Sequence record: MH719082.1
Source of the DNA: Escherichia phage vB_EcoM_IME392
Length of the DNA: 64,000 bases
Reading direction: 5' to 3' (one strand)
Part shown: piece by piece, positions 1-64,000 of the stretch
Numbering within the stretch: position 1 is the first letter of the stretch
How the letters are laid out: each line of letters begins with the position of its first letter
Notes under the pieces: generated by a model
The model's database searches: none
Told to the model about the DNA's origin: nothing
What the model saw: the letters and a program-made list of their open reading frames with translations, nothing else
Program-made: the position numbers and the translations under genes

Positions 1-58
1 GTCCAGATTCGATCAATTTTTGAGCTTCAGACACGATGTTCTCATCTAAGATCTGCAT
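1..58 (-). CDS. hypothetical protein (partial; only N-terminus in window)
   Basis: ATG at 56-58 on minus strand with AGGAG RBS; frame open to window edge. Confidence 0.35.
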   Translation of the reverse strand, partial: MQILDENIVSEAQKLIESG

Positions 59-60
59 CG

Positions 61-240
61 TTACTCCTTAATATTTTTCCATGTTGCTGATTCAATATCG
101 TAGTCGTCTCGGCATGGGTTATCCAGTCTCATGCCTCCGCACTCCCCGAACTCCACATCTACGAAATCCTTAATATCGGAATCAGATGCTGTGTCCGGTA
201 CTTCGACGACTAAGGTTACTTCGATAAATTTGCGGCCCAC
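61..240 (-). CDS. small acidic hypothetical protein (59 aa)
   Basis: GTG start with AGGAG 6 nt upstream; stop overlaps RBS of next gene; below ORF-track length cutoff. Confidence 0.35.
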   Translation of the reverse strand: MGRKFIEVTLVVEVPDTASDSDIKDFVDVEFGECGGMRLDNPCRDDYDIESATWKNIKE

Positions 241-248
241 AGTAACTC

Positions 249-467
249 CTACTTATTCGGAGTAATGATGCATGGTGCAGCAGCAGTGATCACTACCGGA
301 TTACCACTACTGTCCCAGATGGTGGTTGCGGCAGTCTCAATTACGTAGCGTTGCGCATTAGGCTCGCTATACAGAGACCGACCATCCGGACCGAAGCATT
401 CGATATTTACTGATGCACTAGCCATTCCGCTTGTTGCAAGAAGAGCAACTACAAGAATCTTTTTCAT
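249..467 (-). CDS. small secreted protein (signal-peptide-like N-terminus)
   Basis: ORF track; N-terminal MKKILVVALLATSGMASA hydrophobic segment. Confidence 0.45.
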   Translation of the reverse strand: MKKILVVALLATSGMASASVNIECFGPDGRSLYSEPNAQRYVIETAATTIWDSSGNPVVITAAAPCIITPNK

Positions 468-627
468 CGTTAGTTCCTTTCGTTTTACGTAAATCGTTAC
501 ACTTACCCAGCAAAGTCTTAACTGAATTAAGATCTGAGTTTAGCTTAGATAAGCGATCTTTTAATAAAGCCAATCTGAACAGGAGTATCATAACTACCCC
601 TATCAATACTCCGATCGTTATAGCCAT
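418..627 (-). CDS. small membrane-anchored protein (N-terminal TM helix)
   Basis: ORF track; AITIGVLIGVVMILLF hydrophobic helix; overlaps start of 249-467 ORF. Confidence 0.45.
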   Translation of the reverse strand: MAITIGVLIGVVMILLFRLALLKDRLSKLNSDLNSVKTLLGKCNDLRKTKGTNDEKDSCSCSSCNKRNG

Positions 628-629
628 GG

Positions 630-962
630 TTACCCCAGTTCGATGAATATCCTCTCGTTGCGGTAGTTAGAGGACATAGAGTAGCTTACCTTAAATCCTA
701 GAGCACGGTACAGATTAGACAGCACCGTAGTGTTGGTAGTCTTGCCATCCTTATTCAGGAGTGCTCGGTCTCCCTTAAATGCTTCGTCCAGCTGGGTAAG
801 ATGGACATCCGCACTGAAGTGAGTGATCAGCATCTTATTGATAGCGTCGAAACCATCGTTCCAGTGTTCGTCCAGGAACTTCAGGGCATTCTCTTTATCT
901 ACCTGCTGCTTATGTTCACGAGCCAGACGTACGTGTTCTGCAGTTGCAATAATGTTACTCAT
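630..962 (-). CDS. hypothetical protein (110 aa)
   Basis: Internal ATG at 962 with AGGAGA RBS; ORF-track start at 1016 is probably over-extended. Confidence 0.5.
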   Translation of the reverse strand: MSNIIATAEHVRLAREHKQQVDKENALKFLDEHWNDGFDAINKMLITHFSADVHLTQLDEAFKGDRALLNKDGKTTNTTVLSNLYRALGFKVSYSMSSNYRNERIFIELG

Positions 963-1024
963 AATATCTCCTAAGATTAACAGCAATATTAATAGATGGT
1001 ACTCATAGAGCACCATCGATAATA

Positions 1025-1270
1025 CTACTCAGCGAAACTAACGCCTAACCTCTCCAGCTCTAGTCGCTTATCATCAATACGGCGAGATAACTCGCTAAGA
1101 ACTGCTGGACGTATTGCATCAATGAAGGCATCGTCCTGGTACTGAGATTGGATAGTGATACCCAACGCCACATGACCAGTACTTTCTTCGATGATATTGT
1201 ACTGCCTTTCCAGTTCTTTAAGAGCCTGCATACCGTAGTGAATCTTATCTACATCGGCTGCCTTAACCAT
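1025..1270 (-). CDS. hypothetical protein
   Basis: ORF track; co-directional tight packing. Confidence 0.45.
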   Translation of the reverse strand: MVKAADVDKIHYGMQALKELERQYNIIEESTGHVALGITIQSQYQDDAFIDAIRPAVLSELSRRIDDKRLELERLGVSFAE

Positions 1271-1271
1271 A

Positions 1272-1469
1272 TTACCCTATTTTAGTAAATCGCCCATCCT
1301 CCATCTCGGAGGCGCGTCGGACCCATTTCTTAAAGTCCTTACCACGATAGACATAGGCACGCTCATTAGTTTCTTCCAGATATACTTCATCATCCAGAAT
1401 ATGATAATGATTACCAGACTTCTCGTGTAGGACTTTATCCCCAGGATTAAACATGCTCATTATGTGCAA
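1272..1469 (-). CDS. hypothetical protein
   Basis: ORF track; co-directional tight packing. Confidence 0.4.
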   Translation of the reverse strand: MHIMSMFNPGDKVLHEKSGNHYHILDDEVYLEETNERAYVYRGKDFKKWVRRASEMEDGRFTKIG

Positions 1470-1645
1470 TGTGCTCCCACTTCACGAATAATGACATCCT
1501 GCTGTTCCGGAGTCATGGGATTAGCAATAGCGCTAGCCATCTCTCCGAAGTTACCGATTAACTCATGGCCTACCTGCATCTGGGTAAGCAGCTCTGATAA
1601 CTTAACATAGTCATCAGTCTTTACTCTGATCTGCACAAACTTCAT
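1460..1645 (-). CDS. hypothetical protein
   Basis: ORF track; overlaps neighbours by a few nt as in operon. Confidence 0.4.
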   Translation of the reverse strand: MKFVQIRVKTDDYVKLSELLTQMQVGHELIGNFGEMASAIANPMTPEQQDVIIREVGAHCT

Positions 1646-1899
1646 TTACGGAGATCCGTGTAGACATAGTTCTGATGCTCGGTACGAGTTACCAGACCCA
1701 GCTTACCTTTACTGGTGACTGCGTACTGAACACCATCTTCGTTGATCAGTTTGTAGTTATCAGCACGTACCCTCTCGCCACGTTTATCTTCAGGCTCAAG
1801 AATAGTTGCTTCTATGGTGTTATTGGGATGAATGATGGCTTTCTCCACCACCATATCCACATGTACCGATACACCTAATCGGCCATCAAGAGAAGGCAT
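1642..1899 (-). CDS. hypothetical protein
   Basis: ORF track; ATG at 1897-1899. Confidence 0.45.
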   Translation of the reverse strand: MPSLDGRLGVSVHVDMVVEKAIIHPNNTIEATILEPEDKRGERVRADNYKLINEDGVQYAVTSKGKLGLVTRTEHQNYVYTDLRK

Positions 1900-2062
1900 G
1901 TAATTTAACTCCCATCTTTTGGTATTTCTTGCGGATCTTCTGAACTACGCGATCCTGGTTACGTCTGGTATTCTTACGCATACCATTAATAGCTTCTTCC
2001 ATCTCACGATGCATAGCGTTACGCATCTTATCGTTAAGACTCAATTCCTGACGTTCTCCCAT
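1886..2062 (-). CDS. small basic protein (58 aa, Lys/Arg-rich)
   Basis: ATG at 2062 preceded by GAGGAGG RBS; stop overlaps next start; below ORF-track cutoff. Confidence 0.45.
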   Translation of the reverse strand: MGERQELSLNDKMRNAMHREMEEAINGMRKNTRRNQDRVVQKIRKKYQKMGVKLHAFS

Positions 2063-2083
2063 GTGTCCTCCTCTTTGAACACT

Positions 2084-2114
2084 TTAACAGCCTTTGGAAC
2101 CCTATAAAGAGCGG
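2084..2114 (-). promoter_or_regulatory. 31-bp conserved intergenic motif (putative phage-RNAP promoter)
   Basis: TTAACAGCCTTT..AAAGAGCGG on + strand; about 22 nt upstream of minus-strand start at 2062. Confidence 0.5.
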
Positions 2115-2116
2115 TT

Positions 2117-2746
2117 TTATTTAGGTATCCATGAATACTTCAAATCCCATGGTCTCGGAGTACCATGGAAGCATACTACCGCAACTCCATTAGGCACCGA
2201 CCCGTTTCCGGTAGACCTATGACAGTAATGCTCCTGGTCAGGACCTACTACTGATACCTTGTAGGAACAGAATTTACCTGGGTATAGATCCTGTATGCGA
2301 GGTACTCCATTAAAGAATGGGCAGATAAACTCCTGATCACCACCTACAGAGTGATTAGCCATGAATCTATCTGGGCTAACTATCCAGGCATTCCAGATGC
2401 GCTCAGCTAAGATAGGCTCAACACGCATCACGCTACTGTTAACCATCCCAGTATGATACCAGTCACGAAGAATAGTTGATTCGTCGCAATTAAGCAAGAA
2501 CGTAATATCGTCGATAATTGCTGTGTCTAAGTCGAAGAACACGAACGGCTCCTGGATAGTGAATAACTCCATCTTACTCCACCAGCCAGGATAATCATAC
2601 TTCATAGGTATCCACTCAACTCCTTCGATAGGCTCTTTAGAGATACATGCATATCTCGTACCCTCTGGGAGTTGTCTACCTACCCATTTAACGTGATCTT
2701 CTGTGAAGTCCTTACCCTTACGAAATACCGTAACCACTAACGACAT
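2117..2746 (-). CDS. hypothetical protein (209 aa)
   Basis: ORF track; adjacent to glycosyltransferase genes. Confidence 0.55.
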   Translation of the reverse strand: MSLVVTVFRKGKDFTEDHVKWVGRQLPEGTRYACISKEPIEGVEWIPMKYDYPGWWSKMELFTIQEPFVFFDLDTAIIDDITFLLNCDESTILRDWYHTGMVNSSVMRVEPILAERIWNAWIVSPDRFMANHSVGGDQEFICPFFNGVPRIQDLYPGKFCSYKVSVVGPDQEHYCHRSTGNGSVPNGVAVVCFHGTPRPWDLKYSWIPK

Positions 2747-3705
2747 TTAGTCTTCTCCATATGTTTAAATCCCTGGATCATGTTCTTAGCCACGTTATCC
2801 CAGGTACAATCTTTAACCTTATCAGCAATCTTGGTTCTGTTAAGCTTAGGGAGTATTTCATCCCAGTTTATCTTAGCACCAACTATGTGATGCTCCACAG
2901 ATTCCAGACGATCCTTAGGAATTAGTCCTTCCTTAGTTACTACCAGAGCTCCGCACCGAGCCGCTTCCAGGACAGTAAGACCTAACGACTCTTTATGAGT
3001 AACTATGAAGATGTCGCAGCATCTGATTAATGCAGCGAACTCCTGACTGCTTACTCCTCCCCGACGATACTCCTCAACACTTATATTCTCCTCGTCGATA
3101 ACGCATAATCCATTATCGGTAAGAGTGTAAGATACGTGAGGAACCGGAATATGCTTAAGGTTCATCATCATGGTTAGGGAGTAATCGAAGTCCGACAGAT
3201 CAAATAGAGGATGGTCTACGAATATCCTAAGTATACCATCTGACATTTTCTCTGGGTGGAATAGCTTATCATCAGCTGCCCACCCTACCTGCCAGTTATT
3301 ATCCAGATGTCTTTTCAGACGACTCGGATTGTCTAAGTACTTATAGGTATCATCTCGAAGAGTGAAAGTTACATCTACCTGTTTACAGTCCAGCATCGAA
3401 CCATCATAGATATGGGTAACTAATCCCTTAAAGTTCTTTTTAAGGTACTCACCTATCTCGTGAGGGATCTGGGTGAATGGTCTTACTCCTACGTATAGGA
3501 TATGATCACACTCCTCTTCCCTAGCTATTTCTAATACCTGATCGGCATAAACATGTGGATTAATCGAATCGTGGTATTCTGGCCAGAATACCAACTCTAC
3601 TCCGTTATCCTCCAGAGCGCCTCGGAGATGATATTTCCACATGGTACTGAAGTTGGTTATCTGATGTGAACTACCAGGACAATTCGCTATATACAGTAAC
3701 TTCAT
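2737..3705 (-). CDS. GT-B fold glycosyltransferase (GT4-like)
   Basis: C-terminal ESLGLTVLEAARCGALVV matches the E-x7-E sugar-donor motif region of GT4 enzymes. Confidence 0.6.
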   Translation of the reverse strand: MKLLYIANCPGSSHQITNFSTMWKYHLRGALEDNGVELVFWPEYHDSINPHVYADQVLEIAREEECDHILYVGVRPFTQIPHEIGEYLKKNFKGLVTHIYDGSMLDCKQVDVTFTLRDDTYKYLDNPSRLKRHLDNNWQVGWAADDKLFHPEKMSDGILRIFVDHPLFDLSDFDYSLTMMMNLKHIPVPHVSYTLTDNGLCVIDEENISVEEYRRGGVSSQEFAALIRCCDIFIVTHKESLGLTVLEAARCGALVVTKEGLIPKDRLESVEHHIVGAKINWDEILPKLNRTKIADKVKDCTWDNVAKNMIQGFKHMEKTKCR

Positions 3706-4306
3706 TCACCCATTCCTCAACAGTAGTTTTACGAGTCCCACCAATCCCTGATAAGGACTGAATATTTATCTTCTCTGTAGCCGACTTAATTAAAATAGGA
3801 AGATGGCTAAGGTTATTTGGTACCCCACCAGATATTCTTGGTTCTGGACTACCATCTACCCCAACCAACAAGAGATCAGTGTAACCCATATGATAAGCTA
3901 ATCCGATCGCCCCATAAGCGCTATTCCCAGAACTGATTACATCAGGATCCTCAGATAACCCAGGAACTGCTCTCCATCTCCACAACCACCATAGGGGAGT
4001 GCCGTAGATAGGCTCCTCCCCACGATGTTCGTCCCGCTTAAGTAAGTGTGCTCCATAATCTGAATACAGATGCATATCTGCTTCGTCAACAGCTAGATAA
4101 TAACGAGTACCCATCTTAGGGTTTTGGATACGACATAGATTAGCTTGGCTAGGGTCTAGGGTAAAGAAGTAATTAGCTCTGGGTAGCCACTCTATCGCTC
4201 CGTTAACTGCAAATATCGGTATCTCATGTGGAGGAGTAAATCCTCTTGCCGATGGTCCATCTGCTACAATTATAGCAGGTCTTCTATACTTAGCCTCTCG
4301 AAGCAT
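3671..4306 (-). CDS. MptE/Maf-like (DUF115) or GT42-like transferase, paralog 1
   Basis: ADGPS motif and VGVDGS block resembling the GNGPS / GxDF motifs of sialyltransferase-like and Maf proteins; paralogous to next gene. Confidence 0.4.
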   Translation of the reverse strand: MLREAKYRRPAIIVADGPSARGFTPPHEIPIFAVNGAIEWLPRANYFFTLDPSQANLCRIQNPKMGTRYYLAVDEADMHLYSDYGAHLLKRDEHRGEEPIYGTPLWWLWRWRAVPGLSEDPDVISSGNSAYGAIGLAYHMGYTDLLLVGVDGSPEPRISGGVPNNLSHLPILIKSATEKINIQSLSGIGGTRKTTVEEWVNEVTVYSELSW

Positions 4307-4806
4307 GTTATTTTAGTCCTTCTGGTACAATTGATTACAGCAATACTATCTGGAAGGTATTTCTTGACCAAGTAATAGTCCTCCATCCATTTAGCAACTG
4401 TTTCCAGATCGGGATTAGTTAATTTACCAATATGATCCCCGTGGAAATGGCTGCCCTCAGAGATATCGCAGTCATATCCAAGAAGTACTATCTCTTTAGG
4501 AGCGAATACGCTGGCTAAGAAGATAGCTTGAGCACCTGAGTTATAGCAACTATTCAAGTAGAAGAACTGTTTCACATCTGGATGATTCTCTACCGGAAGA
4601 TGGCTATACTTAGAGCAAGTGCTTGGAATATTATCATAATTATACTCCCACCAGATAGGATCGAATCCATAAACTATGTTGGGAGGTCTGGATGAGAACA
4701 TGGCGTTGTTAGCGCTAATAACCAAGTCGGACTTACTAGCAAGTAGTAAATAATCCTCCTCGGTTAGAGAAGGACCGCTAGCTACACACATTATTCTCTT
4801 TATCAT
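4270..4806 (-). CDS. MptE/Maf-like (DUF115) or GT42-like transferase, paralog 2
   Basis: ASGPSLTEEDY and LLGYDCD...HFHGDH motifs; tandem paralog of 3671-4306. Confidence 0.4.
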   Translation of the reverse strand: MIKRIMCVASGPSLTEEDYLLLASKSDLVISANNAMFSSRPPNIVYGFDPIWWEYNYDNIPSTCSKYSHLPVENHPDVKQFFYLNSCYNSGAQAIFLASVFAPKEIVLLGYDCDISEGSHFHGDHIGKLTNPDLETVAKWMEDYYLVKKYLPDSIAVINCTRRTKITCFERLSIEDLL

Positions 4807-5519
4807 AAGTACTGTCTAACCTCTGGGCTAAGGATCGTATCCATAATAGCTGAAGTACATTCCCCATCAACCCAGTCACCAAGTACTTCAGTCAATGCTG
4901 AGTTAATTGCGGTAGTCATGTACTCTTTAAGGAGTAATGCCTCTTCGTTAATGTAGTCGGTTACGTCCTTAACGAAAGTAGCTACTGACTCAAAAGCACC
5001 ATCCAGAGTAGCCTTAAGTTCCTGAGCCTTAGCCAGAAGATCTTCAGTATCGTCCAGACCCAGGAACTCTGCAATACTATCGGCTGCTCCCCCAACGGCC
5101 TCGGTGACAGTATTCAGTACTCGTTGCCCAATACCACCGACGATACCCATCACAGAATTAAATGGGGTACATGCAGTAGCTACACCGAATTTATCCATAG
5201 CTGCTGCGTAGTTCTTGGCTATGTTAATTCGGGAGTACATATTCTGTACAGATTCATCACCGTAGGCAACTAGCGTAGAGATGCTGGATAGGTTACCATC
5301 CATAGCCAACTGAACCATGTTAATGTAGGATGAGTCAATACCAGCCTTACGAAGAGCCTCAGCCTTAAGTGCCGAAGGATTCTGCAGCTGGCTTAATCCG
5401 CTAACCACAGACTGGGTTTTCTCACCAGCTACTGCACCTATATCGCTGAGTGGGTTAACAGTGCCACGACCAGCTTGTAGAATCTGGAATACTTTATTCT
5501 TATCAACCATTATCCCCAT
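4803..5519 (-). CDS. hypothetical protein (Ala/Gly-rich)
   Basis: ORF track. Confidence 0.5.
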   Translation of the reverse strand: MGIMVDKNKVFQILQAGRGTVNPLSDIGAVAGEKTQSVVSGLSQLQNPSALKAEALRKAGIDSSYINMVQLAMDGNLSSISTLVAYGDESVQNMYSRINIAKNYAAAMDKFGVATACTPFNSVMGIVGGIGQRVLNTVTEAVGGAADSIAEFLGLDDTEDLLAKAQELKATLDGAFESVATFVKDVTDYINEEALLLKEYMTTAINSALTEVLGDWVDGECTSAIMDTILSPEVRQYL

Positions 5520-5740
5520 ACCTCTTTTCGTTCTAAGTAGCCACGACCTTCACATACTGGGCAAGTTATTATATCTCTGCCATCTCCGGATGGAGACGTC
5601 TTGCCAGTACCATCACAAGATCGACATTCTTTTATATCCCCAGACTTTCTTTTACGCTCTCTATTTAGAGCAGCTTCTTCGGTGTCCCATAAGGATCCGT
5701 CATTAGCTCTATACTTAGTTGTTACTATCTTGTCAACCAT
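5510..5740 (-). CDS. DnaJ-type zinc-finger small protein
   Basis: Two CxxCxGxG repeats (CRSCDGTGK, CPVCEGRGY). Confidence 0.5.
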   Translation of the reverse strand: MVDKIVTTKYRANDGSLWDTEEAALNRERKRKSGDIKECRSCDGTGKTSPSGDGRDIITCPVCEGRGYLERKEVWG

Positions 5741-5765
5741 CGTTAAACTCCGTACGTAAAAATAA

Positions 5766-5783
5766 GGGAGACCGAAGTCTCCC
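5766..5783 (-). terminator. intrinsic terminator (UUCG-tetraloop hairpin plus U-tract)
   Basis: Minus-strand RNA GGGAGAC-UUCG-GUCUCCC followed by UUAUUUUU. Confidence 0.6.
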
Positions 5784-5788
5784 TATGA

Positions 5789-6106
5789 TTATTTTATTCT
5801 GGTGATTCTTCTGTAGTCTGTGTCTATATGCTCGCCTACTTCCAGCTTAAGGACATACCCATCCCAGAACCATGATGAGTCCATAGTGGAACCGGGAGCA
5901 CGAGTAGCCAGGAAATCTGGAGGCATGTTACCCTTACAGAAAATAGGCTTAGAGTTCTCGAAATCCAGATGAGTAATCTTGAACTCTTTCTCACGAATAC
6001 CCTGGCACCCTTCGCAGTTACACGGTCTCTCGAGTGGTCTGCAGAATACGCAATGACAGTTATTCATAAGATAGTTTTCTTTCTTATGAGGATGTACGTG
6101 ACTCAT
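5789..6106 (-). CDS. Cys-rich putative zinc-binding protein
   Basis: CHCVFC...CNCEGC cluster near N-terminus. Confidence 0.45.
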   Translation of the reverse strand: MSHVHPHKKENYLMNNCHCVFCRPLERPCNCEGCQGIREKEFKITHLDFENSKPIFCKGNMPPDFLATRAPGSTMDSSWFWDGYVLKLEVGEHIDTDYRRITRIK

Positions 6107-6522
6107 TTGCTTAAGTCCGTAATCTGGATGATGCGAGAAGCATTCTGGGCAAAGTCTTCTGCAGTACTAATCGGATAGCATACTGCCCAGGAGTGTACTT
6201 CACGAAGACGAGCTGTCAGCTTATCGATAACTTCAGCAGCACGATACATGAGATCATACTCTTCACTATCACAGTTTTCCTGACTGGCTATGGAGCGAAG
6301 AGCCATGGTGATGGGTACAGTACGGTTATGGAAGTGCGGGCTAGTTACAGTCAGCAGCTCTCCCTTCTCGTCCTTATCTCCCTCCAGATTAATGACATCT
6401 TCAATAGTCATCAGGAGGCTAGGCAGATCCAGTTGTTGGATATCTTCACGGATGATGCCTTTAGCTACCAGCATTTTAGTTACTGCGGCCGCCAGGATCT
6501 CATAAGCATTATCTTTGTTCAT
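6103..6522 (-). CDS. hypothetical protein (139 aa)
   Basis: Internal ATG at 6522 with GGAGA RBS. Confidence 0.45.
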   Translation of the reverse strand: MNKDNAYEILAAAVTKMLVAKGIIREDIQQLDLPSLLMTIEDVINLEGDKDEKGELLTVTSPHFHNRTVPITMALRSIASQENCDSEEYDLMYRAAEVIDKLTARLREVHSWAVCYPISTAEDFAQNASRIIQITDLSK

Positions 6523-6742
6523 CGTACTTCTCCAATGTATAGTTACCACTGCTGCTAGGATAGAGGTGAATAACTCCTTCAGGAAATCCCCTATGACCTC
6601 TTAATTCGTCCTCGGTCTGGGGAGCTTTAACGCAGTCTTTAGGGCTAACCCTATACAGCTCGCATAATCTGTGGAATGATATATGATGCATATCACCATC
6701 GGCACTTAATACAGGTCCTGGGTGAACAACATATTTAACCAT
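6509..6742 (-). CDS. hypothetical protein (77 aa)
   Basis: ATG at 6742 with GAGGAT RBS; ORF-track start at 6775 is GTG. Confidence 0.4.
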   Translation of the reverse strand: MVKYVVHPGPVLSADGDMHHISFHRLCELYRVSPKDCVKAPQTEDELRGHRGFPEGVIHLYPSSSGNYTLEKYDEQR

Positions 6743-6769
6743 TATTTTATCCTCAATGATACCGACATA

Positions 6770-6787
6770 GGACACCCGAAGATGTCC
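6770..6787 (-). terminator. UUCG-tetraloop hairpin (terminator-like)
   Basis: GGACAUC-UUCG-GGUGUCC downstream of ACP-like gene; weak U-tract. Confidence 0.4.
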
Positions 6788-6796
6788 TATAGCTTA

Positions 6797-7051
6797 TCAC
6801 TGGTTCAGAACTGCCACGATCTTTTCTGCCACCTGCTCCAGAGTATCGTCGCTATCATAGTCGAAGTCTGGGATACAGTCTTCCATACCCAGTTCATCTT
6901 CAACACGCATGATGATCTCCACTTCATCCAGAGAATCTGCACCTAACTGCTCACCAGTAGTAGTTTCAGTTACTTCCAGAATATCAACCATCATGATGTC
7001 AGCTACTGCAGATCGCAGCGCATCTTTAACCTGTTCCAAAGTTACAGACAT
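6797..7051 (-). CDS. acyl carrier protein-like
   Basis: QLGADSLDEVEIIMRVEDELG matches the ACP phosphopantetheine-attachment DSL motif and helix II; 84 aa, acidic. Confidence 0.7.
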   Translation of the reverse strand: MSVTLEQVKDALRSAVADIMMVDILEVTETTTGEQLGADSLDEVEIIMRVEDELGMEDCIPDFDYDSDDTLEQVAEKIVAVLNQ

Positions 7052-8994
7052 TATTCAGCTCCAATGATTTTACGGAATTGATCTTCGGTAACGATCTTGG
7101 TACCCTTAGCTTCGGCAGCCTTAAACTTACTGGACTGACTCGGCTTGTCGCATACCAGATATTCTGCGTCGCCGATACCGACTTCGACTACGCCGTATTT
7201 GATCCAGGAGTTAACCAGTTCGCTACGAGGCTTACTAAGCTTACCAGTTAAGCAGATCTTGAACTTGCCTTCCGGAAGCGGTTCCTCTACCTTAGAGGCT
7301 ACCCAGTTCAGAGGAAGATTCAGTACCTTCAGGATTACTTCCTGATTCTCTGCAATCTTCTTAGCTACGGAACCCATGCAGGCATCATAGATTGCCTTAC
7401 AGATTTCGTAGTCCTCGGTATTGACCTGGATACCATCATTAACCATGTCGTGGAAGCTATTGTTACGCAATACACGAATCATCTGGTCGCGAGTCACCGC
7501 AGTGGCAATACGCACTCCTGTTGCATAACCAAGACCATCCGTCCAGGTACAGGTCAGCATGTGGTCCATAGAGATAGGACGATCCTTCATATTGAAGAAG
7601 GACTGACGAGTAAGCTGGAGAGGGCCATCGTACATCTCTACCATACTGAACACTGGATGAGATGGGCCAGTCTCGATGATATCGTTCATCATGGCAACAT
7701 CATCCAGTTTAGCCTGCTCGGCAAACTTGTTGATATTCATGCCACCGAGACCCTTAGGAGCGAAGTCACGGATTATTGTACGAATAACCATCGGGTCTAA
7801 CTTAGTCTTGATGCGGATGTGCACACCATCCCAGAAGGTACGTACCCCATCGACAAACTCAGGAATTACCGCAGTGACGGGTTCCACGACTTCTTCGATA
7901 TGAGGAATTACCTCGTTACGGCGACTGATCTTGATCTTAGCGCCAGGTCCGATACCAGCACTCTTGATGTACTCAGCATTCCACCCGGATGCATAAGTTA
8001 CATTAACGCCACTCATGTCTACCGTCTCGAACTCAACAGTAGGCACGACTCGGCCGTAACCACTAACTACCCAGTGTACTTTAACCACGGTAGTGTCGTA
8101 GAATGCTGATTGGTACTTGATCTTATAGTGGACAGTATTCTTGCCCAGCATATTCTCATCCCAGTCAACATTCAGAGATCCCAGAACTACGCCATCCAGC
8201 AGGTAGTTGCAGATGGGATCTTCGCGGAACTTAGATGGCGGGTTAGCCACCAGCCAGGTATTGACATAACCAGCAGGAAGAACGAAGTACTTAACCACTT
8301 TGAAACCAGCCTTACTTAAGCATAGCAGCAGCTGGTTGTAGTCATCCATCCATGTCTCGTGATCCACATCCTCGTAGAATGCGGTTACAGAATATGCAAC
8401 CACATCCAGCAGTTCCATTAATGCAGGATCACTGTATTTAGCCAGAGCAATACCAGAGGCAGCATTACGCTGGTTACTGTACTCGTGGCTGATACGCTCG
8501 AACTTATCATCAGGAATAACGATTTCGCAGCGGACTTCTTTAATACCCTTAGGAACCTGGCGAGGAAACTCGGCACACTCCAGATTCTTCGTGATGTCCA
8601 GACCAGTGACGCCGTCGTGACGAGTTAAGCCACGGACGAAGTTACCGTCGTAGTCGTAATACAGAACTACCGAGATGCCGTCCAGTTTAGCCGAAGCGAC
8701 GAATCCCTTAACTTCTTCGTGACCATGGAGGAAGTTAAATCCCTCTTCCACAGCACCGATCTTAACCTGGTCAAGACCACCCACGAATGAACCATGTGGA
8801 CACTTAGCCAGATGTTCAGCAGCTTCGGTTACTCCCCAGCCTGGGGTGGTGAGGAGTGGGTTAGTAGGATCCAGCTCAGCTAATTTCTCGGTAAGAGCAT
8901 CGAACTCTTCGTCCGTAATAATGGGCTGGTCACCATTATAATATGCATTAGCCGCATTCTTAATTTGCTCTATCAGAGCAGCGACTTTTTCCAT
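7051..8994 (-). CDS. ligA: NAD-dependent DNA ligase
   Basis: N-terminal NAD-ligase block (YYNGDQPIITDEEFDAL), 647 aa, C-terminal BRCT-like segment. Confidence 0.85.
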   Translation of the reverse strand: MEKVAALIEQIKNAANAYYNGDQPIITDEEFDALTEKLAELDPTNPLLTTPGWGVTEAAEHLAKCPHGSFVGGLDQVKIGAVEEGFNFLHGHEEVKGFVASAKLDGISVVLYYDYDGNFVRGLTRHDGVTGLDITKNLECAEFPRQVPKGIKEVRCEIVIPDDKFERISHEYSNQRNAASGIALAKYSDPALMELLDVVAYSVTAFYEDVDHETWMDDYNQLLLCLSKAGFKVVKYFVLPAGYVNTWLVANPPSKFREDPICNYLLDGVVLGSLNVDWDENMLGKNTVHYKIKYQSAFYDTTVVKVHWVVSGYGRVVPTVEFETVDMSGVNVTYASGWNAEYIKSAGIGPGAKIKISRRNEVIPHIEEVVEPVTAVIPEFVDGVRTFWDGVHIRIKTKLDPMVIRTIIRDFAPKGLGGMNINKFAEQAKLDDVAMMNDIIETGPSHPVFSMVEMYDGPLQLTRQSFFNMKDRPISMDHMLTCTWTDGLGYATGVRIATAVTRDQMIRVLRNNSFHDMVNDGIQVNTEDYEICKAIYDACMGSVAKKIAENQEVILKVLNLPLNWVASKVEEPLPEGKFKICLTGKLSKPRSELVNSWIKYGVVEVGIGDAEYLVCDKPSQSSKFKAAEAKGTKIVTEDQFRKIIGAE

Positions 8995-9026
8995 CTTTGT
9001 TATTCCTTACGGTTGGATTGACACTT

Positions 9027-9056
9027 TAACAGCCTTTTAGCACCCTAAAAGAGCGG
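9027..9056 (-). promoter_or_regulatory. 31-bp conserved intergenic motif (putative phage-RNAP promoter)
   Basis: Abuts stop of upstream gene; about 33 nt upstream of ligase start at 8994; internal hairpin CTTTTAG-cacc-CTAAAAG. Confidence 0.5.
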
Positions 9057-9058
9057 AA

Positions 9059-9832
9059 TTAGCGATTCTCAGGTTCTACGTATTCCAGGCCCAGCAGCTG
9101 ATACAGTTCTTCCTCAGAGGAATTAGTATCCACACGCTCACCAGTCTCTACATTAAACAGGCCGTACTCATTAAGAGTCATGCCCATACGCTTAGCCACC
9201 GAACGCATGTGTACGTTATTCTGCATTGATCCTGTGGAGTGAAGTAAGCATGCATTCCAGGATTCTTCTGGACATATCTTGATATCGAACTCCAGACCAG
9301 TAGCGCAGTGTACGAAGCGGATCTTTTTATCCCCACCATAAACTTCTTCCATACCGGTAAGACGGAAGGCATGGCGAACCACTTCTGGAGGGTAAGTAGT
9401 GATCAGATCAACATCGCGAATCCACATCTTACCGCGACGTACTGAACCAGCAGTAGAGATCCGACCAGCAGATCCTTCAGCTAATCCTAACTTAGCCACT
9501 TCCATAAGGTAGGATTCTATGATATCCTTAAACTCGGTAGAGTAGGCAACACGCCCTTCTGGGACTTTAGACATAAGTTCAATGAACTTAGGAGTCATGG
9601 TACCATACTTGGCGAATGCTTCTAACTCGCTAGCAATCCCAGCACCGATCCATGGGATTGTAGTGAAGTTCATCTGGGAAGTTACACCATACGGGTAATC
9701 ATCCAGGGAACGGGCTGCACGATCATACGCCCGAACATGCCACATCGAGTCACCATGAGCTTTCTTAAGCTCGGCTATTTGGCGAAGGTGGCGAACAGCA
9801 TCAATACGGAAGGTCATCCTAACAGGCTCCAA
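9059..9832 (-). CDS. DNA polymerase beta-like (family X) nucleotidyltransferase
   Basis: GSVRRGKMWIRDVDLI matches Pol beta GSFRRG...DMDVLL catalytic motif. Confidence 0.6.
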   Translation of the reverse strand: MEPVRMTFRIDAVRHLRQIAELKKAHGDSMWHVRAYDRAARSLDDYPYGVTSQMNFTTIPWIGAGIASELEAFAKYGTMTPKFIELMSKVPEGRVAYSTEFKDIIESYLMEVAKLGLAEGSAGRISTAGSVRRGKMWIRDVDLITTYPPEVVRHAFRLTGMEEVYGGDKKIRFVHCATGLEFDIKICPEESWNACLLHSTGSMQNNVHMRSVAKRMGMTLNEYGLFNVETGERVDTNSSEEELYQLLGLEYVEPENR

Positions 9833-9982
9833 AACAGAGTTCTAAAAGTGGCGAATCCGCTGATAATGATGGTGGCCAACACCACCATCCAGAAATACTT
9901 TTTAGGGATATTCCAGACCAGACGACGAATCACCGTGTGCATTGCTGTGGTGAGTAATTGATCAAGAGTCGGAATTTTCATT

Positions 9983-10354
9983 TTATCGTACCTGAACTTG
10001 CTCGAGACCCACAATTCCTTCCAGGCTAGGAAGGAGCATCGACATCAGCTTGATATAACGAGCTGTGTCGCCTTCGCTAAGATCAACACACCAGAGATTC
10101 GGAGAACCGAAGATGCCTGGCCACTTAGGAGTGCGAGGACCGTATGTAACCATCAGGCCAGTATTAGCTTTTGAGGCTTCGTGGATTTTAGCCTTCCACT
10201 CATCGTAGACTTCTGGGTTAGCTTTAGGATCCATCACGAAATAGGCGAGGCAGTGACTTCCCTCCAGATAAGTGGAGTTAGACAGCATTGTACGCTCACC
10301 AGGCTGGTAAGAATCAACACGACAAACGGTAACGTCTTTTTCTAAGTTAGTCAT
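9983..10354 (-). CDS. hypothetical protein
   Basis: ORF track; AAGGAA RBS. Confidence 0.5.
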   Translation of the reverse strand: MTNLEKDVTVCRVDSYQPGERTMLSNSTYLEGSHCLAYFVMDPKANPEVYDEWKAKIHEASKANTGLMVTYGPRTPKWPGIFGSPNLWCVDLSEGDTARYIKLMSMLLPSLEGIVGLEQVQVR

Positions 10355-10365
10355 GATAGGGTTCC

Positions 10366-10473
10366 TTATGCGAAGTGGAAGATAGAAATAACAGCAGCCC
10401 AGAATGCAAAGCTCACGCCAAATACCAGAGCCCAGCTGTAACGATCTACGAAGCGGATGAGTTTAGTTGACAT
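10366..10473 (-). CDS. small hydrophobic peptide (35 aa, one predicted TM helix)
   Basis: ATG at 10473 with GGAG RBS; MSTKLIRFVDRYSWALVFGVSFAFWAAVISIFHFA; not in ORF track (short). Confidence 0.35.
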   Translation of the reverse strand: MSTKLIRFVDRYSWALVFGVSFAFWAAVISIFHFA

Positions 10474-10511
10474 TATTTTCTCCAAAATTAGATTATACTA
10501 AGTTAGTGGAC

Positions 10512-10586
10512 TGGGGCCGCCGGAGGCCGCCCCACCCAAAAGAACGGGCTTTAAACCCGTTCATAATTCGTTTATTTGAAAAATAA
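10512..10586 (-). repeat. composite conserved intergenic element, family B, copy 1
   Basis: GC-rich hairpin + CACCCAAAAGAACGGGCTTTA + spacer + CGTTTATTTGAAAAATAA. Confidence 0.5.
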
Positions 10587-10588
10587 TT

Positions 10589-10831
10589 TTACCACTGCTC
10601 GATAGACTTCTCTACTGCTTGTGGAAAGAGAGTCTTAGCCTTTTCCATAGCCATCTGGGATGGACCACTATGGTCCCAGTTAGGCAGCAAGTGCATCTCA
10701 GTAGGCTTAGGGAACAGACCGCGCAGCTTATTAACGCAGCTGGCGTAGACAGCATCAGAGCGAGTAAGGTGCTGGGAGCGGATATAATCGTTATACTGCC
10801 GTTGATCTTTGGCGAATACCAGAATGGCCAT
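10589..10831 (-). CDS. hypothetical protein
   Basis: ORF track. Confidence 0.45.
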   Translation of the reverse strand: MAILVFAKDQRQYNDYIRSQHLTRSDAVYASCVNKLRGLFPKPTEMHLLPNWDHSGPSQMAMEKAKTLFPQAVEKSIEQW

Positions 10832-11286
10832 TATTTATAATCCCTAATTAATTTTAAGATATCTTCGTTTAATACAGATGCGAGGTTAGGCTTATCTTCC
10901 AGAATACGTTTAGCATTCAGGATCTCAGACTTCCTCTTAGATAGAGGCTTATCCCGATTAATGAGATAAGCCAATTTCTCCTGGGTATCGACTAAGATAC
11001 CAGTAAGAGTCGGATGGAACCACTTAACCTGCTTGTCATAAGCATCCTGTTCAGTAGTTCCGTGGAAGAGTAATCCTTCGCTCACCAGCTTCAGACAGGT
11101 AGAGATGTTTGCCATGTTCACAGAATTATTATCTGTGCGGCATTCATAACCACCATTCTCTACAGCTGTATGCAGGATCTTGGTTCTGTCCATTAATTTA
11201 AAAGCCATCAGCGAACCTATAGATTCCGATTTCAGATTTATCCTGGTCAGATAAGTGACCCTGACGGTACATAACCAATCCATCAC
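10831..11286 (-). CDS. hypothetical protein
   Basis: ORF track; true start may be internal. Confidence 0.45.
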   Translation of the reverse strand: MMDWLCTVRVTYLTRINLKSESIGSLMAFKLMDRTKILHTAVENGGYECRTDNNSVNMANISTCLKLVSEGLLFHGTTEQDAYDKQVKWFHPTLTGILVDTQEKLAYLINRDKPLSKRKSEILNAKRILEDKPNLASVLNEDILKLIRDYK

Positions 11287-11358
11287 GAGTCCGGATTATG
11301 TCATCTGGGCAGATAGGCTTTAGCCTACTTATGACCATCAATGCTCTTACCCATTCCA

Positions 11359-11565
11359 TTAGCGGACCTTAGTTAAGTTGCCTCCGCTCACGTAAGGATG
11401 TTGTGAGCGGTAGACTGTTGAACTGAATTCCTGGGTAATAGACTTACATCCACTTCTATACCCAGGATCGTCAGGACTGCGAGGAGTATTCATGGCGGAG
11501 CCTTCCCGAATCATCTTCAGGAAGCGCTCCTCCTGCTCCTTAGTTTTAAAGAGCTTATATCCCAT
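11359..11565 (-). CDS. hypothetical protein (68 aa)
   Basis: Internal ATG at 11565 with GAGGT RBS. Confidence 0.4.
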   Translation of the reverse strand: MGYKLFKTKEQEERFLKMIREGSAMNTPRSPDDPGYRSGCKSITQEFSSTVYRSQHPYVSGGNLTKVR

Positions 11566-11572
11566 AATTACC

Positions 11573-11869
11573 TCAGAAGGAGATATGGACGTCGACAGGA
11601 TGCTTCGTAGCAGGAGTAGACTGCTCCACATCTGACAGTTTAGAGAACAGATCCTGGAGAGGAATGATCTCGCCTTCGACGAAGAGGTTATCCACGCTCT
11701 TGATTACTTTCGCCTTATTTTTATCCAGCACGATAAACGTCGTGGAGATAAAGTAGTCATGGTAGCGAGTATTCGGATGGAGATCGATATTAGTGATCTC
11801 TGCCAGATTCTTAGACTGGGCCGCACGCAGCAGGGCTCGGTGCTTAGACTTAATGATTACGGAAGGCAT
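11573..11869 (-). CDS. hypothetical protein
   Basis: ATG at 11869 with GGAG RBS. Confidence 0.45.
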   Translation of the reverse strand: MPSVIIKSKHRALLRAAQSKNLAEITNIDLHPNTRYHDYFISTTFIVLDKNKAKVIKSVDNLFVEGEIIPLQDLFSKLSDVEQSTPATKHPVDVHISF

Positions 11870-11871
11870 GG

Positions 11872-12252
11872 TTAGCTCCACATTAGATTTGTTGTTATCA
11901 GTGTATAGGTATGACTGATTGCAGCTAAGGCGGTCAGCATCTTCGACAATTTAACCAGGAACTTAATTTGATCCACAGCCAGATTCTCGTGTTGCTCATC
12001 AAGAAGAGCTGAGGTCCTTAAGGACAGACCCAGCAGATCTATAGGTTGAGCAACTCGCTCCGCTAAGCTTCCGCATAGACCATCTTCGGTTTCCACCTGA
12101 ATTAATTGGTCTACAATAGTGTTGTAGTGAATCGGGAGGAGGTCATCCTTGTTAATAGTGTCCCGTAACCCAACAAGACTCGTCGTTACGATCTTGACGT
12201 TATCTTCATCTACTACGTGGCCACCAACTACGGCTCTGAAGTATACAGACAT
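11872..12252 (-). CDS. hypothetical protein
   Basis: ORF track. Confidence 0.45.
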   Translation of the reverse strand: MSVYFRAVVGGHVVDEDNVKIVTTSLVGLRDTINKDDLLPIHYNTIVDQLIQVETEDGLCGSLAERVAQPIDLLGLSLRTSALLDEQHENLAVDQIKFLVKLSKMLTALAAISHTYTLITTNLMWS

Positions 12253-12261
12253 AGCGGCACC

Positions 12262-12573
12262 TTACTTATTCAGGTCGAGGAAGAAACGAGCACGATGGCT
12301 TAGAGAGTATAAATTGCACGGACGACCACCCTCTTCCGAGGCAGTAGTCGTTTTGATCAACCAGCCATCCTTCTCCAACTTATTACATACATAGTAGATG
12401 GATGTACGAGGGATTTGACCCAGTGATGCTTTGCTATCAGCAAAGACAGTTAACTCGTTGATCGTGGCTCCCGAAGCGGTTCCGGAGATATACCACAGAA
12501 TCATCGAGGAAGAATTAGATAGACGATACAGACGAGAGATAAGGAACAGTTTAGCGATATCGATGTTTTTCAT
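12262..12573 (-). CDS. putative winged-helix DNA-binding regulator
   Basis: Small protein with helix-turn-helix-like core; TATAAT and AGGAG upstream. Confidence 0.45.
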   Translation of the reverse strand: MKNIDIAKLFLISRLYRLSNSSSMILWYISGTASGATINELTVFADSKASLGQIPRTSIYYVCNKLEKDGWLIKTTTASEEGGRPCNLYSLSHRARFFLDLNK

Positions 12574-12604
12574 AATAACTCCTAACAGATTAGATTATAC
12601 TATA

Positions 12605-13018
12605 TTAACGGAAAGATTCGTTCGCAGCTACGGTGCATAGGGACGGAAGGATCAGATCATTAGCGTCACTGAGATCTTCCTTAGTCGCACCAGTTTTCTC
12701 TACGGATAGAGTTGTAACTACTTCTACCGGATCCAGATGAATCAGGGAGCGGATCACTGCTGGCTTACCATCAGACCCTATACCATTAAACTGGACGATT
12801 GCTGACTTATGCCCATGATCCATAACAGGCAGGACCATCGCTTCTTTAGCAGAGTACAACACTTCAGCAAGACTGTACTCTGGACACTCTTCCACATACG
12901 ACTTAGCCAAGAGTGCAGTAATGACATCAGCTTCCATAGCAGAAGCTACACGAGGATCTTTACCAGCATGGGCTGTGACTGATGCCAGAATCAAAGAAGC
13001 AGCAATTAATTTCTTCAT
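12605..13018 (-). CDS. secreted/periplasmic protein
   Basis: N-terminal signal peptide MKKLIAASLILASVTAHA. Confidence 0.55.
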   Translation of the reverse strand: MKKLIAASLILASVTAHAGKDPRVASAMEADVITALLAKSYVEECPEYSLAEVLYSAKEAMVLPVMDHGHKSAIVQFNGIGSDGKPAVIRSLIHLDPVEVVTTLSVEKTGATKEDLSDANDLILPSLCTVAANESFR

Positions 13019-13030
13019 TTTATCACCAAG

Positions 13031-13249
13031 TTATGCAATACGAGTTACGGAAAGTTCGGTTTTAACATCGCGTGTGTCAGCACGCATCGGCAGGTACTCT
13101 ATCTCCTGATAAGCAAGCTCCGGCTCCATAAATTTGTACCACGTCTGGAATTGCTCTATCAGCTTACGAGCACTCGGAGCATTACCCTGGATGGTGAAGG
13201 AGTGGACACCATTGACCTGGACAGCAAGACGGTAGCGGAGCTTGTTCAT
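13031..13249 (-). CDS. hypothetical protein (72 aa)
   Basis: Internal ATG at 13249 with AAGGGGA RBS. Confidence 0.4.
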   Translation of the reverse strand: MNKLRYRLAVQVNGVHSFTIQGNAPSARKLIEQFQTWYKFMEPELAYQEIEYLPMRADTRDVKTELSVTRIA

Positions 13250-13259
13250 GAGGATCCCC

Positions 13260-13634
13260 TTATTTTGCTTCTTTAGTGAAAGTCGGACGACGAACCATGA
13301 TTTCGCCATTCATACCAACCACGAACTGAGCAATACGGTGGCCATTCGAACCACCATCGTGGTGCTCGTAGCGGTAACCAACTTCGAACCATGCACCAGT
13401 CTTGTCATCCAGAGGGCCTCCGGAGATATGGATCCACATGGATTTGAACATCGGGATGTTCATCTGGCACATAACGTCCTCGGTAGAACCACTCACGTAA
13501 ACCTGACCACGTACTTCGCGGACTTCTGGAGTAGCCACCAAACCGGACATATTGATCATTGATTCTACTTCTGCCAGCATGTTCTCGAAAGCAGTTTTAG
13601 CGTCGAACTTTTGAATGAATTCTTGGTTAGTCAT
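13260..13634 (-). CDS. hypothetical protein (124 aa)
   Basis: ATG at 13634 with GGAG RBS; ORF-track start at 13748 runs through a terminator hairpin. Confidence 0.5.
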   Translation of the reverse strand: MTNQEFIQKFDAKTAFENMLAEVESMINMSGLVATPEVREVRGQVYVSGSTEDVMCQMNIPMFKSMWIHISGGPLDDKTGAWFEVGYRYEHHDGGSNGHRIAQFVVGMNGEIMVRRPTFTKEAK

Positions 13635-13666
13635 AATTAGCTCCAAATTATAAAGGGGAAGAATTA

Positions 13667-13684
13667 GGAGGACCGAAGTCCTCC
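13667..13684 (-). terminator. UUCG-tetraloop hairpin (terminator-like)
   Basis: GGAGGAC-UUCG-GUCCUCC followed by U-rich sequence. Confidence 0.5.
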
Positions 13685-13693
13685 AGATTGGAA

Positions 13694-13978
13694 TCAGAAC
13701 TGGACGTCTACTTCTTCGAAGATCGCTTCGAACAGACCATCCTCGCACTTAGCCACCACGGCACCGGTACCTGGGTCCAGCATCTCGACTGTATCAGAAC
13801 CGTCGGAAGCGAAGTGACTTTCTTCAGGAAACACTTCTGGACCAGTGTAAGCTTTGAAACCGATGATCTTTTCACCAACCGCACTTACCCAGTTGGAATT
13901 GTAGTTTACTGAAACACCCATGTAGTCAGTTACCAGAGTGTCATTTGCCAGAGCAGCGAGCAGTTGAGCGATTTTCAT
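13694..13978 (-). CDS. hypothetical protein (94 aa)
   Basis: ATG at 13978; ORF-track start at 14038 would overlap a conserved intergenic element. Confidence 0.45.
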   Translation of the reverse strand: MKIAQLLAALANDTLVTDYMGVSVNYNSNWVSAVGEKIIGFKAYTGPEVFPEESHFASDGSDTVEMLDPGTGAVVAKCEDGLFEAIFEEVDVQF

Positions 13979-14011
13979 AGTTTTATCCCAAATTAGACGA
14001 TTTGATGAACC

Positions 14012-14093
14012 GGGAAGCGCCTTGACGCCCCCGCCCACAAGAACGGGCTTTAGGACGGTTCAAAAATCGTTTATTTGAAAAATAAAACGTTTT
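14012..14093 (-). repeat. composite conserved intergenic element, family B, copy 2
   Basis: Same core CCCACAAGAACGGGCTTTA...AAAAATCGTTTATTTGAAAAATAA. Confidence 0.5.
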
Positions 14094-14442
14094 ATTTTTC
14101 GTGTCGAACGATGGTATCAATACAGTCCATATCCATGATAACGAAGATTACAGACTCCCCATTATCTTCCACTACCTTAAGCACCTGCCATCCTTGCTCC
14201 ATAAAGACTTCTCTCATAGCGGCAAGATCTCGCACATGCATAAGCTCGGTAACTGTAATCACTCTGGGACGAATGAACTTCTTCAGAGTTATCTCGTAAA
14301 GATAGGTCCCATAGTTCTTGTAGAGATTATCTACATTACAGGTATACAGACCTAACTCGGGACCCCACCCCTGCGATAAGGTCTGGATGAGCTCATAACT
14401 AGGCCAATCCCATTTATGCTTACTACGATGATACAGAATCAT
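14092..14442 (-). CDS. hypothetical protein
   Basis: ORF track. Confidence 0.45.
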   Translation of the reverse strand: MILYHRSKHKWDWPSYELIQTLSQGWGPELGLYTCNVDNLYKNYGTYLYEITLKKFIRPRVITVTELMHVRDLAAMREVFMEQGWQVLKVVEDNGESVIFVIMDMDCIDTIVRHEK

Positions 14443-14728
14443 TAGCTACCACCTTATGATAAAATCTTCCGGTAGTGTGGATTACAGTAGCTATGTACTT
14501 AGCGTCCACTTCAGTGCCTAGCAGATTAGATACCGCCTTAATTACAGTTGCTGCTGGGTGTTTATGGTTAATTACCACATCCAGCATCTTACGATCGGCA
14601 GATGGGAAGAACTTCTTATTCCGACGAGCAATATTCTTAACCACCATGTTGGGATCATCGGATGTGTAACCAGCTATGGCCATGGTGGTCAGTAAGTCAA
14701 AGAATTCGACTGGTTTAGTGGACTTCAT
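14423..14728 (-). CDS. hypothetical protein
   Basis: ORF track. Confidence 0.45.
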   Translation of the reverse strand: MKSTKPVEFFDLLTTMAIAGYTSDDPNMVVKNIARRNKKFFPSADRKMLDVVINHKHPAATVIKAVSNLLGTEVDAKYIATVIHTTGRFYHKVVANDSVSS

Positions 14729-14783
14729 ATCGTACCTTAACGAGTAAATAAAAATAGGCTGTTAACCGAGGGCGCTCCCCAAG

Positions 14784-14813
14784 TTAACAGCCTTTGGACC
14801 GTATTAAACGGCG
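14784..14813 (-). promoter_or_regulatory. 31-bp conserved intergenic motif (variant)
   Basis: TTAACAGCCTTTGG...AAACGGCGG; additional upstream inverted copy GGCTGTTAAC forming 10-bp stem. Confidence 0.45.
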
Positions 14814-15148
14814 GCAGTCAGGAAGTTACTGGAGATCAGGAAATCATCCAGAGCTACTTCTGTATTCTTAGGAGTATTGTCTAACTCCCATTCACCTACT
14901 CCCAAACGGATCTTAGCCACGCCAGGAGCAATCTCTTCAATAGCTAGCTTAGAGCCACCGATTATCTGGAGGCGAAGAGCATTTACAGCTACTGCATACC
15001 CAGAGAACGCAGTCTCTACCTGGTGACGGAACTCCTGGTCGGAATTAACCTTAGCAGCGTAAGCAGCAGGTTCCATACCCAGTTGCTTAGCATACATCAG
15101 ATGAAACATGTCCAGGTTAATTTTGTTACCAGTAGTCTTCTTAGTCAT
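14804..15148 (-). CDS. hypothetical protein
   Basis: ORF track. Confidence 0.45.
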   Translation of the reverse strand: MTKKTTGNKINLDMFHLMYAKQLGMEPAAYAAKVNSDQEFRHQVETAFSGYAVAVNALRLQIIGGSKLAIEEIAPGVAKIRLGVGEWELDNTPKNTEVALDDFLISSNFLTAAV

Positions 15149-15665
15149 TCTTGATTTCCTCAGCAGTTACGCCAGTGATGTTTAAATACAGATCGGTAGG
15201 TAATTCTGGTAGGGTAGAGACATCCAGATTCTCTACGTCCTTAGCCAGAGTTATGTGAGGAGAGTATTCCGCACTGATCTCAGACGGCACCTCTCCAGAG
15301 GCACGGAGTCGATAGTTAAACGACTGTAGCAGATCGCTATCGAACGCCAGCACCAGGTAGTTAGCATTCTCACCAAAGATCTCATAGCGAGGATTCTTCA
15401 GATGAAGTTTGCTACCCACCAGATCAGCAATAGTTCCCTCATCCGGAGCACCAGTCCCCGGAGCATACATAAGGGTGCAGTGGTTATCGTGACCGGTATC
15501 GAAGTTAAGCTTATCATAATCAGCTACTTCGGAGATAACCTGCTTAAGATTATCTATCCAGGCATCAGAGTCTGGACAGAATTTTACCGAGGAGTAACCC
15601 TCGTCCACGGACTGTACAAGTCCTAACACTACTTCAGCTTTATTCATTTTTATCACCATGGCCAT
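15141..15665 (-). CDS. 2H phosphoesterase superfamily protein (LigT-like)
   Basis: Two H-x-T-x motifs (HCTLMY, HITLAK) with spacing typical of 2H phosphoesterases. Confidence 0.5.
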   Translation of the reverse strand: MAMVIKMNKAEVVLGLVQSVDEGYSSVKFCPDSDAWIDNLKQVISEVADYDKLNFDTGHDNHCTLMYAPGTGAPDEGTIADLVGSKLHLKNPRYEIFGENANYLVLAFDSDLLQSFNYRLRASGEVPSEISAEYSPHITLAKDVENLDVSTLPELPTDLYLNITGVTAEEIKND

Positions 15666-15952
15666 GGTAGTTTATTTTCGGGCTCCTGCCTATAGTAGGA
15701 GCATTTGATACCCAACGATTCCACAATACTTACAGGAATCTTATCAGTTACTTCAGAGTCTTGATAGATTGGTCCGAATACTGATACGTTTGGATCTTGC
15801 AACAGTTCAGATACTAATCCGGCTTCTTCATAAGTATCGAAGAATGCTGCGGTAGTATCCGGATTACAGCCGAGACCGGTCCATGAGGTGTAAAACTCGT
15901 TTACTCCACAGAGAGCACCGTGCTCCTTATGCACCACTAAAAATCCCAGCAT
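15653..15952 (-). CDS. hypothetical protein
   Basis: ORF track. Confidence 0.4.
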   Translation of the reverse strand: MLGFLVVHKEHGALCGVNEFYTSWTGLGCNPDTTAAFFDTYEEAGLVSELLQDPNVSVFGPIYQDSEVTDKIPVSIVESLGIKCSYYRQEPENKLPWPW

Positions 15953-16457
15953 CTGTGTATCCTTTAAGTTTATTTCTATACTTAACCATTTCCTGCTTAG
16001 CTATCTCATCGCAGAGATTATTTACTTTGTAGCGAGGATTATTGAACTTCTGATGACCTTTGACATGCTTAACCTTAATGGACTTAGGGTTAAGATCGCG
16101 AAGCATTTCCATATGCTTATCTATGAATTCCTTTAGTGCCCATTCGCAATCGCATTGGACGACTACTCTAACGCCATCGAACGCTGTCTTAGTCATGGCG
16201 AACCATAAGGTCTTCATGATCCCTTCTAGCTCTGCCCAGTTATTATCTGCAGCAGTAAATCCTCCGCGAGTTATATGAGCTCGCTGCTCACCAGGAAGAC
16301 GAATCCATCCTCCGAAGCCAGCAGCCTTACTCTTATGACAGTACGATGCATCTGAGAAGATTGTTATATACCCAGTAGGGTCCAGACCGCGTTCGGGAGT
16401 ACCCTCAAAGTGGATAACTCTACCAACATCTTTCTCACCGATAGCAGGTTTCTTCAT
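15927..16457 (-). CDS. RNase H (type 1-like)
   Basis: IFSDASY, WAELEGI and VKHVKGH...NNLCDEIAKQ blocks matching RNase HI catalytic DEDD arrangement. Confidence 0.7.
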   Translation of the reverse strand: MKKPAIGEKDVGRVIHFEGTPERGLDPTGYITIFSDASYCHKSKAAGFGGWIRLPGEQRAHITRGGFTAADNNWAELEGIMKTLWFAMTKTAFDGVRVVVQCDCEWALKEFIDKHMEMLRDLNPKSIKVKHVKGHQKFNNPRYKVNNLCDEIAKQEMVKYRNKLKGYTDAGIFSGA

Positions 16458-18025
16458 TACATATCCACCGTAGTTGCCTGGAATAAACCGACTACCATTT
16501 CATGGCTTGGTTTGACTACCGGACTATCGAAGTCGATAGAGCTATTGATGTTCTGGTTAACCATCATCAGGCTACGTACTTCCCAGCAAGCACGATCAGT
16601 CAGTACACGGTGAATTGCTGCGGTATCACCATCCACGTCCATGTTCTGACCACCCATAGCCATCGGAGGAACCTGAATCTCCTTACCCATGTGAGGTCTG
16701 ACCTTAAATCCCCATACTGAGTAACGGTGTAGGGATGGCGCACGGTTCATGAACACCGTAGCATTCTCACACAGTCTCCAGCATACTTCCAGAGCTACTC
16801 GGGACTTATTCTTGTACATACGCTGGACTTTATTGCTGATGTCGTACATGTTGTACCCTTCGTTAGTCGGGCCACCATATAAGTTCTCCAGCTCACCCAG
16901 GATGTCTGGCTGAAGTAATTCGTACATCATCTTGAACGGTACACCAAGAGTATCCAGCGGAAGATGAGGAGCCGAAGTAACTACAGAACGACCGGAGTAA
17001 TCAACGCGCTTACCTAACAGGTTACCACGGATTCGACCACCCTTACCTTTAAGGTTATTGATCATCGGCTTAATTAAATTACCTCGATAGTCCTTAGTAC
17101 CCTCCAGGATTAGTCCGTTAACCATCTTCTGCATTACAATAGATTCACGAGGAATCAGAGATAACAGCGCTTCGCTGGCCTCGGCAGTATCGCGAATACT
17201 TCTGATACGGATAGCATGGCGCAGGATTCGCAGGTAGAGTAAGTTAGTTGGATGATACGACATTACCCCATTACTGATACCAACATCACGATAGCTAGGA
17301 GGATTCACCAGCACCGTAGTGTTATAGAAGTCGCTGAACTCCGTATAACCACTATTGATTACTGTAGGATCTTCGCATTCTTCGATATAGGCTTTCATAT
17401 CAGCATGGTTAGCTACCAATGCCTGGATAAGGCTTAGGAGACCTAATTCAGATGACTCATGCTCGGACATACGGCGGATCTTGATCATTACTACTGCGAG
17501 GCGCTTCGTGCTATCCTGAACTGGGATAGTGTTAGAGTAGAACATCGCATACTTCTCACGATCTTCATATTCCGGAAGAGCAGCATTAGCCTCACGAACC
17601 CGCTCCCGATCATCGCCAACCATCTTAGCTGCCAAACCAGCTTCCTGGACTACGAAGCGGTATTTACCGATAAGGAACTGACCGAACTCTCGCTCTGGAA
17701 ACCCGAATAACGCAGCCATGCGTTTGATAGCTAATGGATTCACATAAGGAACGATCGTCTCGATGTGACCCATACGGCGGCGACGAGATTCACGATGCAT
17801 CGCTACCATACCGCATACATTACACGGAGGCGCTCCCATAACCATCTGGTTACCACACTCACACTTACCAGTTACCAGAGGTCCGAAGATACGCTGGCAG
17901 AATAACCCACCAGTGAATGGCTTAGGATCATGGAACTTAAGGTTATACATGCCCATACTGGTTACTTCACCACTGGACTCGGCACGGATTACAGCATCAG
18001 TTGCAATAGATAACTTTAATTTCAT
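16457..18025 (-). CDS. multisubunit RNA polymerase beta-prime subunit, N-terminal portion
   Basis: GLFCQRIFGP...CECG zinc motif, RRRRMGHIE, NLLGKRVDYSGRSVV, NRAPSLHR and NMDVDGD (variant of NADFDGD) in canonical order. Confidence 0.85.
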   Translation of the reverse strand: MKLKLSIATDAVIRAESSGEVTSMGMYNLKFHDPKPFTGGLFCQRIFGPLVTGKCECGNQMVMGAPPCNVCGMVAMHRESRRRRMGHIETIVPYVNPLAIKRMAALFGFPEREFGQFLIGKYRFVVQEAGLAAKMVGDDRERVREANAALPEYEDREKYAMFYSNTIPVQDSTKRLAVVMIKIRRMSEHESSELGLLSLIQALVANHADMKAYIEECEDPTVINSGYTEFSDFYNTTVLVNPPSYRDVGISNGVMSYHPTNLLYLRILRHAIRIRSIRDTAEASEALLSLIPRESIVMQKMVNGLILEGTKDYRGNLIKPMINNLKGKGGRIRGNLLGKRVDYSGRSVVTSAPHLPLDTLGVPFKMMYELLQPDILGELENLYGGPTNEGYNMYDISNKVQRMYKNKSRVALEVCWRLCENATVFMNRAPSLHRYSVWGFKVRPHMGKEIQVPPMAMGGQNMDVDGDTAAIHRVLTDRACWEVRSLMMVNQNINSSIDFDSPVVKPSHEMVVGLFQATTVDM

Positions 18026-18040
18026 TTTAATTTCTCCTAA

Positions 18041-18760
18041 TCAAGGCTTAGCGACGACAGTATAGGCTTCACGAACGATTTCACGAGCTACTTTAGCCGC
18101 ATGCTGAGTACCACAATACTGATGCATGTATTTGAACTGCACAGGTTGTTGCTGGCGAAGATGATTGATATAGCGACGAAGAGTAGGATGTGTGACACTC
18201 TGGTCAGCACCACTCACTACCATCATAAACGCAAACATCTTCAAACTAGCTTCACGTTTAGCAGGATATTTCTGCATGATGTAATCGATTACACCGTTCA
18301 CCAGGAGCTTCAGATCACGAGAACGCGCTATGGGTGATTTCTGGTCTGGGCTAATGGAAGCAGGATCGATTAATTCCACACGACTTTCGCCATCATCGTC
18401 CGTTACGAGAGTAGACTCGTTAAAGGACATTATGTGACGACGATCCATCGTTTCTTTATCTTCGTGACGAGTATCACCAGTTTTAGCCATATAACCAGTT
18501 GGGTTAACTACCCGAAGATACTCATGCGACACGATAGAGTCAGCAACGTATGGATTATTATTGACACGAGCAATGTTACGGTCTAGAGAACGTAAATCTC
18601 CTGAATCTAATGCGCTATCATAGAAGGATAAGTCGATGTACTCGTCCCCAGTGTTAGCAATGTTGAATGTTTCATGGAACTTATAGTTAGCGGTCATTGG
18701 TCTATCCCAATTAGAGAATTCAAAGAGCGACCGCGAGGCCGCTCGGTTACCTGCTATCAA
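18041..18760 (-). CDS. hypothetical protein (between the two RNAP genes)
   Basis: ORF track. Confidence 0.5.
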   Translation of the reverse strand: MIAGNRAASRSLFEFSNWDRPMTANYKFHETFNIANTGDEYIDLSFYDSALDSGDLRSLDRNIARVNNNPYVADSIVSHEYLRVVNPTGYMAKTGDTRHEDKETMDRRHIMSFNESTLVTDDDGESRVELIDPASISPDQKSPIARSRDLKLLVNGVIDYIMQKYPAKREASLKMFAFMMVVSGADQSVTHPTLRRYINHLRQQQPVQFKYMHQYCGTQHAAKVAREIVREAYTVVAKP

Positions 18761-19095
18761 AGCGCGAAGTAATACCAGTCACCATAAACGCGAATCAGCA
18801 CTTCCTGACTTTCTGCGTCCACATTAGTGAAGTAGAAGCTACCGAATCCGAACTCCAGAGACTCACCAGTCTGCATGAGATCTGCCATTTCATCCATGAA
18901 CTTATCGAAGTCTGGATCACGGTCCTGAACTACAGCGACTTCCACCTCCTTGGCGTACAATTCAGAACGACCAATATGAGGAGCAGCCTGGCGGAACTCC
19001 ATTACAGCACCACGAGCCAGATTTTCCTCAGCAGCATCCCGAACAGAGTCAGTATCGATTGTAGCGAAAGATTTAATCGCATTTAAACGTGACAT
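18757..19095 (-). CDS. hypothetical protein
   Basis: ORF track. Confidence 0.45.
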   Translation of the reverse strand: MSRLNAIKSFATIDTDSVRDAAEENLARGAVMEFRQAAPHIGRSELYAKEVEVAVVQDRDPDFDKFMDEMADLMQTGESLEFGFGSFYFTNVDAESQEVLIRVYGDWYYFAL

Positions 19096-19123
19096 AGTAT
19101 TAGCTCCAAATTAGATTATCCAG

Positions 19124-19196
19124 TGAAGCGCGACCGCACCCCACCCAAAAGAACGGGCTTTATGAGCTCCCAAAAATCGGTTATTTGAAAAATAAA
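19124..19196 (-). repeat. composite conserved intergenic element, family B, copy 3
   Basis: CACCCAAAAGAACGGGCTTTA...CCCAAAAATCGGTTATTTGAAAAATAA. Confidence 0.5.
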
Positions 19197-19202
19197 TTTC
19201 AA

Positions 19203-19895
19203 TTATTTTTGGTTAGGAGGCATCTTGCGAGAGCGACGATAGTTAATCATCGTACATGCACAGTTACGCTTATCCTGAGTCTCATAGATAATTGCGCTGG
19301 ATAATTCCACATTAGACAATAGCAGAGTCATTACCCGACCTTGGGAAGACAGATCCTGGATGCGCTGCTTATTGATGAACTCTCTTACGGTTTCCTTAGA
19401 GTACAGCTTACGATCTCTACGTCCGCAAGTAATCACGTCTTCTATGGGGACCACCATATCCCCTAGTTCCTTAATTATGAAACGATCATCTGTTATGATA
19501 ATAGGGAACGACTTCAATAGTTCTTCCACAATCCGTAGAATACCATTGCCCATTCCGTAATACCGCCGATTACTAATATCGTCAATAAGATTATGTCGAT
19601 ATTTTTCATTAATATAGGTTTTGTGGGTAGCCAACAGATAGTACAGTTGCATACCACCGAACCCTTCACATGCCAGATTTCTCCGGAGTACCGCCTTACT
19701 TCCTGCGATAGTGAAGTTTCTGATAGGATACCAATCAGTGGTCCAAAAGTCGTCTATGTCGTCTATATGCGACTCTATTCCATTATACCAGACTGGCTGT
19801 AGGGCATCTGTACCTATGAATTTACGACCCTCGTAGCATATACTGTCCCCTACCGTATGGATCAGCAGGGGATTATAGATCTTGCCCACATCCAT
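19203..19895 (-). CDS. hypothetical protein
   Basis: ORF track. Confidence 0.5.
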   Translation of the reverse strand: MDVGKIYNPLLIHTVGDSICYEGRKFIGTDALQPVWYNGIESHIDDIDDFWTTDWYPIRNFTIAGSKAVLRRNLACEGFGGMQLYYLLATHKTYINEKYRHNLIDDISNRRYYGMGNGILRIVEELLKSFPIIITDDRFIIKELGDMVVPIEDVITCGRRDRKLYSKETVREFINKQRIQDLSSQGRVMTLLLSNVELSSAIIYETQDKRNCACTMINYRRSRKMPPNQK

Positions 19896-19903
19896 CTCCC
19901 AAG

Positions 19904-21418
19904 TTATTTGTTATTCAGATTTAACCCAGCAATGATCATCTCGGAACGGGTTCCGAAGCTAACATCACCATTAAGCACCGCCGAGGTAAGACGCTGCTTA
20001 ACGTTACCGTGGCCGATAGACTTCAACCAGCTAGGATGCTTCGTAGGGATGGCATCAGCTTTAATCGCCAGTACCTCACCTTTATCACCCATGCTGCGAA
20101 CGCCGATTCGTCCGTTATTCATCTTAACTAGATCAGTACATCCACGAGCAATGATCTCATGGTGAATCGATGCGATACCGATACCGATGTCGTCGAAGAT
20201 ATGCTTAAGCTGGATTGATGCTAGCTCTGCACCCTTAATAGCCGAACCAGTTTCGTGGGCAAGATCCGTGATGCACTTATACTTAGACTCAGATACCTGA
20301 GCCACCGCAGTACCTCGGCCACCTACCGTCTTCAGGATATCAGCCAAGGTATTACTTACCGAGGTACCGAATTCCTTAAGCGTAGTCGAACCAGATGTAT
20401 GCTTACCACGAAGACCAGCCTGAGTAGATGGTTCAGATATATGCTGCGCCGACGCCGTTCCAATACCGAAGTTAATCGGGAAGAAGTTAGCTGGCTTAGC
20501 CGGATCCATACCGCAGCAATGCTGACATACCCCACCCTTAGTTGATTCACAGGTAATCGGGCTAAGAACTTTCACATTACCTTCTTCATCTGCTAACTGA
20601 TCAACATTCTCTTTAGTGACCATTACTCGGTCGCTAGTGAATCGATACAGTGCCGATTTCTTAGGTAAGGTAATCACTTCCTTAGTTCCACAGTCCTCTT
20701 CGACAATAGACAGCTCTCTGGAACAGTTAACTAGCTGGCGAGCGAACCACCCAGTCGCAGGTACCAGGAAGAAGTTACCAGCCAGACCCTTACGTGCAGG
20801 TCCGCAGGTATTGAAGTAGTTGATCGGAGATAATCCAGAGCTTAAGTTCTCCATGATCGGCATCGGCATGATCTTACCAGTCATACCCACCAGAAGACCC
20901 TTAGCTACCACCATCGAACGAACCTGGGGAGGAGATACACGAGCACCGGATACACCCATCGCATACAGAGGATTATGACGGTCCACTTCTTTGAACCAGC
21001 GATCAGTACATTCGTTGATCACCTTATCAGCAGCAGCCAGACGATCCTCATACCCCATCTTACCAAGCTCCTGGGTCATAGCTGGGAAGTCAATACCGAA
21101 GTCAAACTTAGTATCGTCATAGCACAGGCTAAGTCCAGACATAGTTGCTTTATGGAATCCGAACTGCTGCAACTTATGTAATCTACGCCCAGCTACTTCC
21201 GGAGTGTAGTTATTATTGATGTGAGAGACGATCTTCGCAGATTCCTTCTTATCGATTTCTTTCTCTGGAAGATAGCCACTGATTTCCCAAATAAACAGTC
21301 GACCGATAGTAGTTTCTTTAGGACCATCAGAGAAGTAAAAACGCACCGGAGTGGTGTAGGTTGCTTCTTTCATATCAATAAGACGGTGTAATTCATTCAA
21401 GGACTTTGATACGATCAT
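19904..21418 (-). CDS. multisubunit RNA polymerase beta-prime subunit, C-terminal portion
   Basis: GVSGARVSPPQVRSM...GPARKGLAGN, EEDCGT, GVCQHCCGMD, ASAQHISEPSTQ blocks colinear with bacterial beta-prime C-terminal half. Confidence 0.8.
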   Translation of the reverse strand: MIVSKSLNELHRLIDMKEATYTTPVRFYFSDGPKETTIGRLFIWEISGYLPEKEIDKKESAKIVSHINNNYTPEVAGRRLHKLQQFGFHKATMSGLSLCYDDTKFDFGIDFPAMTQELGKMGYEDRLAAADKVINECTDRWFKEVDRHNPLYAMGVSGARVSPPQVRSMVVAKGLLVGMTGKIMPMPIMENLSSGLSPINYFNTCGPARKGLAGNFFLVPATGWFARQLVNCSRELSIVEEDCGTKEVITLPKKSALYRFTSDRVMVTKENVDQLADEEGNVKVLSPITCESTKGGVCQHCCGMDPAKPANFFPINFGIGTASAQHISEPSTQAGLRGKHTSGSTTLKEFGTSVSNTLADILKTVGGRGTAVAQVSESKYKCITDLAHETGSAIKGAELASIQLKHIFDDIGIGIASIHHEIIARGCTDLVKMNNGRIGVRSMGDKGEVLAIKADAIPTKHPSWLKSIGHGNVKQRLTSAVLNGDVSFGTRSEMIIAGLNLNNK

Positions 21419-21437
21419 TACTTAATTCTCCAAATTA

Positions 21438-21752
21438 TTATGCAGCTACGGATAAGTTTTCAAGGTAACTAACCACTCGGTCGGAATGGCGGAAGATCTT
21501 CGGATCCTGAGGTAAGTCAGTAGCGAAGTTGTGGAAGATCTTGTAGTAGATCTCCCGACGCTGCTCGTCGTTCTTATGAGGAACTCGAACAGTTATGGAA
21601 ATAGTCTGATCTCCCTTATCCACCAGGATGTACGGGAAACCTGTAGAGGAAGCAAATACCCCACGGTAGTTAACACGGTCGAACAGATTACTGAGCATCT
21701 GATACGATTTACGCTGGCGGAAAGTAGCCTTAGACAGATCAAAGTACTGCAT
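21438..21752 (-). CDS. hypothetical protein (104 aa)
   Basis: Internal ATG at 21752 with GGAGA RBS. Confidence 0.4.
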   Translation of the reverse strand: MQYFDLSKATFRQRKSYQMLSNLFDRVNYRGVFASSTGFPYILVDKGDQTISITVRVPHKNDEQRREIYYKIFHNFATDLPQDPKIFRHSDRVVSYLENLSVAA

Positions 21753-22083
21753 TGATAATCTCCTCAGCCTGATGATCAACCAGGAATACTCCACACTGAC
21801 CATCATAACCAATACGCTGCGAATTAAAGCCGTACACAGTAATAACTTCTGATATCCCATCGATAGGATCAGTTTCACCAGAACGAATCACTGGGTAACG
21901 ACCAGACAGGATATACTGCTCAATCACCATGGCCCAGTGATCGTTATGAGACGACCCAGCCACAACCTTATCAGGATCGGTGAGGATCAGGTCAGCGAAC
22001 TTACGCAGAGCGGCCTCCTCGAAGCCATCAACATCTGCCAAGGTTACCAGACCATGCTCCTTCTTGAACTCGTCACTAATCAT
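21739..22083 (-). CDS. hypothetical protein
   Basis: ORF track. Confidence 0.45.
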   Translation of the reverse strand: MISDEFKKEHGLVTLADVDGFEEAALRKFADLILTDPDKVVAGSSHNDHWAMVIEQYILSGRYPVIRSGETDPIDGISEVITVYGFNSQRIGYDGQCGVFLVDHQAEEIINAVL

Positions 22084-22547
22084 AAAGCCTCCAGAACTAA
22101 GTGGACGTTATTCCCTACGCTGTCATTTACAACGATATGGGATTTAAACTTATACATTTCGTTGATCACATCAGTCATGTGAATCACCGGAATATACACT
22201 CGGTCAGAACCAACTACTGCAACTTCATTAAGCCAGTCATAGTCGATTTCATGGGTCTTCAGGAGATTTATGAGATCACGGTACATAAGGCTTACAGACT
22301 TGATTCCACCACTCATACGAGCAGACCAGTCTGTAGCCGGAACTGATTCAATTTCCTTCCTACCTTTCATCTTACGGCGAAAGATGGCGGACTGAACGTT
22401 CCATAACTCTGAGAATTCTTGATCGGGGATTTCTCGACCATGCTTGGTCCGAGAGACCAGTCGAGCTTGAGGATCGGCATTAGGACGGAACTGCTCAGCG
22501 ATAGAAGGAGCAGCTTGTTGGAAGGCAGCGAAAAGGGATGTAGACAT
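22080..22547 (-). CDS. hypothetical protein (155 aa)
   Basis: Internal ATG at 22547 with GGAGA RBS; longer ORF would overlap conserved element. Confidence 0.45.
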   Translation of the reverse strand: MSTSLFAAFQQAAPSIAEQFRPNADPQARLVSRTKHGREIPDQEFSELWNVQSAIFRRKMKGRKEIESVPATDWSARMSGGIKSVSLMYRDLINLLKTHEIDYDWLNEVAVVGSDRVYIPVIHMTDVINEMYKFKSHIVVNDSVGNNVHLVLEAL

Positions 22548-22584
22548 GACTTTCTCCAGTCTTTCAAGGTCGCAGGCAACGCGA

Positions 22585-22675
22585 CGGATCATTCGGCGGG
22601 AAACGCCCCGCCCCAAGTGAACGGGCTGTGGGGCGTCTCAAACTTCGCCAGGAAGCGTCTTTTTGAAACTATTTT
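22585..22675 (-). repeat. composite conserved intergenic element, family B, divergent copy
   Basis: GGCGGG-aaacg-CCCCGCC hairpin + CCCAAGTGAACGGGCT... + T-rich tail. Confidence 0.35.
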
Positions 22676-22678
22676 TGA

Positions 22679-22918
22679 TTAGAATCCCTGGGTAGCAATC
22701 ATGTAAACCAGGTTAGTTATCCCAGCCTCATCCGAGGAATCAAGGCCGATTCCTTTAAGGACTTCTGCAGGAACATGCTCACGAATAGCCGGAACCAGAG
22801 CAGCATGGTTACCTTTATCAAACTCTTCCCAAGACTCAGCTGGGATTGCCTCGACCAGTTCACTGAAAGAGGTGGTAGTGATGATTTCATCGTAGCGGGA
22901 TTGAGAAATGATTGTCAT
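22679..22918 (-). CDS. hypothetical protein
   Basis: ORF track; TATAAT and GGAG upstream. Confidence 0.45.
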   Translation of the reverse strand: MTIISQSRYDEIITTTSFSELVEAIPAESWEEFDKGNHAALVPAIREHVPAEVLKGIGLDSSDEAGITNLVYMIATQGF

Positions 22919-22943
22919 GATTTAACTCCGTATTATAATGAAC

Positions 22944-23048
22944 GGCGAAGCGGCCAACCCGCTCCACCCAAAAGAACGGGCTTATCTGACGTCCAAAGTT
23001 CGTTTTATTTTTCAAAAACATTTCGACAATGAAAAATATTTTTGAAAA
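22944..23048 (-). repeat. composite conserved intergenic element, family B, copy 4
   Basis: CACCCAAAAGAACGGGCTTA...GTTCGTTTTATTTTTCAAAAA...TTTGAAAAATA. Confidence 0.45.
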
Positions 23049-23051
23049 ATA

Positions 23052-23065
23052 GGCCATCCCTGGCC
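23052..23065 (-). terminator. intrinsic terminator-like hairpin
   Basis: GGCCA-GGGA-UGGCC followed by UAUUUUUC, just after stop of 23073-24533. Confidence 0.45.
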
Positions 23066-23072
23066 TAATGAA

Positions 23073-24533
23073 TCAGCGAGCTTTGCTGATTGCCTGGGTA
23101 ATACGTTGGGACTGTTTACGCCAGGATTGCTGCAGACGAGGATTAAGCTTCATGATTACAGACATAATCATGGCTAGTACTCCGCGCTTAGCCTTAGGAC
23201 TACCAGACTTAGCATCCTTCAGGTATTTACGAGCCACAGTTTTAATATCCTGGGATGGCCAGGTCTTAATGACTGGTGACTTAACCTGCTTAGCTAGCGC
23301 TACGAAAATTACCAGAGTGCTGATAAGGTCGGAGGTACGTACAGAGCCTTTACCACCCATCAGTACTTCGATAACCTTGTTAACGCGACGGAGCACTTCC
23401 GACGGAGCTGCTTCGTCTACTCCCTCAGGCATAGCCGTACTCTCAGAAGCAGATAGCTTCCAGGAGTTAGCAGTAGCCATATCGGTAGTGTAACATGCTG
23501 ACAGCTCATCGTCGGATGCTTCGGACAGATTCATGAACTCGTTCTTAGTCGGGTTCCAAACCATATCCTTGTACTTAATGTACCAGCGACCACCATCGTC
23601 TTTGATCATATCAGGGACTTCACCCTTAGACAGATCTTCGTTGACAGATCGTCCCATCAACCAGCGGTAAACAGGTTTCAGATCCCAGCGACCATCAGGA
23701 GTAACCTTCACATCCTGGCCAGTCAGATCCTTAATTACCTGAGTTACGTTATCGCCAGTCTGGTTGATCTTATGGTTAGTCACCAGCTGCGCTACGGACT
23801 TCTTATTACCCTGATCGTCGGTACGTTCTGCACCACGTAAGATCATGGTGGAGTTAATCTGGTCCATAGTGAATCCAGCATCGATAAGACGCTTGATCTG
23901 AGCCATGACCTGATCATACTCCTTCGGCAGCTTATCTACGAACTCGTTGAGCTGCAGACCAGCACCAGCAGTCATGCTACCACGACCCGCCGCATCACCG
24001 GTAGTCAGTCGAGCAATAACAACCAGTTTAGAACTGGAAGATAGCTTAGGATGGTTAATGAATTTCGACAGAAAATCATTTACCGTAGTGATCTCTTCAG
24101 GGTTATTAGCACGGTTGCTAGATGCCAGTTCTGTGAACATACCCATAGCGGAACCATCCGGAGTCTCATAAGCATCCATCATATTCAGCTGGGTAGAACC
24201 ACCTTCCCCATCTTCGGCGAAGAATGCATCAGCTGAGAACGTACCAGAACGAACTTCTTTCTGGACGAACTCACGCATCAGGTTCTTAGCCATCTGAGGA
24301 GACATCATCATCAGGTAGGAATAGTAGTCACGCAGGTTAGCATCACTGGTATTCTGCATCTTGCGGAACATAGTGTACCACTGGGATGAACGACCATTCT
24401 TCTCGATGTCAGCAATCGCATGATCCAACATACGCTGGTCAATAAATCGCTCAACGTCAGCAAGCGCCTCGTCTACTTCTTCGCCGAATCCAGCAACAGA
24501 TAGCAGGACAGCGGCTTTATTTAAGTTTTCCAT
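23073..24533 (-). CDS. hypothetical protein (486 aa)
   Basis: ORF track; followed by hairpin plus U-tract. Confidence 0.55.
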   Translation of the reverse strand: MENLNKAAVLLSVAGFGEEVDEALADVERFIDQRMLDHAIADIEKNGRSSQWYTMFRKMQNTSDANLRDYYSYLMMMSPQMAKNLMREFVQKEVRSGTFSADAFFAEDGEGGSTQLNMMDAYETPDGSAMGMFTELASSNRANNPEEITTVNDFLSKFINHPKLSSSSKLVVIARLTTGDAAGRGSMTAGAGLQLNEFVDKLPKEYDQVMAQIKRLIDAGFTMDQINSTMILRGAERTDDQGNKKSVAQLVTNHKINQTGDNVTQVIKDLTGQDVKVTPDGRWDLKPVYRWLMGRSVNEDLSKGEVPDMIKDDGGRWYIKYKDMVWNPTKNEFMNLSEASDDELSACYTTDMATANSWKLSASESTAMPEGVDEAAPSEVLRRVNKVIEVLMGGKGSVRTSDLISTLVIFVALAKQVKSPVIKTWPSQDIKTVARKYLKDAKSGSPKAKRGVLAMIMSVIMKLNPRLQQSWRKQSQRITQAISKAR

Positions 24534-24638
24534 CTTAAATCCTTATTTAAGTGATCACACGCGAGAAATAAATGGGATGATCAGTCCCTACTCGCTAAGT
24601 GGTGAACGGATTCATCCGTGTAGTCTCCGTCCACCAGA

Positions 24639-24669
24639 TTAACAGCCTTTCGAGTCATCAAAAGAGCGG
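24639..24669 (-). promoter_or_regulatory. 31-bp conserved intergenic motif
   Basis: Consensus match; about 105 nt upstream of start at 24533. Confidence 0.5.
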
Positions 24670-24671
24670 TT

Positions 24672-24941
24672 TTATCGAATTAGCCCATACTTCCATGCCA
24701 TTACATGCGCAGGTTCGTTATGAGCGAAGAATGCGGTACCCTTCTTGGTAGTAAGCACCAAACATGGCTTATTTCCCATCATATCAGCCATGCTAGCTAC
24801 CACAGTCTTCTCAGACCCAGGCTTAGCCGGATCAATGCCCATAGCTATTTTATGAGCAGTTGTCTTACCAGGACGTCTCGGATTAGATACCAAGACTTTA
24901 GGGGAGGCCTTTCGGCCACCCTTACGCTGCTTTCTCGCCAT
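24672..24941 (-). CDS. small basic protein
   Basis: ORF track; Lys/Arg-rich N-terminus. Confidence 0.4.
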   Translation of the reverse strand: MARKQRKGGRKASPKVLVSNPRRPGKTTAHKIAMGIDPAKPGSEKTVVASMADMMGNKPCLVLTTKKGTAFFAHNEPAHVMAWKYGLIR

Positions 24942-27900
24942 GTTTAGGCTCCAGAGTTATTTTAGCCTTAAGCTCGATATACTTACATCCCCAGCCTGTA
25001 CCGTCGGAACGAATACCGGATTTGGAGTTGAAGCTGTTAGCTATAGAGTTTAACTTCTCCTTCTCCTTAAGGATCTCTACGTATGGAGTCCACTGGCTAT
25101 ACTGATCGAGAGCTTCCAGTAGTTTTTCCAATGCAGACTCACGACCCTCAACGATCAGCCATCCGGAACCATCTTCGTTAACTCCATAGTCATCCAGACC
25201 CATCAAGGAACCTCCCCGAGCACCGAATTCGATATCAGTGCGCATAGGCATATCCCAGAGTTCACGAATAGCTCCCTCCATATTCTCACGAGTCTTCTGG
25301 AATACCTTGAACATCTCGTTGATTCCGGATGTGGTATCCAAGGAGTCGTGGACCATGATGTGAGTCTCGGCTTCCATATTGGACTGCTTAAAGTCCTCAT
25401 CCAGGAAATACATACCTGCACCAGCAACCATCGACGAAGTATTCTGGATAGGGTAGTTCACCGAAGTAGAGTTAACGTTGGTACCTTCCAGGTTGATACG
25501 GTTACCGAAGTAGCCATAAGCATACCCAGTCTCGAAGCCATTTTTCTTGGTAGCATCAATCCATGCCTTAAGACCGGTAAACTTACCGAATACCGTGTCC
25601 ATCAGATTCTGAGCACGCTCCATATCACCACCAGTAGCAACCATCGCTACCGATTCAAGGCTAGACTGGTATACTAATGCGAAGTTAATCGCCTTACCAC
25701 CCTTACGCTCAACATCAGTTACTTCAGGTTCAGACTTCTGGTATGCAATAGAGCTAACGAATCGGTGCATGTCACCACCAGATGAGAATACGTTCTTCAT
25801 ATCCGAGTCATCGGCGAACACGCTAACCATCACCAGCTCAGCCTGGCTAAAGTCCTGGTGATACCACAGACCACCCTCCGGCTTAGATACCCAGATGTTA
25901 CGCAGAGTACTGTCGCCAGGAACGTTATGAATACCTGCCTGCCAACGGGATGTAATCGCAGCCAACGAGTTAAAGTCCGGAGTCATGATGTAACAATCTT
26001 CACCATCCTGCAACTTCGGATTATCCCAGTCGTACTTACGAACTCGCAGTGGAGGTAGACCATCACGTAGCTTAGCTGCCCATACCGTCTGACGTCCTAC
26101 CTTACCATCAATGTACGTAGCAATCTGTTTGTAGTGACGCTTATACATCTTCAGGTCAACCATCATACGGAACGATGTATTCCAGGTAGACTCGTCGTCA
26201 GGATTAACTCCCAGCATCAACTGGTGAATAGCCAATTGAGCATCGAGAACATCCGCTTTAAACTTATTCGTGAATCGCTCTTCATAAGCTTCCAGACCGT
26301 CCTGGACGCACATGGCAATTAACTCTCGAACATGCTTAGACTCAGCAGTATCCCCGAATTGGATGATCCTGGTTAAGATCTCATCTACCGGAAACTCCCG
26401 GAAGAATTCCTTCTCCAGCTTCTCCGAATCCTTAGGCACGAATCCCTTAGAGATCGCTAGCAGGGTTTTATCCCAGTAGTCATGCACCTTAAGCTGGTCC
26501 ATTACAGACCATAGCATGGTACACATCTCGACTTCATCGGTAAGATAGGCTTTCCAGAACTTCTCCTTATTAGCCTTATCGTTACTGTTAGGGTTGAAGA
26601 ATCCAGACAGATCAGCAATCTTCCCAGCCAGAGTAGTAACCATCTTACGGCGCTCTTGGCCACCAGGAGTGTACCATACGTTCTCGTACGGCAACTCTCG
26701 ATAGATAAAGTCACGAGCTGTAAGCATCTGGTCAGGAGGTAACTTAAGGTTAGGAATTAGGCTAACCAAGTGCTCCGACATTTTGCTCATGCAATAGTCG
26801 TACTCTTTAGTCGCCTCTTCGTCATCCCAACGAATACCGTTAGCTTCAAAGATAGATGCCAGGTATGGATGTAACATATATACGTTATACCCATCCTTAT
26901 ACTTATCGTAAAACATCTCGTGGATGAACACACCGTACGCGGAGTCATAGCAGCAGTACTCCCCAAGAATCTCACGAGGAATCGCACCCCACTCATATGG
27001 GTAGAACGATGCCAAGTAAATAATCTCGGATTCTTCGAGCTCCTCCGATAGTTCGGCTATCTTATCCAGCATAAACTGGTTGAAGTTAACAGGAACACGA
27101 TTCTTAGCTGCCTTAGTCGGAGCCGCTTCCACGAGTTTCTCGTACTCAGCTTTAAGAGCTAGGTGATGCTCAATATTGAACTCACCGGACTGAATCTCGG
27201 CAATCTGTTCAGGAGTACAACGCTTCTTCATATCCTTGAAGATAGCTGCCCAACGATCCTTCCATTCGTGTACCGACCCTTCCCAGAAGTCTGCATGTAA
27301 ATAACGACGAGCAGCATCTTTCAACGAGCTTCGTTCGCCATGCATAGTCAGAGTTACAATCGCATCTATAAACTTACAGAATACGTCTAACCAGTGCCAC
27401 GTAGTCTTAATCTCGTACGGGCAGTTAAACGCCACGATCTGTTCCTGGAACTTAACCAGGAAGTCACGCAGGAATCCGAGCTGCTCCGGAGTCTCTTTAC
27501 CGGTAACATTATACCATACAGACTTGGCATCCTTATCACCAATCTTCTTAGCGATACTGAATCCAGTGATCCGGAAGTCTACCGAGAATAAATCAGCTGC
27601 GTTAGACTCATAGTCGAGGCCGAGATAGCCTTTGTACCCAGACCACATAATGTCGTTAAGGAACTCCTGGAGGCCGTTCCAGTCGACGAATTCCCACTCT
27701 ACATTATACTCGGATTCTTTCTGGCCGAATACCAGAAACTTAAAACGATCAATCCACGAATCCAGTAGGCCAGGATCAGAATCCAGATTACGTTCAACCT
27801 GGGCATGGTGCATGACTACAGCTAGCTTAAAGTTATACTCCGGTATGTTACCCAGAGGGAACTTCAGCAACTTATCCAGAGTCTTCTTATGCGTGTAACC

Positions 27901-28209
27901 TGGAGATATAGTCGCAGCTAATTGGCGACCCAAAGTCATTACATGCTTAACGCCATGCTTTTCACACAGCTCGTAAAAGTTGAGACCATCCTTATCACGG
28001 ATTTCGTCTATGTTAGACAGCTCTTCGAAAGTACCATCTCTGTTGATCTCTATCAGACCAACTTTGTTATGTACCCCAGCTGTAATTAGCGCTACATCAA
28101 GAGTTTGGCCAGCATTCGATGCAGCAAACGGAGGAGCATCATTATTCTCGCGCTCGTCCCCGATAATGACATAGTCTACTTCGCCAACTAAATTGTGATT
28201 CAGAAACAT
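24922..28209 (-). CDS. family A DNA polymerase
   Basis: Motif A DFSQAELV, motif B RKGGKAINFALVYQ, motif C VHDSLD; ATG at 28209 with GGAG RBS (ORF-track start at 28221 is TTG). Confidence 0.8.
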   Translation of the reverse strand: MFLNHNLVGEVDYVIIGDERENNDAPPFAASNAGQTLDVALITAGVHNKVGLIEINRDGTFEELSNIDEIRDKDGLNFYELCEKHGVKHVMTLGRQLAATISPGYTHKKTLDKLLKFPLGNIPEYNFKLAVVMHHAQVERNLDSDPGLLDSWIDRFKFLVFGQKESEYNVEWEFVDWNGLQEFLNDIMWSGYKGYLGLDYESNAADLFSVDFRITGFSIAKKIGDKDAKSVWYNVTGKETPEQLGFLRDFLVKFQEQIVAFNCPYEIKTTWHWLDVFCKFIDAIVTLTMHGERSSLKDAARRYLHADFWEGSVHEWKDRWAAIFKDMKKRCTPEQIAEIQSGEFNIEHHLALKAEYEKLVEAAPTKAAKNRVPVNFNQFMLDKIAELSEELEESEIIYLASFYPYEWGAIPREILGEYCCYDSAYGVFIHEMFYDKYKDGYNVYMLHPYLASIFEANGIRWDDEEATKEYDYCMSKMSEHLVSLIPNLKLPPDQMLTARDFIYRELPYENVWYTPGGQERRKMVTTLAGKIADLSGFFNPNSNDKANKEKFWKAYLTDEVEMCTMLWSVMDQLKVHDYWDKTLLAISKGFVPKDSEKLEKEFFREFPVDEILTRIIQFGDTAESKHVRELIAMCVQDGLEAYEERFTNKFKADVLDAQLAIHQLMLGVNPDDESTWNTSFRMMVDLKMYKRHYKQIATYIDGKVGRQTVWAAKLRDGLPPLRVRKYDWDNPKLQDGEDCYIMTPDFNSLAAITSRWQAGIHNVPGDSTLRNIWVSKPEGGLWYHQDFSQAELVMVSVFADDSDMKNVFSSGGDMHRFVSSIAYQKSEPEVTDVERKGGKAINFALVYQSSLESVAMVATGGDMERAQNLMDTVFGKFTGLKAWIDATKKNGFETGYAYGYFGNRINLEGTNVNSTSVNYPIQNTSSMVAGAGMYFLDEDFKQSNMEAETHIMVHDSLDTTSGINEMFKVFQKTRENMEGAIRELWDMPMRTDIEFGARGGSLMGLDDYGVNEDGSGWLIVEGRESALEKLLEALDQYSQWTPYVEILKEKEKLNSIANSFNSKSGIRSDGTGWGCKYIELKAKITLEPKHGEKAA

Positions 28210-28238
28210 GTTTAACTCCAAAAATAAACCTCCGCCAA

Positions 28239-28270
28239 TTTAACAGCCTTTTAGGCCGCTAAAAAGGCGG
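28239..28270 (-). promoter_or_regulatory. 31-bp conserved intergenic motif
   Basis: Consensus match immediately upstream of DNA polymerase RBS. Confidence 0.5.
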
Positions 28271-28278
28271 AGGTATCT

Positions 28279-29916
28279 TTAGATGAGGGTCTGTAGGAAC
28301 CACTCGGGCACTTGACCCTTAAGGTTATCCAGCAGTCTCTGGAAGGATGGGTCCATCATGTAGGTTACTGCGAAATCGTCATGGCTACGTACAGCACGAC
28401 CACTACCCTGGATGATGGCTATCATAGGCTGGATATTATACCACTCGGGATCACGCACTTTCTTACGCTCTACCCAGAGATCACCCAGATTAGGATAGGA
28501 GATCTTGAAGAATACCTGGAATCTGGCAAGATCGCCATGTAAGTCCACACCCTCCAGAATAGATGGAGACACGATAATACGACCAGGAGTCATCAGCTTA
28601 GTGATGTCTCGCACTTCCCTAGAGGTGGGAATATACATACGGTCAGCATACTTACTTAACTTCTTGATCTCCTCAGCATTAGCATACGATGCAGAGTGAA
28701 CCAGTCCGCAAGCAGTGTCATCTCCCAGACCCTCCAGGAAGTTATCCAGAGCTTCTACATATTCCGGGAACACATCCGCCTTAGTCTTGAAGTTCATGCT
28801 GGGAAGAGAACGTTCCACAATAAACGGACGATTCTCCAGAGGCCATGCATAATCAGTAGTGATTACTTCCGTATCATCCATGCTCAGTTTCAGATCATAG
28901 ATAAGATTAAACGGAGTAGCAGTCATCAGCAGACGATACTCTGGATGCATAATCAAGCTAGCTGAAGAGTCCAGTACTTCCAGTGGCTTGAACTTAAACA
29001 TCAGATCTCGCTCACCAGTATCTTCGTACAGTACCCACTGATCTGGATCCGTAGCGATGATTGTATTAATCCCGGACACGGTCTCTGAAGCCAGGCTAGC
29101 TCGCGATTCCAGAGGTCCCAGTTTACTCGCGATCAGCGACTCTACCTGAGCCTTGTTACCGATAGCATCGAACTTCTCGATAGCCTTCTCCAGATCACGA
29201 ATCTGGGCGTATAGAACAGATTTAGCCTGGGTAAGATATGGCAGCAGGTCGAAGATGTAGTTGATCTTGAAGTGCTTAGTCTTCTGAATCTCAGCAACCG
29301 GAATGTAATCCCCCATGTCGAATTCTGGAGTTAGGTCCATAAGACGACTGATGTTGATAGTAACTTCGGAGCGATCAATAAGAGATCCTGGCAGAGTATG
29401 GGCTTCATCCGCCACCAGCAGTCCTTCTGCAGTGTACTTACCATCCGCAGTAAAGAAGAATGCATAGTTAAGGTTCTTAAGTGGTGAATCTTTCCACGCA
29501 TTACGAGCTGCCGCATACTCACAGCACCCGTCCGTCTTACGATAGCGGCAGGTAGGGTGATGTTTCTTCTTCGGAGGAATAGGCAGAGTAAGGTCTGTAT
29601 GGCAGCTATAGTTCGTAGCACCCATCAACTGCTTCATATCCTTAAAGTCGCGAAGATACTGCTGCTGGAGAGCGATAGTCTTGGTAATGAATAGAGAATC
29701 GGTCTCGAACAGCTGATTAATTACTTCGGCTACGATTCGAGAGATCCACGATTTACCAGCACCGGTAGGAGCATTCAGCAGCACCGTCTTCTTATTCTTG
29801 TTAATGAACGCATCCAGAATTCTGATAATAGTTTCGCGCTGATTAGCTCGATAGCTAAAGTCCGGGAACGTCTCCTCCACTACGCTATCGAGGATTCCTT
29901 CGACATCATATTGCAT
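28279..29916 (-). CDS. DinG/Rad3-like SF2 DNA helicase with Fe-S cysteine cluster
   Basis: Walker A NAPTGAGKS, DEAH box, Cys cluster CHTD...CRYRKTDGCC, motif VI QGSGRAVR. Confidence 0.6.
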   Translation of the reverse strand: MQYDVEGILDSVVEETFPDFSYRANQRETIIRILDAFINKNKKTVLLNAPTGAGKSWISRIVAEVINQLFETDSLFITKTIALQQQYLRDFKDMKQLMGATNYSCHTDLTLPIPPKKKHHPTCRYRKTDGCCEYAAARNAWKDSPLKNLNYAFFFTADGKYTAEGLLVADEAHTLPGSLIDRSEVTINISRLMDLTPEFDMGDYIPVAEIQKTKHFKINYIFDLLPYLTQAKSVLYAQIRDLEKAIEKFDAIGNKAQVESLIASKLGPLESRASLASETVSGINTIIATDPDQWVLYEDTGERDLMFKFKPLEVLDSSASLIMHPEYRLLMTATPFNLIYDLKLSMDDTEVITTDYAWPLENRPFIVERSLPSMNFKTKADVFPEYVEALDNFLEGLGDDTACGLVHSASYANAEEIKKLSKYADRMYIPTSREVRDITKLMTPGRIIVSPSILEGVDLHGDLARFQVFFKISYPNLGDLWVERKKVRDPEWYNIQPMIAIIQGSGRAVRSHDDFAVTYMMDPSFQRLLDNLKGQVPEWFLQTLI

Positions 29917-30872
29917 ATTAAGTTCTCTCTTCTGTCTAATACGGACTGGATGAACTCATCAGTACCATTCTGCAGTTTCCGTATTAGTAATTCCTCAGGA
30001 TCCTCACCATCGCTGTAGACTACTCGCAGTTGACGAATACTCTTCACCTTCTGTCTTACGCTATTGCGCAGTTCAAAAGATAAATCCGTACTGTCAAGAA
30101 ATATCTGACCTTCTTCCGGGAAGAACTGACTCATCATCCTGGCCTGGGTATCGGTGAGGAAAGATCCCTGGACAGCTAATGGGTTATCGTAGCCTAACAG
30201 CAACATTGCGAAAGCATCAAACATACCCTCGCATAAGCTGAACTTAGTCATACCTCCGTACAGACTAGTCTTCAGAGCACGATTCGGACTATAGATATAC
30301 TTATCCCCAGGAGGAATATGGTATTTCCTTTTACCTATCGGCTCGTACAGACGCATCGTATAAGATATGATCTTACCCTTAAAATACATAGGAGCTGCCA
30401 CACCTACTCCCTTAAGTTCGCGGATCTGGAAATAATCTTCCATACCCTGCAGGAGCGGGTTGCGGTTAGCCAAATATTCTTTACAGAAATCAGATGGAGG
30501 ATCAAACATCCTCTCATACTGAATCTCTGGAACCGAAGATAAACTCCGGACTACCTGCTTATCTGAATGAGCTATCCATCCACGGATAGTTAGCTCTAAT
30601 TCTAACTCTTCCTTACTCTTATTCGAGAAAGGTATGAACTTACAATGGCAACGATGGCATATGCCAGTCTGCTTATTGTAGTTCCAGTAAAATGTCCACT
30701 TAGAGTTTGGTTCCCCCATAAGTTCACAGGTAGGACACAGTCGGAGCTCCTCCCCCTTATGTTCGTTAGCTATCTGGACATTACCAGGATACTTATCTGC
30801 TTCGAACATGTAAACTCTGGGAGTAACCCTAACCAAGTATTCATTTATACGAGTTAGAGACTCAATTTCCAT
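29880..30872 (-). CDS. DnaG-type DNA primase (zinc ribbon plus TOPRIM)
   Basis: CPTC...CHRCHC zinc ribbon; EGMFDAF and DSTD acidic TOPRIM-like motifs. Confidence 0.55.
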   Translation of the reverse strand: MEIESLTRINEYLVRVTPRVYMFEADKYPGNVQIANEHKGEELRLCPTCELMGEPNSKWTFYWNYNKQTGICHRCHCKFIPFSNKSKEELELELTIRGWIAHSDKQVVRSLSSVPEIQYERMFDPPSDFCKEYLANRNPLLQGMEDYFQIRELKGVGVAAPMYFKGKIISYTMRLYEPIGKRKYHIPPGDKYIYSPNRALKTSLYGGMTKFSLCEGMFDAFAMLLLGYDNPLAVQGSFLTDTQARMMSQFFPEEGQIFLDSTDLSFELRNSVRQKVKSIRQLRVVYSDGEDPEELLIRKLQNGTDEFIQSVLDRRENLICNMMSKESSIA

Positions 30873-31185
30873 AGACTAAACTCTGACCTGCATGGATGCG
30901 TACTGCATGGTTCTTGTTAGAGTTAGTCAGACGAATCCACTTATTACCTTCGTCTGTAGAGAATACCTGAGCAGTTAAGCCCAGGTAAGATACAGAAAGA
31001 TTAGAGATAGAGTCTACAGTTACCGTACTATCTACCGGAAACTCTACCGATGAGCCAGCTCCAACAATGTAGCCACTCTTACGCAGCTTCATCGGAGCAA
31101 TACGACTACTGTGCTGATCGTCAGCACCAATTGTCCGAGCGAACGAGCTCTCAACGTAAACAGTTTCAGGAATATTAATCTGCAT
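30862..31185 (-). CDS. hypothetical protein (107 aa)
   Basis: Internal ATG at 31185 with AAGAGG RBS. Confidence 0.4.
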   Translation of the reverse strand: MQINIPETVYVESSFARTIGADDQHSSRIAPMKLRKSGYIVGAGSSVEFPVDSTVTVDSISNLSVSYLGLTAQVFSTDEGNKWIRLTNSNKNHAVRIHAGQSLVYGN

Positions 31186-31774
31186 TGCCAATAGCCTCTT
31201 TAACCAGGTGCTCGATTGAACTACCATGTGCCATATGGAGAAGAGACTGGAGAGTACCCATCCATACATCATCACTCACTTCGTCTTTGTACTTATTGAA
31301 GCAGGTACTGAAGATGTTGCGGCAGTTCTCCAGCTCGCTTTCGCCAAAGAAGATGTTACCCATGCTGAACTCAGTCATGATCTCACGAGATACCGCAATC
31401 GCATCTGCAACTTTACAGATGAACTTAGCTTCGGCAGATGCAGGAGTGCGGAAAGTAGGAAGTACCTCTTCCCAGATTTCCTGCTCAACTTTATTCAGAG
31501 TCTCTTTTAACTCTGGGAAGCGAGCCTTAGCAGTGTAGGGGACATCACCTGTAAAGATCTCTGGAATGTCGTGAACCAACGAGTACTGATTTACTTCCAG
31601 ACCCTGCTCAGCAGTTAAAAATCCATCCATCACCAGTTTCTGAACAATCAGAGTAGAGTAGTAAGTAACTTCGAAGCTATGCTCCGAGATAGTAGAGCGA
31701 TGAGACAGTACTTGCTTACCTGCGAAGCGATTCACGTTATTGGTACACACTGGTACCTTAAAAAGATCTTTCAT
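31175..31774 (-). CDS. HD-domain phosphohydrolase (YfbR-like 5'-deoxynucleotidase)
   Basis: H...HD...D signature (HSFEV ... HDIPEIFTGDVP). Confidence 0.55.
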   Translation of the reverse strand: MKDLFKVPVCTNNVNRFAGKQVLSHRSTISEHSFEVTYYSTLIVQKLVMDGFLTAEQGLEVNQYSLVHDIPEIFTGDVPYTAKARFPELKETLNKVEQEIWEEVLPTFRTPASAEAKFICKVADAIAVSREIMTEFSMGNIFFGESELENCRNIFSTCFNKYKDEVSDDVWMGTLQSLLHMAHGSSIEHLVKEAIGNAD

Positions 31775-31826
31775 GTAATTTCTCCTAAGTTACAAAAATA
31801 AAGGTATGGAAGTTGCCTCCCACACC

Positions 31827-31857
31827 TTAACAGCCTTTCGAGCCCTAAAAAGAGCGG
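31827..31857 (-). promoter_or_regulatory. 31-bp conserved intergenic motif
   Basis: Consensus match upstream of HD-domain gene start at 31774. Confidence 0.5.
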
Positions 31858-32931
31858 TTATTCCAGAATGAACGGAGACTTATCCCAGAGGCGGTTCGCG
31901 ACCCATTTCACGAATGGTGAATTAACCAGATGCTCGCACTGGATAGACATGTGAGCTCCAGTAGTCTTGCACAGGTAATGAGCACCTGCTAACCACATCA
32001 TCACATCCAGAGTTGATCCTGGTTGGAACTCTCGACCAACATCTTCCATTACGTATTCTAGAATACTGTGATCGCTATTATAACGAGAAGCAGCATCTTC
32101 AAGAGTAGCGATGTAATGCTGGAAGTAGGTACGGATCTTATACCAGGAATTAAGTGATCCGAGATCAATCGTAGTTACCGGAGCTTCATTAATGTCGTCA
32201 ACATAAGCTCGGATATTACTTACCTGCTTCTTGATGTTCGACACTTCCGGATACCAGTGGAGATCATCCGTCATCACCACATAGTTGCCCATATCTACTT
32301 TGAGCATAGTTGCGATGATTTCCTGGATGATCGTGAACTCCACCAGATTAACGTTAGTCAATCCCCAGATTAGATCATTACTACGGTTGAATACCGTGCA
32401 GTCCAGACCACCATTACGGTACTTAAACGATAGAGCAATGTTGCAGATCATATCTGCGGTATTGATGCTGCCGATGCTGTTTACCAAACCTACATCAGAA
32501 TCACGGCTGGGATCGTGAATAGTAGCCACGCACTTACGGTTACCCAGGTCAGAACGGAGGCGGTCTGTTACAGTCTGGAGTTGATCGTAGTTATACAGAC
32601 GCTCACCGTAAGCACCACGCCAGGTAACCATATCATCGCTAAACATCTTAGCGCGAGGAACCATAATCGACATCCAGTTATCGATTGCATAGCCACCAGA
32701 CAGTACCCACAATACTTCCCCCATAATTCCGAGGATATTGTCTTTACGTTCTGGATGAGCCATCCAACGATTAATCGGATTACTTAACTCAACTACAGCA
32801 TGACCGATGGATACTACCGCCGAAGAGTTAACAGAAGTTCTGGACTTCTGCAACTCACCAGCCTTATCCATAGTATTGATGCTGTTAACCAGGATTTCAG
32901 TATTACTGTTACCGCGAATTACCGAGATCAT
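31858..32931 (-). CDS. thymidylate synthase-fold pyrimidine methylase/hydroxymethylase
   Basis: ADMICNIALSF...LDCTVFNRSNDLIWGLTNVNLVEFTII colinear with ThyA PCH...[26 protein letters not shown] core, catalytic Cys retained. Confidence 0.6.
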   Translation of the reverse strand: MISVIRGNSNTEILVNSINTMDKAGELQKSRTSVNSSAVVSIGHAVVELSNPINRWMAHPERKDNILGIMGEVLWVLSGGYAIDNWMSIMVPRAKMFSDDMVTWRGAYGERLYNYDQLQTVTDRLRSDLGNRKCVATIHDPSRDSDVGLVNSIGSINTADMICNIALSFKYRNGGLDCTVFNRSNDLIWGLTNVNLVEFTIIQEIIATMLKVDMGNYVVMTDDLHWYPEVSNIKKQVSNIRAYVDDINEAPVTTIDLGSLNSWYKIRTYFQHYIATLEDAASRYNSDHSILEYVMEDVGREFQPGSTLDVMMWLAGAHYLCKTTGAHMSIQCEHLVNSPFVKWVANRLWDKSPFILE

Positions 32932-33662
32932 TTAGAGTCCTTACGCACTGAATCAATAGACTTAACTGCAGAGGACAGTAACTCCAGACGGGCCTCCTGA
33001 GGGATCATACCAGATGGCTCATTCAGGATCATAATACCTTTACCAGTATTAGTAAAACGAGCTGTGATTGATCCAGGATACACCGGATGATTCAGAGTTA
33101 CAGAATTACACAACGCAGCACCGAATCGCTCCTCGTAGGCACGCATAGTTACCTTAAGGAGAGTAGAACTGACTGCTACAGAGTATTCCGGATCAACAAC
33201 ACGGAAGTTATTGTCCTCAATACTCTTATCCTTCGTATTGAAGAACAGAGTCATGTTATAATAATCAATAGACTCGTTACTGAGACGTAATGCCTCATCA
33301 CGAGCTTCCTGGCTAGCAAACATACTGTTATGCAGCAGGAAGTAAACGTACGAATCGAATACCGCACGATCACTGACGATCAACTCGCCACGATTGTAGG
33401 CATCCTTGAACATCTGAGTTCGCTGACGAATAAGACGCAGCTGGAACTCTACCGCTTCCATAGGATCTTCCACAGCTAAGCGCAGAATATCCATATGGGA
33501 TGTTACTCCCAGAGGAAGATGGTCACGAGTCTGTACTGCACGGAAGGTACATTCGGTTGATTCTTCCCAGCCTTTAGCCAGAGTAGATTTACCGGTACCC
33601 TGCGCACCAGACATAATTACACTGTAGCCTGGGATACTATAGTCTCTCATTATTCTCTCCAA
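32928..33662 (-). CDS. P-loop nucleotide/nucleic-acid kinase
   Basis: Walker A SGAQGTGKST near N-terminus; 244 aa. Confidence 0.55.
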   Translation of the reverse strand: MERIMRDYSIPGYSVIMSGAQGTGKSTLAKGWEESTECTFRAVQTRDHLPLGVTSHMDILRLAVEDPMEAVEFQLRLIRQRTQMFKDAYNRGELIVSDRAVFDSYVYFLLHNSMFASQEARDEALRLSNESIDYYNMTLFFNTKDKSIEDNNFRVVDPEYSVAVSSTLLKVTMRAYEERFGAALCNSVTLNHPVYPGSITARFTNTGKGIMILNEPSGMIPQEARLELLSSAVKSIDSVRKDSK

Positions 33663-33682
33663 TTAAGAATCTTTCCCACATT

Positions 33683-33713
33683 TTAACAGCCTTTCAAGAC
33701 CCTAAAAGAGCGG
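33683..33713 (-). promoter_or_regulatory. 31-bp conserved intergenic motif
   Basis: Consensus match about 20 nt upstream of kinase start at 33662. Confidence 0.5.
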
Positions 33714-33739
33714 ACTAAAAAGGCTGGTGTAAATGTGAA

Positions 33740-34711
33740 CTAGCTAAACTTATACCAGCGAGGTCTCATACGGATCTCGTGATTCAGTTTATGTAGTTTC
33801 GAGAATTCGCAGAATGAGTTGGTGAACATCTGACGAGTATAGAACCGCTCATCCTCCGGCATGAAGTGGAACCATTTCTCCGGCTCCCATGCATACCCGA
33901 AATGAGCACATATCTCTTTGATGTTCTGATACCACCATTCCACGAACATCTGGTAGCCGCAAGGAGGGTTCTGGTCATTAAGCATGTACCATACCCCATC
34001 CTGCGTCCCGGGTCCACATACGATAGCATCGTTATCTGTGTACGCAGTCTCTTTAGAGTAGGACATAGTTGCCCAGCATTGATATGCCATGAACGGACCT
34101 AATCCAGATACCTGTAACAGATGCTCGATGGCCTCGGTAGCGAACGGAGACTTCCATGCCAGTAAGATAGGATCACTGTAGGTCTTCACCAGATAGGCTC
34201 TGGCAGCTACACTGTACTTAATATCCTCTGGACATACTTCATTAGCCATCTTAACTGCTGTGCTAAGGAAGTAGGCATTTGATTGCTGTGGAGCAGTGAA
34301 CGGAGGACCATCCTCATAACGACGTAGCTCTTCACGACCCATGTTATGTATGTCGTCATAGCTCATCTCATAAAGAGGAAGGACTCTGCGGAAGCGATCC
34401 ATATATGAATCACCACGGTTTATCATCTGGAAGAGTACCACGTTAAGCGCCTTACTCTCCCAGCTTAGGGAATCGTTCTCCAGAATGTTCTTGATAGCCC
34501 ATACTGTTTCACGATCGTGCTTACGGAACACGTTAGTGAATTTAAACTTACTAATCCACTTATGTTCTGTCCACGGAGGAGGTAGCTTAAGTATCTCCTT
34601 CTTATAATAAACCTCAGTCCGCTCGCGGTTATACTCCACATACTCACGTAGCTCCTCGGGATTTATCATCCCGAGTAACCCGTCGAAGTGCAAACCTAAC
34701 GGTTTAGACAT
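33740..34711 (-). CDS. hypothetical protein (323 aa) in modification cluster
   Basis: ORF track; position between kinase and glycosyltransferase. Confidence 0.5.
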   Translation of the reverse strand: MSKPLGLHFDGLLGMINPEELREYVEYNRERTEVYYKKEILKLPPPWTEHKWISKFKFTNVFRKHDRETVWAIKNILENDSLSWESKALNVVLFQMINRGDSYMDRFRRVLPLYEMSYDDIHNMGREELRRYEDGPPFTAPQQSNAYFLSTAVKMANEVCPEDIKYSVAARAYLVKTYSDPILLAWKSPFATEAIEHLLQVSGLGPFMAYQCWATMSYSKETAYTDNDAIVCGPGTQDGVWYMLNDQNPPCGYQMFVEWWYQNIKEICAHFGYAWEPEKWFHFMPEDERFYTRQMFTNSFCEFSKLHKLNHEIRMRPRWYKFS

Positions 34712-35790
34712 TAAAGAATACCTTCTTTGGTAAAGTAGTCTATTACTTCATCCTGAAGTTCTTGTGCGTAATCCTTGCGCAGATATAGATTCTCATACTG
34801 ATGTTTCAGCAGAGCATCACGATCTTTCAGTTTCTCTGCAATCTCCGCATTACTGGAGACGATCAGAGGAGCCAGTAGCTCTTCGGGGACGCCGCTCCGG
34901 ATTATTGTTCCAGCAGCATCTTTATCCACCAGCATCAGAGTACCAGAGCTCAGGTATTCGTAATAACGGTTAGGTGGGCTGGTATAGAACGAATTACTGG
35001 AGTTCCAGTCTTCGATAAGCAGTACCGCTGCATATTTAGCCACTTCATCCAGCATCTCTGACAGCTTAAACTTAGGCAGCCAGTTAATCGGAGCAGCAGG
35101 TCCCAGCCACTTACGTTCTTTAGGATCCAGCTCTTCCCAGTTTTCCTGCTCGTAGCCGTCAAATCCTGCAAGACCACCAGTATGTTTAGCGATGGACATC
35201 TGAGCTTTGTAGCTCGGCACCGACATAAACAGTTCCAGACCATCTTGCTGGGAGAAGTACTGAGTGAACTTATGGAAGCGGCCTTCACGAGCAGCACCGT
35301 AATACAGCAGGCTATTGTCCGGCTTATCTGACGATCCATAGCGAGGCTTACGACCAGGAACGTAGGTAAGACGGTTCCAGTTAATGTGATGATAGTTCTC
35401 TTCGCTAGGAGAATACTGATTACCCCAGGAAGTACGTTCAAATGCTGCTACAACTTTAAATACAGTAGCTGCGGTGATGTGTCTCCACTGCGGACCCTGG
35501 ATACGCATCTTAGACGAGTAATCCTGTCCAATCCAGTAGAACTTAGCTCCGACATCTGCCTGGTCTACCCAGAACTTATACATCTCGTCGCGGAACTTAC
35601 AGAAGGTAGGAACACCATTGATGGCGATAATCACGTCATATTTAGTGCCATCTTCCATAGCCTTAACGAACTTAGGAGTATCGTCCAACAGGTCAGCTTG
35701 AAGTCCGTAGGCTAACCAGGAAGCCAGAGTATTACTGGCAATGATGGATTTATCGCTGCATGGCGAAAAGTTAGTTACTGCAATCTTCAT
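34711..35790 (-). CDS. putative glycosyltransferase (GT-B-like)
   Basis: N-terminal MKIAVTNFSP and C-terminal GTLMLVDKD segments resemble T-even DNA beta-glucosyltransferase; similarity is weak and from memory. Confidence 0.4.
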   Translation of the reverse strand: MKIAVTNFSPCSDKSIIASNTLASWLAYGLQADLLDDTPKFVKAMEDGTKYDVIIAINGVPTFCKFRDEMYKFWVDQADVGAKFYWIGQDYSSKMRIQGPQWRHITAATVFKVVAAFERTSWGNQYSPSEENYHHINWNRLTYVPGRKPRYGSSDKPDNSLLYYGAAREGRFHKFTQYFSQQDGLELFMSVPSYKAQMSIAKHTGGLAGFDGYEQENWEELDPKERKWLGPAAPINWLPKFKLSEMLDEVAKYAAVLLIEDWNSSNSFYTSPPNRYYEYLSSGTLMLVDKDAAGTIIRSGVPEELLAPLIVSSNAEIAEKLKDRDALLKHQYENLYLRKDYAQELQDEVIDYFTKEGIL

Positions 35791-35817
35791 GTTTAATTTC
35801 TCCGTAGGCTGTCACAA

Positions 35818-35850
35818 TTTAACAGCCTTTTAGCTCATCAAAGAAGCGAG
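35818..35850 (-). promoter_or_regulatory. 31-bp conserved intergenic motif (variant)
   Basis: TTAACAGCCTTTTAG...AAAGAAGCGAG; upstream GGCTGT forms hairpin with ACAGCC. Confidence 0.45.
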
Positions 35851-36872
35851 TTAGCTGATGCCCAGCTCAGCCAGTTATCGTTGAGATCGGTCAGGTAGGA
35901 GTAATCCTTATTCAGACCGAATACAGTACGGTTAGTTCCGTCGAACTTCATTATACCAGCGCCAGGAGCTCTGATGATTGCATCTTCCGTAGCCAGACAA
36001 TATTCTTTCAAGTATTCCTGGATGTTGGGACGAATACGACGGAAGGAACTATCTGCCGAGTCATAGTGGAACATATCTGCGCAGTGCCACTGTACGTAGG
36101 ATTTATCCGGACGGCTGAGTAGTTCATTACGGGTAACCATATCTTTAGGAGAATATCCCAGCTTAGCTACAGTGACTTCGTGAATACCTCCACCATTAGA
36201 CGAAGTATCCATCAGCCAGTTTTCGTCCCAGTAGAACGAAGTACCAGTACCAGTTACCTGTCCAACCTTCCAGCCCATCGCCATACCTTTAAACAACAGG
36301 TAGCAATCTTCTCCTACGGTCAACTGTTGGAAGGTTATATCGAACAGCCAGAACATCTTCTCACTGGTCTTGACCATGATACCGAGGTCAGTGGCCGGAG
36401 CAGTGTTATTATGTGACTGACGATCGCATAGTTCAACAATCTTGTAGTTACGATTCTTGAAGCTACGGACGAACGCCATCTCAAACTCAGATCCCTCGAA
36501 GTCTATAACGGAACGGTCCAGATGGAAAATATTATCTGCGAACCAGACATCATCATCCACGAAGTAGCAGATGTCTGGACACCAGTTCTGATCCTCCATT
36601 AAAATCCATGCCTTATCAAGAGCATGAGCTCGGATTCTTCCGATTACCGGATTATCGTACTTAGGACGATGCCAGAAATTAAACTGCTCGTCCCCACCGA
36701 ACTGCTCTTCCAGAACTGCCTTATCTTCTTCGGAGGCATCCTGCATAAAGTAGAAGAAACGATACTCGATAGAGTCGTCAGTCTTCTTAGCATCTTTGAA
36801 CGACTGAATCTGACGGAGTACCGACTTCATACGATGATAGGTTGGGATGATAAAAGCCACTTTGGTAGTCAT
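35838..36872 (-). CDS. GT-A fold glycosyltransferase (family 2-like)
   Basis: IIPTYHR N-terminal block and DDD (DxD) motif. Confidence 0.5.
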   Translation of the reverse strand: MTTKVAFIIPTYHRMKSVLRQIQSFKDAKKTDDSIEYRFFYFMQDASEEDKAVLEEQFGGDEQFNFWHRPKYDNPVIGRIRAHALDKAWILMEDQNWCPDICYFVDDDVWFADNIFHLDRSVIDFEGSEFEMAFVRSFKNRNYKIVELCDRQSHNNTAPATDLGIMVKTSEKMFWLFDITFQQLTVGEDCYLLFKGMAMGWKVGQVTGTGTSFYWDENWLMDTSSNGGGIHEVTVAKLGYSPKDMVTRNELLSRPDKSYVQWHCADMFHYDSADSSFRRIRPNIQEYLKEYCLATEDAIIRAPGAGIMKFDGTNRTVFGLNKDYSYLTDLNDNWLSWASANSLL

Positions 36873-36878
36873 ATTTAT

Positions 36879-37490
36879 TTATCCAATTTGACGAACTAAG
36901 CGAAACCCTTCGGCGTACGGCCACTGGGCAGAATATCCACGTAAGGTGGCTAGAGCTAAGATACTCTGGGTATCTCGGTCTGACTTAATCTGGGAGTCGA
37001 ATCGTCCCATAGCCTGGCACTTACACTCAATATCGTCCTTATTCAGACGCTCGAAGTAATTAGGTTCCATCTGACCGAACTGGGTCAGGGACTCGGCATA
37101 CTCATATTCCAGGATAAGCCAGTTATACGCTCGGAGAGCTACACGAGCAGCATGATTAACTAGTTGATGGTCCTGGTGTAGGCTACTGAACGGAATATAG
37201 ACTACATCCGGCCTGATTTTAGCAACATAGTCCGCAATATCCTTAGCCAATTGCGGAATATCCTTCTGAGTCATACCATCGCCTGTGGAGGCATCGTTAC
37301 GCTCCAGGCAATGTACTTCTTTGATATTCGGATAGACACCGAATGCTGCTTCGGCTTCACCACGACGGGTCTCGTCCGGAGCAGTTACTTCGAGGATGAA
37401 AAATTGGTCGTCGCGGAATTTGCTCATAATACCTCCGCAACCCAGAATCTCATCATCGTGATGTGGGCTGATAATCAATCGTGACTTCAT
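36879..37490 (-). CDS. PIG-L/LmbE family N-acetylglucosaminyl deacetylase
   Basis: SPHHDDEILGCGG matches the PIG-L zinc-binding HPDDE motif. Confidence 0.7.
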   Translation of the reverse strand: MKSRLIISPHHDDEILGCGGIMSKFRDDQFFILEVTAPDETRRGEAEAAFGVYPNIKEVHCLERNDASTGDGMTQKDIPQLAKDIADYVAKIRPDVVYIPFSSLHQDHQLVNHAARVALRAYNWLILEYEYAESLTQFGQMEPNYFERLNKDDIECKCQAMGRFDSQIKSDRDTQSILALATLRGYSAQWPYAEGFRLVRQIG

Positions 37491-37514
37491 TATTAATCCT
37501 CGCTACACAAAAAT

Positions 37515-37541
37515 GGGGTTAGGCCGTAGAGACCTAACCCC
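37515..37541 (-). terminator. intrinsic terminator (9-bp hairpin plus U-tract)
   Basis: GGGGUUAGG...CCUAACCCC followed by AUUUUUGUG. Confidence 0.55.
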
Positions 37542-37557
37542 GTACGCCTCTGACACC

Positions 37558-37588
37558 TTAACAGCCTTTTAGGTCATCAAACAGGAGG
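37558..37588 (-). promoter_or_regulatory. 31-bp conserved intergenic motif (variant, overlaps 3' end of transporter CDS)
   Basis: Left half conserved; right half diverged where it overlaps last codons of 37577-38959. Confidence 0.4.
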
Positions 37589-38959
37589 AGTTTCCTTAGC
37601 CAAGAATACTTTAGGTACAAAGATCTTGAGGAACCCGAATAGAATACACAATACCCCAATCAGTACCGGAACAGCCGATACAGCTACCAGAGTCTTCGTT
37701 ACAGTTACTACGTCACCACCTGCCCAGTTAAGTGCAGCAGCAACTACACCCATGCTTACAATCCAGAATACACGAGTTCTAGGAGCGGTCATGGACTCTA
37801 CCGTAATACCTGCTGAGTCATGACCTGTAATAAAGAACAGAATCACAGACACGAGGGTAATTACTGAGAATATCCATCCGCCTGGGAAATTAGCCAGAAG
37901 CTGGAAGATATCCTGAGCACCATGTTGCAAACCGGCTACACCGAATACGGTAAACCATACGTTACTGATAATGGTAGGGAACAGTACACATCCCAGGATC
38001 AGTTCGCGAATAGTACGGCCGTAAGAGATACGTGCCACAAACGCTCCGACGAATAATGCCCAACCTACCCAGGCTGCATAGTAAGCATAAGGCCAGCTAG
38101 CCAGCCATTGCTTCTCTTCAGCAGTACTGCCAATGTTTACCGACATAGGAATAATCTGGAGCAGATAGCTGCCAGAATAGGTGATGGTCTTCCAGAGGTA
38201 TTCAAAGAATGTACCACTTACAGCAACGAATGCCATAATAGATAGAGCTACGATTACATTATATCTGGATAACCACTTAACCCCACGATCGACACCAGTT
38301 ACGGCACTAAGTACAGTGCCCAGAGTCAGGAGTGCGATAATGGTGTAAGGACCAACATCCACACCAAGGAACTCTTTAAATCCAGAACTGATCGGGCCTA
38401 CTGCGTAGACGAACGACAGGGTTAAGCCTATGATGGTCGAGAAGAGTAAGCTTATCGTATTAAGGTTATTCAGAGTTCGGGACTTGAATAACTGATTAAG
38501 CGGACGGTCTTCACCACGTACATGCAGTAAGTACCCGAATGCCACCCCTACGACTGCATACACAGCCCATGCATTAAGTCCCCAGTCAAAGAAGGTAGTT
38601 ACCATATTCTGACGTTCGGACATACCCTCCTGATGATGGTACATAGGTTCGAGTACGCCATAATAAATCATGGATACACCCATACCGGTACTAAACATCA
38701 TAGAGTAATAGGTAAAGCGATTGTATTTCGGAGTACCTTTACCCAGCTTAATGTTACCATGTTTGCTGAATACAAAGAATGCCAGGAACGCCAGGAAGAT
38801 CAGCGAAGACCAGGTAAATATGAATCCATACTGAGATATAAATACAGACTTACTCCAGTCCATTACAGCACCAAACTGGGTGGGAGCAAACATAATGGCG
38901 AGTACAATACCCACCGTTACCAGCACCGTCCCCCAGGTAACTACCTTTGAATCGGACAT
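37577..38959 (-). CDS. BCCT family transporter (betaine/carnitine/choline-type)
   Basis: Multi-pass membrane protein; FVGAFVARISYGRTIRE matches the BCCT signature. Confidence 0.8.
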   Translation of the reverse strand: MSDSKVVTWGTVLVTVGIVLAIMFAPTQFGAVMDWSKSVFISQYGFIFTWSSLIFLAFLAFFVFSKHGNIKLGKGTPKYNRFTYYSMMFSTGMGVSMIYYGVLEPMYHHQEGMSERQNMVTTFFDWGLNAWAVYAVVGVAFGYLLHVRGEDRPLNQLFKSRTLNNLNTISLLFSTIIGLTLSFVYAVGPISSGFKEFLGVDVGPYTIIALLTLGTVLSAVTGVDRGVKWLSRYNVIVALSIMAFVAVSGTFFEYLWKTITYSGSYLLQIIPMSVNIGSTAEEKQWLASWPYAYYAAWVGWALFVGAFVARISYGRTIRELILGCVLFPTIISNVWFTVFGVAGLQHGAQDIFQLLANFPGGWIFSVITLVSVILFFITGHDSAGITVESMTAPRTRVFWIVSMGVVAAALNWAGGDVVTVTKTLVAVSAVPVLIGVLCILFGFLKIFVPKVFLAKETPPV

Positions 38960-38962
38960 TGA

Positions 38963-39871
38963 TTATTCCTCAATTACGCCCTTAGCGATTAACTGGCGAC
39001 GGACGTATGCGTAGCCAGCAGGTGAAGTAGCGAGGACGATGTCCGCACTACGGAAGTTGGTTTCGATATAGAAGCACTCCTGAAGATCCCGAGTACAGAA
39101 GAGCTCAGTACTCATCATACCCTCGCGTACGTTACATGCATCTGCAACGAATTGCGCAACATCTTCGAAGTGGTCTACCGAATGACTATAGCCGAATCCA
39201 CGGGCATCAGTAGATATAACGTAGTTAGGGCAGTACGGAGTGAAGTCAGTATCTTCGTAGGATTTACCCTGGATAGTGAAGATATCTGCATAGTCCTTGA
39301 ACCCGCTCGGGCTAACCAGAAGATCCCAGGCAACTACCATACCATCGATAACATCTGCCTGAAGTACCAGAGAGGTAGTATATTCGTCCGGTGCCTTATC
39401 GCAGACCAAAATTGGGGAGTCTCCCAGAAGGTCCGACATAGTGCCCGCACCCTTGCCCCCGTGAACACGATCACGGCGTACAAACGCCTCCTGAGGCCTC
39501 TGGTACAGTCTGAACGACGGTACAATCAGCGAATCAGGCAGAGTTCCCAGGTTAGCTTCGGAGCGAAGGCAGGATAATTGGTCAGCTTTAGACCACGTAC
39601 TTTCGATAGCGTGCAGATCGTTACCGATTTTGGTATAGATATAGCTTTCCGGATTACGGCACTTACCCTGATTCAACTCTTCGATAACCGAGTCGAAATA
39701 AGGAAGTCGTACTGATCCCTCACGAGGAGCAGTTAACGCTACTGAGCCATGCTTGGTATGATCCTGATCAACTACCATAACCTGGTCCAGACTTACACCC
39801 ATCTTAAGAATCTGGGATAATGTAGCTGCCGTGTGATTAGTGCAGCCAATCATCAAATCTAACTTCTTCAT
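38963..39871 (-). CDS. hypothetical enzyme-sized protein (302 aa)
   Basis: ORF track; 4 nt downstream of transporter gene. Confidence 0.5.
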   Translation of the reverse strand: MKKLDLMIGCTNHTAATLSQILKMGVSLDQVMVVDQDHTKHGSVALTAPREGSVRLPYFDSVIEELNQGKCRNPESYIYTKIGNDLHAIESTWSKADQLSCLRSEANLGTLPDSLIVPSFRLYQRPQEAFVRRDRVHGGKGAGTMSDLLGDSPILVCDKAPDEYTTSLVLQADVIDGMVVAWDLLVSPSGFKDYADIFTIQGKSYEDTDFTPYCPNYVISTDARGFGYSHSVDHFEDVAQFVADACNVREGMMSTELFCTRDLQECFYIETNFRSADIVLATSPAGYAYVRRQLIAKGVIEE

Positions 39872-39898
39872 TTTAATTCCTCAGTTAACTTGTACAAC

Positions 39899-39928
39899 CT
39901 AACAGCCTTTCGAACCCTAAAAAGAGCG
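39899..39928 (-). promoter_or_regulatory. 31-bp conserved intergenic motif (variant)
   Basis: CTAACAGCCTTTCGAACCCTAAAAAGAGCG about 27 nt upstream of start at 39871. Confidence 0.45.
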
Positions 39929-39942
39929 AAATAATAGATATC

Positions 39943-39964
39943 TAGCCATCTCGTAAGATGGCTA
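39943..39964 (-). terminator. terminator-like hairpin
   Basis: UAGCCAUC-loop-GAUGGCUA downstream of methyltransferase gene; U-rich tail. Confidence 0.4.
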
Positions 39965-39972
39965 TGTATATA

Positions 39973-40713
39973 TTACTTTAATTCGGAGAGATCTGCGATC
40001 TTCACCTTAGCTGATACATCCCAGATTCCTTCACCAAATCCGGTATCTTCCAGCAGCTTAGGCACTTCACGTTTCTGTACCTTAGATTGCTCGTACTTAA
40101 GCAGAGGAATATTACCGGTCTTATCTGATTGATCCCACAGATAAGTAGCAGCACCGATGTTATCGAACAGTGCGAGATCTGGATTAAACTGGGTAAGGAG
40201 TCGGCAGTCCCAGTGAGACTTATGTTCCTCGAAAGGATTAGTTTCCGTGCCACGCTGACGATACTCATAGTTAGGAGTACCGATCACGATTTTAGCCTTA
40301 GACTGGAATAGCTTAGACAACACCATAAGCCCGTCTTCGCTATCCAGATGCTCCAACACATCCAGCCAGATAATAGTGCCGAATTTATCCAGCTCTTCAA
40401 TAGGAAGATCTTTCAACAGTTCAACGATATTGCAGATATAGATATCGCTATATACATTTACACTGCCTTTGATGTAGTCTTCGCAGATGTCCAGACCTGT
40501 AATCTGACCATCGAATCCTGCGTTACGGAGAGCAAGACCAATTTCTCCACGACCTAATCCCATATCCAGGATTGGCCCGGAGATAATTTCGTTACGGAGC
40601 ATCCATTGGAGAAAGTGCTTCTGGACTAAGTAGGAGGTGCCTCCGTTGCCCAGTGAAGCCTTCGTGACCTTAGTACCAGGAACGAAATTACACTCGATAT
40701 GTTTACCAAACAT
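39973..40713 (-). CDS. class I SAM-dependent methyltransferase
   Basis: Motif I ILDMGLGRGEIG and downstream acidic WLDVLEH block. Confidence 0.6.
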   Translation of the reverse strand: MFGKHIECNFVPGTKVTKASLGNGGTSYLVQKHFLQWMLRNEIISGPILDMGLGRGEIGLALRNAGFDGQITGLDICEDYIKGSVNVYSDIYICNIVELLKDLPIEELDKFGTIIWLDVLEHLDSEDGLMVLSKLFQSKAKIVIGTPNYEYRQRGTETNPFEEHKSHWDCRLLTQFNPDLALFDNIGAATYLWDQSDKTGNIPLLKYEQSKVQKREVPKLLEDTGFGEGIWDVSAKVKIADLSELK

Positions 40714-40739
40714 GTTCTGTCCTCATTAGTTTCGACACC

Positions 40740-40770
40740 TTAACAGCCTTTGGAGCCGTAAAAGAAGTGG
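40740..40770 (-). promoter_or_regulatory. 31-bp conserved intergenic motif
   Basis: Between terminator hairpin and methyltransferase start at 40713. Confidence 0.5.
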
Positions 40771-40792
40771 TATTGTACATATTCAAAAATTA

Positions 40793-40810
40793 GGGTGGCC
40801 GAAGCCACCC
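40793..40810 (-). terminator. intrinsic terminator (UUCG-tetraloop hairpin plus U-tract)
   Basis: GGGUGGC-UUCG-GCCACCC followed by UAAUUUUUG. Confidence 0.6.
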
Positions 40811-40817
40811 TAGTTAG

Positions 40818-42065
40818 TTACAGTTTACCGATCATCTTCTGAATCATCTCGTCAGAAGTCTGATTCTCTACCTTAGCACGACGTTCTTGCAGATTAGCAA
40901 TGCGGTCGTCGTGATCTTTCTTACGTAGCATGCTGATGCTACGGCTAAGGCAGGAATTCAACACTTCCTGGGTAATACCGAGAGCTTTGATGATCTGAGC
41001 ATCAGACTTATCCTGCATAACCAGCTCGCCCACTTTAGGAAGAATCTGGTAAATCTCGATGTCTCGGTCAATCTTCTTAAGAGACTCAGTCTTATGGACG
41101 GAGAATGCCTGATTGTAGAGAGCCATCGTGACTGCAATCCAGTCGCGAATACCCATCGTCACCAGTTGACCATTGTAGGCTACCTGGATACGATGCGAGC
41201 GGTTCATGTAAGCAATATTCATGCATGCTTCGTGAACCTCGTCCATATCGATGGTCCTGATACGGGGAGCCTTCATTACTCGGATATAGATCTTATCCTT
41301 GGACATGTTCTTGACCAGGATCTTACCTTCTGATAACCACTTATTCAGGAACCCGATGCGAGGAGTAATTACCTCACCAGACCCGATGATGTCGATGGTG
41401 TCGGTATTGACGCGAGTTACCTTAAGGGTAAGGCCTAAGCGACCTACACCAGTTTCCCATAAGGACTTAAGGTCTGACTTACTCGGCACGATATCATACC
41501 CGTACTGAGCCTTAAGCAGATTATAATCGTCATGCTTGTAGGCTTCCAGCAGACTCTCGTAAGTGAATGCTGGGATACGGGACTGAATACCAGTAGCCCA
41601 TGAGAAGGTACCATACATCAGAGCATACGGAATAGGCACTGGAAGGTATGCGTATTCCATCTTCTCTTCACCTTCAACCTGCGGAACATAGTCCGCTAGA
41701 CCGAAGTAGTATTCTGCACGATCTTCGTTCAGGCCAACCTTCGTGTAACGAGGAGCAGCACCAGGAACTTCTTCCAGCAACTTAACGCCGAAAGATCCCT
41801 GACCATCAATAGCACCGATGCGAGCAAGACGGGAAATAGTCCCATCGATAGACTGGTCACCGAATGGGTGTAGCGACTGAGTTTCTGAGATAGCGCTCAG
41901 AGTCCCCACCAGCTTCCCACGAGCAATGCTATTCAGAGCCATGTAGATACGGCGCTGGGCAGGAATCAGGCCATCGATACCGGGAACTACACGATGAAGA
42001 GCACAATACACACTGTAGTCAGTGTAGTTCTTGGTGATGAATTCAGAAATCTTTACCTGTTCCAT
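40818..42065 (-). CDS. type II topoisomerase DNA-cleavage subunit (GyrA/gp52-like)
   Basis: DGLIPAQRRI and HPFGD blocks; APRYTK around predicted active-site Tyr. Confidence 0.7.
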   Translation of the reverse strand: MEQVKISEFITKNYTDYSVYCALHRVVPGIDGLIPAQRRIYMALNSIARGKLVGTLSAISETQSLHPFGDQSIDGTISRLARIGAIDGQGSFGVKLLEEVPGAAPRYTKVGLNEDRAEYYFGLADYVPQVEGEEKMEYAYLPVPIPYALMYGTFSWATGIQSRIPAFTYESLLEAYKHDDYNLLKAQYGYDIVPSKSDLKSLWETGVGRLGLTLKVTRVNTDTIDIIGSGEVITPRIGFLNKWLSEGKILVKNMSKDKIYIRVMKAPRIRTIDMDEVHEACMNIAYMNRSHRIQVAYNGQLVTMGIRDWIAVTMALYNQAFSVHKTESLKKIDRDIEIYQILPKVGELVMQDKSDAQIIKALGITQEVLNSCLSRSISMLRKKDHDDRIANLQERRAKVENQTSDEMIQKMIGKL

Positions 42066-42067
42066 AA

Positions 42068-44053
42068 TTACTCCTTAAACAGACCGTAGTCTTCTAACAG
42101 TTGGCGACGAGCACGAGATGAGTACAGCAACTTACGAGCGGCATCGAGATGCTCTTCATTATCATCGTAGGTTACCTGGATAAGACGGCGAGATTTCGAG
42201 TTAATGATGAATTGCTCAGTTTCTTCTTCGGTATATGACCCGAGTCCCTTACGACGTTCAACATAGCACTTATCGAAGTCGATCTTATCCTTCTCGTCAG
42301 CGTAGTAGAACTCGGTCTTCTTACCATTCTTAACTACATAGAACGGAGCTTCGAGTTTATACAGACGACCATCTTTAACCAGCTCTGGAGCATGGATAAG
42401 GAAGATTGAGCTAATGAGGTTACTGATGTGCTGACCATCAACATCAAGGTCGGTCATAATGATGATCTTACCGTAACGAGCCTTATCTATGTCAAACATC
42501 TGGCCCATACCACACCCGATAGTATTGATGATCGCCAGCAGCTCTGGGTTATTCACGAATTCCATGATATCCATGGAAGCCGAGTTACGCATCTTACCGC
42601 GAAGAGGAAGCACCGACTGATACTCATTACGCAACTTGATGATATTACCAGAAGCAGACGGACCCTCTGTGATGAACAGCTCACGAAGATCCCAGCGGTC
42701 GGACGGAGATTCGTAGATCTTCGCCATGTCACCATCCATAGCGGCCTTACGGTGATCATCACCCATCACCAGCTTAGACTTAATGAAGTCCATGTTGGAG
42801 AGTTTATTCAGGCTAGCTTTGTAAGCCAGGATCTTGGCAATCAGAGCATCAAAGAATTGCTTATTCTTCTCGTATACCAGGCTGAAGTAGAATGTGAGCT
42901 GACTCAGGCATTCTTTCTCGTAGAAGAAGTACTCGCCATAATAGTCGTAATCGTTGATTTGCTCATCATTCAGCATCAACTTATTCTTAGCCATGATTTC
43001 CCAGTCGCTCCAGGACATACCGAGGCCAGTTAACTTCTCCTTAGTCTGCGAGGAGAATGCTGTACGATAGCTGGAGAAGACGTTAGTGAACACGATCAAT
43101 CCCAGCTTAGCATCACCAACAGTGATAGCAGAGTTAACTTTATTCAGCATACCGCCGAGCGCTCTCGTGACCAGCTTCTCATGCAGACCACCATGCGGGT
43201 TATTGATCAAGTTGATCATGTCTACATGGGAGTAGGACATATTCTTATCAGAGTAGCCCAACTCACCAGAGAAGGTCAGACGATCGTTGAACGAGAACTC
43301 GTACTTGACTGTAGTATCGAGGAACAGCTTCTCATTCTCTGCAACATCACGACGAAAATCCCAGGTAGCCAGAGCTTCACCATTAACGGTGATAGTTGCA
43401 TCACGACCAATCAGGGAGATCTTCAGAGGAACAGTATCCACATCAGACCAGATGCTGCGGTACAGAGTCGCATCAGGCACCATGAAGACTGCTGTGGAGA
43501 AGTCGGTAGCCTTTAACGTCTCGAGCACTTCGTCTGGGAAGCCATCGTCGTGAAGATCATTCAGATCATTGATCACTCCATCGATTTCCATAACACCACG
43601 GCGGAATCCGAGGACATAGAACTGACCTGGCTCCATAGGGATGTGTGCCTTATCTCCCTGCATTACGCGACGGATTACAACGAATCGCTCGGACACTGCG
43701 TTAACAGCGGAGCTACCTACGCCATGGGTACCAGAGGTAATTTCACGGTTATCGCCCAGCTTAGAGCCAGCATGCAGATCTGTTACAGTAGAGAACAGAA
43801 TAGATTTAGACGGATCTTCCGGATCAGCGTAGATAGGAATACCACGTCCGTTATCGGTAACCAACTTGTAGGCTTCACGGTTAATGATCTGCACTAGGTT
43901 AGCATAACCATTAAGCAGCTCGTCCTCCGCATTATTGATTATTTCCTGGAGAGGATGAGTGTAGTTAATCGGGTCACCGAGATACATGGATACGTTCTGA
44001 CGAACGTTATCAGGGTAACGCAATCTTGTGATTTCAATAGCATGTTCTGACAT
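42068..44053 (-). CDS. type II topoisomerase ATPase/TOPRIM subunit (GyrB/gp39-like)
   Basis: GHKL ATPase motifs DNGRGIP and GTHGVGSS; TOPRIM-like EGPSASG. Confidence 0.75.
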   Translation of the reverse strand: MSEHAIEITRLRYPDNVRQNVSMYLGDPINYTHPLQEIINNAEDELLNGYANLVQIINREAYKLVTDNGRGIPIYADPEDPSKSILFSTVTDLHAGSKLGDNREITSGTHGVGSSAVNAVSERFVVIRRVMQGDKAHIPMEPGQFYVLGFRRGVMEIDGVINDLNDLHDDGFPDEVLETLKATDFSTAVFMVPDATLYRSIWSDVDTVPLKISLIGRDATITVNGEALATWDFRRDVAENEKLFLDTTVKYEFSFNDRLTFSGELGYSDKNMSYSHVDMINLINNPHGGLHEKLVTRALGGMLNKVNSAITVGDAKLGLIVFTNVFSSYRTAFSSQTKEKLTGLGMSWSDWEIMAKNKLMLNDEQINDYDYYGEYFFYEKECLSQLTFYFSLVYEKNKQFFDALIAKILAYKASLNKLSNMDFIKSKLVMGDDHRKAAMDGDMAKIYESPSDRWDLRELFITEGPSASGNIIKLRNEYQSVLPLRGKMRNSASMDIMEFVNNPELLAIINTIGCGMGQMFDIDKARYGKIIIMTDLDVDGQHISNLISSIFLIHAPELVKDGRLYKLEAPFYVVKNGKKTEFYYADEKDKIDFDKCYVERRKGLGSYTEEETEQFIINSKSRRLIQVTYDDNEEHLDAARKLLYSSRARRQLLEDYGLFKE

Positions 44054-44088
44054 AATTTCTCCGGTCAGGTTTAAATAAGCTCACACAG

Positions 44089-44120
44089 TTTAACAGCCTT
44101 TGGAGGCCTCAAAGGAGCGG
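44089..44120 (-). promoter_or_regulatory. 31-bp conserved intergenic motif
   Basis: Upstream of topoisomerase ATPase gene start at 44053. Confidence 0.5.
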
Positions 44121-44752
44121 TTCACGAACAGGACTAAATCCTCTACTCTGGACTTATCTACCCACTCTGTTCTTCCTGGTAAGGACCTATTAGACTCGGA
44201 GAAGAAAGATAATCTCACTTTTGATTCTAAATCCACTCCCTCTTCTTTAGGCATCTCGATTAAGATTAGCGGGGTCATACCGATGCCTAATCCATCTAAT
44301 CTTCTTTCTATATTTGAAGTAATCCCATATTTAGCATTTCCAGATTGGTCCAATACGATATAAAAGACCACCTTACCTTCTGGAATGGTAGATATCGCTA
44401 GGTTCTTAATCACAGAGTTAGCGTATTCAGGATTCAACCATCGTTTATGATTTGAAGAGGATATCACTTTAGACATCTTCTTCTGGTAGTTCTCATCTTC
44501 CCACATTTTAATGTTGCGATTAGTCATGGAAACAGACCTAGCCCTGGTGGCGCATTCTGATCTTCCACATGTAGGACGATAGCCCTTAATCACGGATTTA
44601 AAGGAGCAGGGTTTTCCACATGAACATATTTTTACAGGAAAGAATTTTAAGTAATATTCATGCGGAGTTAAGCCATGAGATTTGGCATGGGAGGGAAATG
44701 CCTGGCCTCTTACTTCGGCAGAGCATATTCTACATTTATGATTCATAATCAT
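44090..44752 (-). CDS. putative GIY-YIG-like endonuclease with N-terminal zinc-binding region
   Basis: FYIVL...YGITSNIERRL resembles GIY-(x10)-YIG with downstream Arg; N-terminal Cys/His cluster. Confidence 0.35.
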   Translation of the reverse strand: MIMNHKCRICSAEVRGQAFPSHAKSHGLTPHEYYLKFFPVKICSCGKPCSFKSVIKGYRPTCGRSECATRARSVSMTNRNIKMWEDENYQKKMSKVISSSNHKRWLNPEYANSVIKNLAISTIPEGKVVFYIVLDQSGNAKYGITSNIERRLDGLGIGMTPLILIEMPKEEGVDLESKVRLSFFSESNRSLPGRTEWVDKSRVEDLVLFVNRSFEASKGC

Positions 44753-44990
44753 ACCACTTAGTTAATTCAAGGAAGTCATCCATCGCGGAATTAAAGAAGG
44801 AGTCTATCTCCTTAGCCATTTCCTTGGCGAAGCGACCAGATTCGGTCGACATCACTACCTTAGCCTCGCCCATAGGGTGCTTGACCACTTCGTAGATTCC
44901 CAGATTTGGGTAATACACTATGCTGGATAGGAAGTTTACAGACTTAACCACCACAGTATTGAATTGAGTTACTTCCACCATCTTAATCAT
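44736..44990 (-). CDS. hypothetical protein
   Basis: ORF track. Confidence 0.4.
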   Translation of the reverse strand: MIKMVEVTQFNTVVVKSVNFLSSIVYYPNLGIYEVVKHPMGEAKVVMSTESGRFAKEMAKEIDSFFNSAMDDFLELTKWYDYES

Positions 44991-45226
44991 GCTTCACCTA
45001 CCATTTTCAGGAAGGTGTCTACCATAATCGGGTCGAAGCTATCGACATCGGCAGTATGCATCAGGGCGGAGAATAATGAGTTAGCCCAGTGCTCCGTAAC
45101 TCCGTCTTTACCTTCGAGAATTACGCAGTACTGATCTTTGGAAGGATGGTACTGAATCTTAGCAACATTGCGATTCGAGGTCAGGACCAAAATCTTGGTT
45201 CCCGAGATAGTGAAGATTCTAGACAT
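44987..45226 (-). CDS. hypothetical protein (79 aa)
   Basis: Internal ATG at 45226; longer ORF would overlap conserved element. Confidence 0.4.
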   Translation of the reverse strand: MSRIFTISGTKILVLTSNRNVAKIQYHPSKDQYCVILEGKDGVTEHWANSLFSALMHTADVDSFDPIMVDTFLKMVGEA

Positions 45227-45249
45227 ATAATAATCCCAAATTAGAAGAT

Positions 45250-45335
45250 CCGCAGCGGGAACGCCCCGCCACCCAAAAGAACGGGCTTTAGGAGGTCCCA
45301 TAAATCGTTTTATTTTTCATTATTTGAAAAATAAA
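45250..45335 (-). repeat. composite conserved intergenic element, family B, copy 5
   Basis: GCGGG-aacgc-CCCGC hairpin + CACCCAAAAGAACGGGCTTTA...AAATCGTTTTATTTTTCATTATTTGAAAAATAA. Confidence 0.5.
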
Positions 45336-45352
45336 ATAATCTACACAAAAAT

Positions 45353-45368
45353 GGGGTCCGAAGACCCC
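45353..45368 (-). terminator. intrinsic terminator (UUCG-tetraloop hairpin plus U-tract)
   Basis: GGGGUC-UUCG-GACCCC followed by AUUUUUGUG, just after stop of SbcCD-like gene. Confidence 0.6.
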
Positions 45369-45373
45369 ATCAA

Positions 45374-48139
45374 CTACTCTTCCATAAACGTAGTTACGTT
45401 ATTGGAAAGGTAGGCACCAATTTTAGTGTTATATCTCTGGAAGGTAGGAACATGGGTAACCAGGATGATGTGGTTAACCGGAATGTCCTGAAGAGCATCA
45501 ATAGCTACGTCCAGAGTATTTACGTCCAGATTTCGCAGAGACTCATCCAGAATCAGACATCCTGCTCCCTTACTGAGGCTAATCAGCTTACCGATGAACA
45601 GTACGTCCACCAGGTTCTGTTGGCCACCAGACAGATCAGCATACGGAATTAACAGATCTCCAACTTTGTATTGAACATCGAAGTCAATCTTGATAGCTCC
45701 GTTAGCCTGTTCACGAACAGTAGAAATTACCATATCTCCACCAGTCATCATAGCAGCTACTTCTTTGAAGATAGAAGCAGTTACATCGCCGCTATTAGTG
45801 AACAGGCTCTGATACTCAACCAGTTTCTGATACTTAGGCTGGAGAATAGCCAACTGCGCATTAGCATCGTCGAGTTTCTTCTGAGCCTCGTCCATACGAG
45901 TCTTCAGACTACGAAGAGTAGCCATAGCGCCGATGGTAGAGTTGATCTCGATTAGCTCCTGCTCCAGCTTAGCCACTTCCTCTTCGAGAACCTGCACGGA
46001 AGGATAGGACTTAGTCTTACTCTTAAGCACTTCCACGTCGCTATTAACGGTATGGATCTTCTGACGAAGAGTAGCCACATCGTTCAGCAGACCGGACTTA
46101 CGTCTTAGTTCGGCTAATTCACTATTCTTAACGTTAAGCTTCTCTCTGAGTTCATCAGACTTAGGAGCCTTACTGATCTCAGCCTCGACAGCATCCAGCT
46201 TAGTAACAGATGCAGATCCTTGGGTTTCGAGATCATCCATCTTAGCTCTGATAGACTTCTCTACTTCTTTAATGTCCTCTTCCTTAAGGGACTGCTTACA
46301 GGTTGGGCACGTAGTAGGGATGTTGCGCATCTCGGTCTCGAGCTTAGTTAACTCCTTCTCTAAGCGAGTTAACTCATTAGTCAGAGATTCACTCTGATTA
46401 TGCAGTGACCGGATGTTACCTTCTACTTCAGATACCTCGGCATCCAGAGTAGTGATTTCGTCCCGGACCTTAGCGAGAGCGGAGTTAACCTCCTCTTCGT
46501 TAAAGTCAATCTTGAACGCAGCCAGAGAATCTTCCAGCATCTGGAGACTCTGTAGCTTACTGTCCAGATTACCCAGCTCACGGATCTTCTGACGAATATC
46601 ATCAATCTGTGGCAGGATTCGAGACTTATCTTCTTCCAGATTACTCACGTCCTTAAGTTTGGAGAAGTCGTGATCCTCCATGGTCTTAAGGACTTCTTCC
46701 TGAGCAGTTACCTGGGTCTGATAGTTACTGATCTCTACCTTACAGTTCTTAGCCGAGGCCTTTGCGACAGCTTCGTACTGGTTAATTACGGTAAGACCGA
46801 GCATCTTCGTGATCAGGTTAATACGTTCGTTGAATCCGAACTGGCTCAAGAACGGAGGACTATTCTGGGAACGATACAGAAGATCGAAGTGTTCGAGGAA
46901 TGGCAACATCTCCCAGAGCTTAGCTTCACGCTCTCGGATACTACCACCATCCATCTCATCACCATCAATCCAGACTCGGAAAGTCTGACCACCAGCCCAA
47001 TGGCGACTGATCAGGAATTCACGACCACCATACTCTAGCATCACTTCTACCAGAAGATGGTCTTGACCGCGTCTCACCACGTTACGAGGACTGTCGCTAC
47101 CAGTTAAGCAGTAGTTAAGAGCTCTCAGCAACGAGGATTTACCGTTACCAGTTTCGCCGTAGAGATAAGTAAGACCTCGCTTAAAGTTAAGCTCCAGCTT
47201 ATCAATACTGCGGAAGTTCTCTACCTTAATACTATTCAAGGTAAAGTTAAGGTCGAAGACCGACTCGGAACGATCAACGTGGGTAGACATCTCATCATGG
47301 ATATCTTTAAGACCCTTTGCCCGAACGACTTTGTCGATTACTTCTTCAACATCGATAGATTTAACTGAGATGCGTGAAGCATCCATCATCTGAGCTCTTT
47401 CACGAACTACCAGATGAGGGTAATTATCCATACCGGCAGGTACTTCATCTTCCCAGTACATCTTGAGGTATTTGTAGGAGTCAGACTCTACCGGAACCCG
47501 CTGCCAGGAAAGATCTTTAAGATCCAGCAGCACCAAGCTACCGTCCTGACAGTCACCCATCCCGTGAGGAATAGGTACGTTAACCGAGTGGGTATGACCG
47601 ATGCTGATAGGACGATGGATGTCACCAGCAAATCCCAGCTCATACTTAGTATCGTCGAACTCCTGACCAAACATAGAGGACAGAGTAATGTGGCCAATAA
47701 GGACATCTACTTTATCTTCGATAAAACTGAAGTCCTGGGTAGGACGCCAGTCGCTAAAGGCGACCTTACGGCCACCTAAGTTCAGGATTTTACCATCGAC
47801 ATATTCTGCCTTACCAGCGAGGATCGGCACCAGTGAGTTCTGGTAGTGATCAGCATCTACTGATTTGGAGTTAATGTCGTGGTTACCCAGAATATAATAA
47901 ATCTCGGTAAACTGCTCACCGAGGATCTCCATAAACTGGGATGTAGCGTGTGCAATTTTAGGCTCATGCTGAGCCTTATGCACTAAGTCGCCAGCGATAG
48001 ACAGACAGGTTACTTTATGTTCCCTGCCCATCTCCGCCATACGATGAGCTAAACCGATAAACTGCTTTAAGCGAAACCCTTCCGAGTTATGCTGCTGAAA
48101 TTCATGGATATGAATATCAGCTACGATCAACATTTTCAT
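45374..48139 (-). CDS. fused SbcD/Mre11-like nuclease and SbcC/Rad50-like ATPase
   Basis: N-terminal metallophosphatase motifs (DIHIHE, GDLVH, GNHD, GHTH); then Walker A GETGNGKS, coiled coils with CPTC zinc hook, signature LSGGQQ and Walker B ILDES in one 921-aa ORF. Confidence 0.8.
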   Translation of the reverse strand: MKMLIVADIHIHEFQQHNSEGFRLKQFIGLAHRMAEMGREHKVTCLSIAGDLVHKAQHEPKIAHATSQFMEILGEQFTEIYYILGNHDINSKSVDADHYQNSLVPILAGKAEYVDGKILNLGGRKVAFSDWRPTQDFSFIEDKVDVLIGHITLSSMFGQEFDDTKYELGFAGDIHRPISIGHTHSVNVPIPHGMGDCQDGSLVLLDLKDLSWQRVPVESDSYKYLKMYWEDEVPAGMDNYPHLVVRERAQMMDASRISVKSIDVEEVIDKVVRAKGLKDIHDEMSTHVDRSESVFDLNFTLNSIKVENFRSIDKLELNFKRGLTYLYGETGNGKSSLLRALNYCLTGSDSPRNVVRRGQDHLLVEVMLEYGGREFLISRHWAGGQTFRVWIDGDEMDGGSIREREAKLWEMLPFLEHFDLLYRSQNSPPFLSQFGFNERINLITKMLGLTVINQYEAVAKASAKNCKVEISNYQTQVTAQEEVLKTMEDHDFSKLKDVSNLEEDKSRILPQIDDIRQKIRELGNLDSKLQSLQMLEDSLAAFKIDFNEEEVNSALAKVRDEITTLDAEVSEVEGNIRSLHNQSESLTNELTRLEKELTKLETEMRNIPTTCPTCKQSLKEEDIKEVEKSIRAKMDDLETQGSASVTKLDAVEAEISKAPKSDELREKLNVKNSELAELRRKSGLLNDVATLRQKIHTVNSDVEVLKSKTKSYPSVQVLEEEVAKLEQELIEINSTIGAMATLRSLKTRMDEAQKKLDDANAQLAILQPKYQKLVEYQSLFTNSGDVTASIFKEVAAMMTGGDMVISTVREQANGAIKIDFDVQYKVGDLLIPYADLSGGQQNLVDVLFIGKLISLSKGAGCLILDESLRNLDVNTLDVAIDALQDIPVNHIILVTHVPTFQRYNTKIGAYLSNNVTTFMEE

Positions 48140-48993
48140 GCCGACTCCAGTATCTTAGCCGTAACGGATCTGTTATATTTACCCAGTACACCATGGAAGT
48201 ACGGAGGGAATCTGAATCCTGGACAGAACTCTTCCAGAGTAGGTAGGATGCGCTGTTGCATCTGTACCTTAGACTCCTGTTCTTTAATGATGCTGTGGAC
48301 TTCTGTATCGGTTAGGATTCTGTCTAGACGCATCAGTTCCATATTAGAACGAATACGGAATTCAACCGATTGGCTTAAGCTACCATCTTTGTAGGCATTA
48401 ATCGCCTCCTTAACAGTGCTTAATCCAGTAGCCACTCCTGGAATGTTGTCGGAGCCGTCCCCGACGATGGCTTTGTAGATGAGATAATCCTTATGATCGT
48501 CCAGATCGTAGGTCTTCATTAACCAAGGAAGATCCACTAAACCATCGTCAGGATTTAAGACACAAGTATTCTCATTAATTGATAAGTACCAGTCACGGTC
48601 ACGAGAATGCAACATAACCGGACGTCCTGAATGAGCATAGTAGTAGCCTAAATCATCGGCTTCCACACCAGACACCTGGATACACTTAATACCCAATGCT
48701 GGGAAGATCTGCTCATGAAGTACATTCATAGCAGCCCACAATGCCTCAAAGCTCTCGTCATACTCACGATTAGCTTTATACTCCGGATTCTTATCTTTAG
48801 GCCTGTATCTCCACTTGCCTCGATCATATAGCATGATTAGCTCGGAGTTATATCCGTCTTCCTTAATCAACTTCGCTACACTACCAATAGTGGAGGAGAC
48901 CGTAGGACCTAAGTCCTGGGACTTACCGGCTGCGAACCAGTTACGAAGAGTCAGCCACTGACAATCGACTGGTATTAACGGGATGTCATTCAT
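48136..48993 (-). CDS. 5'-3' exonuclease / flap endonuclease
   Basis: GDGSDNIPGV helix-hairpin-helix motif typical of FEN / Pol I 5' nuclease family. Confidence 0.7.
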   Translation of the reverse strand: MNDIPLIPVDCQWLTLRNWFAAGKSQDLGPTVSSTIGSVAKLIKEDGYNSELIMLYDRGKWRYRPKDKNPEYKANREYDESFEALWAAMNVLHEQIFPALGIKCIQVSGVEADDLGYYYAHSGRPVMLHSRDRDWYLSINENTCVLNPDDGLVDLPWLMKTYDLDDHKDYLIYKAIVGDGSDNIPGVATGLSTVKEAINAYKDGSLSQSVEFRIRSNMELMRLDRILTDTEVHSIIKEQESKVQMQQRILPTLEEFCPGFRFPPYFHGVLGKYNRSVTAKILESA

Positions 48994-49019
48994 AGTCTAC
49001 CTAGAGCGTCAAAAATAAA

Positions 49020-49033
49020 GGGACCGAAGTCCC
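49020..49033 (-). terminator. intrinsic terminator (UUCG-tetraloop hairpin plus U-tract)
   Basis: GGGAC-UUCG-GUCCC followed by UUUAUUUUUG, after SSB-like gene. Confidence 0.6.
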
Positions 49034-49045
49034 TTTATTAGTTAA

Positions 49046-50056
49046 TTAATTTTTACGGAACTTGGCGAAACGGGAAGCTGCACCACCTTCTTCCTGACCT
49101 TCGTCAGACTTATCTTCGCCGGCATCTTCGACTTTATCTTCAGACTTCTCTTCGGACTTAGTTTCAGATTTATCTTCACCAGCTTCGTCAGACTTAGCCT
49201 GATCTTCGGTAGGCTCGGACTTAGCGTCAGACTTAGTATCTTCAACTTTATCGTCTGATTTAGCTTCTTCAGCCTTAGCCTCTTCCTCAGCTTTGAGCTC
49301 TTCGAAGCCATCTTCACCAACTAACGGCAGACCCTTAGCCTTACGCTGGGAGCGAATTTCGTCCAGATCTTTACGGACACGCTTAACCAGACCTACGTAC
49401 TTATCTTTATCGAAACCTTCACGAATATAAGCCTGAGACAGAGGCTGGTAAGTCTGATCCACAACTACCGGATCAGCTTTGCTGAACAGCGGAGTGAAAG
49501 TTACAGATCCCTGGTTACCACGTACCACGGTAATTTTAACCGGAGATCCTTTGACGTCTTTATCCAGCATACCTTCCAGAACTTCTGGAGAGTCTTCCGC
49601 CAGCGCCGTAATGAAGTCGGTCAGTGCGTTAGCCACTTTACCGTTACCGATCACCGCATACAGAGTATTCGGCTTCCAGTTATCAGACGGAGTGTCGGTT
49701 TTCTGCAGGAAGAAGTAGAACAGGATGTTGTACTTCAGACCGTATTTCCAGTGATTGTACTCATTCAGCTCTTCGAGCATGTCATCCAGCTCGGCATAGT
49801 TGAAGTTCTCAGGAAGATCTTCACAGTCAGACGGAGTCTGAATACCATAACTGAAGTAACCGTGAGTACGGACTTCGCGATACAGGTTACCGACAGGGTC
49901 AGTGATGATACGACCCTGATGGCTACCTTCTGGTAAGAACGTAGCATTTGGGAAGTTACCGGTACCGCCGGACTTCTCTTTACGTTCTTTCATTTTACCT
50001 GCGAGGGCTTTGATACCGGCTACGTCTAACTTCTTAACTTGAGTTTGTTCAGTCAT
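49046..50056 (-). CDS. putative ssDNA-binding protein with acidic low-complexity tail
   Basis: Position between nuclease and helicase genes; long acidic C-terminal region; terminator downstream; no diagnostic motif. Confidence 0.35.
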   Translation of the reverse strand: MTEQTQVKKLDVAGIKALAGKMKERKEKSGGTGNFPNATFLPEGSHQGRIITDPVGNLYREVRTHGYFSYGIQTPSDCEDLPENFNYAELDDMLEELNEYNHWKYGLKYNILFYFFLQKTDTPSDNWKPNTLYAVIGNGKVANALTDFITALAEDSPEVLEGMLDKDVKGSPVKITVVRGNQGSVTFTPLFSKADPVVVDQTYQPLSQAYIREGFDKDKYVGLVKRVRKDLDEIRSQRKAKGLPLVGEDGFEELKAEEEAKAEEAKSDDKVEDTKSDAKSEPTEDQAKSDEAGEDKSETKSEEKSEDKVEDAGEDKSDEGQEEGGAASRFAKFRKN

Positions 50057-50117
50057 CTTTGTGATCTCTATTTAAACAATGTTTCAACAATCATAATCAG
50101 AGTTGCCCTCTGACACC

Positions 50118-50148
50118 TTAACAGCCTTTCGACCCTCCAAAAGAGCGG
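50118..50148 (-). promoter_or_regulatory. 31-bp conserved intergenic motif
   Basis: Upstream of SSB-like gene start at 50056. Confidence 0.5.
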
Positions 50149-50152
50149 CGGA

Positions 50153-51193
50153 CTACACTTTACGCAATCGATCTATCATTTTAGCACGATGCTGCTCTTC
50201 TGTATTGATGATCGAGTACATACGAACCAACACTGACGGATCATTATCCACTCTGTTAGCCAACTTATCCAGAGCTCCTAAGTAGATACTGGTTTCTTCC
50301 TTGATTACCTTACGGACTGAGTCAGCGAAGGTAAATCCAATACTGTCTGGGTCGAACGTAATACCGTCCAGCATCACAGCCAGCATGACATTATCCTGGA
50401 AGATATCTGACTTAATGGAATCCAGCACGCTATTCTTGCGCACTGCTTCCAATATAGAAACTACCTTAGATACCTTCGGGAACCCTTTCCGGCCATTTAG
50501 TAATTCCAGGAAGGTAAAGAACTTGCCTATGTCTTTGATAGATGTGAGCAGCAGAAACAGTTCCGGATGGTGCTCTGCTAGGATCGACAGAAACATCATC
50601 TTCTCTGTATTCGTCTTAGGAATCAGATCCTGTATCGCTTTAATATCTACGTCGGTCACGATTGCTCCCATGTGTTCGAGTATGCGAGTCACGATGATCC
50701 TGTCTGTAAGATCAAGATGCTCGACCATAACCACTCCCCAGTCTAAATATAGCTGGATGATAGGTTTAAATCGTTTAGGGAGGAACTGATTCCAAAGATT
50801 AACATAGCGATGGACAGCTACCTCCTGTCGCACGCTGTAACTATTGCCTAACTCCAGAGCCTTGTAAAAATCTGAGTTCTCGGCTAATTCGGGTTCTAAC
50901 ATGTCGATCGATACTTGCTTTACTTCTTTCTTAATTATCGATTCTAGATGATCCCGAGTAACTTCTTCTGTAGTAGTTAACAGCATGTAGGTCAGGCTGG
51001 TTACTGCAGAAGATAATGCCTCTTCGGTCTGTCCTCTGAATTTATAATAAGTACACACCCGTCGGACGATCGCCAGGGATAGGGTGAATAGGGTACGAGA
51101 ATCCCTCTTCACTGAATTAATTTCCCTATTCACCAGTTCCACTAGCTTATCGACGGTAGCGTTCTCGAGGATCTCTACCATCTCTTTTATCAT
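50153..51193 (-). CDS. hypothetical protein (346 aa)
   Basis: ORF track. Confidence 0.5.
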   Translation of the reverse strand: MIKEMVEILENATVDKLVELVNREINSVKRDSRTLFTLSLAIVRRVCTYYKFRGQTEEALSSAVTSLTYMLLTTTEEVTRDHLESIIKKEVKQVSIDMLEPELAENSDFYKALELGNSYSVRQEVAVHRYVNLWNQFLPKRFKPIIQLYLDWGVVMVEHLDLTDRIIVTRILEHMGAIVTDVDIKAIQDLIPKTNTEKMMFLSILAEHHPELFLLLTSIKDIGKFFTFLELLNGRKGFPKVSKVVSILEAVRKNSVLDSIKSDIFQDNVMLAVMLDGITFDPDSIGFTFADSVRKVIKEETSIYLGALDKLANRVDNDPSVLVRMYSIINTEEQHRAKMIDRLRKV

Positions 51194-51417
51194 TTAAATA
51201 TCTTCCTTAAGCCAGCATCTGGATCTCCTTCGTCAACCAGATCTTGCTTCATGCTAACAGCATCATTGATAGATATTTTGAACTCCTCGTCTGTTACACG
51301 AGTTATAGTTCCGTACTTACTTTCTATGGAATTACCTGGGCTGATGGAACTAAGCACCATGAATACCATAGCTTCGTTGGGCAGGGTACCTACGATATCG
51401 GACAGCTTTACACTCAT
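51190..51417 (-). CDS. hypothetical protein
   Basis: ORF track. Confidence 0.4.
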   Translation of the reverse strand: MSVKLSDIVGTLPNEAMVFMVLSSISPGNSIESKYGTITRVTDEEFKISINDAVSMKQDLVDEGDPDAGLRKIFK

Positions 51418-51420
51418 ATA

Positions 51421-51870
51421 TTACCCCATACTTGATAAAGAGATAGACTTTTCGTCTAGTTCGCATACCTCCATGATTAAAATCAGGTATTCGTAATTAT
51501 CTTTATCGTTTATTAGTTTATCCATATTTAAGGTGATGGTGAACCGATCATCTATGCTAATAGCTTCCTTGACAGCATCTTCCACTGCTTTAATTAGGTT
51601 AGATACGTCACGAGTCCAGAATGACTGGCTAAACGAGAATATCATCCTAATATTCAGCATCACAGGCTTACCTTTATATACCAGGAAGTCTTCACGAGCT
51701 CCTTGCATATCTAGGGAGGATTTAACCCACTCTTTAAAGTCCTTGATGCTGGGGTCGAGATAGACCCATGATCTTCCTCCACGAGCCCTCCCGACTTTAT
51801 ACATCTCGTTTACGGAGGGGAAGTTCCCTCCGTATTGCAGCAGGTAGTTATGAGTTCCTAATACTTCCAT
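51421..51870 (-). CDS. RusA-like Holliday junction resolvase
   Basis: FPSVNEMY...RDVSNLIKAVEDA...DDRF pattern resembling RusA PPSxN...RDLDNLxKAxxDA...DD. Confidence 0.45.
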   Translation of the reverse strand: MEVLGTHNYLLQYGGNFPSVNEMYKVGRARGGRSWVYLDPSIKDFKEWVKSSLDMQGAREDFLVYKGKPVMLNIRMIFSFSQSFWTRDVSNLIKAVEDAVKEAISIDDRFTITLNMDKLINDKDNYEYLILIMEVCELDEKSISLSSMG

Positions 51871-53129
51871 TAGTTCCTCCGGCCACCTCTGCCACCATAA
51901 GTCTGCATACGTGAGTATACATCACGACCGATCTGCTCGATTTCACCATGAGATCGCATAATCCATGGAGAACTAACTCCATCTTTACCACGACGGCATT
52001 TAGCTACTTTCAAGATCCCGCAGTGTTTCTCACTACGAGGACTCAGACCTACGGTTATCATCATATCCACGTTCTGCTGTTTACGAGCAGACTCACCAGC
52101 CGAGTCGATATTCAGTTCTTCCTCGCCCCAGTATTGAATCTTAGGCTGGGAAGCAACGAATACCAGACGAGCAGGTTCGTAGATAGGTTTAGCAATAGAT
52201 GTAAGTATGTCATAGATATGACCACCATCATCATACATGCTACCAGTTTCAGGACGCTTAAGGTTAGAGTCATAGTCGACTACCAGACAGTCATAGCGTT
52301 TCTTACCGCGGCAACTATCCAGATACTCTTCCAAATCTTCAGCACCTAAGCTACGAGACGGAACCGTAATCAGATCGATATAGTTCAGGATCTCACGAAC
52401 GTCGTCGGTGAGATGTTTATTAAGTTCGGCAACTACCTTGGCATAAGGAGTACCGGTGATCACTGCCGTAGCACGAGATAGGAAGTCATAGCGAGTTAAG
52501 TCTCCAAGAGCTACCCATAACGTGCGGCGACCCTGTGTAGCAAATCCGAGGACTTCCTGTAGCATGATAGCAGACTTACCACCACCAGGACGACCTACGA
52601 ACTGAATTACCTGACCAGGAATATAGCCATTGAATACTGATGCTTCAGTAACCACATCCAGAGTAGACTGGAATACGCCATCTAAACCACCGATGTCATG
52701 CTCCATTACAGTATCTACATCCAGACCACCCAGAGTATGTACCGGAATAGTTGAAGTAAGACTACGAGGAATCTCGCGAATCATATCAATCAACATTCCG
52801 GTATCTTCGGAGTTAGCCTTCATGATCTCGGTCAGTTTACGTTCCTGATAGAACTTGAAGAAGTTATTTACAATCTTCTCTATTTCTTTAGGATCCGTAA
52901 CCAGACGGAAGTTTTCAGCTAACTCCACAAAGTTAGATATGTCCTCGGCAGGACATATTTCACCAAGTATCGAATGAATTACAGCTGGGGTAGCATCCGG
53001 TAACTTAATACCGGACTCCACGAGGGCTCTTGCAATCTCAGTAGACCAGGGAAGATCATTAATAGTGAGTCCCATAGACTCTTTGATCTTAGGGTTAAAC
53101 AAACTTGCTACGTGTGTGATCTCTGACAT
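51870..53129 (-). CDS. DnaB-like replicative helicase (RecA-fold ATPase)
   Basis: Walker A GRPGGGKS after a ~170-aa N-terminal domain; Walker B-like VVDYD. Confidence 0.55.
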   Translation of the reverse strand: MSEITHVASLFNPKIKESMGLTINDLPWSTEIARALVESGIKLPDATPAVIHSILGEICPAEDISNFVELAENFRLVTDPKEIEKIVNNFFKFYQERKLTEIMKANSEDTGMLIDMIREIPRSLTSTIPVHTLGGLDVDTVMEHDIGGLDGVFQSTLDVVTEASVFNGYIPGQVIQFVGRPGGGKSAIMLQEVLGFATQGRRTLWVALGDLTRYDFLSRATAVITGTPYAKVVAELNKHLTDDVREILNYIDLITVPSRSLGAEDLEEYLDSCRGKKRYDCLVVDYDSNLKRPETGSMYDDGGHIYDILTSIAKPIYEPARLVFVASQPKIQYWGEEELNIDSAGESARKQQNVDMMITVGLSPRSEKHCGILKVAKCRRGKDGVSSPWIMRSHGEIEQIGRDVYSRMQTYGGRGGRRN

Positions 53130-53138
53130 TTCTATGTC

Positions 53139-54779
53139 CTATTTGCGAAATGATACCTTAGCGTGACTGATTACTTTCAGTCTACTTTTAATAGTTTCCA
53201 TCTTGGACTTCATCTGCTTATTCAGCATATAGTTATGCTTATCGAAGAAGAGTCCTACCTTAACTGCATCACCACGAGCCGAACGACCGATCGTCTGAAT
53301 TACGCTCTTGTATGACTTACCAGTTAATGGTATAATAGAATCTAAGTTAGGGATGTCGATCCCTTCGGTACCTACGGATGTAGTAATCAGCACTTTGAAT
53401 GCTAAATCCTGAGCTAGTTCCTTGAGTTCATCAAGTCCCAACCCATCCGCTTCGCCTACAGGTGTCCAAACTACCGAACTCGAGAAGAATACAGTATCAA
53501 TTCCAATAGCATTCAGATTCTTAGCGATCTGAACACCATCCTCGACCTGCACCATCGGGATATAGGTTATTCCTTTACCACCGAATACTTCATTATAGGT
53601 TCGTTTAATAGCCTCAGCAGTCATCATGCTACCCATATGCAGGTACAAACTACCTAACATATACTCGGGTCGCTCTTTCTGATACTTGGCAATAACAGAT
53701 CTGTCTTCTGACATCTCAACCAGTATTTCTGTCAACTCTACCGGAACAGGTAGGTCGTGCTCAATAATGGATGGTCCGCAATATGCTAATACAGCCATCC
53801 CTTTACTTGATGCTCCGAACTTAAATCCTTCTACGAGTAAACTGACGCCTTCCAGAGAATCTCCGGTAGCCGTAGTTCCCCAGATATACTCGGGATCAAT
53901 TAGTTCGGTAAGTCTCTGCCAACCAGATGCAGAGAAGTGGTGAGCCTCGTCGGCTATAATACAGTTTACCTGTTTAAAGAACTCGGCATACTCACCTTTC
54001 TTGTATTTATTAGTTCTCTGGAGTCCAGCAGGATTAATAACGTTAATCGGGCTATTTACATCCAGATCCCACGGAATAGTTACCCCGTACTTCTCAGCAC
54101 GTAGAATAATCTCTTCCTTAACTCTGTTAGCGAAAGTATAGATTAGTACTTTCTCTGTCAGACCCGCTTCCAGTACAGATTCGGCAGTACCGATCAGCAG
54201 TTCTGTCTTACCAGCACCGGTATATAAGCCAATAATTCCGAACTTAGAGTGGCAGATAGCATCTGCTGCACTCATCTGAATTTTACCCTTCTCTGGCTTA
54301 GGGTGATTCTGATAGATATCTATCCATTTCTGGCTAAAGTTAAATGCTGGATCTTCCAGACTATTATCGAACTGGGTAGGATCATCAGCAGTAGCGAACG
54401 CTGTAGCTCCTGGAATTACATCAGCTCCAGAGTTAATCAGCTGATATAACATCTGACCGACGCCTAATTGGCAGTTAACCTCTCCAGAGAATAGACTCGT
54501 ATATTTAATTTCTTTACGAGTCGGTAACATTCTCTTCATCCGCCAATTGTATTCCATAACATCTTCGATGGCGGTAGCGAACATGTGAATCTGTTTCAGA
54601 GCTTCCTGATCGTCAGCCGTGATCTTGCACAGCATACGAGGCTCGCGAGTAAAATGTACATTGTACGTTTTACCTACAGACTCGTTCTTAATCTTGGCCA
54701 GTTCCATGCGGATAGCTTTAGACACATCCGGATTTACTTTAGCCTTCTTACCTACAAGATCCTCTAGCTTTACAGACAT
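53139..54779 (-). CDS. SF2 DEAH-box helicase (UvsW/Res-like)
   Basis: Walker A GAGKT, DEAH box IIADEAHH, motif VI TIGRSARG. Confidence 0.6.
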   Translation of the reverse strand: MSVKLEDLVGKKAKVNPDVSKAIRMELAKIKNESVGKTYNVHFTREPRMLCKITADDQEALKQIHMFATAIEDVMEYNWRMKRMLPTRKEIKYTSLFSGEVNCQLGVGQMLYQLINSGADVIPGATAFATADDPTQFDNSLEDPAFNFSQKWIDIYQNHPKPEKGKIQMSAADAICHSKFGIIGLYTGAGKTELLIGTAESVLEAGLTEKVLIYTFANRVKEEIILRAEKYGVTIPWDLDVNSPINVINPAGLQRTNKYKKGEYAEFFKQVNCIIADEAHHFSASGWQRLTELIDPEYIWGTTATGDSLEGVSLLVEGFKFGASSKGMAVLAYCGPSIIEHDLPVPVELTEILVEMSEDRSVIAKYQKERPEYMLGSLYLHMGSMMTAEAIKRTYNEVFGGKGITYIPMVQVEDGVQIAKNLNAIGIDTVFFSSSVVWTPVGEADGLGLDELKELAQDLAFKVLITTSVGTEGIDIPNLDSIIPLTGKSYKSVIQTIGRSARGDAVKVGLFFDKHNYMLNKQMKSKMETIKSRLKVISHAKVSFRK

Positions 54780-54781
54780 AA

Positions 54782-55321
54782 TTACTCCTCTTTACTCTGG
54801 TAAAGTAACTGGATATCTGCCGAGTTCTCGACATATTCCTGAGCTATTCGAATAGCTCTAACGACCATAGCCTTCTCTCCCCAGCTTAGGAATTCTGGGG
54901 TAGCAGCCATCTTAACTACTAACTCGCGAGAAAGATCTTCGATACACTTAATCTTGTTCGAGACCTTAGGGAACGCAAGTCTATTATTAATAGTTATACG
55001 ATCAGCAGGAATCTGGGTGAAGGTCTCGCTGAATAGTCTATCGAAATCTCCGATATTTAATTCAGTGAAATAACCCTTACCCTCTTCTGTATCGAATATA
55101 CCATGAACAACTACTTCTTGTCGAATAGATACATTTAGTAAGTACTTCGAGTTCAACAAGATAACGTAGATGCTCGAATAGCTCCGAAGATCTCGTTTCC
55201 ATGCTGATAGGGACTCAGTAGGTGATCCCTTGTATTCTACTCCCGAATTCAGAAGCATCTTACAAAATGGGTCTAGGCTGTTAATTACTACAGTACTCAT
55301 TGTATTCTCCTCACGTGCCAC
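54782..55321 (-). CDS. hypothetical protein
   Basis: ORF track. Confidence 0.45.
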   Translation of the reverse strand: MAREENTMSTVVINSLDPFCKMLLNSGVEYKGSPTESLSAWKRDLRSYSSIYVILLNSKYLLNVSIRQEVVVHGIFDTEEGKGYFTELNIGDFDRLFSETFTQIPADRITINNRLAFPKVSNKIKCIEDLSRELVVKMAATPEFLSWGEKAMVVRAIRIAQEYVENSADIQLLYQSKEE

Positions 55322-55323
55322 AG

Positions 55324-55355
55324 TTTAACAGCCTTTCGACGCTAATTAAAGGTGG
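55324..55355 (-). promoter_or_regulatory. 31-bp conserved intergenic motif (variant)
   Basis: Immediately upstream of start at 55321; overlaps stop of 55346-55657. Confidence 0.45.
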
Positions 55356-55657
55356 TCTTTAACAGTTCCCAGGATAGCTTCTCTGGTGTGGATTAGGCCA
55401 GATCGATTAATCTCTACTTTGGTGGTAGTCACCATTTCGAATACTTCCAGCTCAATACCAGGATGAGCCATGCATGTATGAATCAATACAGACAGAGCAT
55501 CATCATAGCTGGGATAACCAGTGGCATATTTATGATTGTCGTTCCACAGGCGGTCGGTTGCATGCCTGCGTTCGCTGATGTAAGATATCTTACCTTCTTT
55601 CATCCGGCCTACATAATACTTAGCTTCGGAATTATCCGAAATATGTAACGTTTCCAT
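55346..55657 (-). CDS. hypothetical protein (103 aa)
   Basis: ATG at 55657 with AGGAGA RBS; ORF-track start at 55696 is over-extended. Confidence 0.5.
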   Translation of the reverse strand: METLHISDNSEAKYYVGRMKEGKISYISERRHATDRLWNDNHKYATGYPSYDDALSVLIHTCMAHPGIELEVFEMVTTTKVEINRSGLIHTREAILGTVKDHL

Positions 55658-55701
55658 AATTTCTCCTAATGGGGAGTTTTTACCTCCCCCGAGCAAAGGT
55701 A

Positions 55702-55947
55702 TTAGAATGGGCTATGACGAGATTCCGTTACTTGCAGACCGGAGAGGATCTGACCGATAAAGTCATAGCTTACACCATCTTCTACAGATGTAATCTTAAC
55801 TTCATTGGTATTTTCGATCTTCTGGCCAGTTGCCAGTAATCCGTTAGGGAGGACGACGCCTACGAATTCACGAGTATCGACTGGCTTACGAAAGTGCTTC
55901 TTAGCTGGTTTCTTATGTCTCATGAACGGATTGTTATTATAAGGCAT
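55702..55947 (-). CDS. small basic protein
   Basis: ORF track; Lys/Arg-rich N-terminus. Confidence 0.4.
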   Translation of the reverse strand: MPYNNNPFMRHKKPAKKHFRKPVDTREFVGVVLPNGLLATGQKIENTNEVKITSVEDGVSYDFIGQILSGLQVTESRHSPF

Positions 55948-56254
55948 TGTCTGATTCCCCTTTTATAGTATGATCTTTGAAAACTCTTAAACTATACGGA
56001 TTCTCTATTTCTTCGAACTGTAGACCATCAAAGCCATGTATCATATTCACATAGTTCATACTATACATAGTAATTCTGATTTGCCAGATCGTCGAATTAG
56101 AGGACTTACGAAATACTCTACACGGCTCACTAACTACAGCACCCTTAATCTTCCCAAGTTCCCTGAGAATACCAGTTATGTCCTCGATCTCGCAGAACGA
56201 TTGAAAGATGCGGGATGGACATCGTCTTATGGGACTAACGTCTGAACCATACAT
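55937..56254 (-). CDS. doubtful ORF
   Basis: ORF track only; no convincing RBS at any candidate start. Confidence 0.25.
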   Translation of the reverse strand: MYGSDVSPIRRCPSRIFQSFCEIEDITGILRELGKIKGAVVSEPCRVFRKSSNSTIWQIRITMYSMNYVNMIHGFDGLQFEEIENPYSLRVFKDHTIKGESDNAL

Positions 56255-56310
56255 AATTTTACATAATAGGTAAGTTGGACACAGAAGGACGCAGTCACGC
56301 CTCCACCGTT

Positions 56311-56341
56311 TTAACAGCCTTTTAGGTCATTAAAACGGCGG
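56311..56341 (-). promoter_or_regulatory. 31-bp conserved intergenic motif (variant)
   Basis: TTAACAGCCTTTTAGGTCATTAAAACGGCGG; abuts stop of GT32-like gene. Confidence 0.45.
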
Positions 56342-56348
56342 AGTTCAA

Positions 56349-57140
56349 TCAGTACCGAGGATCAGTATCCTGATAGTCGCGAATTAGGTCATAGACGAGC
56401 ACATCCAGACGAGTAGCATCTTCACGTTTCATGCGGGTAGGTCTGTACATATGGATACATACACAATGCTTAGACCAGACCTTAGCAGTCTGACGCTCCG
56501 TAAGTTCTTTACGGTCGATAATGTACTTCTCGAATGCGTGATAAGAGATAGGCTTTGATACTTCGACATGCTGGCACATATCGAGGAACTGCGGGTAGTC
56601 GTCAGTTAAGAAGCGACTGAATACGTCCTGGTAATAAGAGTAGTTAGGGAATTTACCACCCTGCTCCAGAGATAACGCATGAGTCTCGATCTCCTTCAAC
56701 ATCAGAGCCATAAATTCCTGATTATTGCTGGGAGAGGTCCACATGTTTATCTCGCAGTAATCTAACCGAGGGGAATAAACACGTACCTGAGTCTCGTGAG
56801 GAGTATACGTTTCGTGAGGGCTTCTGATAAAGAGAGTATCAGCATCTACATAGGAGTAACCACGAAGATCCATCATTACCTGAATCTTGAGTCGCAGATA
56901 GTCACATACAGAGGCCATCTTAGCCTTAGTTTTCAGGATATTATACGCCTTCTCCATAATAGGATCTCTGGCGAATAAATCCTGGATCATAACGCAACGG
57001 CAACCTTCGATAATATTCTCTTCGTTATCGATCACCAGTACATGATCATTAGGTCCGTATTTCTGTAAGGACTTAATGCATTCCCGAACATGGATAGGCA
57101 TTTTGGGTCCTACCCAAAGCTGGAAATAATTCTGACTCAT
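56349..57140 (-). CDS. putative DXD-type glycosyltransferase (GT32-like)
   Basis: N-terminal YFQLWVG and CDYLRLKI...GYSYVDADT resembling the GT32 sugar-binding region. Confidence 0.4.
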   Translation of the reverse strand: MSQNYFQLWVGPKMPIHVRECIKSLQKYGPNDHVLVIDNEENIIEGCRCVMIQDLFARDPIMEKAYNILKTKAKMASVCDYLRLKIQVMMDLRGYSYVDADTLFIRSPHETYTPHETQVRVYSPRLDYCEINMWTSPSNNQEFMALMLKEIETHALSLEQGGKFPNYSYYQDVFSRFLTDDYPQFLDMCQHVEVSKPISYHAFEKYIIDRKELTERQTAKVWSKHCVCIHMYRPTRMKREDATRLDVLVYDLIRDYQDTDPRY

Positions 57141-57239
57141 AGTTACCTCTATGTTATTTATTTTAAACTGGATAGGGACTAATAAAGTAAATAGTAATTA
57201 AATACTTATTAATCTTCCTCTTATCTAATGCTAAGGGAA

Positions 57240-57770
57240 GCGTACTCGAGGAGTACAGAAGCTTAGCGAAGAGCGGAGTAACCATTTGATTTAAACAGTC
57301 ACCGTAGAGAGCGAAGGAGTCGCGCCCGCTTGAGGCGGCGCGACCTCCGCTTCACCAATCCTACCGGATGGACGCCTGCGACCACCCGAGCCTACCCCTG
57401 CCTCACTCACTAAAGCCACTTCGGGCTTTACCTCGTTCCGCTACGCGATACGCAGGCAGATAGCTACACTAAGTCCCCTGGAGATGGCTAGTAAGTATCC
57501 GTTACCAGACCATGTCCAACCTAACATTGACGAAGCCAGGGACTAGGCACTCCTCGCCAATAAGCTACATTAGGATTTATGTCCGTATTTCGAAGATAGG
57601 CCGATCGGGGAGACTATGCATTCATCTCTGCTCAACCAGGAAGCACCGATTAGGGTAAATACCCAAACTATCTTCTTAATGTCACTCCTCCCAGACCGCT
57701 TCGGGACTTAGCTTAAGTCTTATCCGAATAATCTGGCATCTACGACGGACCGTAGTGTATGGAGCGTACT
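57240..57770 (-). ncRNA. ORF-free structured region (candidate ncRNA or long structured leader)
   Basis: No ORF of 60 aa or more in any frame; multiple strong hairpins (e.g. GGAGUCGCGCCCGC-loop-GCGGCGCGACCUCC at 57313-57347); lies between a 31-bp motif copy and gene start at 57140. Confidence 0.35.
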
Positions 57771-57774
57771 GCAA

Positions 57775-57805
57775 TTTAACAGCCTTTTGACTCATCAAAA
57801 GAGCG
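57775..57805 (-). promoter_or_regulatory. 31-bp conserved intergenic motif
   Basis: Internal perfect hairpin CTTTTGA-ctca-TCAAAAG; precedes the ORF-free structured region. Confidence 0.5.
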
Positions 57806-57923
57806 TAATTAGGGCCCGATTATTTCACTTAGCTTCCATCCGTTCGGGCCAACACGGATCGTACATGACGTTACCGTCGTTTCAAGTCACTCGGATTATT
57901 AGTTCCCGGTGCTCATATAAAGA

Positions 57924-58002
57924 TGGTGCCACGTAGGGAATCGAACCCTATATCAGGTAAACGTCTAGCCGTAGACTGCTGAGTGCCCTCAGCTACCCTA
58001 TC
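57924..58002 (-). ncRNA. tRNA-like element (canonical T-arm and CACCA 3' end, no canonical anticodon arm)
   Basis: UAGGG-UUCGAUU-CCCUA T-arm followed by ACGUGGCACCA; upstream perfect hairpin GCUGAG-GGCA-CUCAGC; acceptor pairing not found. Confidence 0.3.
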
Positions 58003-58104
58003 ACTTAACCGAACCATCGGCAAATCTTTCACAGATACTTACACGTGATTTTCTCTGATCGGATCTGGTGATTCCTCGGAGTCGAACCGAGGAGTGGCAT
58101 AATA

Positions 58105-58180
58105 TGGTGGTCCATACTGGTTTCGAACCAGTGACCAAGCGATTATGAGTCGCCTGCTCTCACCACTGAGCTAATGGACC
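58105..58180 (-). tRNA. tRNA-Met (anticodon CAU; could be initiator, elongator or lysidine-Ile)
   Basis: Manual cloverleaf: acceptor GGUCCAU/AUGGACC, D-arm GCUC/GAGC, anticodon stem GGCGA/UCGCU with loop CUCAUAA, T-arm ACUGG-UUCGAAA-CCAGU, encoded ACCA. Confidence 0.8.
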
Positions 58181-58649
58181 GAACTAGATTGAGCGATAGG
58201 CTATGGAGTACCTTACCATCGGGCGTCTTTCGCTAAATAGCCCATCATGGGCTACCGCAGGGGCATGACACCTATCGCTCAAATTGGTCGGGATCGTGGC
58301 CCACGTCGGAGGATTTGCCAAACTCCCCATTATCATAGCCTAAGCTATCCAGACGGCCGTAACTACCCTGCTCCGGTACATGCGATAATGGGGACGTATC
58401 CAAAGATGTGGAGATCCCGTTAAAATATCTTAAGCTTCTCGCTATGTGTGTCCTACACTCTACCCTTGCGGGGTACCGGAGGATGAATCCGAACTTCCTG
58501 CGACCACACACGGAGGCCCTTGCAGACGTGCTTTATTGCGCTCATCCTGGCATAGCGAGAACTTAAGATATCTATTGATGCGCACCAGATAAGTATTTCC
58601 CAAGCCATGAACTTAATCTGGGATCTTGACCTATCCAGTGCGACTTATG
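58181..58649 (-). ncRNA. structured inter-tRNA region with long-range helices
   Basis: 12-bp inverted repeat TTGAGCGATAGG / CCTATCGCTCAA (58190-58201 and 58271-58282); 17-bp interrupted repeat 58431-58448 / 58551-58567. Confidence 0.3.
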
Positions 58650-58725
58650 TGGTACTCCCTACTGGATTCGAACCAGTGACCGTCGGTTTAGAAGACCGAT
58701 GCTCTATCCTCTGAGCTAAGGGAGC
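58650..58725 (-). tRNA. tRNA-Arg (anticodon UCU)
   Basis: Manual cloverleaf: acceptor GCUCCCU/AGGGAGU, D-arm GCUC-AGAGGAUA-GAGC, anticodon stem UCGGU/ACCGA with loop CUUCUAA, T-arm ACUGG-UUCGAAU-CCAGU, encoded CCA. Confidence 0.8.
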
Positions 58726-59302
58726 TTAACTTTAGGATGACCTCTTAGCTTACCATCGCGAAAGCTACATGGAGTGTAGTTAACGTGAACTAAGAGGTCA
58801 TCATAAAATCAGTTACTGACGAATTATACTTTCCCAACCATCCACATATACTGCGTTGGCTATGTAAAGAATGCAGAACAAGCCAACGATTAAAGGATTA
58901 ATCATTGTACTTCTCCATTTAATTAAGTTACCTGCTTACTGTTACAGGGACGCCGTTCGTCGCGCCAGATTACCAATTGGCGTATTAAGCCAATCTCGCC
59001 AACCGCGTAACGCCATTGGCTGGTATCACATAGGCTTGTAGCCCTCAGTCAACCTATCCTGAGGATGAAGATCAGATACTCTCTAACGGCGGGATTGATA
59101 GTCCCAGAGTACGATCTCTTTGCCATTCTCGTATGACCTAGGAGACGACTGCCCTGGTTAAGGAGACCAGACAGCTGATATGGTTTAGTTTATTTTTAAT
59201 TTGAGTCCCACTCATACCTTACAGACTCAAGCACTGCAGACCACCATGAAGCCGACTCGTACGCTAACAGTCGACACCACGGATCCATGAAACTCCAACA
59301 AT

Positions 59303-59332
59303 TTAACAGCCTTTCGACTCATCAAAAGAGTG
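59303..59332 (-). promoter_or_regulatory. 31-bp conserved intergenic motif
   Basis: Consensus match at upstream edge of tRNA region. Confidence 0.5.
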
Positions 59333-59485
59333 TTAAATTGTCCGCTCCCTATCACCGAGCACTGTGATGATGGGAAAATAGGGAGCGAAGCGATTCCTAA
59401 GTTTTATCTCTTCTCTAAGTGATTAACCGTTACATACGATGTACCTTCTCGAAAGAATTAAGCCGGTATTGGCACTTCAGACACT

Positions 59486-59516
59486 TTAACAGCCTTTCGA
59501 CCGTACAAAAGAGCGG
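59486..59516 (-). promoter_or_regulatory. 31-bp conserved intergenic motif
   Basis: Exact 31-mer identical to copy at 61173-61203. Confidence 0.5.
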
Positions 59517-59521
59517 CGTAA

Positions 59522-60064
59522 TTAGACGCTCGCCTCAGGCACTTTAACAGCCTTTGGACGTGTAAAAAGAGCGGGATTATACCATTCTGGGGTACGATAG
59601 AAAGAGATCTTACGACCCTCTTTCTTCCAGAAGTAGAATTTATCGTTGAGGTAGTTACGGTACTTCTCGTAGACTGTCTCACCAGGAGCACCTGATACAC
59701 ATGCATACGGAGTCATATCGGTCTCTGGACCTACTACCAGATTTTTAGGTAGTGCCACAAGACGGGATAAAATTTCTTCGGTTGCATGGAGCCGTCCGGT
59801 ACGTTCAAAGAATAGCATGCATAAATAGCTTGCCAAGTCACGAACGAAGTTGTAGTTACCTGACGATTCACGAACCCACTTAGCACACGGATGATTAACA
59901 TGCGTCTGCTTATAAATACCCTCGATAGCGTTTTCGCCATCCAGAACATGATGAGCAGTAGATAATAACTGAGCACACTCAATAATCATTTTATTCTGGT
60001 GCATAGGCATACAGTGGTCCATAGCACATTCTAACGCATCTTCGTGAGTACGGAAAATATTCAC
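59522..60064 (-). CDS. hypothetical protein (C-terminal 23 codons coincide with a copy of the 31-bp motif)
   Basis: ORF track; GTG start with AGGAG RBS. Confidence 0.45.
   Translation of the reverse strand: MNIFRTHEDALECAMDHCMPMHQNKMIIECAQLLSTAHHVLDGENAIEGIYKQTHVNHPCAKWVRESSGNYNFVRDLASYLCMLFFERTGRLHATEEILSRLVALPKNLVVGPETDMTPYACVSGAPGETVYEKYRNYLNDKFYFWKKEGRKISFYRTPEWYNPALFTRPKAVKVPEASV
59544..59574 (-). promoter_or_regulatory. 31-bp conserved motif copy inside annotated CDS 3' end
   Basis: Tandem with copy at 59486; encodes last 23 codons of ORF 59522-60064. Confidence 0.4.
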
Positions 60065-60148
60065 AATAATTACTCCTAACGTGGTTGCTTACTTTAAGTC
60101 TCTCGTGAAAGATTTAGAGTAAGCATCGGAGGAATTACCTCCGACACT

Positions 60149-60179
60149 TTAACAGCCTTTCGACGGCACAAAAGAGCGG
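60149..60179 (-). promoter_or_regulatory. 31-bp conserved intergenic motif
   Basis: About 85 nt upstream of start at 60064. Confidence 0.5.
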
Positions 60180-60181
60180 TT

Positions 60182-60343
60182 TTAAATTTTACATGCATCT
60201 CCGCAGTCGTCGTCACCAGGCTGGCTGATAACTTCGTCTACGTTAACCATGCGATCTTCTACACGACGAGATGCCTCGTCTAATTCTTCCTGAGATGGGA
60301 GATTGGAGAAATCCAATTCTTCACCAGATTTATTGCCTGACAT
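60182..60343 (-). CDS. small acidic protein (53 aa)
   Basis: Internal ATG at 60343 with GGAG RBS. Confidence 0.35.
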   Translation of the reverse strand: MSGNKSGEELDFSNLPSQEELDEASRRVEDRMVNVDEVISQPGDDDCGDACKI

Positions 60344-60812
60344 AATCACTCCACACGTTAATAACTTCTTTACCACAGGATTTAGCATAGGCTACACAGT
60401 TACCTGTGCCACCCGAACTACCATCCCATAGGGCTAATCCCATCTGACTACGGTTAACCATGTATCGGTTACGCACCATCATCTTGAAGGAATCATACCC
60501 AGGCTCGGACACTATAATTGTGCGACGACTTTTTCTGCATAGCTCAGTCCATTTTTCTGTATCTGCAGATCGCCACATTTTGGGTTGGTCAATCATAGGG
60601 ATTGTTGCAAAGTATGGTATTCCGAGATTGGCACATGCCTGAGCACATGCCATATCCCATCCTAACGCCATACCTATAAACCAGCAGTCCACGCTATTCT
60701 TAGCTGTAAGCTCCTGGATGTGATGTTCGGCAAACTGGGTAAGATGATCATGGCTAAAGTTATCCCATCCACCCAGCTTATCTGGCCTATGACCAGTCAC
60801 GAACATAAACAT
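60330..60812 (-). CDS. YpsA/DUF1273-like (SLOG superfamily) nucleotide-binding protein
   Basis: FVTGHRP N-terminal block and IGMALGWDMACAQAC resemble YpsA LAITGYKP ... ISGQLGVELWAAEAA. Confidence 0.45.
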   Translation of the reverse strand: MFMFVTGHRPDKLGGWDNFSHDHLTQFAEHHIQELTAKNSVDCWFIGMALGWDMACAQACANLGIPYFATIPMIDQPKMWRSADTEKWTELCRKSRRTIIVSEPGYDSFKMMVRNRYMVNRSQMGLALWDGSSGGTGNCVAYAKSCGKEVINVWSDYVRQ

Positions 60813-61153
60813 TACTTCTTGCCCATCTTAGCCTGCATAGCACGGACGGTATCCATGGCGCTGGCCAATTTGGCTGAAGTATCCTGCGGACCATCTTCTT
60901 CTAGCTGTTTCTTAAGGGACTCCATACGATCAGTAGTACCCTTAGTATCCATCTCGATTAATTCGTTGATGGTCGAACCACCCACGTTAGGTAACTTACC
61001 CAGCTGAGTAAGATCCTTAACTTCTGGGATTTTAACATGAAGTTGAATAGACTGGGATGCTCTCGCGAACGACCCAGCACGACGATTGTCTCCTACCTTA
61101 TTGTACAGGGAAGATAGGTTACCCAGGAACGTAATGATATCAGCAGTTTTCAT
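60812..61153 (-). CDS. small helix-hairpin-helix-like protein
   Basis: ATG at 61153 with GGAGG RBS; LPNVGGSTINELIE resembles an HhH motif; ORF-track start at 61195 lies inside the 31-bp motif. Confidence 0.35.
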   Translation of the reverse strand: MKTADIITFLGNLSSLYNKVGDNRRAGSFARASQSIQLHVKIPEVKDLTQLGKLPNVGGSTINELIEMDTKGTTDRMESLKKQLEEDGPQDTSAKLASAMDTVRAMQAKMGKK

Positions 61154-61172
61154 ATTTGATTCCTCCAACAAG

Positions 61173-61203
61173 TTAACAGCCTTTCGACCGTACAAAAGAG
61201 CGG
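61173..61203 (-). promoter_or_regulatory. 31-bp conserved intergenic motif (outermost copy at strand-switch region)
   Basis: 20 nt upstream of start at 61153; identical to copy at 59486. Confidence 0.5.
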
Positions 61204-61349
61204 TTTTTACTCAAAAAGACTCTTAAAATTATGTTTTCGAGCTTTACAGGACGCCCCTGCGGTCTAAAGATAGGCCTCAAAAGGGTGTTTTTGTGAAGGT
61301 TGTCCGAGGCCCGTCCGTGACGTCTTCAATTATAAACAGGAGAAATACA

Positions 61350-61823
61350 ATGGGCGAGTTAGCTAAGCAAAACTTAAGTACTATTCAAAAGGGTCTTTCC
61401 TTAGTTAATTCGGAGGGCTCTGAATCCGTAAACGTTAAAGCCCTACAAGGTAAAGAAATAGGCTTACAGATTCTTCAGTTAGGTCTGGCAGAATCCGAGG
61501 CTAACCGAGTAGCAAAGCTTAACGGGATTATAGAGATCCTGGAAAAGAAAATATTCGATCCTGAGCGATTAGATAGACTTACCGAGAAGGAGCAGATCGA
61601 GAGATATCAGCTGGCCTTAGCTAGCGCATCTCAATCGGCAGCATTCGTTAAATCGACCATCGGCTCGATTAACTGGACAGCTATCGAAGTTTCTCTCTTA
61701 AGTCTGGCATCCGCCATTGAGACAGCCAACGAAGGTCAGTCTCCTAAGGATCGTAAAGACATGTCTACTATTGCCAATAACTTGATTAAGCAGTTGGCAG
61801 AAGGCATTGGTCCTAAGGGGTAA
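61350..61823 (+). CDS. hypothetical protein (possible small terminase subunit by position)
   Basis: ATG at 61350 with AGGAG RBS; immediately upstream of terminase-like ATPase. Confidence 0.45.
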   Translation: MGELAKQNLSTIQKGLSLVNSEGSESVNVKALQGKEIGLQILQLGLAESEANRVAKLNGIIEILEKKIFDPERLDRLTEKEQIERYQLALASASQSAAFVKSTIGSINWTAIEVSLLSLASAIETANEGQSPKDRKDMSTIANNLIKQLAEGIGPKG

Positions 61824-61826
61824 GCC

Positions 61827-63653
61827 ATGGCTGATGCATTAGATGAGTTTATTGAAGCATGTGGCTCTAGACTCGAAGCTATGCATCAGTTAGCATTGAT
61901 GAGTGGCTACGAGGAGCGGGTTCCAACGATCCAAGAGTTCGTAATGGATCCATACTACCTGGGTAAGTCCTTGGTAGATGCTGATGGTGTCTGCTCGGTC
62001 TATCCTATTTGGATGGATGCTCTGGCTAAGATTTATCCTACTCCGTACACTTCACCAGCCGTAGAGATTTATCTCACTGGTGGTATCGGTCTTGGTAAGT
62101 CTACTGCTGCTAAGATTATCACTCTCTATGACTTGTGCAAATTGCTATGTCTTAGAGATCCTCGTGCACATTTTAAACTTCTGCCATCCACAGTAATTCG
62201 CTGGATGCTGATGAACGCCACTAAAGGTCTGTCCTACGATGTACTCTATGCAGAGATCATCGAGTGGATAGAGAATAGCCCATTCTTCAAAGGTAAGATG
62301 ACTGGTGGTAAGAATCCTCGTACTCTGTTCATTAAGAACGTAGACTTAGGATTCGGTTCTCGTGGTCAAGATGCTCTGGGTCAGGCTACCGTAGGTGCCA
62401 TCTTCTCAGAGATAAACGACATGACCGTAGTTCACGGTCAAGCAGAAGATAACTTTGATACCATCTATACTCGTATGAACTCTCGTTTCGGGGGTAAAGG
62501 GGTAGAGATGATTGGCCACTTGATTCTGGACTCTTCGAATAAGGGAAACCGTTCCTTTATCGATGTTCGTCTAGAGGATAAGGCCAAGAAAGGAATTCAC
62601 GACTATCTGTTATTCAGATACGCTCACTGGGAAGCTAAATGGCACCTCGGCGGGTATTCTGGGGAAATGTTCTACGTCTATGCTGGTGACCAGTATCGAG
62701 ATCCGTTTATCTTCGATGAGAATACTCTCAAGATTAAAGACGGTCTGGAGCCATCTCGTATTATCTCTGTACCTGTTGAACATAGACAGGAATTCGAGAC
62801 TAACATTGTTAAGTCTCTTAGGGATCTTGCAGGTGTGTCCACATTCGGTACATGGTCGTTCATCTCGTCCTACGAGGTGCTTAACCGAGCTGCTGATCAC
62901 ATTAACCCTACTGAATCTAACGTGGTGGTTCTGGACTTCTTCGATAAGGAGCAGACTCTTCACCAGACTATAGATATTCCTAGACTTGCCTTCCTTAATA
63001 AGAAGGATAGGTTCATCCATATTGACTTGGGTCTTAAGAACGACTCAACTGGTATAGCCTGTTCCTATCTCGATGGTTATGTTGACCAAGAGACTTACGA
63101 TCCTCTAACCAGTACGCGCATGGTTACTCGTGAACCTAAGATCGTTACTGAGTGGGCGTTAGAAATTACCTGCCAGCCTGGTCAGGAAGTTCCTATCTAC
63201 AAGATTAAGAACTTCTTAATAGAAGCATCTCAGCAGGGTTACCCAATTAAAATGGTAACCACCGATGGATACCAATCCACTAACTTACGTCAGGATTTAA
63301 CTCTGGCTGGGTTCGAGACTGCTCTGCTATCTGTTGACCGGACTAAAGATCCATATAACTACTTAAGGAACTCGATTCTCGAAGGTCGCAGCACTATTCC
63401 AGCTGTACCTAAGTTGATCAAAGAACTTAAGGAGCTAGAGGAAGGCGAAGGTAAATTCGACCATCCACCAGATGGCTCTAAGGATATCGCGGATGCCGTA
63501 TGTGGATCCCAATGGTCTGTTAAGGAGAATATCCATAAGATCGGGTCTACTGCTACGGTTGAAGATCTTCAAGTTGCACTCCACGAACTTAATAAGTCTA
63601 GGGATGCGAAGGAGATGTTTCGGAACATTATTAAGCAACGAGTGGGTGGCTAA
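61827..63653 (+). CDS. putative terminase large subunit
   Basis: 608 aa; Walker A GGIGLGKST near N-terminus; first gene pair after strand switch. Confidence 0.5.
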   Translation: MADALDEFIEACGSRLEAMHQLALMSGYEERVPTIQEFVMDPYYLGKSLVDADGVCSVYPIWMDALAKIYPTPYTSPAVEIYLTGGIGLGKSTAAKIITLYDLCKLLCLRDPRAHFKLLPSTVIRWMLMNATKGLSYDVLYAEIIEWIENSPFFKGKMTGGKNPRTLFIKNVDLGFGSRGQDALGQATVGAIFSEINDMTVVHGQAEDNFDTIYTRMNSRFGGKGVEMIGHLILDSSNKGNRSFIDVRLEDKAKKGIHDYLLFRYAHWEAKWHLGGYSGEMFYVYAGDQYRDPFIFDENTLKIKDGLEPSRIISVPVEHRQEFETNIVKSLRDLAGVSTFGTWSFISSYEVLNRAADHINPTESNVVVLDFFDKEQTLHQTIDIPRLAFLNKKDRFIHIDLGLKNDSTGIACSYLDGYVDQETYDPLTSTRMVTREPKIVTEWALEITCQPGQEVPIYKIKNFLIEASQQGYPIKMVTTDGYQSTNLRQDLTLAGFETALLSVDRTKDPYNYLRNSILEGRSTIPAVPKLIKELKELEEGEGKFDHPPDGSKDIADAVCGSQWSVKENIHKIGSTATVEDLQVALHELNKSRDAKEMFRNIIKQRVGG

Positions 63654-64000
63654 ATGGCAGAAAACGAAGTGGTCTCTAAGCAAGACTTAGATGACAAACC
63701 TGGTTCTCGCCAGGAGGTCTTAGCAAAGTTGCTAGACGATACCATCACTATGAAGCATAGTGATGGATTGTTGGGCACGGTACAGGCTTACCTTACCGAT
63801 CGCCTTACCAATATGGTAACCACTCGTGAAAAGTATTTCAACGAGCTGGCGAGATTTCGCTATAACTATATCACAGCTGGTATCTATGATATCATCTGCA
63901 ATGACGTGCTCACCAATACGGATGATGGTGGATTCGTCATAGAGATTGAAGGTGATGAAGAACTGACTCAGGAGGCGAACGAGCTAATTAAGGCTCTGGC
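63654..64000 (+). CDS. hypothetical protein (partial, continues past window end; portal by position?)
   Basis: ATG at 63654 overlapping stop of terminase gene; open to window edge. Confidence 0.35.
   Translation, partial: MAENEVVSKQDLDDKPGSRQEVLAKLLDDTITMKHSDGLLGTVQAYLTDRLTNMVTTREKYFNELARFRYNYITAGIYDIICNDVLTNTDDGGFVIEIEGDEELTQEANELIKAL

What the first reader, a model, noticed from the sequence alone, without database searches (positions are those of the whole stretch)
44090..44752. Possible GIY-YIG-type endonuclease between topoisomerase and SbcCD-like genes
The 220-aa ORF has an N-terminal Cys/His cluster and a C-terminal FYIVL...YGITSNIERRL segment resembling the GIY-YIG catalytic motif. 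Free-standing homing endonucleases commonly insert between conserved replication genes in large phages; the domain order (zinc region first) is atypical, so this is tentative.
Basis: partly seen in the sequence, partly recalled or inferred. Interest (0 to 1): 0.4.

Follow-up and report, generated by a model that had tools for sequence, protein, structure and literature searches.

The report
Free-standing T5orf172-type homing endonuclease gene
This 220-codon gene is most likely a selfish "homing endonuclease" gene (zinc-finger DNA-binding front end, GIY-YIG-superfamily T5orf172 nuclease back end) that has inserted between a small gene and the topoisomerase gene of an E. coli phage and is missing at that spot in the phage's closest known relative; it is a well-known kind of element, though from a poorly annotated branch.

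Summary
The ORF is real: 44090..44752, minus strand, 220 aa (218 aa from the likelier ATG at 44746). It is identical to a hypothetical protein of Escherichia phage vB_EcoM_IME392.

- **Direct Pfam hits fail.** The whole protein gives nothing, and the C-terminal half gives GIY-YIG at E=0.16.
- **Homologues score clearly.** Full-length homologues hit T5orf172 at 2.5e-10 and 6.8e-6 in the aligned region.
- **Catalytic-type residues are conserved.** Y131, K141, G143, R151, E176 and E196 are invariant in 13 homologues. E176 aligns with the experimentally catalytic E180 of ICP1 Odn.
- **The fold agrees.** A confident AlphaFold model (pLDDT 86-89) matches T5orf172 and GIY-YIG viral proteins, including Odn, at Foldseek probability 1.0.

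The N-terminus is a C2H2 (Ros-like) finger, a C4 zinc site and two WxxxxY helical repeats.

The closest relative, EP_H11 (~94% nt), lacks the gene through a clean ~616-bp indel. The insert has the lowest GC in the window. A homologue in a Vibrio phage sits in a 1011-bp, group-I-intron-like insertion that splits an RNA polymerase gene.

Verdict: a free-standing homing endonuclease gene, a new member of a known kind. Nuclease-last order is normal for T5orf172 proteins. Interest is low to moderate.

The parts
44090..44752 (-). Homing-endonuclease-like ORF of 220 aa. The likelier start is the ATG at 44746 (218 aa), which overlaps the stop of the upstream 84-aa ORF by 11 nt.
   Evidence: identical to the IME392 hypothetical protein, 218 aa. 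The AlphaFold2 full-length model has mean pLDDT 89.5.
44639..44740 (-). Residues 5-38: a beta-beta-alpha C2H2 zinc finger (C7, C10, H22, H26) followed by the 'HGLTPHEYY' helix, which is Ros/MucR-like. Inferred DNA-binding module.
   Evidence: Secondary structure E4-6, E13-15, H16-24, H30-37. 18 of 118 homologues hit Pfam ROS_MUCR in this region, best 1.6e-13. The family profile hits C2H2 fingers and Ros 2jsp at E=1.2e-4. The query itself has no direct Pfam hit here.
44543..44632 (-). Residues 41-70: second Cys cluster. C43, C45, C62 and C67 are nearly invariant and suggest a C4 zinc site with a conserved G-Y between the pairs.
   Evidence: C43, C45, C62 and C67 are at least 90% conserved in the 118-sequence alignment. 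They are invariant or nearly so in the 14 full-length homologues.
44387..44542 (-). Residues 71-122: three long helices carrying two ~21-aa repeats (W84-EDEN-Y89 and W105-LNPE-Y110). Inferred linker or DNA-contacting repeats.
   Evidence: Helices H65-85, H87-106 and H108-122. The region is shared with a canonical N-terminal GIY-YIG protein that has a NUMOD-like domain, P0010 (query 80-133).
44099..44377 (-). Residues 126-218: T5orf172-type (GIY-YIG superfamily) nuclease domain with topology beta-beta-alpha-beta-alpha-alpha. Key residues are Y131, K141-Y142-G143, R151, E176 and E196.
   Evidence: These columns are invariant in 13 homologues. P0028 and P0072 hit T5orf172 at 2.5e-10 and 6.8e-6 in the aligned region. 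E176 aligns with Odn E180. The domain model has pLDDT 86 and pTM 0.78. Foldseek against BFVD gives 17 hits at E<=1e-3, including T5orf172 proteins, a GIY-YIG nuclease and ICP1 ORF88.
44124..44739 (.). About 616 bp present here and absent from Escherichia phage EP_H11, where about 9 bp occupy the site. Breakpoints are good to roughly +/-10 bp. This is the lowest-GC stretch of the 64-kb window.
   Evidence: GC is 40.0% against a window mean of 45.4%, the 0.3rd percentile of same-size windows.
44090..44123 (-). The last 10 codons (RSFEASKGC-type tail) and the stop of the ORF. They are encoded by sequence shared with EP_H11, which includes an imperfect hairpin (CCTTTGAGG/CCTCCAAAGG).
   Evidence: read directly from the sequence. 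In EP_H11 the same bases form the 3' end of the 87-aa gene, in another frame.
44736..44990 (-). Upstream 84-aa ORF whose C-terminus is altered at the insertion: ...ELTKWYDYES* here versus ...ELTGWYSLPEPLL* in EP_H11.
42068..44053 (-). Downstream neighbour: topoisomerase II large subunit (GyrB-like, Toprim domain).
   Evidence: 98.8% aa identity to EP_H11.
45374..48139 (-). Fused SbcD (Metallophos) plus SbcC/Rad50-like gene, two small ORFs upstream of the element.

Best explanation
The ORF is a free-standing homing endonuclease gene (HEG).

**Architecture.** The protein has an N-terminal DNA-targeting region and a C-terminal T5orf172-type nuclease domain of the GIY-YIG superfamily. The N-terminal region is a C2H2 Ros-like zinc finger, a C4 zinc site and two WxxxxY helical repeats.

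**Inferred mechanism.** When this phage co-infects a cell with a relative that lacks the gene, the zinc and helical modules bind a site near the junction between the 84/87-aa gene and the topoisomerase gene. The T5orf172 domain then cuts the DNA, using Y131, K141/Y142, R151 and E176, with E176 probably the metal-binding glutamate. Recombinational repair from the HEG-carrying genome copies the gene, and some flanking sequence, into the cut genome.

**Expression.** The gene appears to be co-transcribed with the surrounding replication and recombination genes and translationally coupled to the upstream ORF: the ORFs overlap by 11 nt and there is no promoter signal above background.

**Shown versus inferred.**
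- Shown: the domain architecture, the conserved catalytic-type residues, the fold, the presence/absence polymorphism, the compositional oddity, and the mobility-like context of a homologue.
- Inferred: nuclease activity, target site and actual homing.
For: **The gene is absent from the closest relative.**
- EP_H11 (about 93-96% nt identity in the flanks) lacks the gene. About 616 bp here correspond to about 9 bp there, with clean junctions.
- tblastn finds no copy elsewhere in EP_H11 or in any other phage record at more than 28% identity.
- The more distant Acinetobacter phage Ab1-TPeters has SbcC, a small ORF and topoisomerase II with no such gene.

**The insert looks foreign.**
- It has the lowest GC in the window: 40.0% against 45.4%, the 0.3rd percentile.
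- The ORF's last 10 codons and its stop are borrowed from flanking phage sequence, and the insertion rewrites the C-terminus of the upstream gene.

**The C-terminal domain is a T5orf172-type nuclease domain.**
- A full-length BLASTP alignment to P0028 (E=2e-17) places the query's residues 128-211 on that protein's Pfam T5orf172 hit (2.5e-10; MUG113 5e-10). P0072 also hits T5orf172, at 6.8e-6.
- Y131, K141, G143, R151, E176 and E196 are invariant in 13 homologues.
- E176 aligns with E180 of ICP1 Odn. The E180A mutation abolishes Odn cleavage in vitro and in vivo (PMC8263062).
- The AlphaFold2 models are confident (pLDDT 89.5 and 86.1).
- The domain model matches BFVD proteins named T5 Orf172 domain, GIY-YIG nuclease, CapR-homology and ICP1 ORF88 (Odn), with probability 1.0 and TM 0.6-0.78.
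- The top PDB hit is the GIY-YIG-fold protein 1zg2 (probability 0.84), and Slx1 is also listed.

**The N-terminal module travels with nucleases.** Its homologues are fused to many different nuclease domains: TnsA_N, MTES_1575, DUF559, GIY-YIG, Phage_endo_I and T5orf172. This is the modular pattern of homing endonucleases.

**A homologue shows independent mobility.**
- The Vibrio phage 150E35-1 homologue (tblastn 2e-6; Pfam T5orf172 E=0.012, sub-threshold) lies in a clean 1011-bp insertion. That insertion splits an RNA polymerase gene which is continuous in Vibrio phage 1.031.O.
- That insertion gives a weak group I intron match, has a U before the 5' junction and ends in G.

**Literature.** T5orf172 is a GIY-YIG subfamily, and T5orf172 genes behave as HEGs in ICP1-like phages (PMC10448857).
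Against: - The query gives no significant direct hit to Pfam T5orf172 or GIY-YIG, nor to PDB sequences.
- Foldseek against the PDB is not significant (best E=0.19).
- The presence/absence test rests on a single close relative. No other close relatives exist in IMG/VR or in the metagenome contigs searched.
- The polarity of the indel (gain here versus loss in EP_H11) is not strictly resolved.
- No nearly identical copy of the gene is known elsewhere: the best homologue is 33% identical among 1.84 billion representatives. Recent spread is therefore not documented.
- Flank divergence near the junction is no higher than the genome average apart from about 20 bp, so no target-site immunity signature can be claimed.
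- Cleavage and homing are untested.
Confidence: 0.8

Rival explanations
1. It is a domesticated T5orf172 protein that no longer homes. It would serve the phage as a sequence-specific nuclease or repressor, for example against a satellite or competing phage (as ICP1 Odn does) or as a transcriptional regulator (as PLE CapR does), with the Ros-like finger providing specificity.
For: - Structural neighbours include Odn and CapR-homology proteins.
- T5orf172 domains are documented in such domesticated roles (PMC8263062; PMC8096241 listed).
- The gene has no close copies elsewhere.
- It is tightly embedded in an operon and translationally coupled.
Against: - The clean presence/absence at a site abutting conserved replication genes, the low GC and the disrupted end of the neighbouring gene are the signatures of HEG insertion.
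- No PADLOC defence model matches.
- A homologue is intron-like and splits an essential gene.
- The two roles are not mutually exclusive.
Confidence: 0.12
2. It is a decaying or inactive remnant: a zinc-finger DNA-binding protein whose T5orf172-like domain has lost catalysis and merely persists after an old invasion.
For: - The direct profile scores are sub-threshold, so the domain is divergent.
- The C-terminal tail is read-through into flanking sequence.
- HEGs commonly decay after fixation (PMC10448857).
Against: - The ORF is full length compared with its homologues (223-275 aa) and has no frameshifts.
- All six family-invariant residues are intact, including the Arg and the Glu equivalent to Odn E180.
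- The fold is predicted with high confidence.
Confidence: 0.06
3. It is not a nuclease at all. The GIY-YIG-like motif would be a chance resemblance in a Ros/MucR-type transcription factor, or the ORF would be spurious.
For: No Pfam, NCBIfam or PDB sequence hit passes threshold for the query itself.
Against: - 118 homologues were found at E<=1e-3.
- About 12 of them are full-length and carry the same C-terminal motifs.
- Two reach the Pfam T5orf172 gathering score in the aligned region.
- The Foldseek BFVD matches have probability 1.0.
Confidence: 0.02

Closest known systems
T5orf172-domain nucleases and putative HEGs of ICP1-like phages (e.g. ICP1 Odn/gp88; Pfam PF10544, GIY-YIG superfamily)
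   Same: - The C-terminal T5orf172-type domain has the Y...K-x-G...R...E core.
- The glutamate aligns with Odn's catalytic E180.
- DNA-binding domain is N-terminal and the nuclease C-terminal.
- The model is a structural match to ICP1 ORF88.
- It shows variable presence next to essential genes (PMC10448857).
   Different: - The DNA-binding part is a C2H2/C4 zinc module with WxxxxY repeats, not a RepA_N or the ICP1-type domains.
- The sequence is too divergent for a direct Pfam T5orf172 hit.
- There are no paralogues in the 64-kb window, whereas ICP1 carries many.
Canonical GIY-YIG homing endonucleases of T4-like phages (I-TevI, SegA-G)
   Same: - It belongs to the same superfamily and has the same beta-beta-alpha-beta-alpha core.
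- It has a modular 'beads on a string' design that includes a zinc-binding element.
- It is free-standing, inserted between conserved DNA-metabolism genes, and polymorphic between related phages.
   Different: - The domain order is reversed: in I-TevI and the Seg proteins the nuclease is N-terminal.
- The second motif is K-[IFY]-G rather than Y-I-G.
- The match to Pfam GIY-YIG is only E=0.16.
- It has the T5orf172-type 'G-x-T-E-W' C-terminal motif.
Vibrio phage 150E35-1 protein CAH9016168.1 (250 aa, annotated hypothetical)
   Same: It has the same full-length architecture: zinc finger, C4 cluster and a T5orf172-like C-terminus. It also lies in an insertion that is absent from a close relative.
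   Different: - It is only 27-28% identical to the query.
- It lies inside an RNA polymerase gene in a probable group I intron, rather than between genes.
Ros/MucR C2H2 zinc-finger DNA-binding domain (Pfam PF05443; PDB 2jsp)
   Same: It shares the C-x2-C...H-x3-H finger followed by a 'G-L-T-P-x-E-Y' helix. Homologues hit ROS_MUCR, and the family profile hits 2jsp.
   Different: The query itself scores nothing against ROS_MUCR. Only the finger part is shared, and here it is fused to a nuclease rather than acting as a stand-alone regulator.

Membership tests
GIY-YIG superfamily, T5orf172/MUG113 branch (Pfam PF10544/PF13455) | Significant match of the protein itself to the family profile HMM | tested here: not met
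   The whole protein gives no T5orf172, MUG113 or GIY-YIG hit at E<=10. The C-terminal half alone gives GIY-YIG at E=0.16, 12.7 bits, against a cut-off of 22.6.
GIY-YIG superfamily, T5orf172/MUG113 branch (Pfam PF10544/PF13455) | Homology to proteins that do pass the family threshold, in the same region (transitive membership) | tested here: met
   P0028 hits T5orf172 at 41.2 bits (cut-off 20) over residues 150-234, which align to query 128-211 in a full-length BLASTP alignment (E=2e-17). P0072 scores 27 bits. phmmer E-values against 1.84 billion proteins are 5.4e-6 and 1.4e-4.
GIY-YIG superfamily, T5orf172/MUG113 branch (Pfam PF10544/PF13455) | Core residues: Tyr in beta1, [Y/K]-x-G in beta2, catalytic Arg in alpha1, catalytic Glu after beta3 | tested here: met
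   Y131, K141-Y142-G143, R151 and E176 are invariant in 13 homologues. E176 aligns to Odn E180, which is catalytic by mutagenesis (PMC8263062).
GIY-YIG superfamily, T5orf172/MUG113 branch (Pfam PF10544/PF13455) | beta-beta-alpha-beta-alpha fold | tested here: met
   - The AlphaFold2 domain model has pLDDT 86.1, with elements E11-18, E24-29, H32-39, E44-52 and H53-67.
- Foldseek against BFVD gives 17 hits at E<=1e-3 and probability 1.0, to T5orf172 and GIY-YIG proteins.
- The PDB search points the same way but is not significant: 1zg2 at probability 0.84, E=0.19.
GIY-YIG superfamily, T5orf172/MUG113 branch (Pfam PF10544/PF13455) | Metal-dependent DNA cleavage | not testable with these tools
   This needs purified protein and a cleavage assay.
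Free-standing homing endonuclease genes of phages | Presence/absence polymorphism at the same locus in closely related genomes, with otherwise collinear flanks | tested here: met
   EP_H11 lacks the gene and the flanks are 92-99% identical. Only one close relative was available.
Free-standing homing endonuclease genes of phages | Nuclease domain joined to a separate DNA-binding module | tested here: met
   Zinc-finger, C4 and helical-repeat N-terminus joined to a T5orf172 C-terminus.
Free-standing homing endonuclease genes of phages | Insertion next to or within conserved essential genes, with foreign composition | tested here: met
   The gene lies 36 bp upstream of the topoisomerase II large subunit gene, within the SbcCD/exonuclease/topoisomerase cluster. 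Its GC is at the 0.3rd percentile.
Free-standing homing endonuclease genes of phages | Cleavage of the HEG-less allele and super-Mendelian transmission in mixed infection | not testable with these tools
   This needs IME392 x EP_H11 crosses and in vitro cleavage mapping.
HNH homing endonucleases | HNH/His-Me finger motif or profile match | tested here: not met
   No HNH family appears in the Pfam, PHROG or NCBIfam scans. The Cys/His cluster is instead a C2H2 finger plus a C4 site.
Intron-encoded homing endonucleases | The ORF lies inside a self-splicing intron | tested here: not met
   Rfam finds no intron model in window 43700-45500 at E<=1. The insert consists of essentially the ORF alone. 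By contrast, the Vibrio phage homologue does look intron-borne.

The most novel reading that the evidence does not exclude
This protein and its roughly 12-20 full-length relatives may form a distinct, currently unannotated clade of homing endonucleases. They are mostly metagenomic, score poorly or not at all against Pfam T5orf172, and include a probably intron-encoded member in a Vibrio phage RNA polymerase gene. Their architecture is a C2H2 Ros-like finger, a C4 site, WxxxxY repeats and a T5orf172 domain.

The N-terminal targeting module is shared with at least six other nuclease classes and with DUF7487.

In IME392 the enzyme would also have to recognise and cut thymidine-hypermodified (5-hmdU-derived) DNA. 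That would make it a candidate modification-tolerant or modification-dependent site-specific nuclease.
Probability: 0.25. Interest if true: 0.5.

Novelty: new member of a known kind. Interest (0 to 1): 0.3.

Why it matters
- **Annotation.** It turns a 'hypothetical protein' in a little-studied group of coliphages (IME392/EP_H11, proposed RP13-like, presumed T-hypermodified DNA) into a specific, testable mobile-element prediction.
- **Experiment.** The two sequenced phages form a natural HEG-plus / HEG-minus pair for a homing experiment.
- **Targeting module.** The zinc-finger and repeat module recurs with several nuclease types. It may therefore be a reusable DNA-recognition module worth characterising.
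- **Limits.** Free-standing GIY-YIG/T5orf172 HEGs next to replication genes are textbook phage biology, so this finding changes no concept.

Tried and rejected
- **HNH endonuclease.** Rejected: no hit in any library, and the Cys/His residues form a C2H2 finger plus a C4 site.
- **Intron-encoded HEG or an RNA element in the window.** Rejected: nothing relevant in Rfam.
- **Defence-system protein.** No PADLOC match.
- **Own promoter or terminator.** Promoter-like sites are no more frequent than in shuffled sequence: 6 against 4.0 +/- 2.1.
- **Paralogues in the window.** None.
- **More close relatives of the phage, to widen the presence/absence test.** IMG/VR and the metagenome contigs hold only phages with about 33% identical topoisomerase. 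The phage collection holds only EP_H11 as a close relative.
- **Word-indexed homologue searches.** They returned only the protein itself, then 4 proteins, then nothing for the C-terminal domain profile. The exhaustive HMMER search was the one that worked.
- **Profile of the C-terminal domain against PDB sequences.** Only the GIY-YIG-fold protein 1zg2, at a non-significant E=0.69.
- **Foldseek against the PDB.** With either the full-length or the domain model, GIY-YIG proteins (1zg2, Slx1) appear but nothing is significant.
- **Genomic context of P0091 and P0118.** The contigs were too short to be informative.
- **Excess flank divergence as a sign of target-site immunity.** Not seen beyond about 20 bp at the junction.
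- **The weak Pfam DUF6033 hit (E=0.01) and the NuoE hit.** Judged to be noise.
Full report
**Observation**

The ORF is present as described, at window 44090..44752 on the minus strand, 220 codons (sequence). An exact-sequence relative is the 218-aa 'hypothetical protein' of Escherichia phage vB_EcoM_IME392, which starts at the second in-frame ATG at 44746. That start is preceded by AAGTGG at a reasonable Shine-Dalgarno distance. It overlaps the stop of the upstream 84-aa ORF (44736..44990) by 11 nt, so I regard 44746 as the likelier start.

- C7, C10, H22 and H26.
- C43, C45, C49, C62 and C67.
- VVFYIVLDQSGNAKYGITSNIERRL at residues 128-152.

**Neighbours**

The neighbours were confirmed with Pfam:
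- Downstream, 42068..44053: a GyrB-like topoisomerase II large subunit (Toprim, DNA_gyraseB).
- 40818..42065: the GyrA-like topoisomerase subunit.
- Upstream, after two small ORFs (84 and 104 aa), 45374..48139: a single 921-aa protein combining an SbcD-type phosphoesterase with an SbcC/Rad50-like ATPase that has a zinc hook.
- 48136..48993: a 5'-3' exonuclease.

**What the protein is: direct searches**

Direct library searches of the query are almost empty.
- Pfam gives only a noise-level DUF6033 hit.
- PHROGs gives phrog_8130, of unknown function, at 1.4e-5.
- NCBIfam, PDB sequences and PADLOC give nothing meaningful.
- The C-terminal half alone gives Pfam GIY-YIG at E=0.16 over the 'FYIV...YGIT' segment, which is below threshold.

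**What the protein is: homologues**

The exhaustive HMMER search of 1.84 billion representatives found 118 proteins at E<=1e-3, and only the protein itself below 1e-30. Most hits cover only residues ~3-120. About a dozen align over the full length.

In the 13-sequence alignment of the C-terminal domain, six positions are invariant: Y131, K141, G143, R151, E176 and E196.

Two of these full-length homologues pass Pfam's own threshold for T5orf172:
- P0028 scores 41.2 bits, E=2.5e-10, and also hits MUG113 at 5e-10.
- P0072 scores 27 bits.

BLASTP of the query against P0028 is collinear over the whole length (E=2e-17). It places the query's residues 128-211 on the T5orf172 hit.

An HMM of the C-terminal alignment aligns to the T5orf172 domain of ICP1 Odn (gp88) so that the query's E176 falls on Odn E180. 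E180 is the glutamate whose E180A substitution abolishes Odn cleavage in vitro and in vivo. It was chosen as the equivalent of I-TevI's catalytic glutamate (PMC8263062).

**Structure**

AlphaFold2 with the 14-sequence alignment gave a confident full-length model with mean pLDDT 89.5. It contains:
- a beta-beta-alpha finger (residues 4-24) plus a helix (30-37);
- a small beta region around the second Cys cluster;
- three long helices (65-122);
- a C-terminal beta-beta-alpha-beta-alpha-alpha domain (127-218).

The domain-only model (pLDDT 86.1, pTM 0.78) was searched with Foldseek against two libraries.
- **PDB.** Nothing is significant. The best hit is the GIY-YIG-fold protein 1zg2 (probability 0.84, E=0.19). 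The GIY-YIG nuclease Slx1 appears with TM 0.46.
- **BFVD viral models.** There are 17 hits at E<=1e-3, all at probability 1.0, with query-normalised TM 0.53-0.78. The named proteins in the list include 'Bacteriophage T5 Orf172 DNA-binding domain-containing protein', 'GIY-YIG nuclease' (Fadolivirus), 'CapR homology domain' proteins and ICP1 ORF88, which is Odn itself.

I therefore file the C-terminal domain as a divergent T5orf172-type member of the GIY-YIG superfamily with an intact catalytic-type constellation. The direct-HMM criterion is not met, and I say so in the membership table.

**N-terminal region**

Eighteen of the 118 homologues hit Pfam ROS_MUCR (best 1.6e-13) and many hit C2H2 models. 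In P0002, P0047 and P0072 the ROS_MUCR match covers the segment aligned to the query's finger. A profile of all 118 sequences hits C2H2 fingers and the Ros structure 2jsp (E=1.2e-4) in the PDB.

C43, C45, C62 and C67 are at least 90% conserved across the 118 sequences, which suggests a second, C4 zinc site.

Residues 71-122 contain two ~21-residue repeats, W84..Y89 and W105..Y110, in long helices. This stretch is shared with P0010, a canonical N-terminal GIY-YIG protein carrying an I-HmuI NUMOD-like domain. It abuts NUMOD3 in P0013.

Across the 118 proteins the same N-terminal module is joined to several families:

| Family | Members |
|---|---|
| DUF7487 | 42 |
| TnsA-like N | 5 |
| T5orf172 | 4 |
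| MUG113 | 4 |
| MTES_1575 | 4 |
| DUF559 | 3 |
| GIY-YIG | 1 |
| Phage_endo_I | 1 |

A targeting module shuffled among different nuclease domains is what homing endonuclease families look like. That this module binds DNA is an inference.

**Is it mobile?**

The only close relative in the phage collection is Escherichia phage EP_H11, whose topoisomerase is 98.8% identical. Its annotation shows the topoisomerase gene followed directly by the homologue of the 84-aa ORF.

BLAST and pairwise alignment give two collinear blocks:
- Window 40000-44123 aligns to L001 1001-5123.
- Window 44761-45246 aligns to L001 5143-5628.

Reading the coding strand, the two genomes agree up to ...GAA/GAG-TTA/CTA-ACT/ACA-AAG/GGC-TGG-TAT and again from GAACCGCTCCTTTGAGGCC onwards. 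About 616 bp here (44124-44739) replace about 9 bp (AGTCTTCCA) in EP_H11. This has three consequences:
- The upstream gene ends ...ELTKWYDYES* here and ...ELTGWYSLPEPLL* in EP_H11.
- The endonuclease ORF starts inside the insert.
- The ORF's last 10 codons and its stop lie in sequence shared with EP_H11, read in a different frame from the 87-aa gene.

Further points:
- The insert is the lowest-GC stretch of the whole window: 40.0% against 45.4 +/- 2.1%, the 0.3rd percentile.
- tblastn finds no copy anywhere else in EP_H11, and there is no paralogue in the window.
- Acinetobacter phage Ab1-TPeters (topoisomerase 47% identical) has SbcC, one small ORF and topoisomerase, without a homologue.
- No further close relatives exist in IMG/VR or in the metagenome contigs. 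The polymorphism therefore rests on one comparison, and gain versus loss is not formally polarised.

**Family-level support for mobility**

The best phage-database homologue is a 250-aa protein of Vibrio phage 150E35-1. It matches by tblastn at 2e-6, has the same architecture, and hits T5orf172 at a sub-threshold E=0.012. It lies between two 'RNA polymerase subunit' genes.

In Vibrio phage 1.031.O (91% nt identity) these two genes are one continuous 3792-nt gene. The difference is a clean 1011-bp insertion, L002 4870-5880, between L018 1838 and 1839.

Several features of the insertion suggest a group I intron:
- It gives a weak Rfam group I intron match: 20.9 bits, E=0.011, below the gathering score.
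- It is preceded by a U and ends in G.
- It contains ...AAGATATAGTCC..., which I recognise from my own knowledge as the conserved J8/7-P7 core of group I introns.

This relative is therefore probably an intron-encoded homing endonuclease. In the window itself no intron is detected, so the gene here is free-standing.

**Mechanism**

The best explanation is a free-standing HEG.
1. The Zn and helical modules bind a site at or near the 87-aa-gene to topoisomerase junction of a HEG-less co-infecting genome.
2. The T5orf172 domain cuts the DNA.
3. Recombinational repair copies the gene across.

Expression is probably by read-through and translational coupling from the replication-gene operon. Promoter-like sites are not enriched: 6 against 4.0 +/- 2.1 in shuffled sequence.

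The steps that are shown are the architecture, conserved residues, fold, indel, composition and the behaviour of the homologue. The steps that are inferred are DNA binding, cleavage, target position and homing.

The rival explanations are:
- domestication as an Odn- or CapR-like specific nuclease or regulator;
- an inactive remnant;
- no nuclease at all.

They are listed with their confidence values. The first cannot be excluded and is compatible with a HEG origin.

**Comparison with the known**

The element works like the T5orf172 HEGs described in ICP1-like phages and like T4 Seg or I-TevI enzymes.
- It differs from I-TevI and Seg in domain order and in the K-x-G second motif.
- It differs from the ICP1 proteins in its DNA-binding module.
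Odn has an N-terminal DNA-binding domain and a C-terminal nuclease (PMC8263062). The general pattern is 'one terminus DNA-binding, the opposite terminus nuclease' (PMC10448857).

**Context worth knowing**

IME392 (MH719082.1) and EP_H11 are listed among the proposed 'RP13-like' phages, with genes for 5-hmdU synthesis and presumed thymidine hypermodification (PMC12686479). The window encodes a 5-hmdU DNA kinase at 33740..34711 (Pfam HMUDK_hel, 3.2e-35). If the DNA is indeed hypermodified, the endonuclease must act on modified DNA.

**Verdict**

This is a new, divergent member of a known kind of element. Interest is low to moderate (0.3).

Noticed in passing
window 33740..34711 (-), and 31858..32931 (-): The 323-aa ORF is a 5-hmdU DNA kinase (Pfam HMUDK_hel, E=3.2e-35). 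The EP_H11 counterpart of the 357-aa ORF is annotated as thymidylate synthase. IME392 and EP_H11 are listed among 'RP13-like' phages with presumed T-hypermodified DNA (PMC12686479).
   Followed up: partly
L002 4870-5880 (Vibrio phage 150E35-1, OX241562.1) versus L018 1838|1839 (Vibrio phage 1.031.O): A clean 1011-bp insertion carrying a homologue of the endonuclease splits an RNA polymerase gene that is continuous in the relative. It gives a weak Rfam group I intron hit (20.9 bits, E=0.011), with a U before the 5' junction and a terminal G. It is probably an unannotated group I intron with a T5orf172-type homing endonuclease.
   Followed up: partly
window 14104..14721; 18794..19083; 5511..5727: Further segments present in the window but absent from EP_H11: 618 bp carrying ORFs of 116 and 101 aa (the latter with a weak DUF7740 hit), 290 bp inside a 112-aa ORF, and 217 bp. 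No nuclease domain was detected in them.
   Followed up: partly
window 24456..24638 versus EP_H11 22492..23543 (L016): EP_H11 has about 1052 bp, including a 303-aa CDS with no Pfam hit, where the window has only 183 bp. This is a reciprocal presence/absence difference of unknown nature.
   Followed up: partly
window 45247..45251 versus L001 5629..5837: EP_H11 carries about 209 extra bp, with an annotated 48-aa CDS, between the 104-aa ORF homologue and the SbcCD-like gene. The window lacks this stretch.
   Followed up: no
window 45374..48139 (-): SbcD-type phosphoesterase and SbcC/Rad50-like ATPase with a zinc hook are fused in one 921-aa ORF. In the EP_H11 record this gene is cut by the arbitrary ends of the linear record, and the two ends overlap by 127 bp.
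   Followed up: no
L007, L008, L013, L014 (metagenomic and IMG/VR phage contigs), match 4001-6430: The topoisomerase II large-subunit match spans 2430 nt in these contigs, against about 1950 nt in the window and the other relatives. This suggests an insertion (intein, intron or extra domain) in that gene.
   Followed up: no
proteins P0004, P0015, P0016, P0021 and 38 others: 42 of the 118 proteins that share the N-terminal zinc module carry Pfam DUF7487 (best 6.4e-69), which starts right after the zinc module. Its function is unknown. It may be a further DNA-binding repeat region or another effector domain of this kind of element.
   Followed up: partly

What the first reader, a model, noticed from the sequence alone, without database searches (positions are those of the whole stretch)
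45374..48139. SbcD/Mre11-like nuclease and SbcC/Rad50-like ATPase fused in one 921-aa ORF
The metallophosphatase motifs (DIHIHE, GDLVH, GNHD, GHTH) occupy the first ~270 residues and are followed in the same frame by Walker A, coiled coils with a CPTC zinc hook, the ABC signature and Walker B. In bacteria and T4 (gp47/gp46) these are separate polypeptides, so a natural fusion would fix 1:1 stoichiometry and is structurally informative.
Basis: partly seen in the sequence, partly recalled or inferred. Interest (0 to 1): 0.5.

Follow-up and report, generated by a model that had tools for sequence, protein, structure and literature searches.

The report
Single-chain Mre11-Rad50 nuclease of a phage
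This phage gene really does encode the DNA-end-processing nuclease Mre11/SbcD and its ATPase partner Rad50/SbcC as one protein, and the fusion is conserved in hundreds of phage lineages, but natural fusions of this kind were already described in 2011, so it is a solid and fairly ordinary find.

Summary
The 921-aa ORF (45374..48139, minus strand) is real. It encodes an N-terminal Mre11/SbcD-type nuclease (1-246), a disordered linker, a helix-loop-helix (264-285) and a complete Rad50/SbcC ATPase (300-921) with a coiled coil and a CPTC zinc hook.

It is not an assembly artefact:
- 134 of 158 relatives held are 800-1100 aa.
- 23 of 24 related phage loci carry one uninterrupted ORF.
- Against phage EP_H11 there are 75 synonymous and 5 non-synonymous codon changes, none of the latter near the junction.
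- All catalytic residues of both halves are conserved.

GHTH (181-184) is not conserved; the real last metal-binding motif is GDIH (172-175).

The gene lies in a replication/recombination module, overlapping the stop of a FEN-type exonuclease gene. The likely role is that of T4 gp46/gp47.

Novelty is limited. Mre11/Rad50 fusions in Mimivirus, a Bacillus phage, plasmids and eukaryotes were published in 2011 (PMC3175470). The identical protein is in GenBank as a hypothetical protein of phage vB_EcoM_IME392. This appears to be a separate, large, apparently phage-restricted and uncharacterised clade of a known architecture. Interest 0.25.

The parts
45374..48139 (-). Complete fused Mre11-Rad50 (SbcD-SbcC) gene, 921 codons plus stop
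   Evidence: ORF list and translation. Identical to GenBank AXY86089.1 of phage vB_EcoM_IME392.
48145..48148 (-). GGAG ribosome-binding site 6-9 nt upstream of the ATG. The ATG overlaps the TGA stop of the upstream FEN-type exonuclease gene (ATGA).
   Evidence: Upstream sequence printed; ORF coordinates.
47402..48139 (-). Residues 1-246: Mre11/SbcD-type metallophosphoesterase domain with only a short beta-rich extension where Mre11 has its capping domain. Conserved D8, H10 (motif I), D51 (II), N86/H87 (III), H150 (IV), D173/H175 (V).
47351..47401 (-). Residues 247-263: flexible linker; 250-260 is the only segment with pLDDT below 50.
   Evidence: Full-length AlphaFold model.
47285..47350 (-). 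Residues 264-285: helix-loop-helix, the putative equivalent of the Mre11 Rad50-binding domain. I268, L277 and H281 are conserved.
47243..47284 (-). Residues 286-299: short tether joining the helix-loop-helix to the first strand of Rad50.
   Evidence: Model. Its length is close to the 9-12 residues estimated in PMC3175470 to span the roughly 28 A gap in the T. maritima complex.
46793..47242 (-). Residues 300-449: Rad50 N-terminal ATPase lobe with Walker A G328-S336 and a candidate Q-loop at Q425.
   Evidence: Pfam AAA_23 and SMC_N. PDB Rad50 3aux at E 3e-11. Foldseek top hits are Rad50. Invariant G328, G331, G333, K334, S335; Q425 invariant in A3.
46325..46792 (-). Residues 450-605: ascending coiled-coil arm, with breaks near 488-491 and 540-547.
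   Evidence: Model secondary structure.
46283..46324 (-). Residues 606-619: zinc hook; CPTC at 611-614 (nt 46298-46309).
   Evidence: C611 and C614 are invariant. CxxC is present in 98% of 176 full-length relatives. It aligns with the CPTC of T4 gp46. Weak Pfam Rad50_zn_hook hit.
45806..46282 (-). Residues 620-778: descending coiled-coil arm.
   Evidence: Model. All five non-synonymous differences from EP_H11 fall within the coiled coil and hook (residues 471-765).
45377..45805 (-). Residues 779-921: Rad50 C-terminal ATPase lobe with signature LSGGQ 836-840, Walker B LILDE 862-866 (E866), a D-loop and H-loop H896.
   Evidence: Motif positions, invariant residues, family frequencies.
45350..45371 (-). 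Terminator-like hairpin (9-bp stem, 5 G-C pairs, T-rich tail) starting 3 nt after the stop codon.
   Evidence: Terminator scan: 10 sites found against 3.5 expected from shuffles.
48136..48993 (-). Upstream partner gene: 285-aa FEN / 5'-3' exonuclease, probably translationally coupled to the fusion gene.
   Evidence: Pfam 5_3_exonuc_N and PHROG_107. The same gene lies directly upstream in loci L001 and L006, upstream with one small intervening ORF in L007-L011, and more weakly in L013.

Best explanation
The gene encodes a genuine single-chain Mre11-Rad50 (SbcD-SbcC) enzyme. Two chains would dimerise through the nuclease domains, the ATP-engaged Rad50 heads and the zinc hooks, giving the equivalent of the canonical M2R2 complex. 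The order of parts is: nuclease, a 17-residue flexible linker, a helix-loop-helix, a 14-residue tether, then the Rad50 head. This keeps the mobile tether of separate-subunit complexes, so the nuclease dimer could still swing between a resting and a cutting position while the helix-loop-helix holds the base of the coiled coil. The protein most likely does for this phage what gp46/gp47 does for T4: ATP-dependent processing of DNA ends, hairpins or blocked ends to feed recombination-dependent replication and repair, possibly also host DNA breakdown. The domain identities, motif conservation, the reality of the fusion and the genomic context are shown here. The dimer, the docking of the helix-loop-helix, the enzymatic activities and the in vivo role are inferred.
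Confidence: 0.82

Rival explanations
1. Assembly or sequencing artefact: two adjacent genes (sbcD-like and sbcC-like) were joined by a missed stop or frameshift.
For: Adjacent separate genes in that order exist in Listeria phage A511. Related public records do contain assembly problems: the EP_H11 record starts inside this gene, and RHph_TM39 has a duplicated, gapped copy.
Against: An identical 921-aa protein comes from an independent isolate. Relatives at 22-77% identity are full-length. 23 of 24 loci have one uninterrupted ORF. The junction aligns without a break, and residues 199-299 show 6 synonymous and 0 non-synonymous changes against EP_H11.
Confidence: 0.01
2. An anti-phage or inter-phage defence module of the Lamassu/OLD/Gabija type, that is, an SMC-like or ABC ATPase sensor coupled to a nuclease effector, and not a replication/recombination enzyme.
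For: The best PADLOC hit is Lamassu LmuB (E 1e-28 over 298-903), with weaker PtuA, GajA and AriA hits. LmuACB appears among the Foldseek hits.
Against: Rad50 structures outrank LmuB, JetC and MukB. The invariant CxxC hook and the Mre11 fold are Rad50/Mre11 hallmarks. No LmuA or LmuC partner lies nearby. The gene is syntenic within the replication module in distant lytic-type phages. No true hit was found in 185,579 cellular genomes.
Confidence: 0.03
3. The main job is degrading unmodified host DNA. The phage's own thymidine-hypermodified DNA would be spared, making the fusion a modification-discriminating nuclease and not primarily a recombination enzyme.
For: The window encodes a 5-hmdU DNA kinase and a thymidylate-synthase homologue. 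Relatives turn up in literature on T-hypermodified phages. T4 gp46/gp47 is annotated as required for host-DNA degradation.
Against: Nothing in the sequence indicates base-modification sensing. The family also occurs in many phages whose modification status is unknown. This role is compatible with, and not exclusive of, the recombination role.
Confidence: 0.1
4. The N-terminal domain is a diverged or inactive metallophosphatase serving only as a dimerisation or DNA-binding module.
For: The motif variants (GDxH; GQH in half the family; reduced capping domain) are. Sequence scores against Mre11 models are weak.
Against: Every metal-ligand position is invariant or conservatively replaced across 72 sequences. 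Asp at the motif V position is a competent metal ligand in other metallophosphatases (general knowledge) and was also reported for Mimivirus R555.
Confidence: 0.04

Closest known systems
Natural Mre11/Rad50 fusion proteins described by Yoshida, Claverie and Ogata 2011 (Mimivirus R555; Bacillus phage 0305phi8-36 A7KV18; Clostridium kluyveri and Deferribacter plasmids; several eukaryotes), PMC3175470
   Same: The domain order is the same: N-terminal Mre11-like, then C-terminal Rad50-like, in one ORF. A helix-loop-helix plus a short linker is retained before Rad50. Asp replaces P. furiosus Mre11 His206, and motif II is GDxxH, as reported for R555. The virus carries only the fused copy. The paper predicted that abundant metagenomic homologues come from phages.
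   Different: This protein is much shorter than R555 (921 against 1351 aa), with short T4-like coiled coils. Giant-virus fusions and A7KV18 are only 13-16% identical to the nuclease model, no closer than free-standing phage SbcD. That fits an independent or very old fusion, in line with the paper's polyphyly result. A7KV18 lacks one ATPase segment according to the paper, whereas this clade is complete. This clade is not named in the paper.
T4 gp47/gp46 (SbcD-like and SbcC-like subunits)
   Same: It is a phage-encoded Mre11-Rad50 with a short coiled coil. The Rad50 half is 20% identical to gp46, with the CPTC hooks aligned. Nuclease motifs I-IV align with gp47. Both lie in a replication/recombination gene region.
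   Different: In T4 the two genes are separate, with two small ORFs between them. gp47 has the canonical GDxxD and GHxH motifs and a longer segment after motif IV.
E. coli SbcCD and archaeal/eukaryotic Mre11-Rad50 (structures 6s6v, 3av0, 3qg5, 7zr1)
   Different: It is a single chain with a reduced capping domain and a coiled coil of about 155 residues per arm. It falls far below every curated NCBIfam cut-off.
Lamassu LmuB and other SMC-like defence ATPases
   Same: They share a Rad50-like head and coiled coil.
   Different: Here there is a covalently attached Mre11-type nuclease, a zinc hook, a replication-module context and no LmuA/LmuC partners.

Membership tests
Mre11/SbcD nuclease | Calcineurin-like phosphoesterase motifs I-V supplying the two-metal site and the catalytic His | tested here: met
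   D8/H10, D51, N86/H87, H150 and D173/H175 are invariant or conservatively varied in 72 sequences. Variants are GDxxH in motif II, N or Q in motif III, and GDxH in motif V.
Mre11/SbcD nuclease | Fold closer to Mre11/SbcD than to other metallophosphatases | tested here: met
Mre11/SbcD nuclease | Capping domain following the phosphodiesterase core | tested here: inconclusive
   Only about 50-60 residues of beta structure (about 190-246) follow motif V. About 229 of 300 residues align to P. furiosus Mre11. Coordinates could not be inspected.
Mre11/SbcD nuclease | C-terminal helix-loop-helix that binds the base of the Rad50 coiled coil | tested here: inconclusive
   A helix-loop-helix is predicted at 264-285 and is conserved. 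More residues align to Mre11 chains that contain the Rad50-binding domain. Actual contact was not tested.
Mre11/SbcD nuclease | Mn-dependent exo/endonuclease activity and homodimerisation | not testable with these tools
   This needs biochemistry or a multimer prediction.
Rad50/SbcC ATPase | Split ABC head with Walker A, Q-loop, signature, Walker B, D-loop and H-loop | tested here: met
   G328-S336, Q425, S837-Q840, D865-E866 and H896 are conserved.
Rad50/SbcC ATPase | Antiparallel coiled coil with an apical CxxC zinc hook | tested here: met
   Helices 450-605 and 620-778. C611 and C614 are invariant. CxxC is in 98% of relatives and aligns with the T4 gp46 hook.
Rad50/SbcC ATPase | Closest solved structures are Rad50 and not other SMC-like proteins | tested here: met
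   7zr1 Rad50 at E 1e-19, plus 3auy and 3av0, rank ahead of SMC, JetC, MukB and LmuB. phmmer against PDB puts Rad50 first.
Natural Mre11/Rad50 fusion proteins (PMC3175470) | [quoted passage not shown] | tested here: met
Mimivirus R555 clade specifically | Specific sequence relatedness to R555-type giant-virus proteins | tested here: not met
   Giant-virus fusions of 1215-1389 aa match the nuclease model at 13-16% identity, no better than free-standing phage SbcD. The 1344-aa relative P0044 is an intein-bearing phage allele. The R555 sequence itself was not available for a direct alignment.
Lamassu (LmuB plus LmuA/LmuC) | SMC-like LmuB together with an LmuA effector and LmuC, in a defence context | tested here: not met
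   There is LmuB profile similarity only. Neighbours are FEN, helicases and topoisomerase II. Cellular genomes gave no hit.

The most novel reading that the evidence does not exclude
This clade may be an independently evolved, minimal single-chain Mre11-Rad50 whose covalent tether changes how the enzyme works. The helix-loop-helix could bind in trans (domain-swapped) instead of in cis. Alternatively, in thymidine-hypermodifying phages, the enzyme could cut unmodified host DNA while sparing modified phage DNA. In either case the 921-aa protein would be an unusually tractable model for the resting-to-cutting transition of Mre11-Rad50.
Probability: 0.1. Interest if true: 0.55.

Novelty: new member of a known kind. 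Interest (0 to 1): 0.25.

Why it matters
The find corrects annotation. The identical GenBank protein is labelled 'hypothetical'. In EP_H11 the gene is cut by the record start. Relatives are variously called SbcC-like, SbcD-like, SMC ATPase or 'coil containing protein'. It also puts complete phage genomes behind the 2011 inference that abundant R555-like metagenomic sequences come from phages. The clade has at least 228 clusters at 50% identity (E <= 1e-10). It is compact, retains every catalytic motif, and is the only Mre11-Rad50 in its genomes. That makes it a convenient single-gene, single-chain system for structural and genetic study of Mre11-Rad50 mechanics. It does not open a new biological question on its own.

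Tried and rejected
- **Collection scans.** The 17-sequence alignment had no stretch conserved enough to search with. Patterns from the single protein found nothing in the viral collection. A tighter 8-sequence alignment worked.
- **P0044 (1344 aa) as a Mimivirus R555 homologue.** Rejected. It is a 930-aa phage fusion carrying an intein.
- **RHph_TM39 as a split or intermediate form.** Rejected. Its two 'genes' share an identical N-terminal sequence and the record contains Ns, so it is an assembly duplication.
- **A511-type Listeria phages as another fusion.** A 1009-aa LMTA-57 entry matched the nuclease model, but A511 itself has two separate adjacent genes. The LMTA-57 entry was not resolved.
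- **Short hits to the nuclease half as free-standing nucleases.** Most end inside the Rad50 N-lobe and are contig-end fragments. Two (P0030, P0138) remain unexplained.
- **Internal translation start near the junction.** No candidate has a Shine-Dalgarno sequence.
- **Lamassu or other defence reading.** Rejected on context and fold ranking.
- **Curated family names.** No NCBIfam model approaches its cut-off.
- **Neighbours p336 and p346.** No Pfam, PHROG or PDB relatives.
- **Promoter scan.** Not above chance: 9 found against 8.6 expected.
- **Literature.** Phrase searches for a fusion initially found nothing. The key paper surfaced only with gp46/gp47 terms. No later biochemical or structural work on such fusions was found.
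- **First T4 fetch.** The coordinates were wrong and the fetch was repeated.
Full report
**Observation**

The window has a 921-codon ORF on the minus strand at 45374..48139.
- It starts at an ATG preceded by GGAG 6-9 nt upstream, and an in-frame stop lies six codons further up.
  - Nuclease half: DIHIHE 8-13, GDLVH 50-54, GNHD 85-88, GHTH 181-184.
  - ATPase half: GETGNGKSS 328-336, CPTC 611-614, LSGGQ 836-840, LILDE 862-866, VTHV 894-897.
- Profile searches support both halves:
  - Pfam Metallophos at 1-185 (E 1.7e-9), AAA_23 and SMC_N from residue 301, and a weak Rad50 zinc-hook hit at 609-639.
  - PHROG_77 'SbcC-like subunit' over 294-915 (E 1.3e-49).
  - PDB Rad50 of M. jannaschii (E 3e-11), and weakly P. 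furiosus Mre11 for residues 1-94.

**Is the fusion real?**

Four independent lines say yes.
1. **Full-length relatives in isolated phages.** tblastn against phage genomes finds single-piece, full-length matches in Acinetobacter phage Ab1-TPeters (37%), Ralstonia RP13 (35%), several Rhizobium phages (29%) and Vibrio phages (25%), plus Thermus phiLo in two aligned pieces and partial-length matches (79-92% of the query) in Yersinia phages.
2. **Full-length relatives in metagenomes.**
   - The large protein collection returns 19 relatives, nearly all 898-1036 aa at about 100% coverage.
   - An exhaustive search with the nuclease half alone (residues 1-295) finds 360 cluster representatives, 228 of them at E <= 1e-10.
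   - Of the 158 proteins then held, 134 are 800-1100 aa with the nuclease at residues 1-300. Most short ones stop inside the Rad50 N-lobe, so they are contig-end fragments.
3. **Uninterrupted ORFs at the DNA level.** In 24 related loci (two isolates and 22 IMG/VR contigs of up to 185 kb), 23 have a single 913-941-aa ORF. The exception runs off its contig.
4. **Purifying selection through the junction.** Against the 96%-identical phage EP_H11, 724 codons show 75 synonymous and 5 non-synonymous differences. Residues 199-299, which span the junction, have none of the latter, and all five lie in the coiled coil.

No candidate start codon near the junction has a ribosome-binding site.

The protein is identical at all 921 residues to GenBank AXY86089.1, a 'hypothetical protein' of Escherichia phage vB_EcoM_IME392. 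It is also in the BFVD library as UniProt A0A385IRC9.

**Anatomy**

A family-alignment AlphaFold model of the full protein (mean pLDDT 84.9) gives this layout:

| Residues | Element |
|---|---|
| 1-246 | alpha/beta nuclease domain |
| 247-263 | linker; 250-260 is the only disordered stretch |
| 264-274 and 278-285 | two short helices (helix-loop-helix) |
| 286-299 | short tether |
| 300-449 | Rad50 N-lobe |
| 450-605 and 620-778 | antiparallel coiled coil |
| 606-619 | hook |
| 779-921 | Rad50 C-lobe |

- Foldseek against the PDB puts Rad50 first (7zr1 at E 1e-19, then 3auy and 3av0), ahead of SMC, JetC, MukB and LmuB.
- Mre11/SbcD chains that include the Rad50-binding helices align over 243-261 residues, against about 229 for nuclease-plus-cap constructs. 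This fits, but does not prove, that helices 264-285 are the Rad50-binding element.

**Motifs**

- In 17- and 72-sequence alignments the invariant nuclease residues are D8, H10, G50-D51, H87, H150 and G172-D173-x-H175.
- Alignment with T4 gp47 (GHFH) and A511 gp045 (GHYH) shows that GDIH occupies the motif V position, with Asp in place of the first His.
- Among the 176 full-length relatives held:
  - Motif V is GDxH in 95%.
  - Motif III is GNH in 46% and GQH in 51%.
  - CxxC is present in 98%.
  - The ABC signature is present in 97%.
- The Rad50 motifs (Walker A, signature, Walker B D865-E866) are invariant in the 17-sequence alignment and H896 is nearly so; Q425 is invariant in the 8 closest sequences.

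**Context**

In transcription order on the minus strand, the neighbourhood is:
1. A DNA helicase and a DnaB-like helicase.
2. Two conserved unknowns, p346 and the acidic-tailed p336.
3. A FEN-type 5'-3' exonuclease whose stop overlaps the fusion's ATG.
4. The fusion gene, followed at once by a terminator-like hairpin.
5. Small ORFs.
6. The two topoisomerase II subunits.

The p336, FEN, fusion order is conserved in the closer relatives.

There is no second Mre11 or Rad50 gene in the window. None is annotated in the complete 110-kb genome of Ab1-TPeters. A pattern-based scan of 185,579 bacterial and archaeal genomes found no true relative, so the clade looks phage-restricted, within the limits of that prefilter.

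**Mechanism**

The most likely reading is a single-chain Mre11-Rad50 that forms a homodimer equivalent to M2R2.
- The flexible linker and helix-loop-helix preserve the tether that lets the nuclease dimer reposition on ATP hydrolysis.
- The 14-residue connection to Rad50 is close to the 9-12 residues estimated from the T. maritima complex (PMC3175470).
- By analogy with T4 gp46/gp47 (the Rad50 half is 20% identical to gp46, with hooks aligned), and given the replication-module context, it probably processes DNA ends for recombination-dependent replication and repair.
- The activities, the dimer and the in vivo role are all inferred.

**Rivals**
- **Artefact.** Excluded, as set out above.
- **Lamassu-like defence.** LmuB profile similarity reaches E 1e-28. 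The reading is disfavoured by fold ranking, the zinc hook, the Mre11 domain, the context and the absence from cellular genomes.
- **Host-DNA degradation.** This is possible and not exclusive. It is suggested by the phage's 5-hmdU DNA kinase and thymidylate-synthase homologue.
- **Inactive nuclease domain.** Unlikely, given invariant metal ligands.

**Comparison with what is known**

Natural Mre11/Rad50 fusions were first described by Yoshida, Claverie and Ogata in 2011 (PMC3175470).
- Their examples were Mimivirus R555, Bacillus phage 0305phi8-36, Clostridium and Deferribacter plasmids, and several eukaryotes.
- They noted the retained helix-loop-helix, the short linker, and the Asp-for-His206 and GDxxH substitutions in R555.
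- They also inferred that abundant R555-like metagenomic reads come from phages.

The present clade shares the architecture and those two quirks. However, GDxxH also occurs in the free-standing A511 gp045. Giant-virus fusions and A7KV18 are only 13-16% identical to the nuclease model, no closer than free-standing phage SbcD. I therefore file it as a separate clade of a known kind, consistent with the paper's conclusion that fusions arose more than once.

I found no biochemical or structural study of any natural fusion in the searched library. No curated NCBIfam model covers it.

**Verdict**

The implied novelty is overstated. Interest is 0.25, and the novelty class is 'new member of a known kind'.

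Noticed in passing
window 44090-44752 (-), within the segment 44124-44760: A 220-aa ORF lies in a roughly 640-bp segment that is absent from the otherwise 93-96% identical phage EP_H11. It has a Cys-rich N-terminus and a GIY-YIG-like pattern in its C-terminal half (my reading of the sequence; there is no Pfam hit and only a weak PHROG_8130 match). It is possibly a free-standing homing endonuclease inserted between the fusion gene cluster and topoisomerase II.
   Followed up: partly
relatives P0044, P0197, P0198, P0199, P0017, probably P0150 (not in the window): Some alleles of this fused gene carry inteins (Pfam PF14890). P0044 (1344 aa) is 97% identical to the 930-aa P0045 apart from an insertion of about 414 aa. 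In P0150 the Walker A motif is displaced to residue 740.
   Followed up: partly
window 33740-34711 (-) and 31858-32931 (-): A 5-hmdU DNA kinase (Pfam HMUDK_hel, E 3e-35) and a thymidylate-synthase homologue suggest that this phage hypermodifies thymidine in its DNA. Relatives of the fusion turn up in literature on T-hypermodified phages.
   Followed up: partly
window 16457-18025 (-) and 19904-21418 (-): Two ORFs match phage RNA polymerase beta-subunit families (PHROG 2987, 3015 and 25354). This suggests a split, phage-encoded multisubunit RNA polymerase. Ralstonia RP13 has an annotated beta-prime subunit near its fusion gene.
   Followed up: no
L003 (EP_H11, OP688485.1) and L030 (RHph_TM39, MN988559.1): There are problems in public records of this gene. 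The EP_H11 record starts inside the gene, so only a 695-aa 'hypothetical protein' is annotated. RHph_TM39 carries a duplicated, N-gapped assembly that is annotated as two proteins.
   Followed up: yes
family alignment; window residue N86 (nt 47882-47884): The motif III metal ligand is Asn here but Gln (GQHD) in about half of the family. This is an unusual substitution for Mre11-type nucleases.
   Followed up: partly
window 49046-50056 (-) and 50153-51193 (-): Two conserved genes sit between the DnaB-like helicase and FEN: p336, which has a long acidic C-terminal tail and looks SSB-like by eye, and p346. Neither has Pfam, PHROG or PDB relatives, yet both are syntenic in distant relatives. They are candidate SSB or recombination mediator proteins.
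   Followed up: partly
BFVD entry A0A068CB47 (Listeria phage LMTA-57, 1009 aa): This entry is annotated as a single 1009-aa 'recombination exonuclease' and matches the nuclease model, whereas the related phage A511 has separate 350-aa and 627-aa genes. It could be another natural fusion or an annotation or sequencing error.
   Followed up: no
proteins P0030 (339 aa) and P0138 (296 aa): These are two short relatives of the nuclease half whose C-termini do not obviously run into Rad50 sequence. They might be genuine free-standing versions, or frameshifted copies.
   Followed up: no

What the first reader, a model, noticed from the sequence alone, without database searches (positions are those of the whole stretch)
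57141..59457. 2.3-kb ORF-free, highly structured locus with two canonical tRNAs and tRNA-like fragments
Between genes at 57140 and 59522 no convincing CDS exists, yet the region contains tRNA-Met(CAU), tRNA-Arg(UCU), long-range perfect inverted repeats (12 bp at 58190/58271; 17 bp at 58431/58551; 13 bp GATGACCTCTTAG/CTAAGAGGTCATC at 58734/58788 flanking the 5' side of tRNA-Arg) and a ~500-nt hairpin-rich stretch (57240-57770) directly downstream of a 31-bp motif copy. This could hold further non-canonical tRNAs, precursor-processing structures, or a larger ncRNA.
Basis: seen in the sequence. Interest (0 to 1): 0.6.

Follow-up and report, generated by a model that had tools for sequence, protein, structure and literature searches.

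The report
Phage tRNA island of structured RNAs
This 2.3-kb gap in a coliphage genome is a tRNA island holding two ordinary tRNAs, one tiny gene and a chain of folded RNA modules, several of them shared with unrelated phages, followed by a very strongly conserved ~530-nt RNA-like segment that matches no catalogued RNA family.

Summary
The "17-bp perfect" repeat is a 21-bp stem with one bulge. The locus also contains one conserved 30-aa ORF. Everything lies on the minus strand, as do the flanking genes.

ARAGORN and Rfam find only tRNA-Arg(UCU) and tRNA-Met(CAU). Comparison with four related phage genomes/contigs and with distant phages shows that the rest is a chain of discrete, stem-closed RNA modules:
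- M1, M2 and M3 have homologues in the tRNA islands of Kuttervirus, N4-like Erwinia and T4-like Yersinia phages. Their helices are kept by compensatory changes (M2: 11 of 31 pairs; M3: 12 of 41).
- E is a 175-nt tRNA-like RNA with an acceptor stem, a T-arm and A-CCA.
- A sister contig carries a different 185-nt tRNA-like RNA (E') at the same site. E' is widespread and unannotated in Ackermannviridae.
- Modules are gained and lost as cassettes among close relatives.
- G (57229-57771) has its own promoter-like motif and is 97% identical between phages whose neighbouring gene is 83-87% identical. It has no Rfam match.

Best reading: a co-transcribed tRNA/small-RNA precursor, comparable to T4 species 1/2 RNAs, plus a large ncRNA in the genomic niche occupied by ROOL and GOLLD. 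Transcription, processing and function are inferred, not shown.

The parts
59299..59555 (-). Three tandem copies of the phage promoter-like motif (AAAGGCTGTTAAAKTG at 59540-59555, 59482-59497 and 59299-59314, each preceded by a CCGCTCTTTT-N8 hairpin half). Presumed start of the island transcript.
   Evidence: The motif occurs 21 times on the minus strand against 0.04 expected by chance. It usually lies 15-60 nt upstream of gene starts. The phage encodes split beta'-like RNA polymerase proteins.
58931..59298 (-). Leader domain L: a conserved structured leader present in all four variants of the locus.
   Evidence: 90-96% identical in EP_H11, L147 and L148. RNAalifold predicts 87 pairs, 3 with compensatory double changes, for example hairpin GUCGACU/AGUCGGC against GCUGGCU/AGUCAGC. 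Its 30-aa ORF (59196-59288) is not conserved in EP_H11 (direct reading).
58813..58905 (-). Small ORF of 30 aa, hydrophobic (MINPLIVGLFCILYIANAVYVDGWESIIRQ), with a GGAG ribosome-binding site.
   Evidence: Listed. A 33-aa homologue in L147 (1395-1496) is 68% identical and 93% similar. Absent from EP_H11 and L148.
58727..58811 (-). Lead1: a long hairpin immediately 5' of tRNA-Arg.
   Evidence: MFE -34.7 kcal/mol, z -5.97. Inverted repeat I1. 97.5-100% identical in EP_H11 and L147.
58650..58725 (-). tRNA-Arg(UCU), with encoded CCA.
   Evidence: ARAGORN; Rfam tRNA 71.3 bits.
58580..58644 (-). M1: hairpin module with a conserved upper part (GGUCAAGAnCCCAGAUUnAGnUCAUGGCUUGG) and a variable lower stem.
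   Evidence: About 81% identical to Kuttervirus phages (Vi01, STML-13-1, 3384-D8), where it lies between tRNA-Tyr and tRNA-Ser. 25 predicted pairs, 4 with compensatory double changes. z -3.72. Absent from EP_H11, L147 and L148.
58428..58568 (-).
   Evidence: MFE -52.8 kcal/mol, z -3.51. Inverted repeat I5. Found only in the window and the near-identical L146; no homologue elsewhere.
58285..58419 (-). M3: a 135-nt module closed by a 7-bp acceptor-like stem (CGGGAUC/GAUCCCG) followed by A-CCA.
   Evidence: Homologues in EP_H11, L148, the T4-like Yersinia phage JC221 and Kuttervirus SenALZ1, where the stem is GGGUUCG/CGAACCC followed by A-CCA. 41 pairs, 90.2% of cells paired, 12 pairs with double changes against 6.5 in shuffles (2/500). 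The covariance model finds one copy per island.
58184..58284 (-). M2: a three-way-junction module of about 95 nt, immediately 5' of tRNA-Met.
   Evidence: Homologues in EP_H11, L147, L148, the N4-like Erwinia phage phiEaP8 and two IMG/VR contigs. 31 pairs, 96.8% of cells paired, 11 pairs with double changes against 3.8 in shuffles (0/500) and 0-1 in slid controls. The core TGGTAAGGTACTCCA is invariant in the four aligned copies and is also present in both IMG/VR copies.
58105..58180 (-). tRNA-Met(CAU), with encoded CCA. It is not initiator-like and could be an AUA-reading tRNA-Ile2 type (inference).
   Evidence: ARAGORN; Rfam 70.3 bits. Close homologues are annotated as either Met or Ile in other phages.
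57924..58098 (-). E: a 175-nt tRNA-like RNA. It has a GCCAC/GUGGC acceptor-like stem, a T-loop-like hairpin, two long arms, a T-arm (UAGGG-UUCGAUU-CCCUA), then A-CCA.
   Evidence: Fold -60.8 kcal/mol, z -2.63. T-arm and acceptor scan. 98.3% identical in EP_H11. Not called as tRNA or tmRNA. Exactly absent in L148 and replaced by E' in L147.
57772..57805 (-). Fourth copy of the promoter-like motif, preceding G.
57229..57771 (-). G: a GC-rich (up to 60%) structured RNA candidate of about 530 nt, lying between the promoter-like motif and the AT-rich leader of the glycosyltransferase-like gene (56349-57140).
   Evidence: Composition. Minus-strand fold z -3.36 against -1.75 for the plus strand. The core 57290-57771 is 97.7% (EP_H11) and 96.8% (L147) identical, against 86.9% and 82.9% for the neighbouring 180-aa gene. 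Substitutions in helices are GU<->AU/GC. ORFs of 35 aa or more are not conserved across variants. No Rfam match.

Best explanation
The locus is the tRNA island of a rare E. coli phage related to EP_H11 and IME392. It is read on the minus strand.

Proposed mechanism:
- Transcription starts at tandem copies of a phage-specific promoter-like motif.
- The resulting precursor carries a structured leader, a 30-aa ORF, tRNA-Arg(UCU), tRNA-Met(CAU) and at least six self-contained, stem-closed RNA modules (Lead1, M1, M4, M3, M2, E).
- Two modules, M3 and E, end in an acceptor-like stem followed by A-CCA, and E also has a T-arm. The host tRNA-maturation machinery (RNase P, 3' trimming) would therefore cut them out like tRNAs.
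- The long near-perfect stems of M4 and Lead1 would suit RNase III.
- The products would be two tRNAs for codons the phage uses often, plus several small stable RNAs, as in the T4 tRNA cluster with its species 1 and species 2 RNAs.
- A further promoter-like copy drives G, a highly conserved RNA of about 530 nt that fills the same genomic niche as ROOL and GOLLD (large structured RNAs next to phage tRNA islands).

Shown here: the tRNAs; the modular anatomy; conservation across phage families; covariation in M1, M2, M3 and E'; cassette-like gain and loss of modules; and the exceptional conservation of G.

Inferred: transcription from the motif, the processing route, the stability of the products, and any function.
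For: Strand and promoters:
- tRNAs and flanking genes are on the minus strand.
- The motif occurs 21 times on the minus strand, upstream of gene starts.
- The phage encodes beta'-like RNA polymerase fragments.

Modules are real RNA structures:
- M2: 96.8% of cells paired, 11 double-change pairs against 3.8 in shuffles (0/500), and 0-1 in slid controls.
- M3: 12 double-change pairs against 6.5 in shuffles (2/500).
- M1: 4 compensatory pairs.
- E' family: 54 pairs, 7 compensatory.

Distribution across phages:
- M1 in Kuttervirus, M2 in the N4-like phiEaP8 and two IMG/VR contigs, M3 in the T4-like JC221 and in SenALZ1. All lie in or next to tRNA clusters except one IMG/VR M2 copy (L183), where no tRNA is within the 7.4 kb held.
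- E' is 86-89% identical in Limestonevirus, Agtrevirus, Kuttervirus and Taipeivirus.

tRNA-like ends:
- M3 has a 7-bp stem followed by A-CCA, also seen in SenALZ1 (direct reading).
- E has a T-arm, an acceptor stem and A-CCA.
- RNase P is known to cleave non-tRNA substrates, including phage M3 RNA and C4 RNA (PMC11143913).
- T4 annotates rnaC and rnaD as small stable RNAs in its tRNA cluster, and rnaC has a T-arm.

Cassette behaviour: relatives carry different sets of modules with breakpoints at module ends. L148 lacks E exactly between two ACCA ends.

G:
- About 97% identical where the neighbouring 180-aa gene is 83-87% identical.
- The minus strand folds more stably than the plus strand.
- Helix substitutions are GU<->AU/GC.
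- It has no conserved ORF.
- ROOL and GOLLD are 'often near tRNA islands' (PMC12286853).
Against: - There are no expression data. Transcription, processing and stability are all inferred.
- The motif has not been shown to be a promoter.
- G is too conserved to give covariation (2 double changes in 188 predicted pairs), so its exact fold is unproven.
- G has no homologue outside four close relatives.
- No terminator separates G from the downstream gene, so G may be only a 5' UTR.
- M1, M2, M4 and Lead1 lack CCA ends.
- M4 has no homologue anywhere.
- The alignments have only 4-6 sequences, so the covariation statistics are indicative rather than conclusive.
- E's acceptor-like stem is only 5-6 bp.
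Confidence: 0.7

Rival explanations
1. G is not a free-standing ncRNA. It is the long structured 5' UTR (cis-regulatory leader) of the glycosyltransferase-like gene at 56349-57140, controlling that gene's translation or stability.
For: G lies directly upstream of the gene on the same strand. No terminator-like site is predicted between them. At other genes the motif sits 15-60 nt from the start codon, so the copy at 57772 is the only obvious promoter for this gene. The G-plus-gene unit is syntenic in all relatives.
Against: A leader of about 630 nt that is more conserved (97%) than the gene it would control (95.2% nucleotide identity in EP_H11) and than the other neighbouring gene is unusual. 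It matches no known riboswitch or leader family. An AT-rich spacer of about 90 nt separates the structured part from the ribosome-binding site.
Confidence: 0.3
2. The non-tRNA stretches are decayed tRNA genes and recombination scars with no function of their own. Their hairpins are relics or merely passive spacers.
For: E contains T-arm-like hairpins and a 6-nt 'anticodon-like' loop that could be read as degenerate tRNA parts. Module content varies between close relatives. A short repeat, ATATTTTAAC, sits at junctions. M4 has no homologue.
Against: Compensatory changes keep the helices in M1, M2, M3 and E' across different phage families. The unpaired cores are invariant (M2). E (98%) and G (97%) are more conserved than the tRNAs themselves (78-87%) and than coding DNA. 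Rfam's tRNA model does not see the modules even at E<=10.
Confidence: 0.1
3. The region works at the DNA level (replication origin, packaging site or recombination hot spot), and the hairpins are DNA cruciforms or protein-binding sites.
For: It is a long non-coding, repeat- and palindrome-rich region. Cassette exchange takes place at short repeats.
Against: Folding is strand-asymmetric, with many G-U pairs valid only on the minus strand. Substitutions of the GU<->AU/GC type preserve RNA pairing but not DNA pairing. The region sits among tRNA genes and downstream of promoter-like motifs. No iterons were found.
Confidence: 0.05
4. A functional reading layered on the main one: the tRNA-like modules (E, E', M3) are decoys or sponges for host tRNA-directed enzymes, such as anticodon nucleases, tRNA-targeting defence systems, or processing and modification enzymes.
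For: They mimic the tRNA acceptor/T-arm end but lack an anticodon arm. They travel between phage families together with tRNA islands. Different tRNA-like cassettes occupy the same slot in sister phages.
Against: There is no direct evidence. No defence or anti-defence gene is linked to them here. Known phage counter-measures to tRNA-targeting defences use real tRNAs (my own knowledge, not tested).
Confidence: 0.12

Closest known systems
Bacteriophage T4 species 1 (rnaC) and species 2 (rnaD) small stable RNAs
   Same: They are non-tRNA RNAs of 119-139 nt encoded inside the phage tRNA cluster on the same strand as the tRNAs. rnaC ends in a tRNA-type T-arm (CCGGG-UUCGAAU-CCCGG) next to a terminal stem, as E does. 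Their function is unknown.
   Different: There is no sequence similarity to any module here. This island has more modules, and different ones. Some modules are plain hairpins without tRNA-like ends. A 530-nt RNA, G, follows the island.
ROOL and GOLLD large ornate RNAs
   Same: They are large (>500 nt), highly structured RNAs of phages and prophages, 'often near tRNA islands'. One studied GOLLD lies downstream of a tRNA-Met (PMC12286853; PMC5737381). G is about 530 nt and lies about 330 nt downstream of tRNA-Met in a phage tRNA island.
   Different: G does not match the Rfam ROOL or GOLLD models even at E<=10 on a 621-nt search. ROOL and GOLLD were described mainly in Firmicutes, Actinobacteria and environmental sequences, whereas G is in a coliphage group. 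Multimeric cage formation is unknown for G. G may simply be a 5' UTR.
Natural non-tRNA substrates of bacterial RNase P (4.5S RNA, tmRNA, phage phi80 M3 RNA, P1/P7 C4 antisense RNA)
   Same: They present a terminal helix followed by a 3' RCCA that RNase P recognises (PMC11143913; PMC12710915). M3 (7-bp stem plus A-CCA) and E (stem plus T-arm plus A-CCA) present this feature.
   Different: There is no sequence or Rfam match to C4, tmRNA or 4.5S. Cleavage was not tested.
Unannotated tRNA-like RNAs of Ackermannviridae tRNA islands (the E' family of about 185 nt and the Kuttervirus element of about 150 nt), identified here
   Same: They share E's architecture (acceptor-like stem, long internal arms, T-arm, NCCA or similar) and its position at or near the end of a tRNA island. 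E' occupies E's exact slot in sister contig L147.
   Different: E is not demonstrably homologous to them. The E' covariance model scores E at 16 bits, below ordinary tRNAs at 20-26 bits.

Membership tests
Canonical tRNA (for element E and the other spacers) | Cloverleaf with a 7-bp acceptor stem, D-arm and anticodon arm with a 7-nt loop, detectable by tRNA finders or covariance models | tested here: not met
   ARAGORN calls only two tRNAs in the 64 kb. The Rfam tRNA model gives no hit to E or any spacer at E<=10. E's candidate 'anticodon' hairpin has a 4-6-nt loop.
Canonical tRNA (for element E and the other spacers) | T-arm (5-bp stem, UUCRANN loop) stacked on the acceptor stem, with a 3' discriminator and CCA | tested here: met
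   E has UAGGG-UUCGAUU-CCCUA, then GUGGC paired to the 5' GCCAC, then A-CCA.
tmRNA | tRNA-Ala-like ends enclosing a tag-peptide reading frame and pseudoknots, detected by ARAGORN or Rfam | tested here: not met
   ARAGORN's tmRNA search was negative. There is no Rfam tmRNA hit. E's acceptor-like stem has no G3:U70 pair (direct reading).
T4 species 1/2 RNAs (rnaC/rnaD) | Sequence homology to T4 rnaC or rnaD | tested here: not met
   blastn with word size 7 gives only chance-level matches of 24 nt or less.
T4 species 1/2 RNAs (rnaC/rnaD) | Non-tRNA RNA encoded within the phage tRNA cluster on the tRNA strand, with a tRNA-like 3' part (rnaC) | tested here: met
   T4 annotation. T-arm in rnaC and in E. 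The modules lie between and after the tRNAs.
T4 species 1/2 RNAs (rnaC/rnaD) | Accumulates as a stable processed RNA in infected cells | not testable with these tools
   No expression data are available.
ROOL / GOLLD (for G) | Match to the Rfam covariance model (conserved secondary structure and sequence) | tested here: not met
   No ROOL or GOLLD hit at E<=10 in the 3.7-kb and 621-nt searches.
ROOL / GOLLD (for G) | Large structured RNA in a phage or prophage, adjacent to a tRNA island | tested here: met
   G is about 530 nt, has z -3.36, and lies about 330 nt downstream of tRNA-Met in a phage. Context as described in PMC12286853.
ROOL / GOLLD (for G) | Extensive covariation-supported ornate fold; homo-oligomeric cage | not testable with these tools
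   Only 3-4 near-identical sequences are available, with 2 double changes in 188 pairs. No structural method for RNA assemblies is available.
RNase P non-tRNA substrates | Terminal helix followed by a single-stranded 3' RCCA | tested here: met
   M3: CGGGAUC/GAUCCCG followed by A-CCA; the SenALZ1 homologue has GGGUUCG/CGAACCC followed by A-CCA. E: GUGGC followed by A-CCA. M1, M2, M4 and Lead1 lack it.
RNase P non-tRNA substrates | Cleavage by RNase P at the 5' end of the helix | not testable with these tools
   This requires an in vitro or in vivo assay.
Any Rfam 15 family (group I/II intron, RNase P RNA, 6S, riboswitches, ribozymes, C4, Y RNA and others) | Covariance-model match | tested here: not met
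   Only tRNA reaches threshold in the window and in 12 related islands.

The most novel reading that the evidence does not exclude
Two linked readings remain open. First, G may be a new class of large phage ncRNA occupying the ROOL/GOLLD niche next to tRNA islands. Second, M1, M2, M3, E and E' may be members of a so far uncatalogued, horizontally exchanged repertoire of tRNA-island RNAs. Some of these mimic the tRNA acceptor end to exploit host tRNA processing. They may act on host tRNA-directed enzymes or defences.
Probability: 0.3. Interest if true: 0.8.

Novelty: new variant of a known kind. Interest (0 to 1): 0.55.

Why it matters
Phage tRNA clusters have been known for about 50 years to encode extra stable RNAs (T4 species 1 and 2) whose function is still unknown. 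The large ROOL and GOLLD RNAs near tRNA islands are likewise unexplained.

This locus shows that such companions are not idiosyncratic. At least four of them (M1, M2, M3, E') form sequence families with conserved structure, shared among Ackermannviridae, N4-like, T4-like and EP_H11-like phages of enterobacteria. They are unannotated, or mis-annotated as proteins, in public genomes.

That gives concrete RNAs in culturable coliphages and their relatives that could be deleted, pulled down and structurally studied. It also gives a 530-nt RNA candidate under stronger constraint than the neighbouring 180-aa gene.

Tried and rejected
- Rfam at permissive thresholds on the whole locus and on sub-regions returned only the two tRNAs. 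The other hits were chance-level miRNA or lncRNA models.
- T4 rnaC/rnaD homology: none.
- Host or prophage origin: no match of any non-tRNA part in 5,426 E. coli genomes. The M2 core is absent from 185,579 species-representative genomes.
- Homologues of G:
  - blastn against phages found only EP_H11.
  - An exact 16-mer in IMG/VR and a 20-mer in JGI metagenomes gave only chance hits, one of them inside a GC-rich coding region.
- Flanking-protein searches in IMG/VR gave nothing for the 263-aa protein and only non-syntenic distant hits for the 180-aa protein.
- The first exact 16-mer scan for M2 returned only phiEaP8 plus chance coding hits. The exact 14-mer scan for M3 in IMG/VR gave 100 stretches (80 listed), none a genuine homologue.
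- Is E a divergent member of the E' family? The covariance-model score is no better than for ordinary tRNAs, so homology is not claimed.
- Coding potential of G: the ORFs differ between variants and are broken by 1-nt indels.
- Leader ORF 59196-59288: not conserved in EP_H11, so rejected as a gene.
- Sigma-70 promoter and intrinsic-terminator scans were at or below chance.
- IME392 is not in the phage collection.
Full report
**Source of the window.** The window is a phage genome. Over 50000-64000 it is 94% identical to Escherichia phage EP_H11 (111 kb), and nothing else in 50,697 phage records is close. The literature groups EP_H11 with IME392 among phages predicted to carry hypermodified thymidine (PMC12686479; 10.1101/2025.03.26.645540). 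Genes around the locus and both tRNAs are on the minus strand, so all features below are read on that strand.

**Checking the observation.**
- ARAGORN and Rfam confirm tRNA-Met(CAU) at 58105-58180 and tRNA-Arg(UCU) at 58650-58725.
- The 12-nt repeat (58189-58200/58271-58282) and the 13-bp repeat, which lies inside a 23-nt arm at 58731-58753/58785-58807, are real.
- The '17-bp' repeat is 11 nt perfect, extended to a 21-bp stem with one bulge.
- The 57230-57775 stretch folds to -205.6 kcal/mol (z -3.36) on the minus strand, against -167.9 kcal/mol (z -1.75) on the plus strand.
- The locus is not entirely ORF-free. A 30-aa hydrophobic ORF with a ribosome-binding site (58813-58905) has a 33-aa homologue in a relative, 68% identical and 93% similar.

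**Promoter-like motif.** AAAGGCTGTTAAAKTG, preceded by CCGCTCTTTT-N8, occurs 21 times on the minus strand against 0.04 expected. It usually lies 15-60 nt before a start codon. The phage encodes split beta'-like RNA polymerase proteins. I therefore read the motif as the promoter of a phage polymerase, which is an inference. Three copies (59555-59299) precede the island and one (57787-57772) precedes the GC-rich stretch G.

**Known families.** Rfam 15 at E<=10 reports nothing but the two tRNAs, both over the whole locus and in sub-searches. The same holds for 12 related tRNA islands at gathering threshold. No non-tRNA part matches any E. coli genome.

**Relatives of the locus.** Four other versions were recovered:
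- EP_H11 (L001).
- L146, which is 98% identical with the same layout.
- L147, which is 83-97% identical in the shared parts.
- L148/L149, from a 113-kb ENA contig.

They share the leader, M2, tRNA-Met and G, but differ in everything else:
- EP_H11 lacks the small ORF, M1 and M4, keeps most of the Lead1 hairpin, and adds tRNA-Gly plus an odd 85-nt tRNA.
- L147 lacks M1, M4, M3 and E. It carries a 67-aa ORF and a different tRNA-like RNA, E'.
- L148 goes from the leader straight to M3-M2-tRNA-Met, and then, exactly after the tRNA's ACCA, to the sequence that follows E's ACCA in the window.

Breakpoints coincide with module ends, and a short repeat, ATATTTTAAC, marks some junctions. The modules therefore behave as cassettes.

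**Modules shared with unrelated phages.** blastn of the spacer between the tRNAs found homologues, all inside tRNA clusters:
- M1 (58580-58644) in Kuttervirus phages such as Vi01, between tRNA-Tyr and tRNA-Ser.
- M2 (58184-58284) in the N4-like Erwinia phage phiEaP8, directly after tRNA-Tyr.
- M3 (58285-58419) in the T4-like Yersinia phage JC221 and in Kuttervirus SenALZ1.

The structures are kept by compensatory change:
- M2: 31 pairs, 96.8% of cells paired, 11 pairs with changes on both sides against 3.8 in shuffles (0/500) and 0-1 when partners are slid.
- M3: 41 pairs, 12 with double changes against 6.5 in shuffles (2/500).
- M1: 4 of 25 pairs.

M2's unpaired core is invariant in the four aligned copies. 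A pattern drawn from it found two further, more divergent members in IMG/VR (45 and 34 bits), one of them 210 nt after a six-tRNA cluster. With only 4-6 sequences per family these statistics are indicative, but the signal is consistent.

**tRNA-like ends.** M3 is closed by a 7-bp stem followed by A-CCA. Its SenALZ1 homologue has a different 7-bp stem, also followed by A-CCA. E (58098-57924) folds into a 5-6-bp acceptor-like stem, a T-loop-like hairpin, two long arms and a canonical T-arm, followed by A-CCA. It is called neither tRNA nor tmRNA.

E', from L147, is 86-89% identical over about 190 nt to unannotated or mis-annotated sequences in Limestonevirus, Agtrevirus, Kuttervirus and Taipeivirus phages. 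Its alignment has 54 predicted pairs, 7 of them compensatory. A covariance model of E' scores E at only 16 bits, below ordinary tRNAs, so I claim shared architecture rather than homology.

T4's annotated small stable RNAs rnaC and rnaD sit in the same kind of place, and rnaC has a T-arm, but there is no sequence similarity. RNase P is known to process non-tRNA substrates with such ends (PMC11143913).

**G (57229-57771).**
- It is GC-rich, up to 60% against about 43% nearby.
- It is the most conserved segment of the locus: 97.7% (EP_H11) and 96.8% (L147) identical, where the adjacent 180-aa gene is 86.9% and 82.9% and the tRNAs are 78-87%.
- The few substitutions in predicted helices are GU<->AU/GC.
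- ORFs of 35 aa or more differ between variants and are broken by single-nucleotide indels.
- It has no Rfam match and no homologue outside this phage group.
- Its size, structure and position next to a phage tRNA island match the context described for ROOL and GOLLD (PMC12286853, PMC5737381), but it fails their covariance models.
- No terminator separates it from the glycosyltransferase-like gene, so a role as a long 5' UTR cannot be excluded.

**The tRNAs themselves.** They look ordinary. The phage's genes use AGA at 6.0 per 1000 codons and AUA at 8.6 per 1000. From my own knowledge these are rare codons in E. coli. That fits tRNA-Arg(UCU) and possibly an AUA-reading CAU tRNA of the Ile2 type. 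The second point is an inference.

**Conclusion.** The finding is real and more interesting than a pair of tRNAs, but it is of a known kind. It is a phage tRNA island whose 'spacers' are a mosaic of conserved, exchangeable structured RNAs, some with tRNA-mimicking ends, followed by a large and strongly constrained RNA candidate. Anatomy, conservation and covariation are shown. Transcription, processing by RNase P and RNase III, stability and function are inferred and need RNA-level experiments.

Noticed in passing
window, 21 sites on the minus strand (e.g. 2080-2095, 9022-9037, 60145-60160); genes at 16457-18025 and 19904-21418: A 31-nt motif (CCGCTCTTTT-N8-AAAGGCTGTTAAAKTG) recurs upstream of gene starts. 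The phage also encodes split beta'-like multisubunit RNA polymerase proteins. Together these suggest a phage-specific promoter for a phage-encoded polymerase.
   Followed up: partly
window 37577-38959 (minus strand): A full-length BCCT-family (betaine/carnitine/choline) transporter gene sits inside the phage genome (Pfam E 1e-92). This is an unusual auxiliary gene for a phage.
   Followed up: no
L001 (EP_H11) 5662-5746 minus strand; L008 (Vi01) 1668-1752: An ~85-nt tRNA with an insert of about 13 nt in the anticodon region (..CAGGAAAGYTTCGAGAGAACAAGGTG..) is shared by EP_H11 and Vi01. ARAGORN misses it, but the Rfam tRNA model scores the EP_H11 copy at 52 bits. In STML-13-1 the same acceptor stem belongs to an ordinary tRNA-Ile(GAU).
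   Followed up: partly
L178-L182 at 1501-1692 (Dickeya, Salmonella and Klebsiella Ackermannviridae): The conserved 185-nt tRNA-like RNA (E' family) is either unannotated or overlapped by 'hypothetical protein' calls on either strand in public records.
   Followed up: partly
L008 1765-1915; L152 2024-2173; L153 1736-1885: Kuttervirus tRNA islands end with a tRNA-like RNA of about 150 nt (7-bp acceptor stem, two arms, T-arm). The acceptor and T stems covary between Vi01 and SenALZ1.
   Followed up: partly
L147 1587-1790: A 67-aa ORF with CxxCxGxG-type cysteine motifs lies between the Lead1 hairpin and tRNA-Arg and runs into the tRNA. It has no Pfam match and is absent from the window.
   Followed up: no
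window 58427-58436; L001 about 5960-5975; L148 about 6500-6510: The short sequence ATATTTTAAC recurs at module junctions and marks the leader-to-M3 fusion in L148. It may be the micro-homology used for cassette loss and gain.
   Followed up: partly
window 58105-58180 compared with relatives: The tRNA genes (78-87% identity) are less conserved between sister phages than the flanking non-tRNA modules E (98%) and G (97%). This suggests the tRNA alleles are swapped while the modules are retained.
   Followed up: partly
L148 about 6603-6618: A run of about 16 G sits inside the M3 homologue of the ENA contig. It is probably an assembly or sequencing artefact.
   Followed up: no
window 59298-59341: The promoter-like motif at 59299-59314 is part of a 20-nt imperfect palindrome. 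A degenerate motif copy lies on the plus strand at 59325-59340.
   Followed up: no
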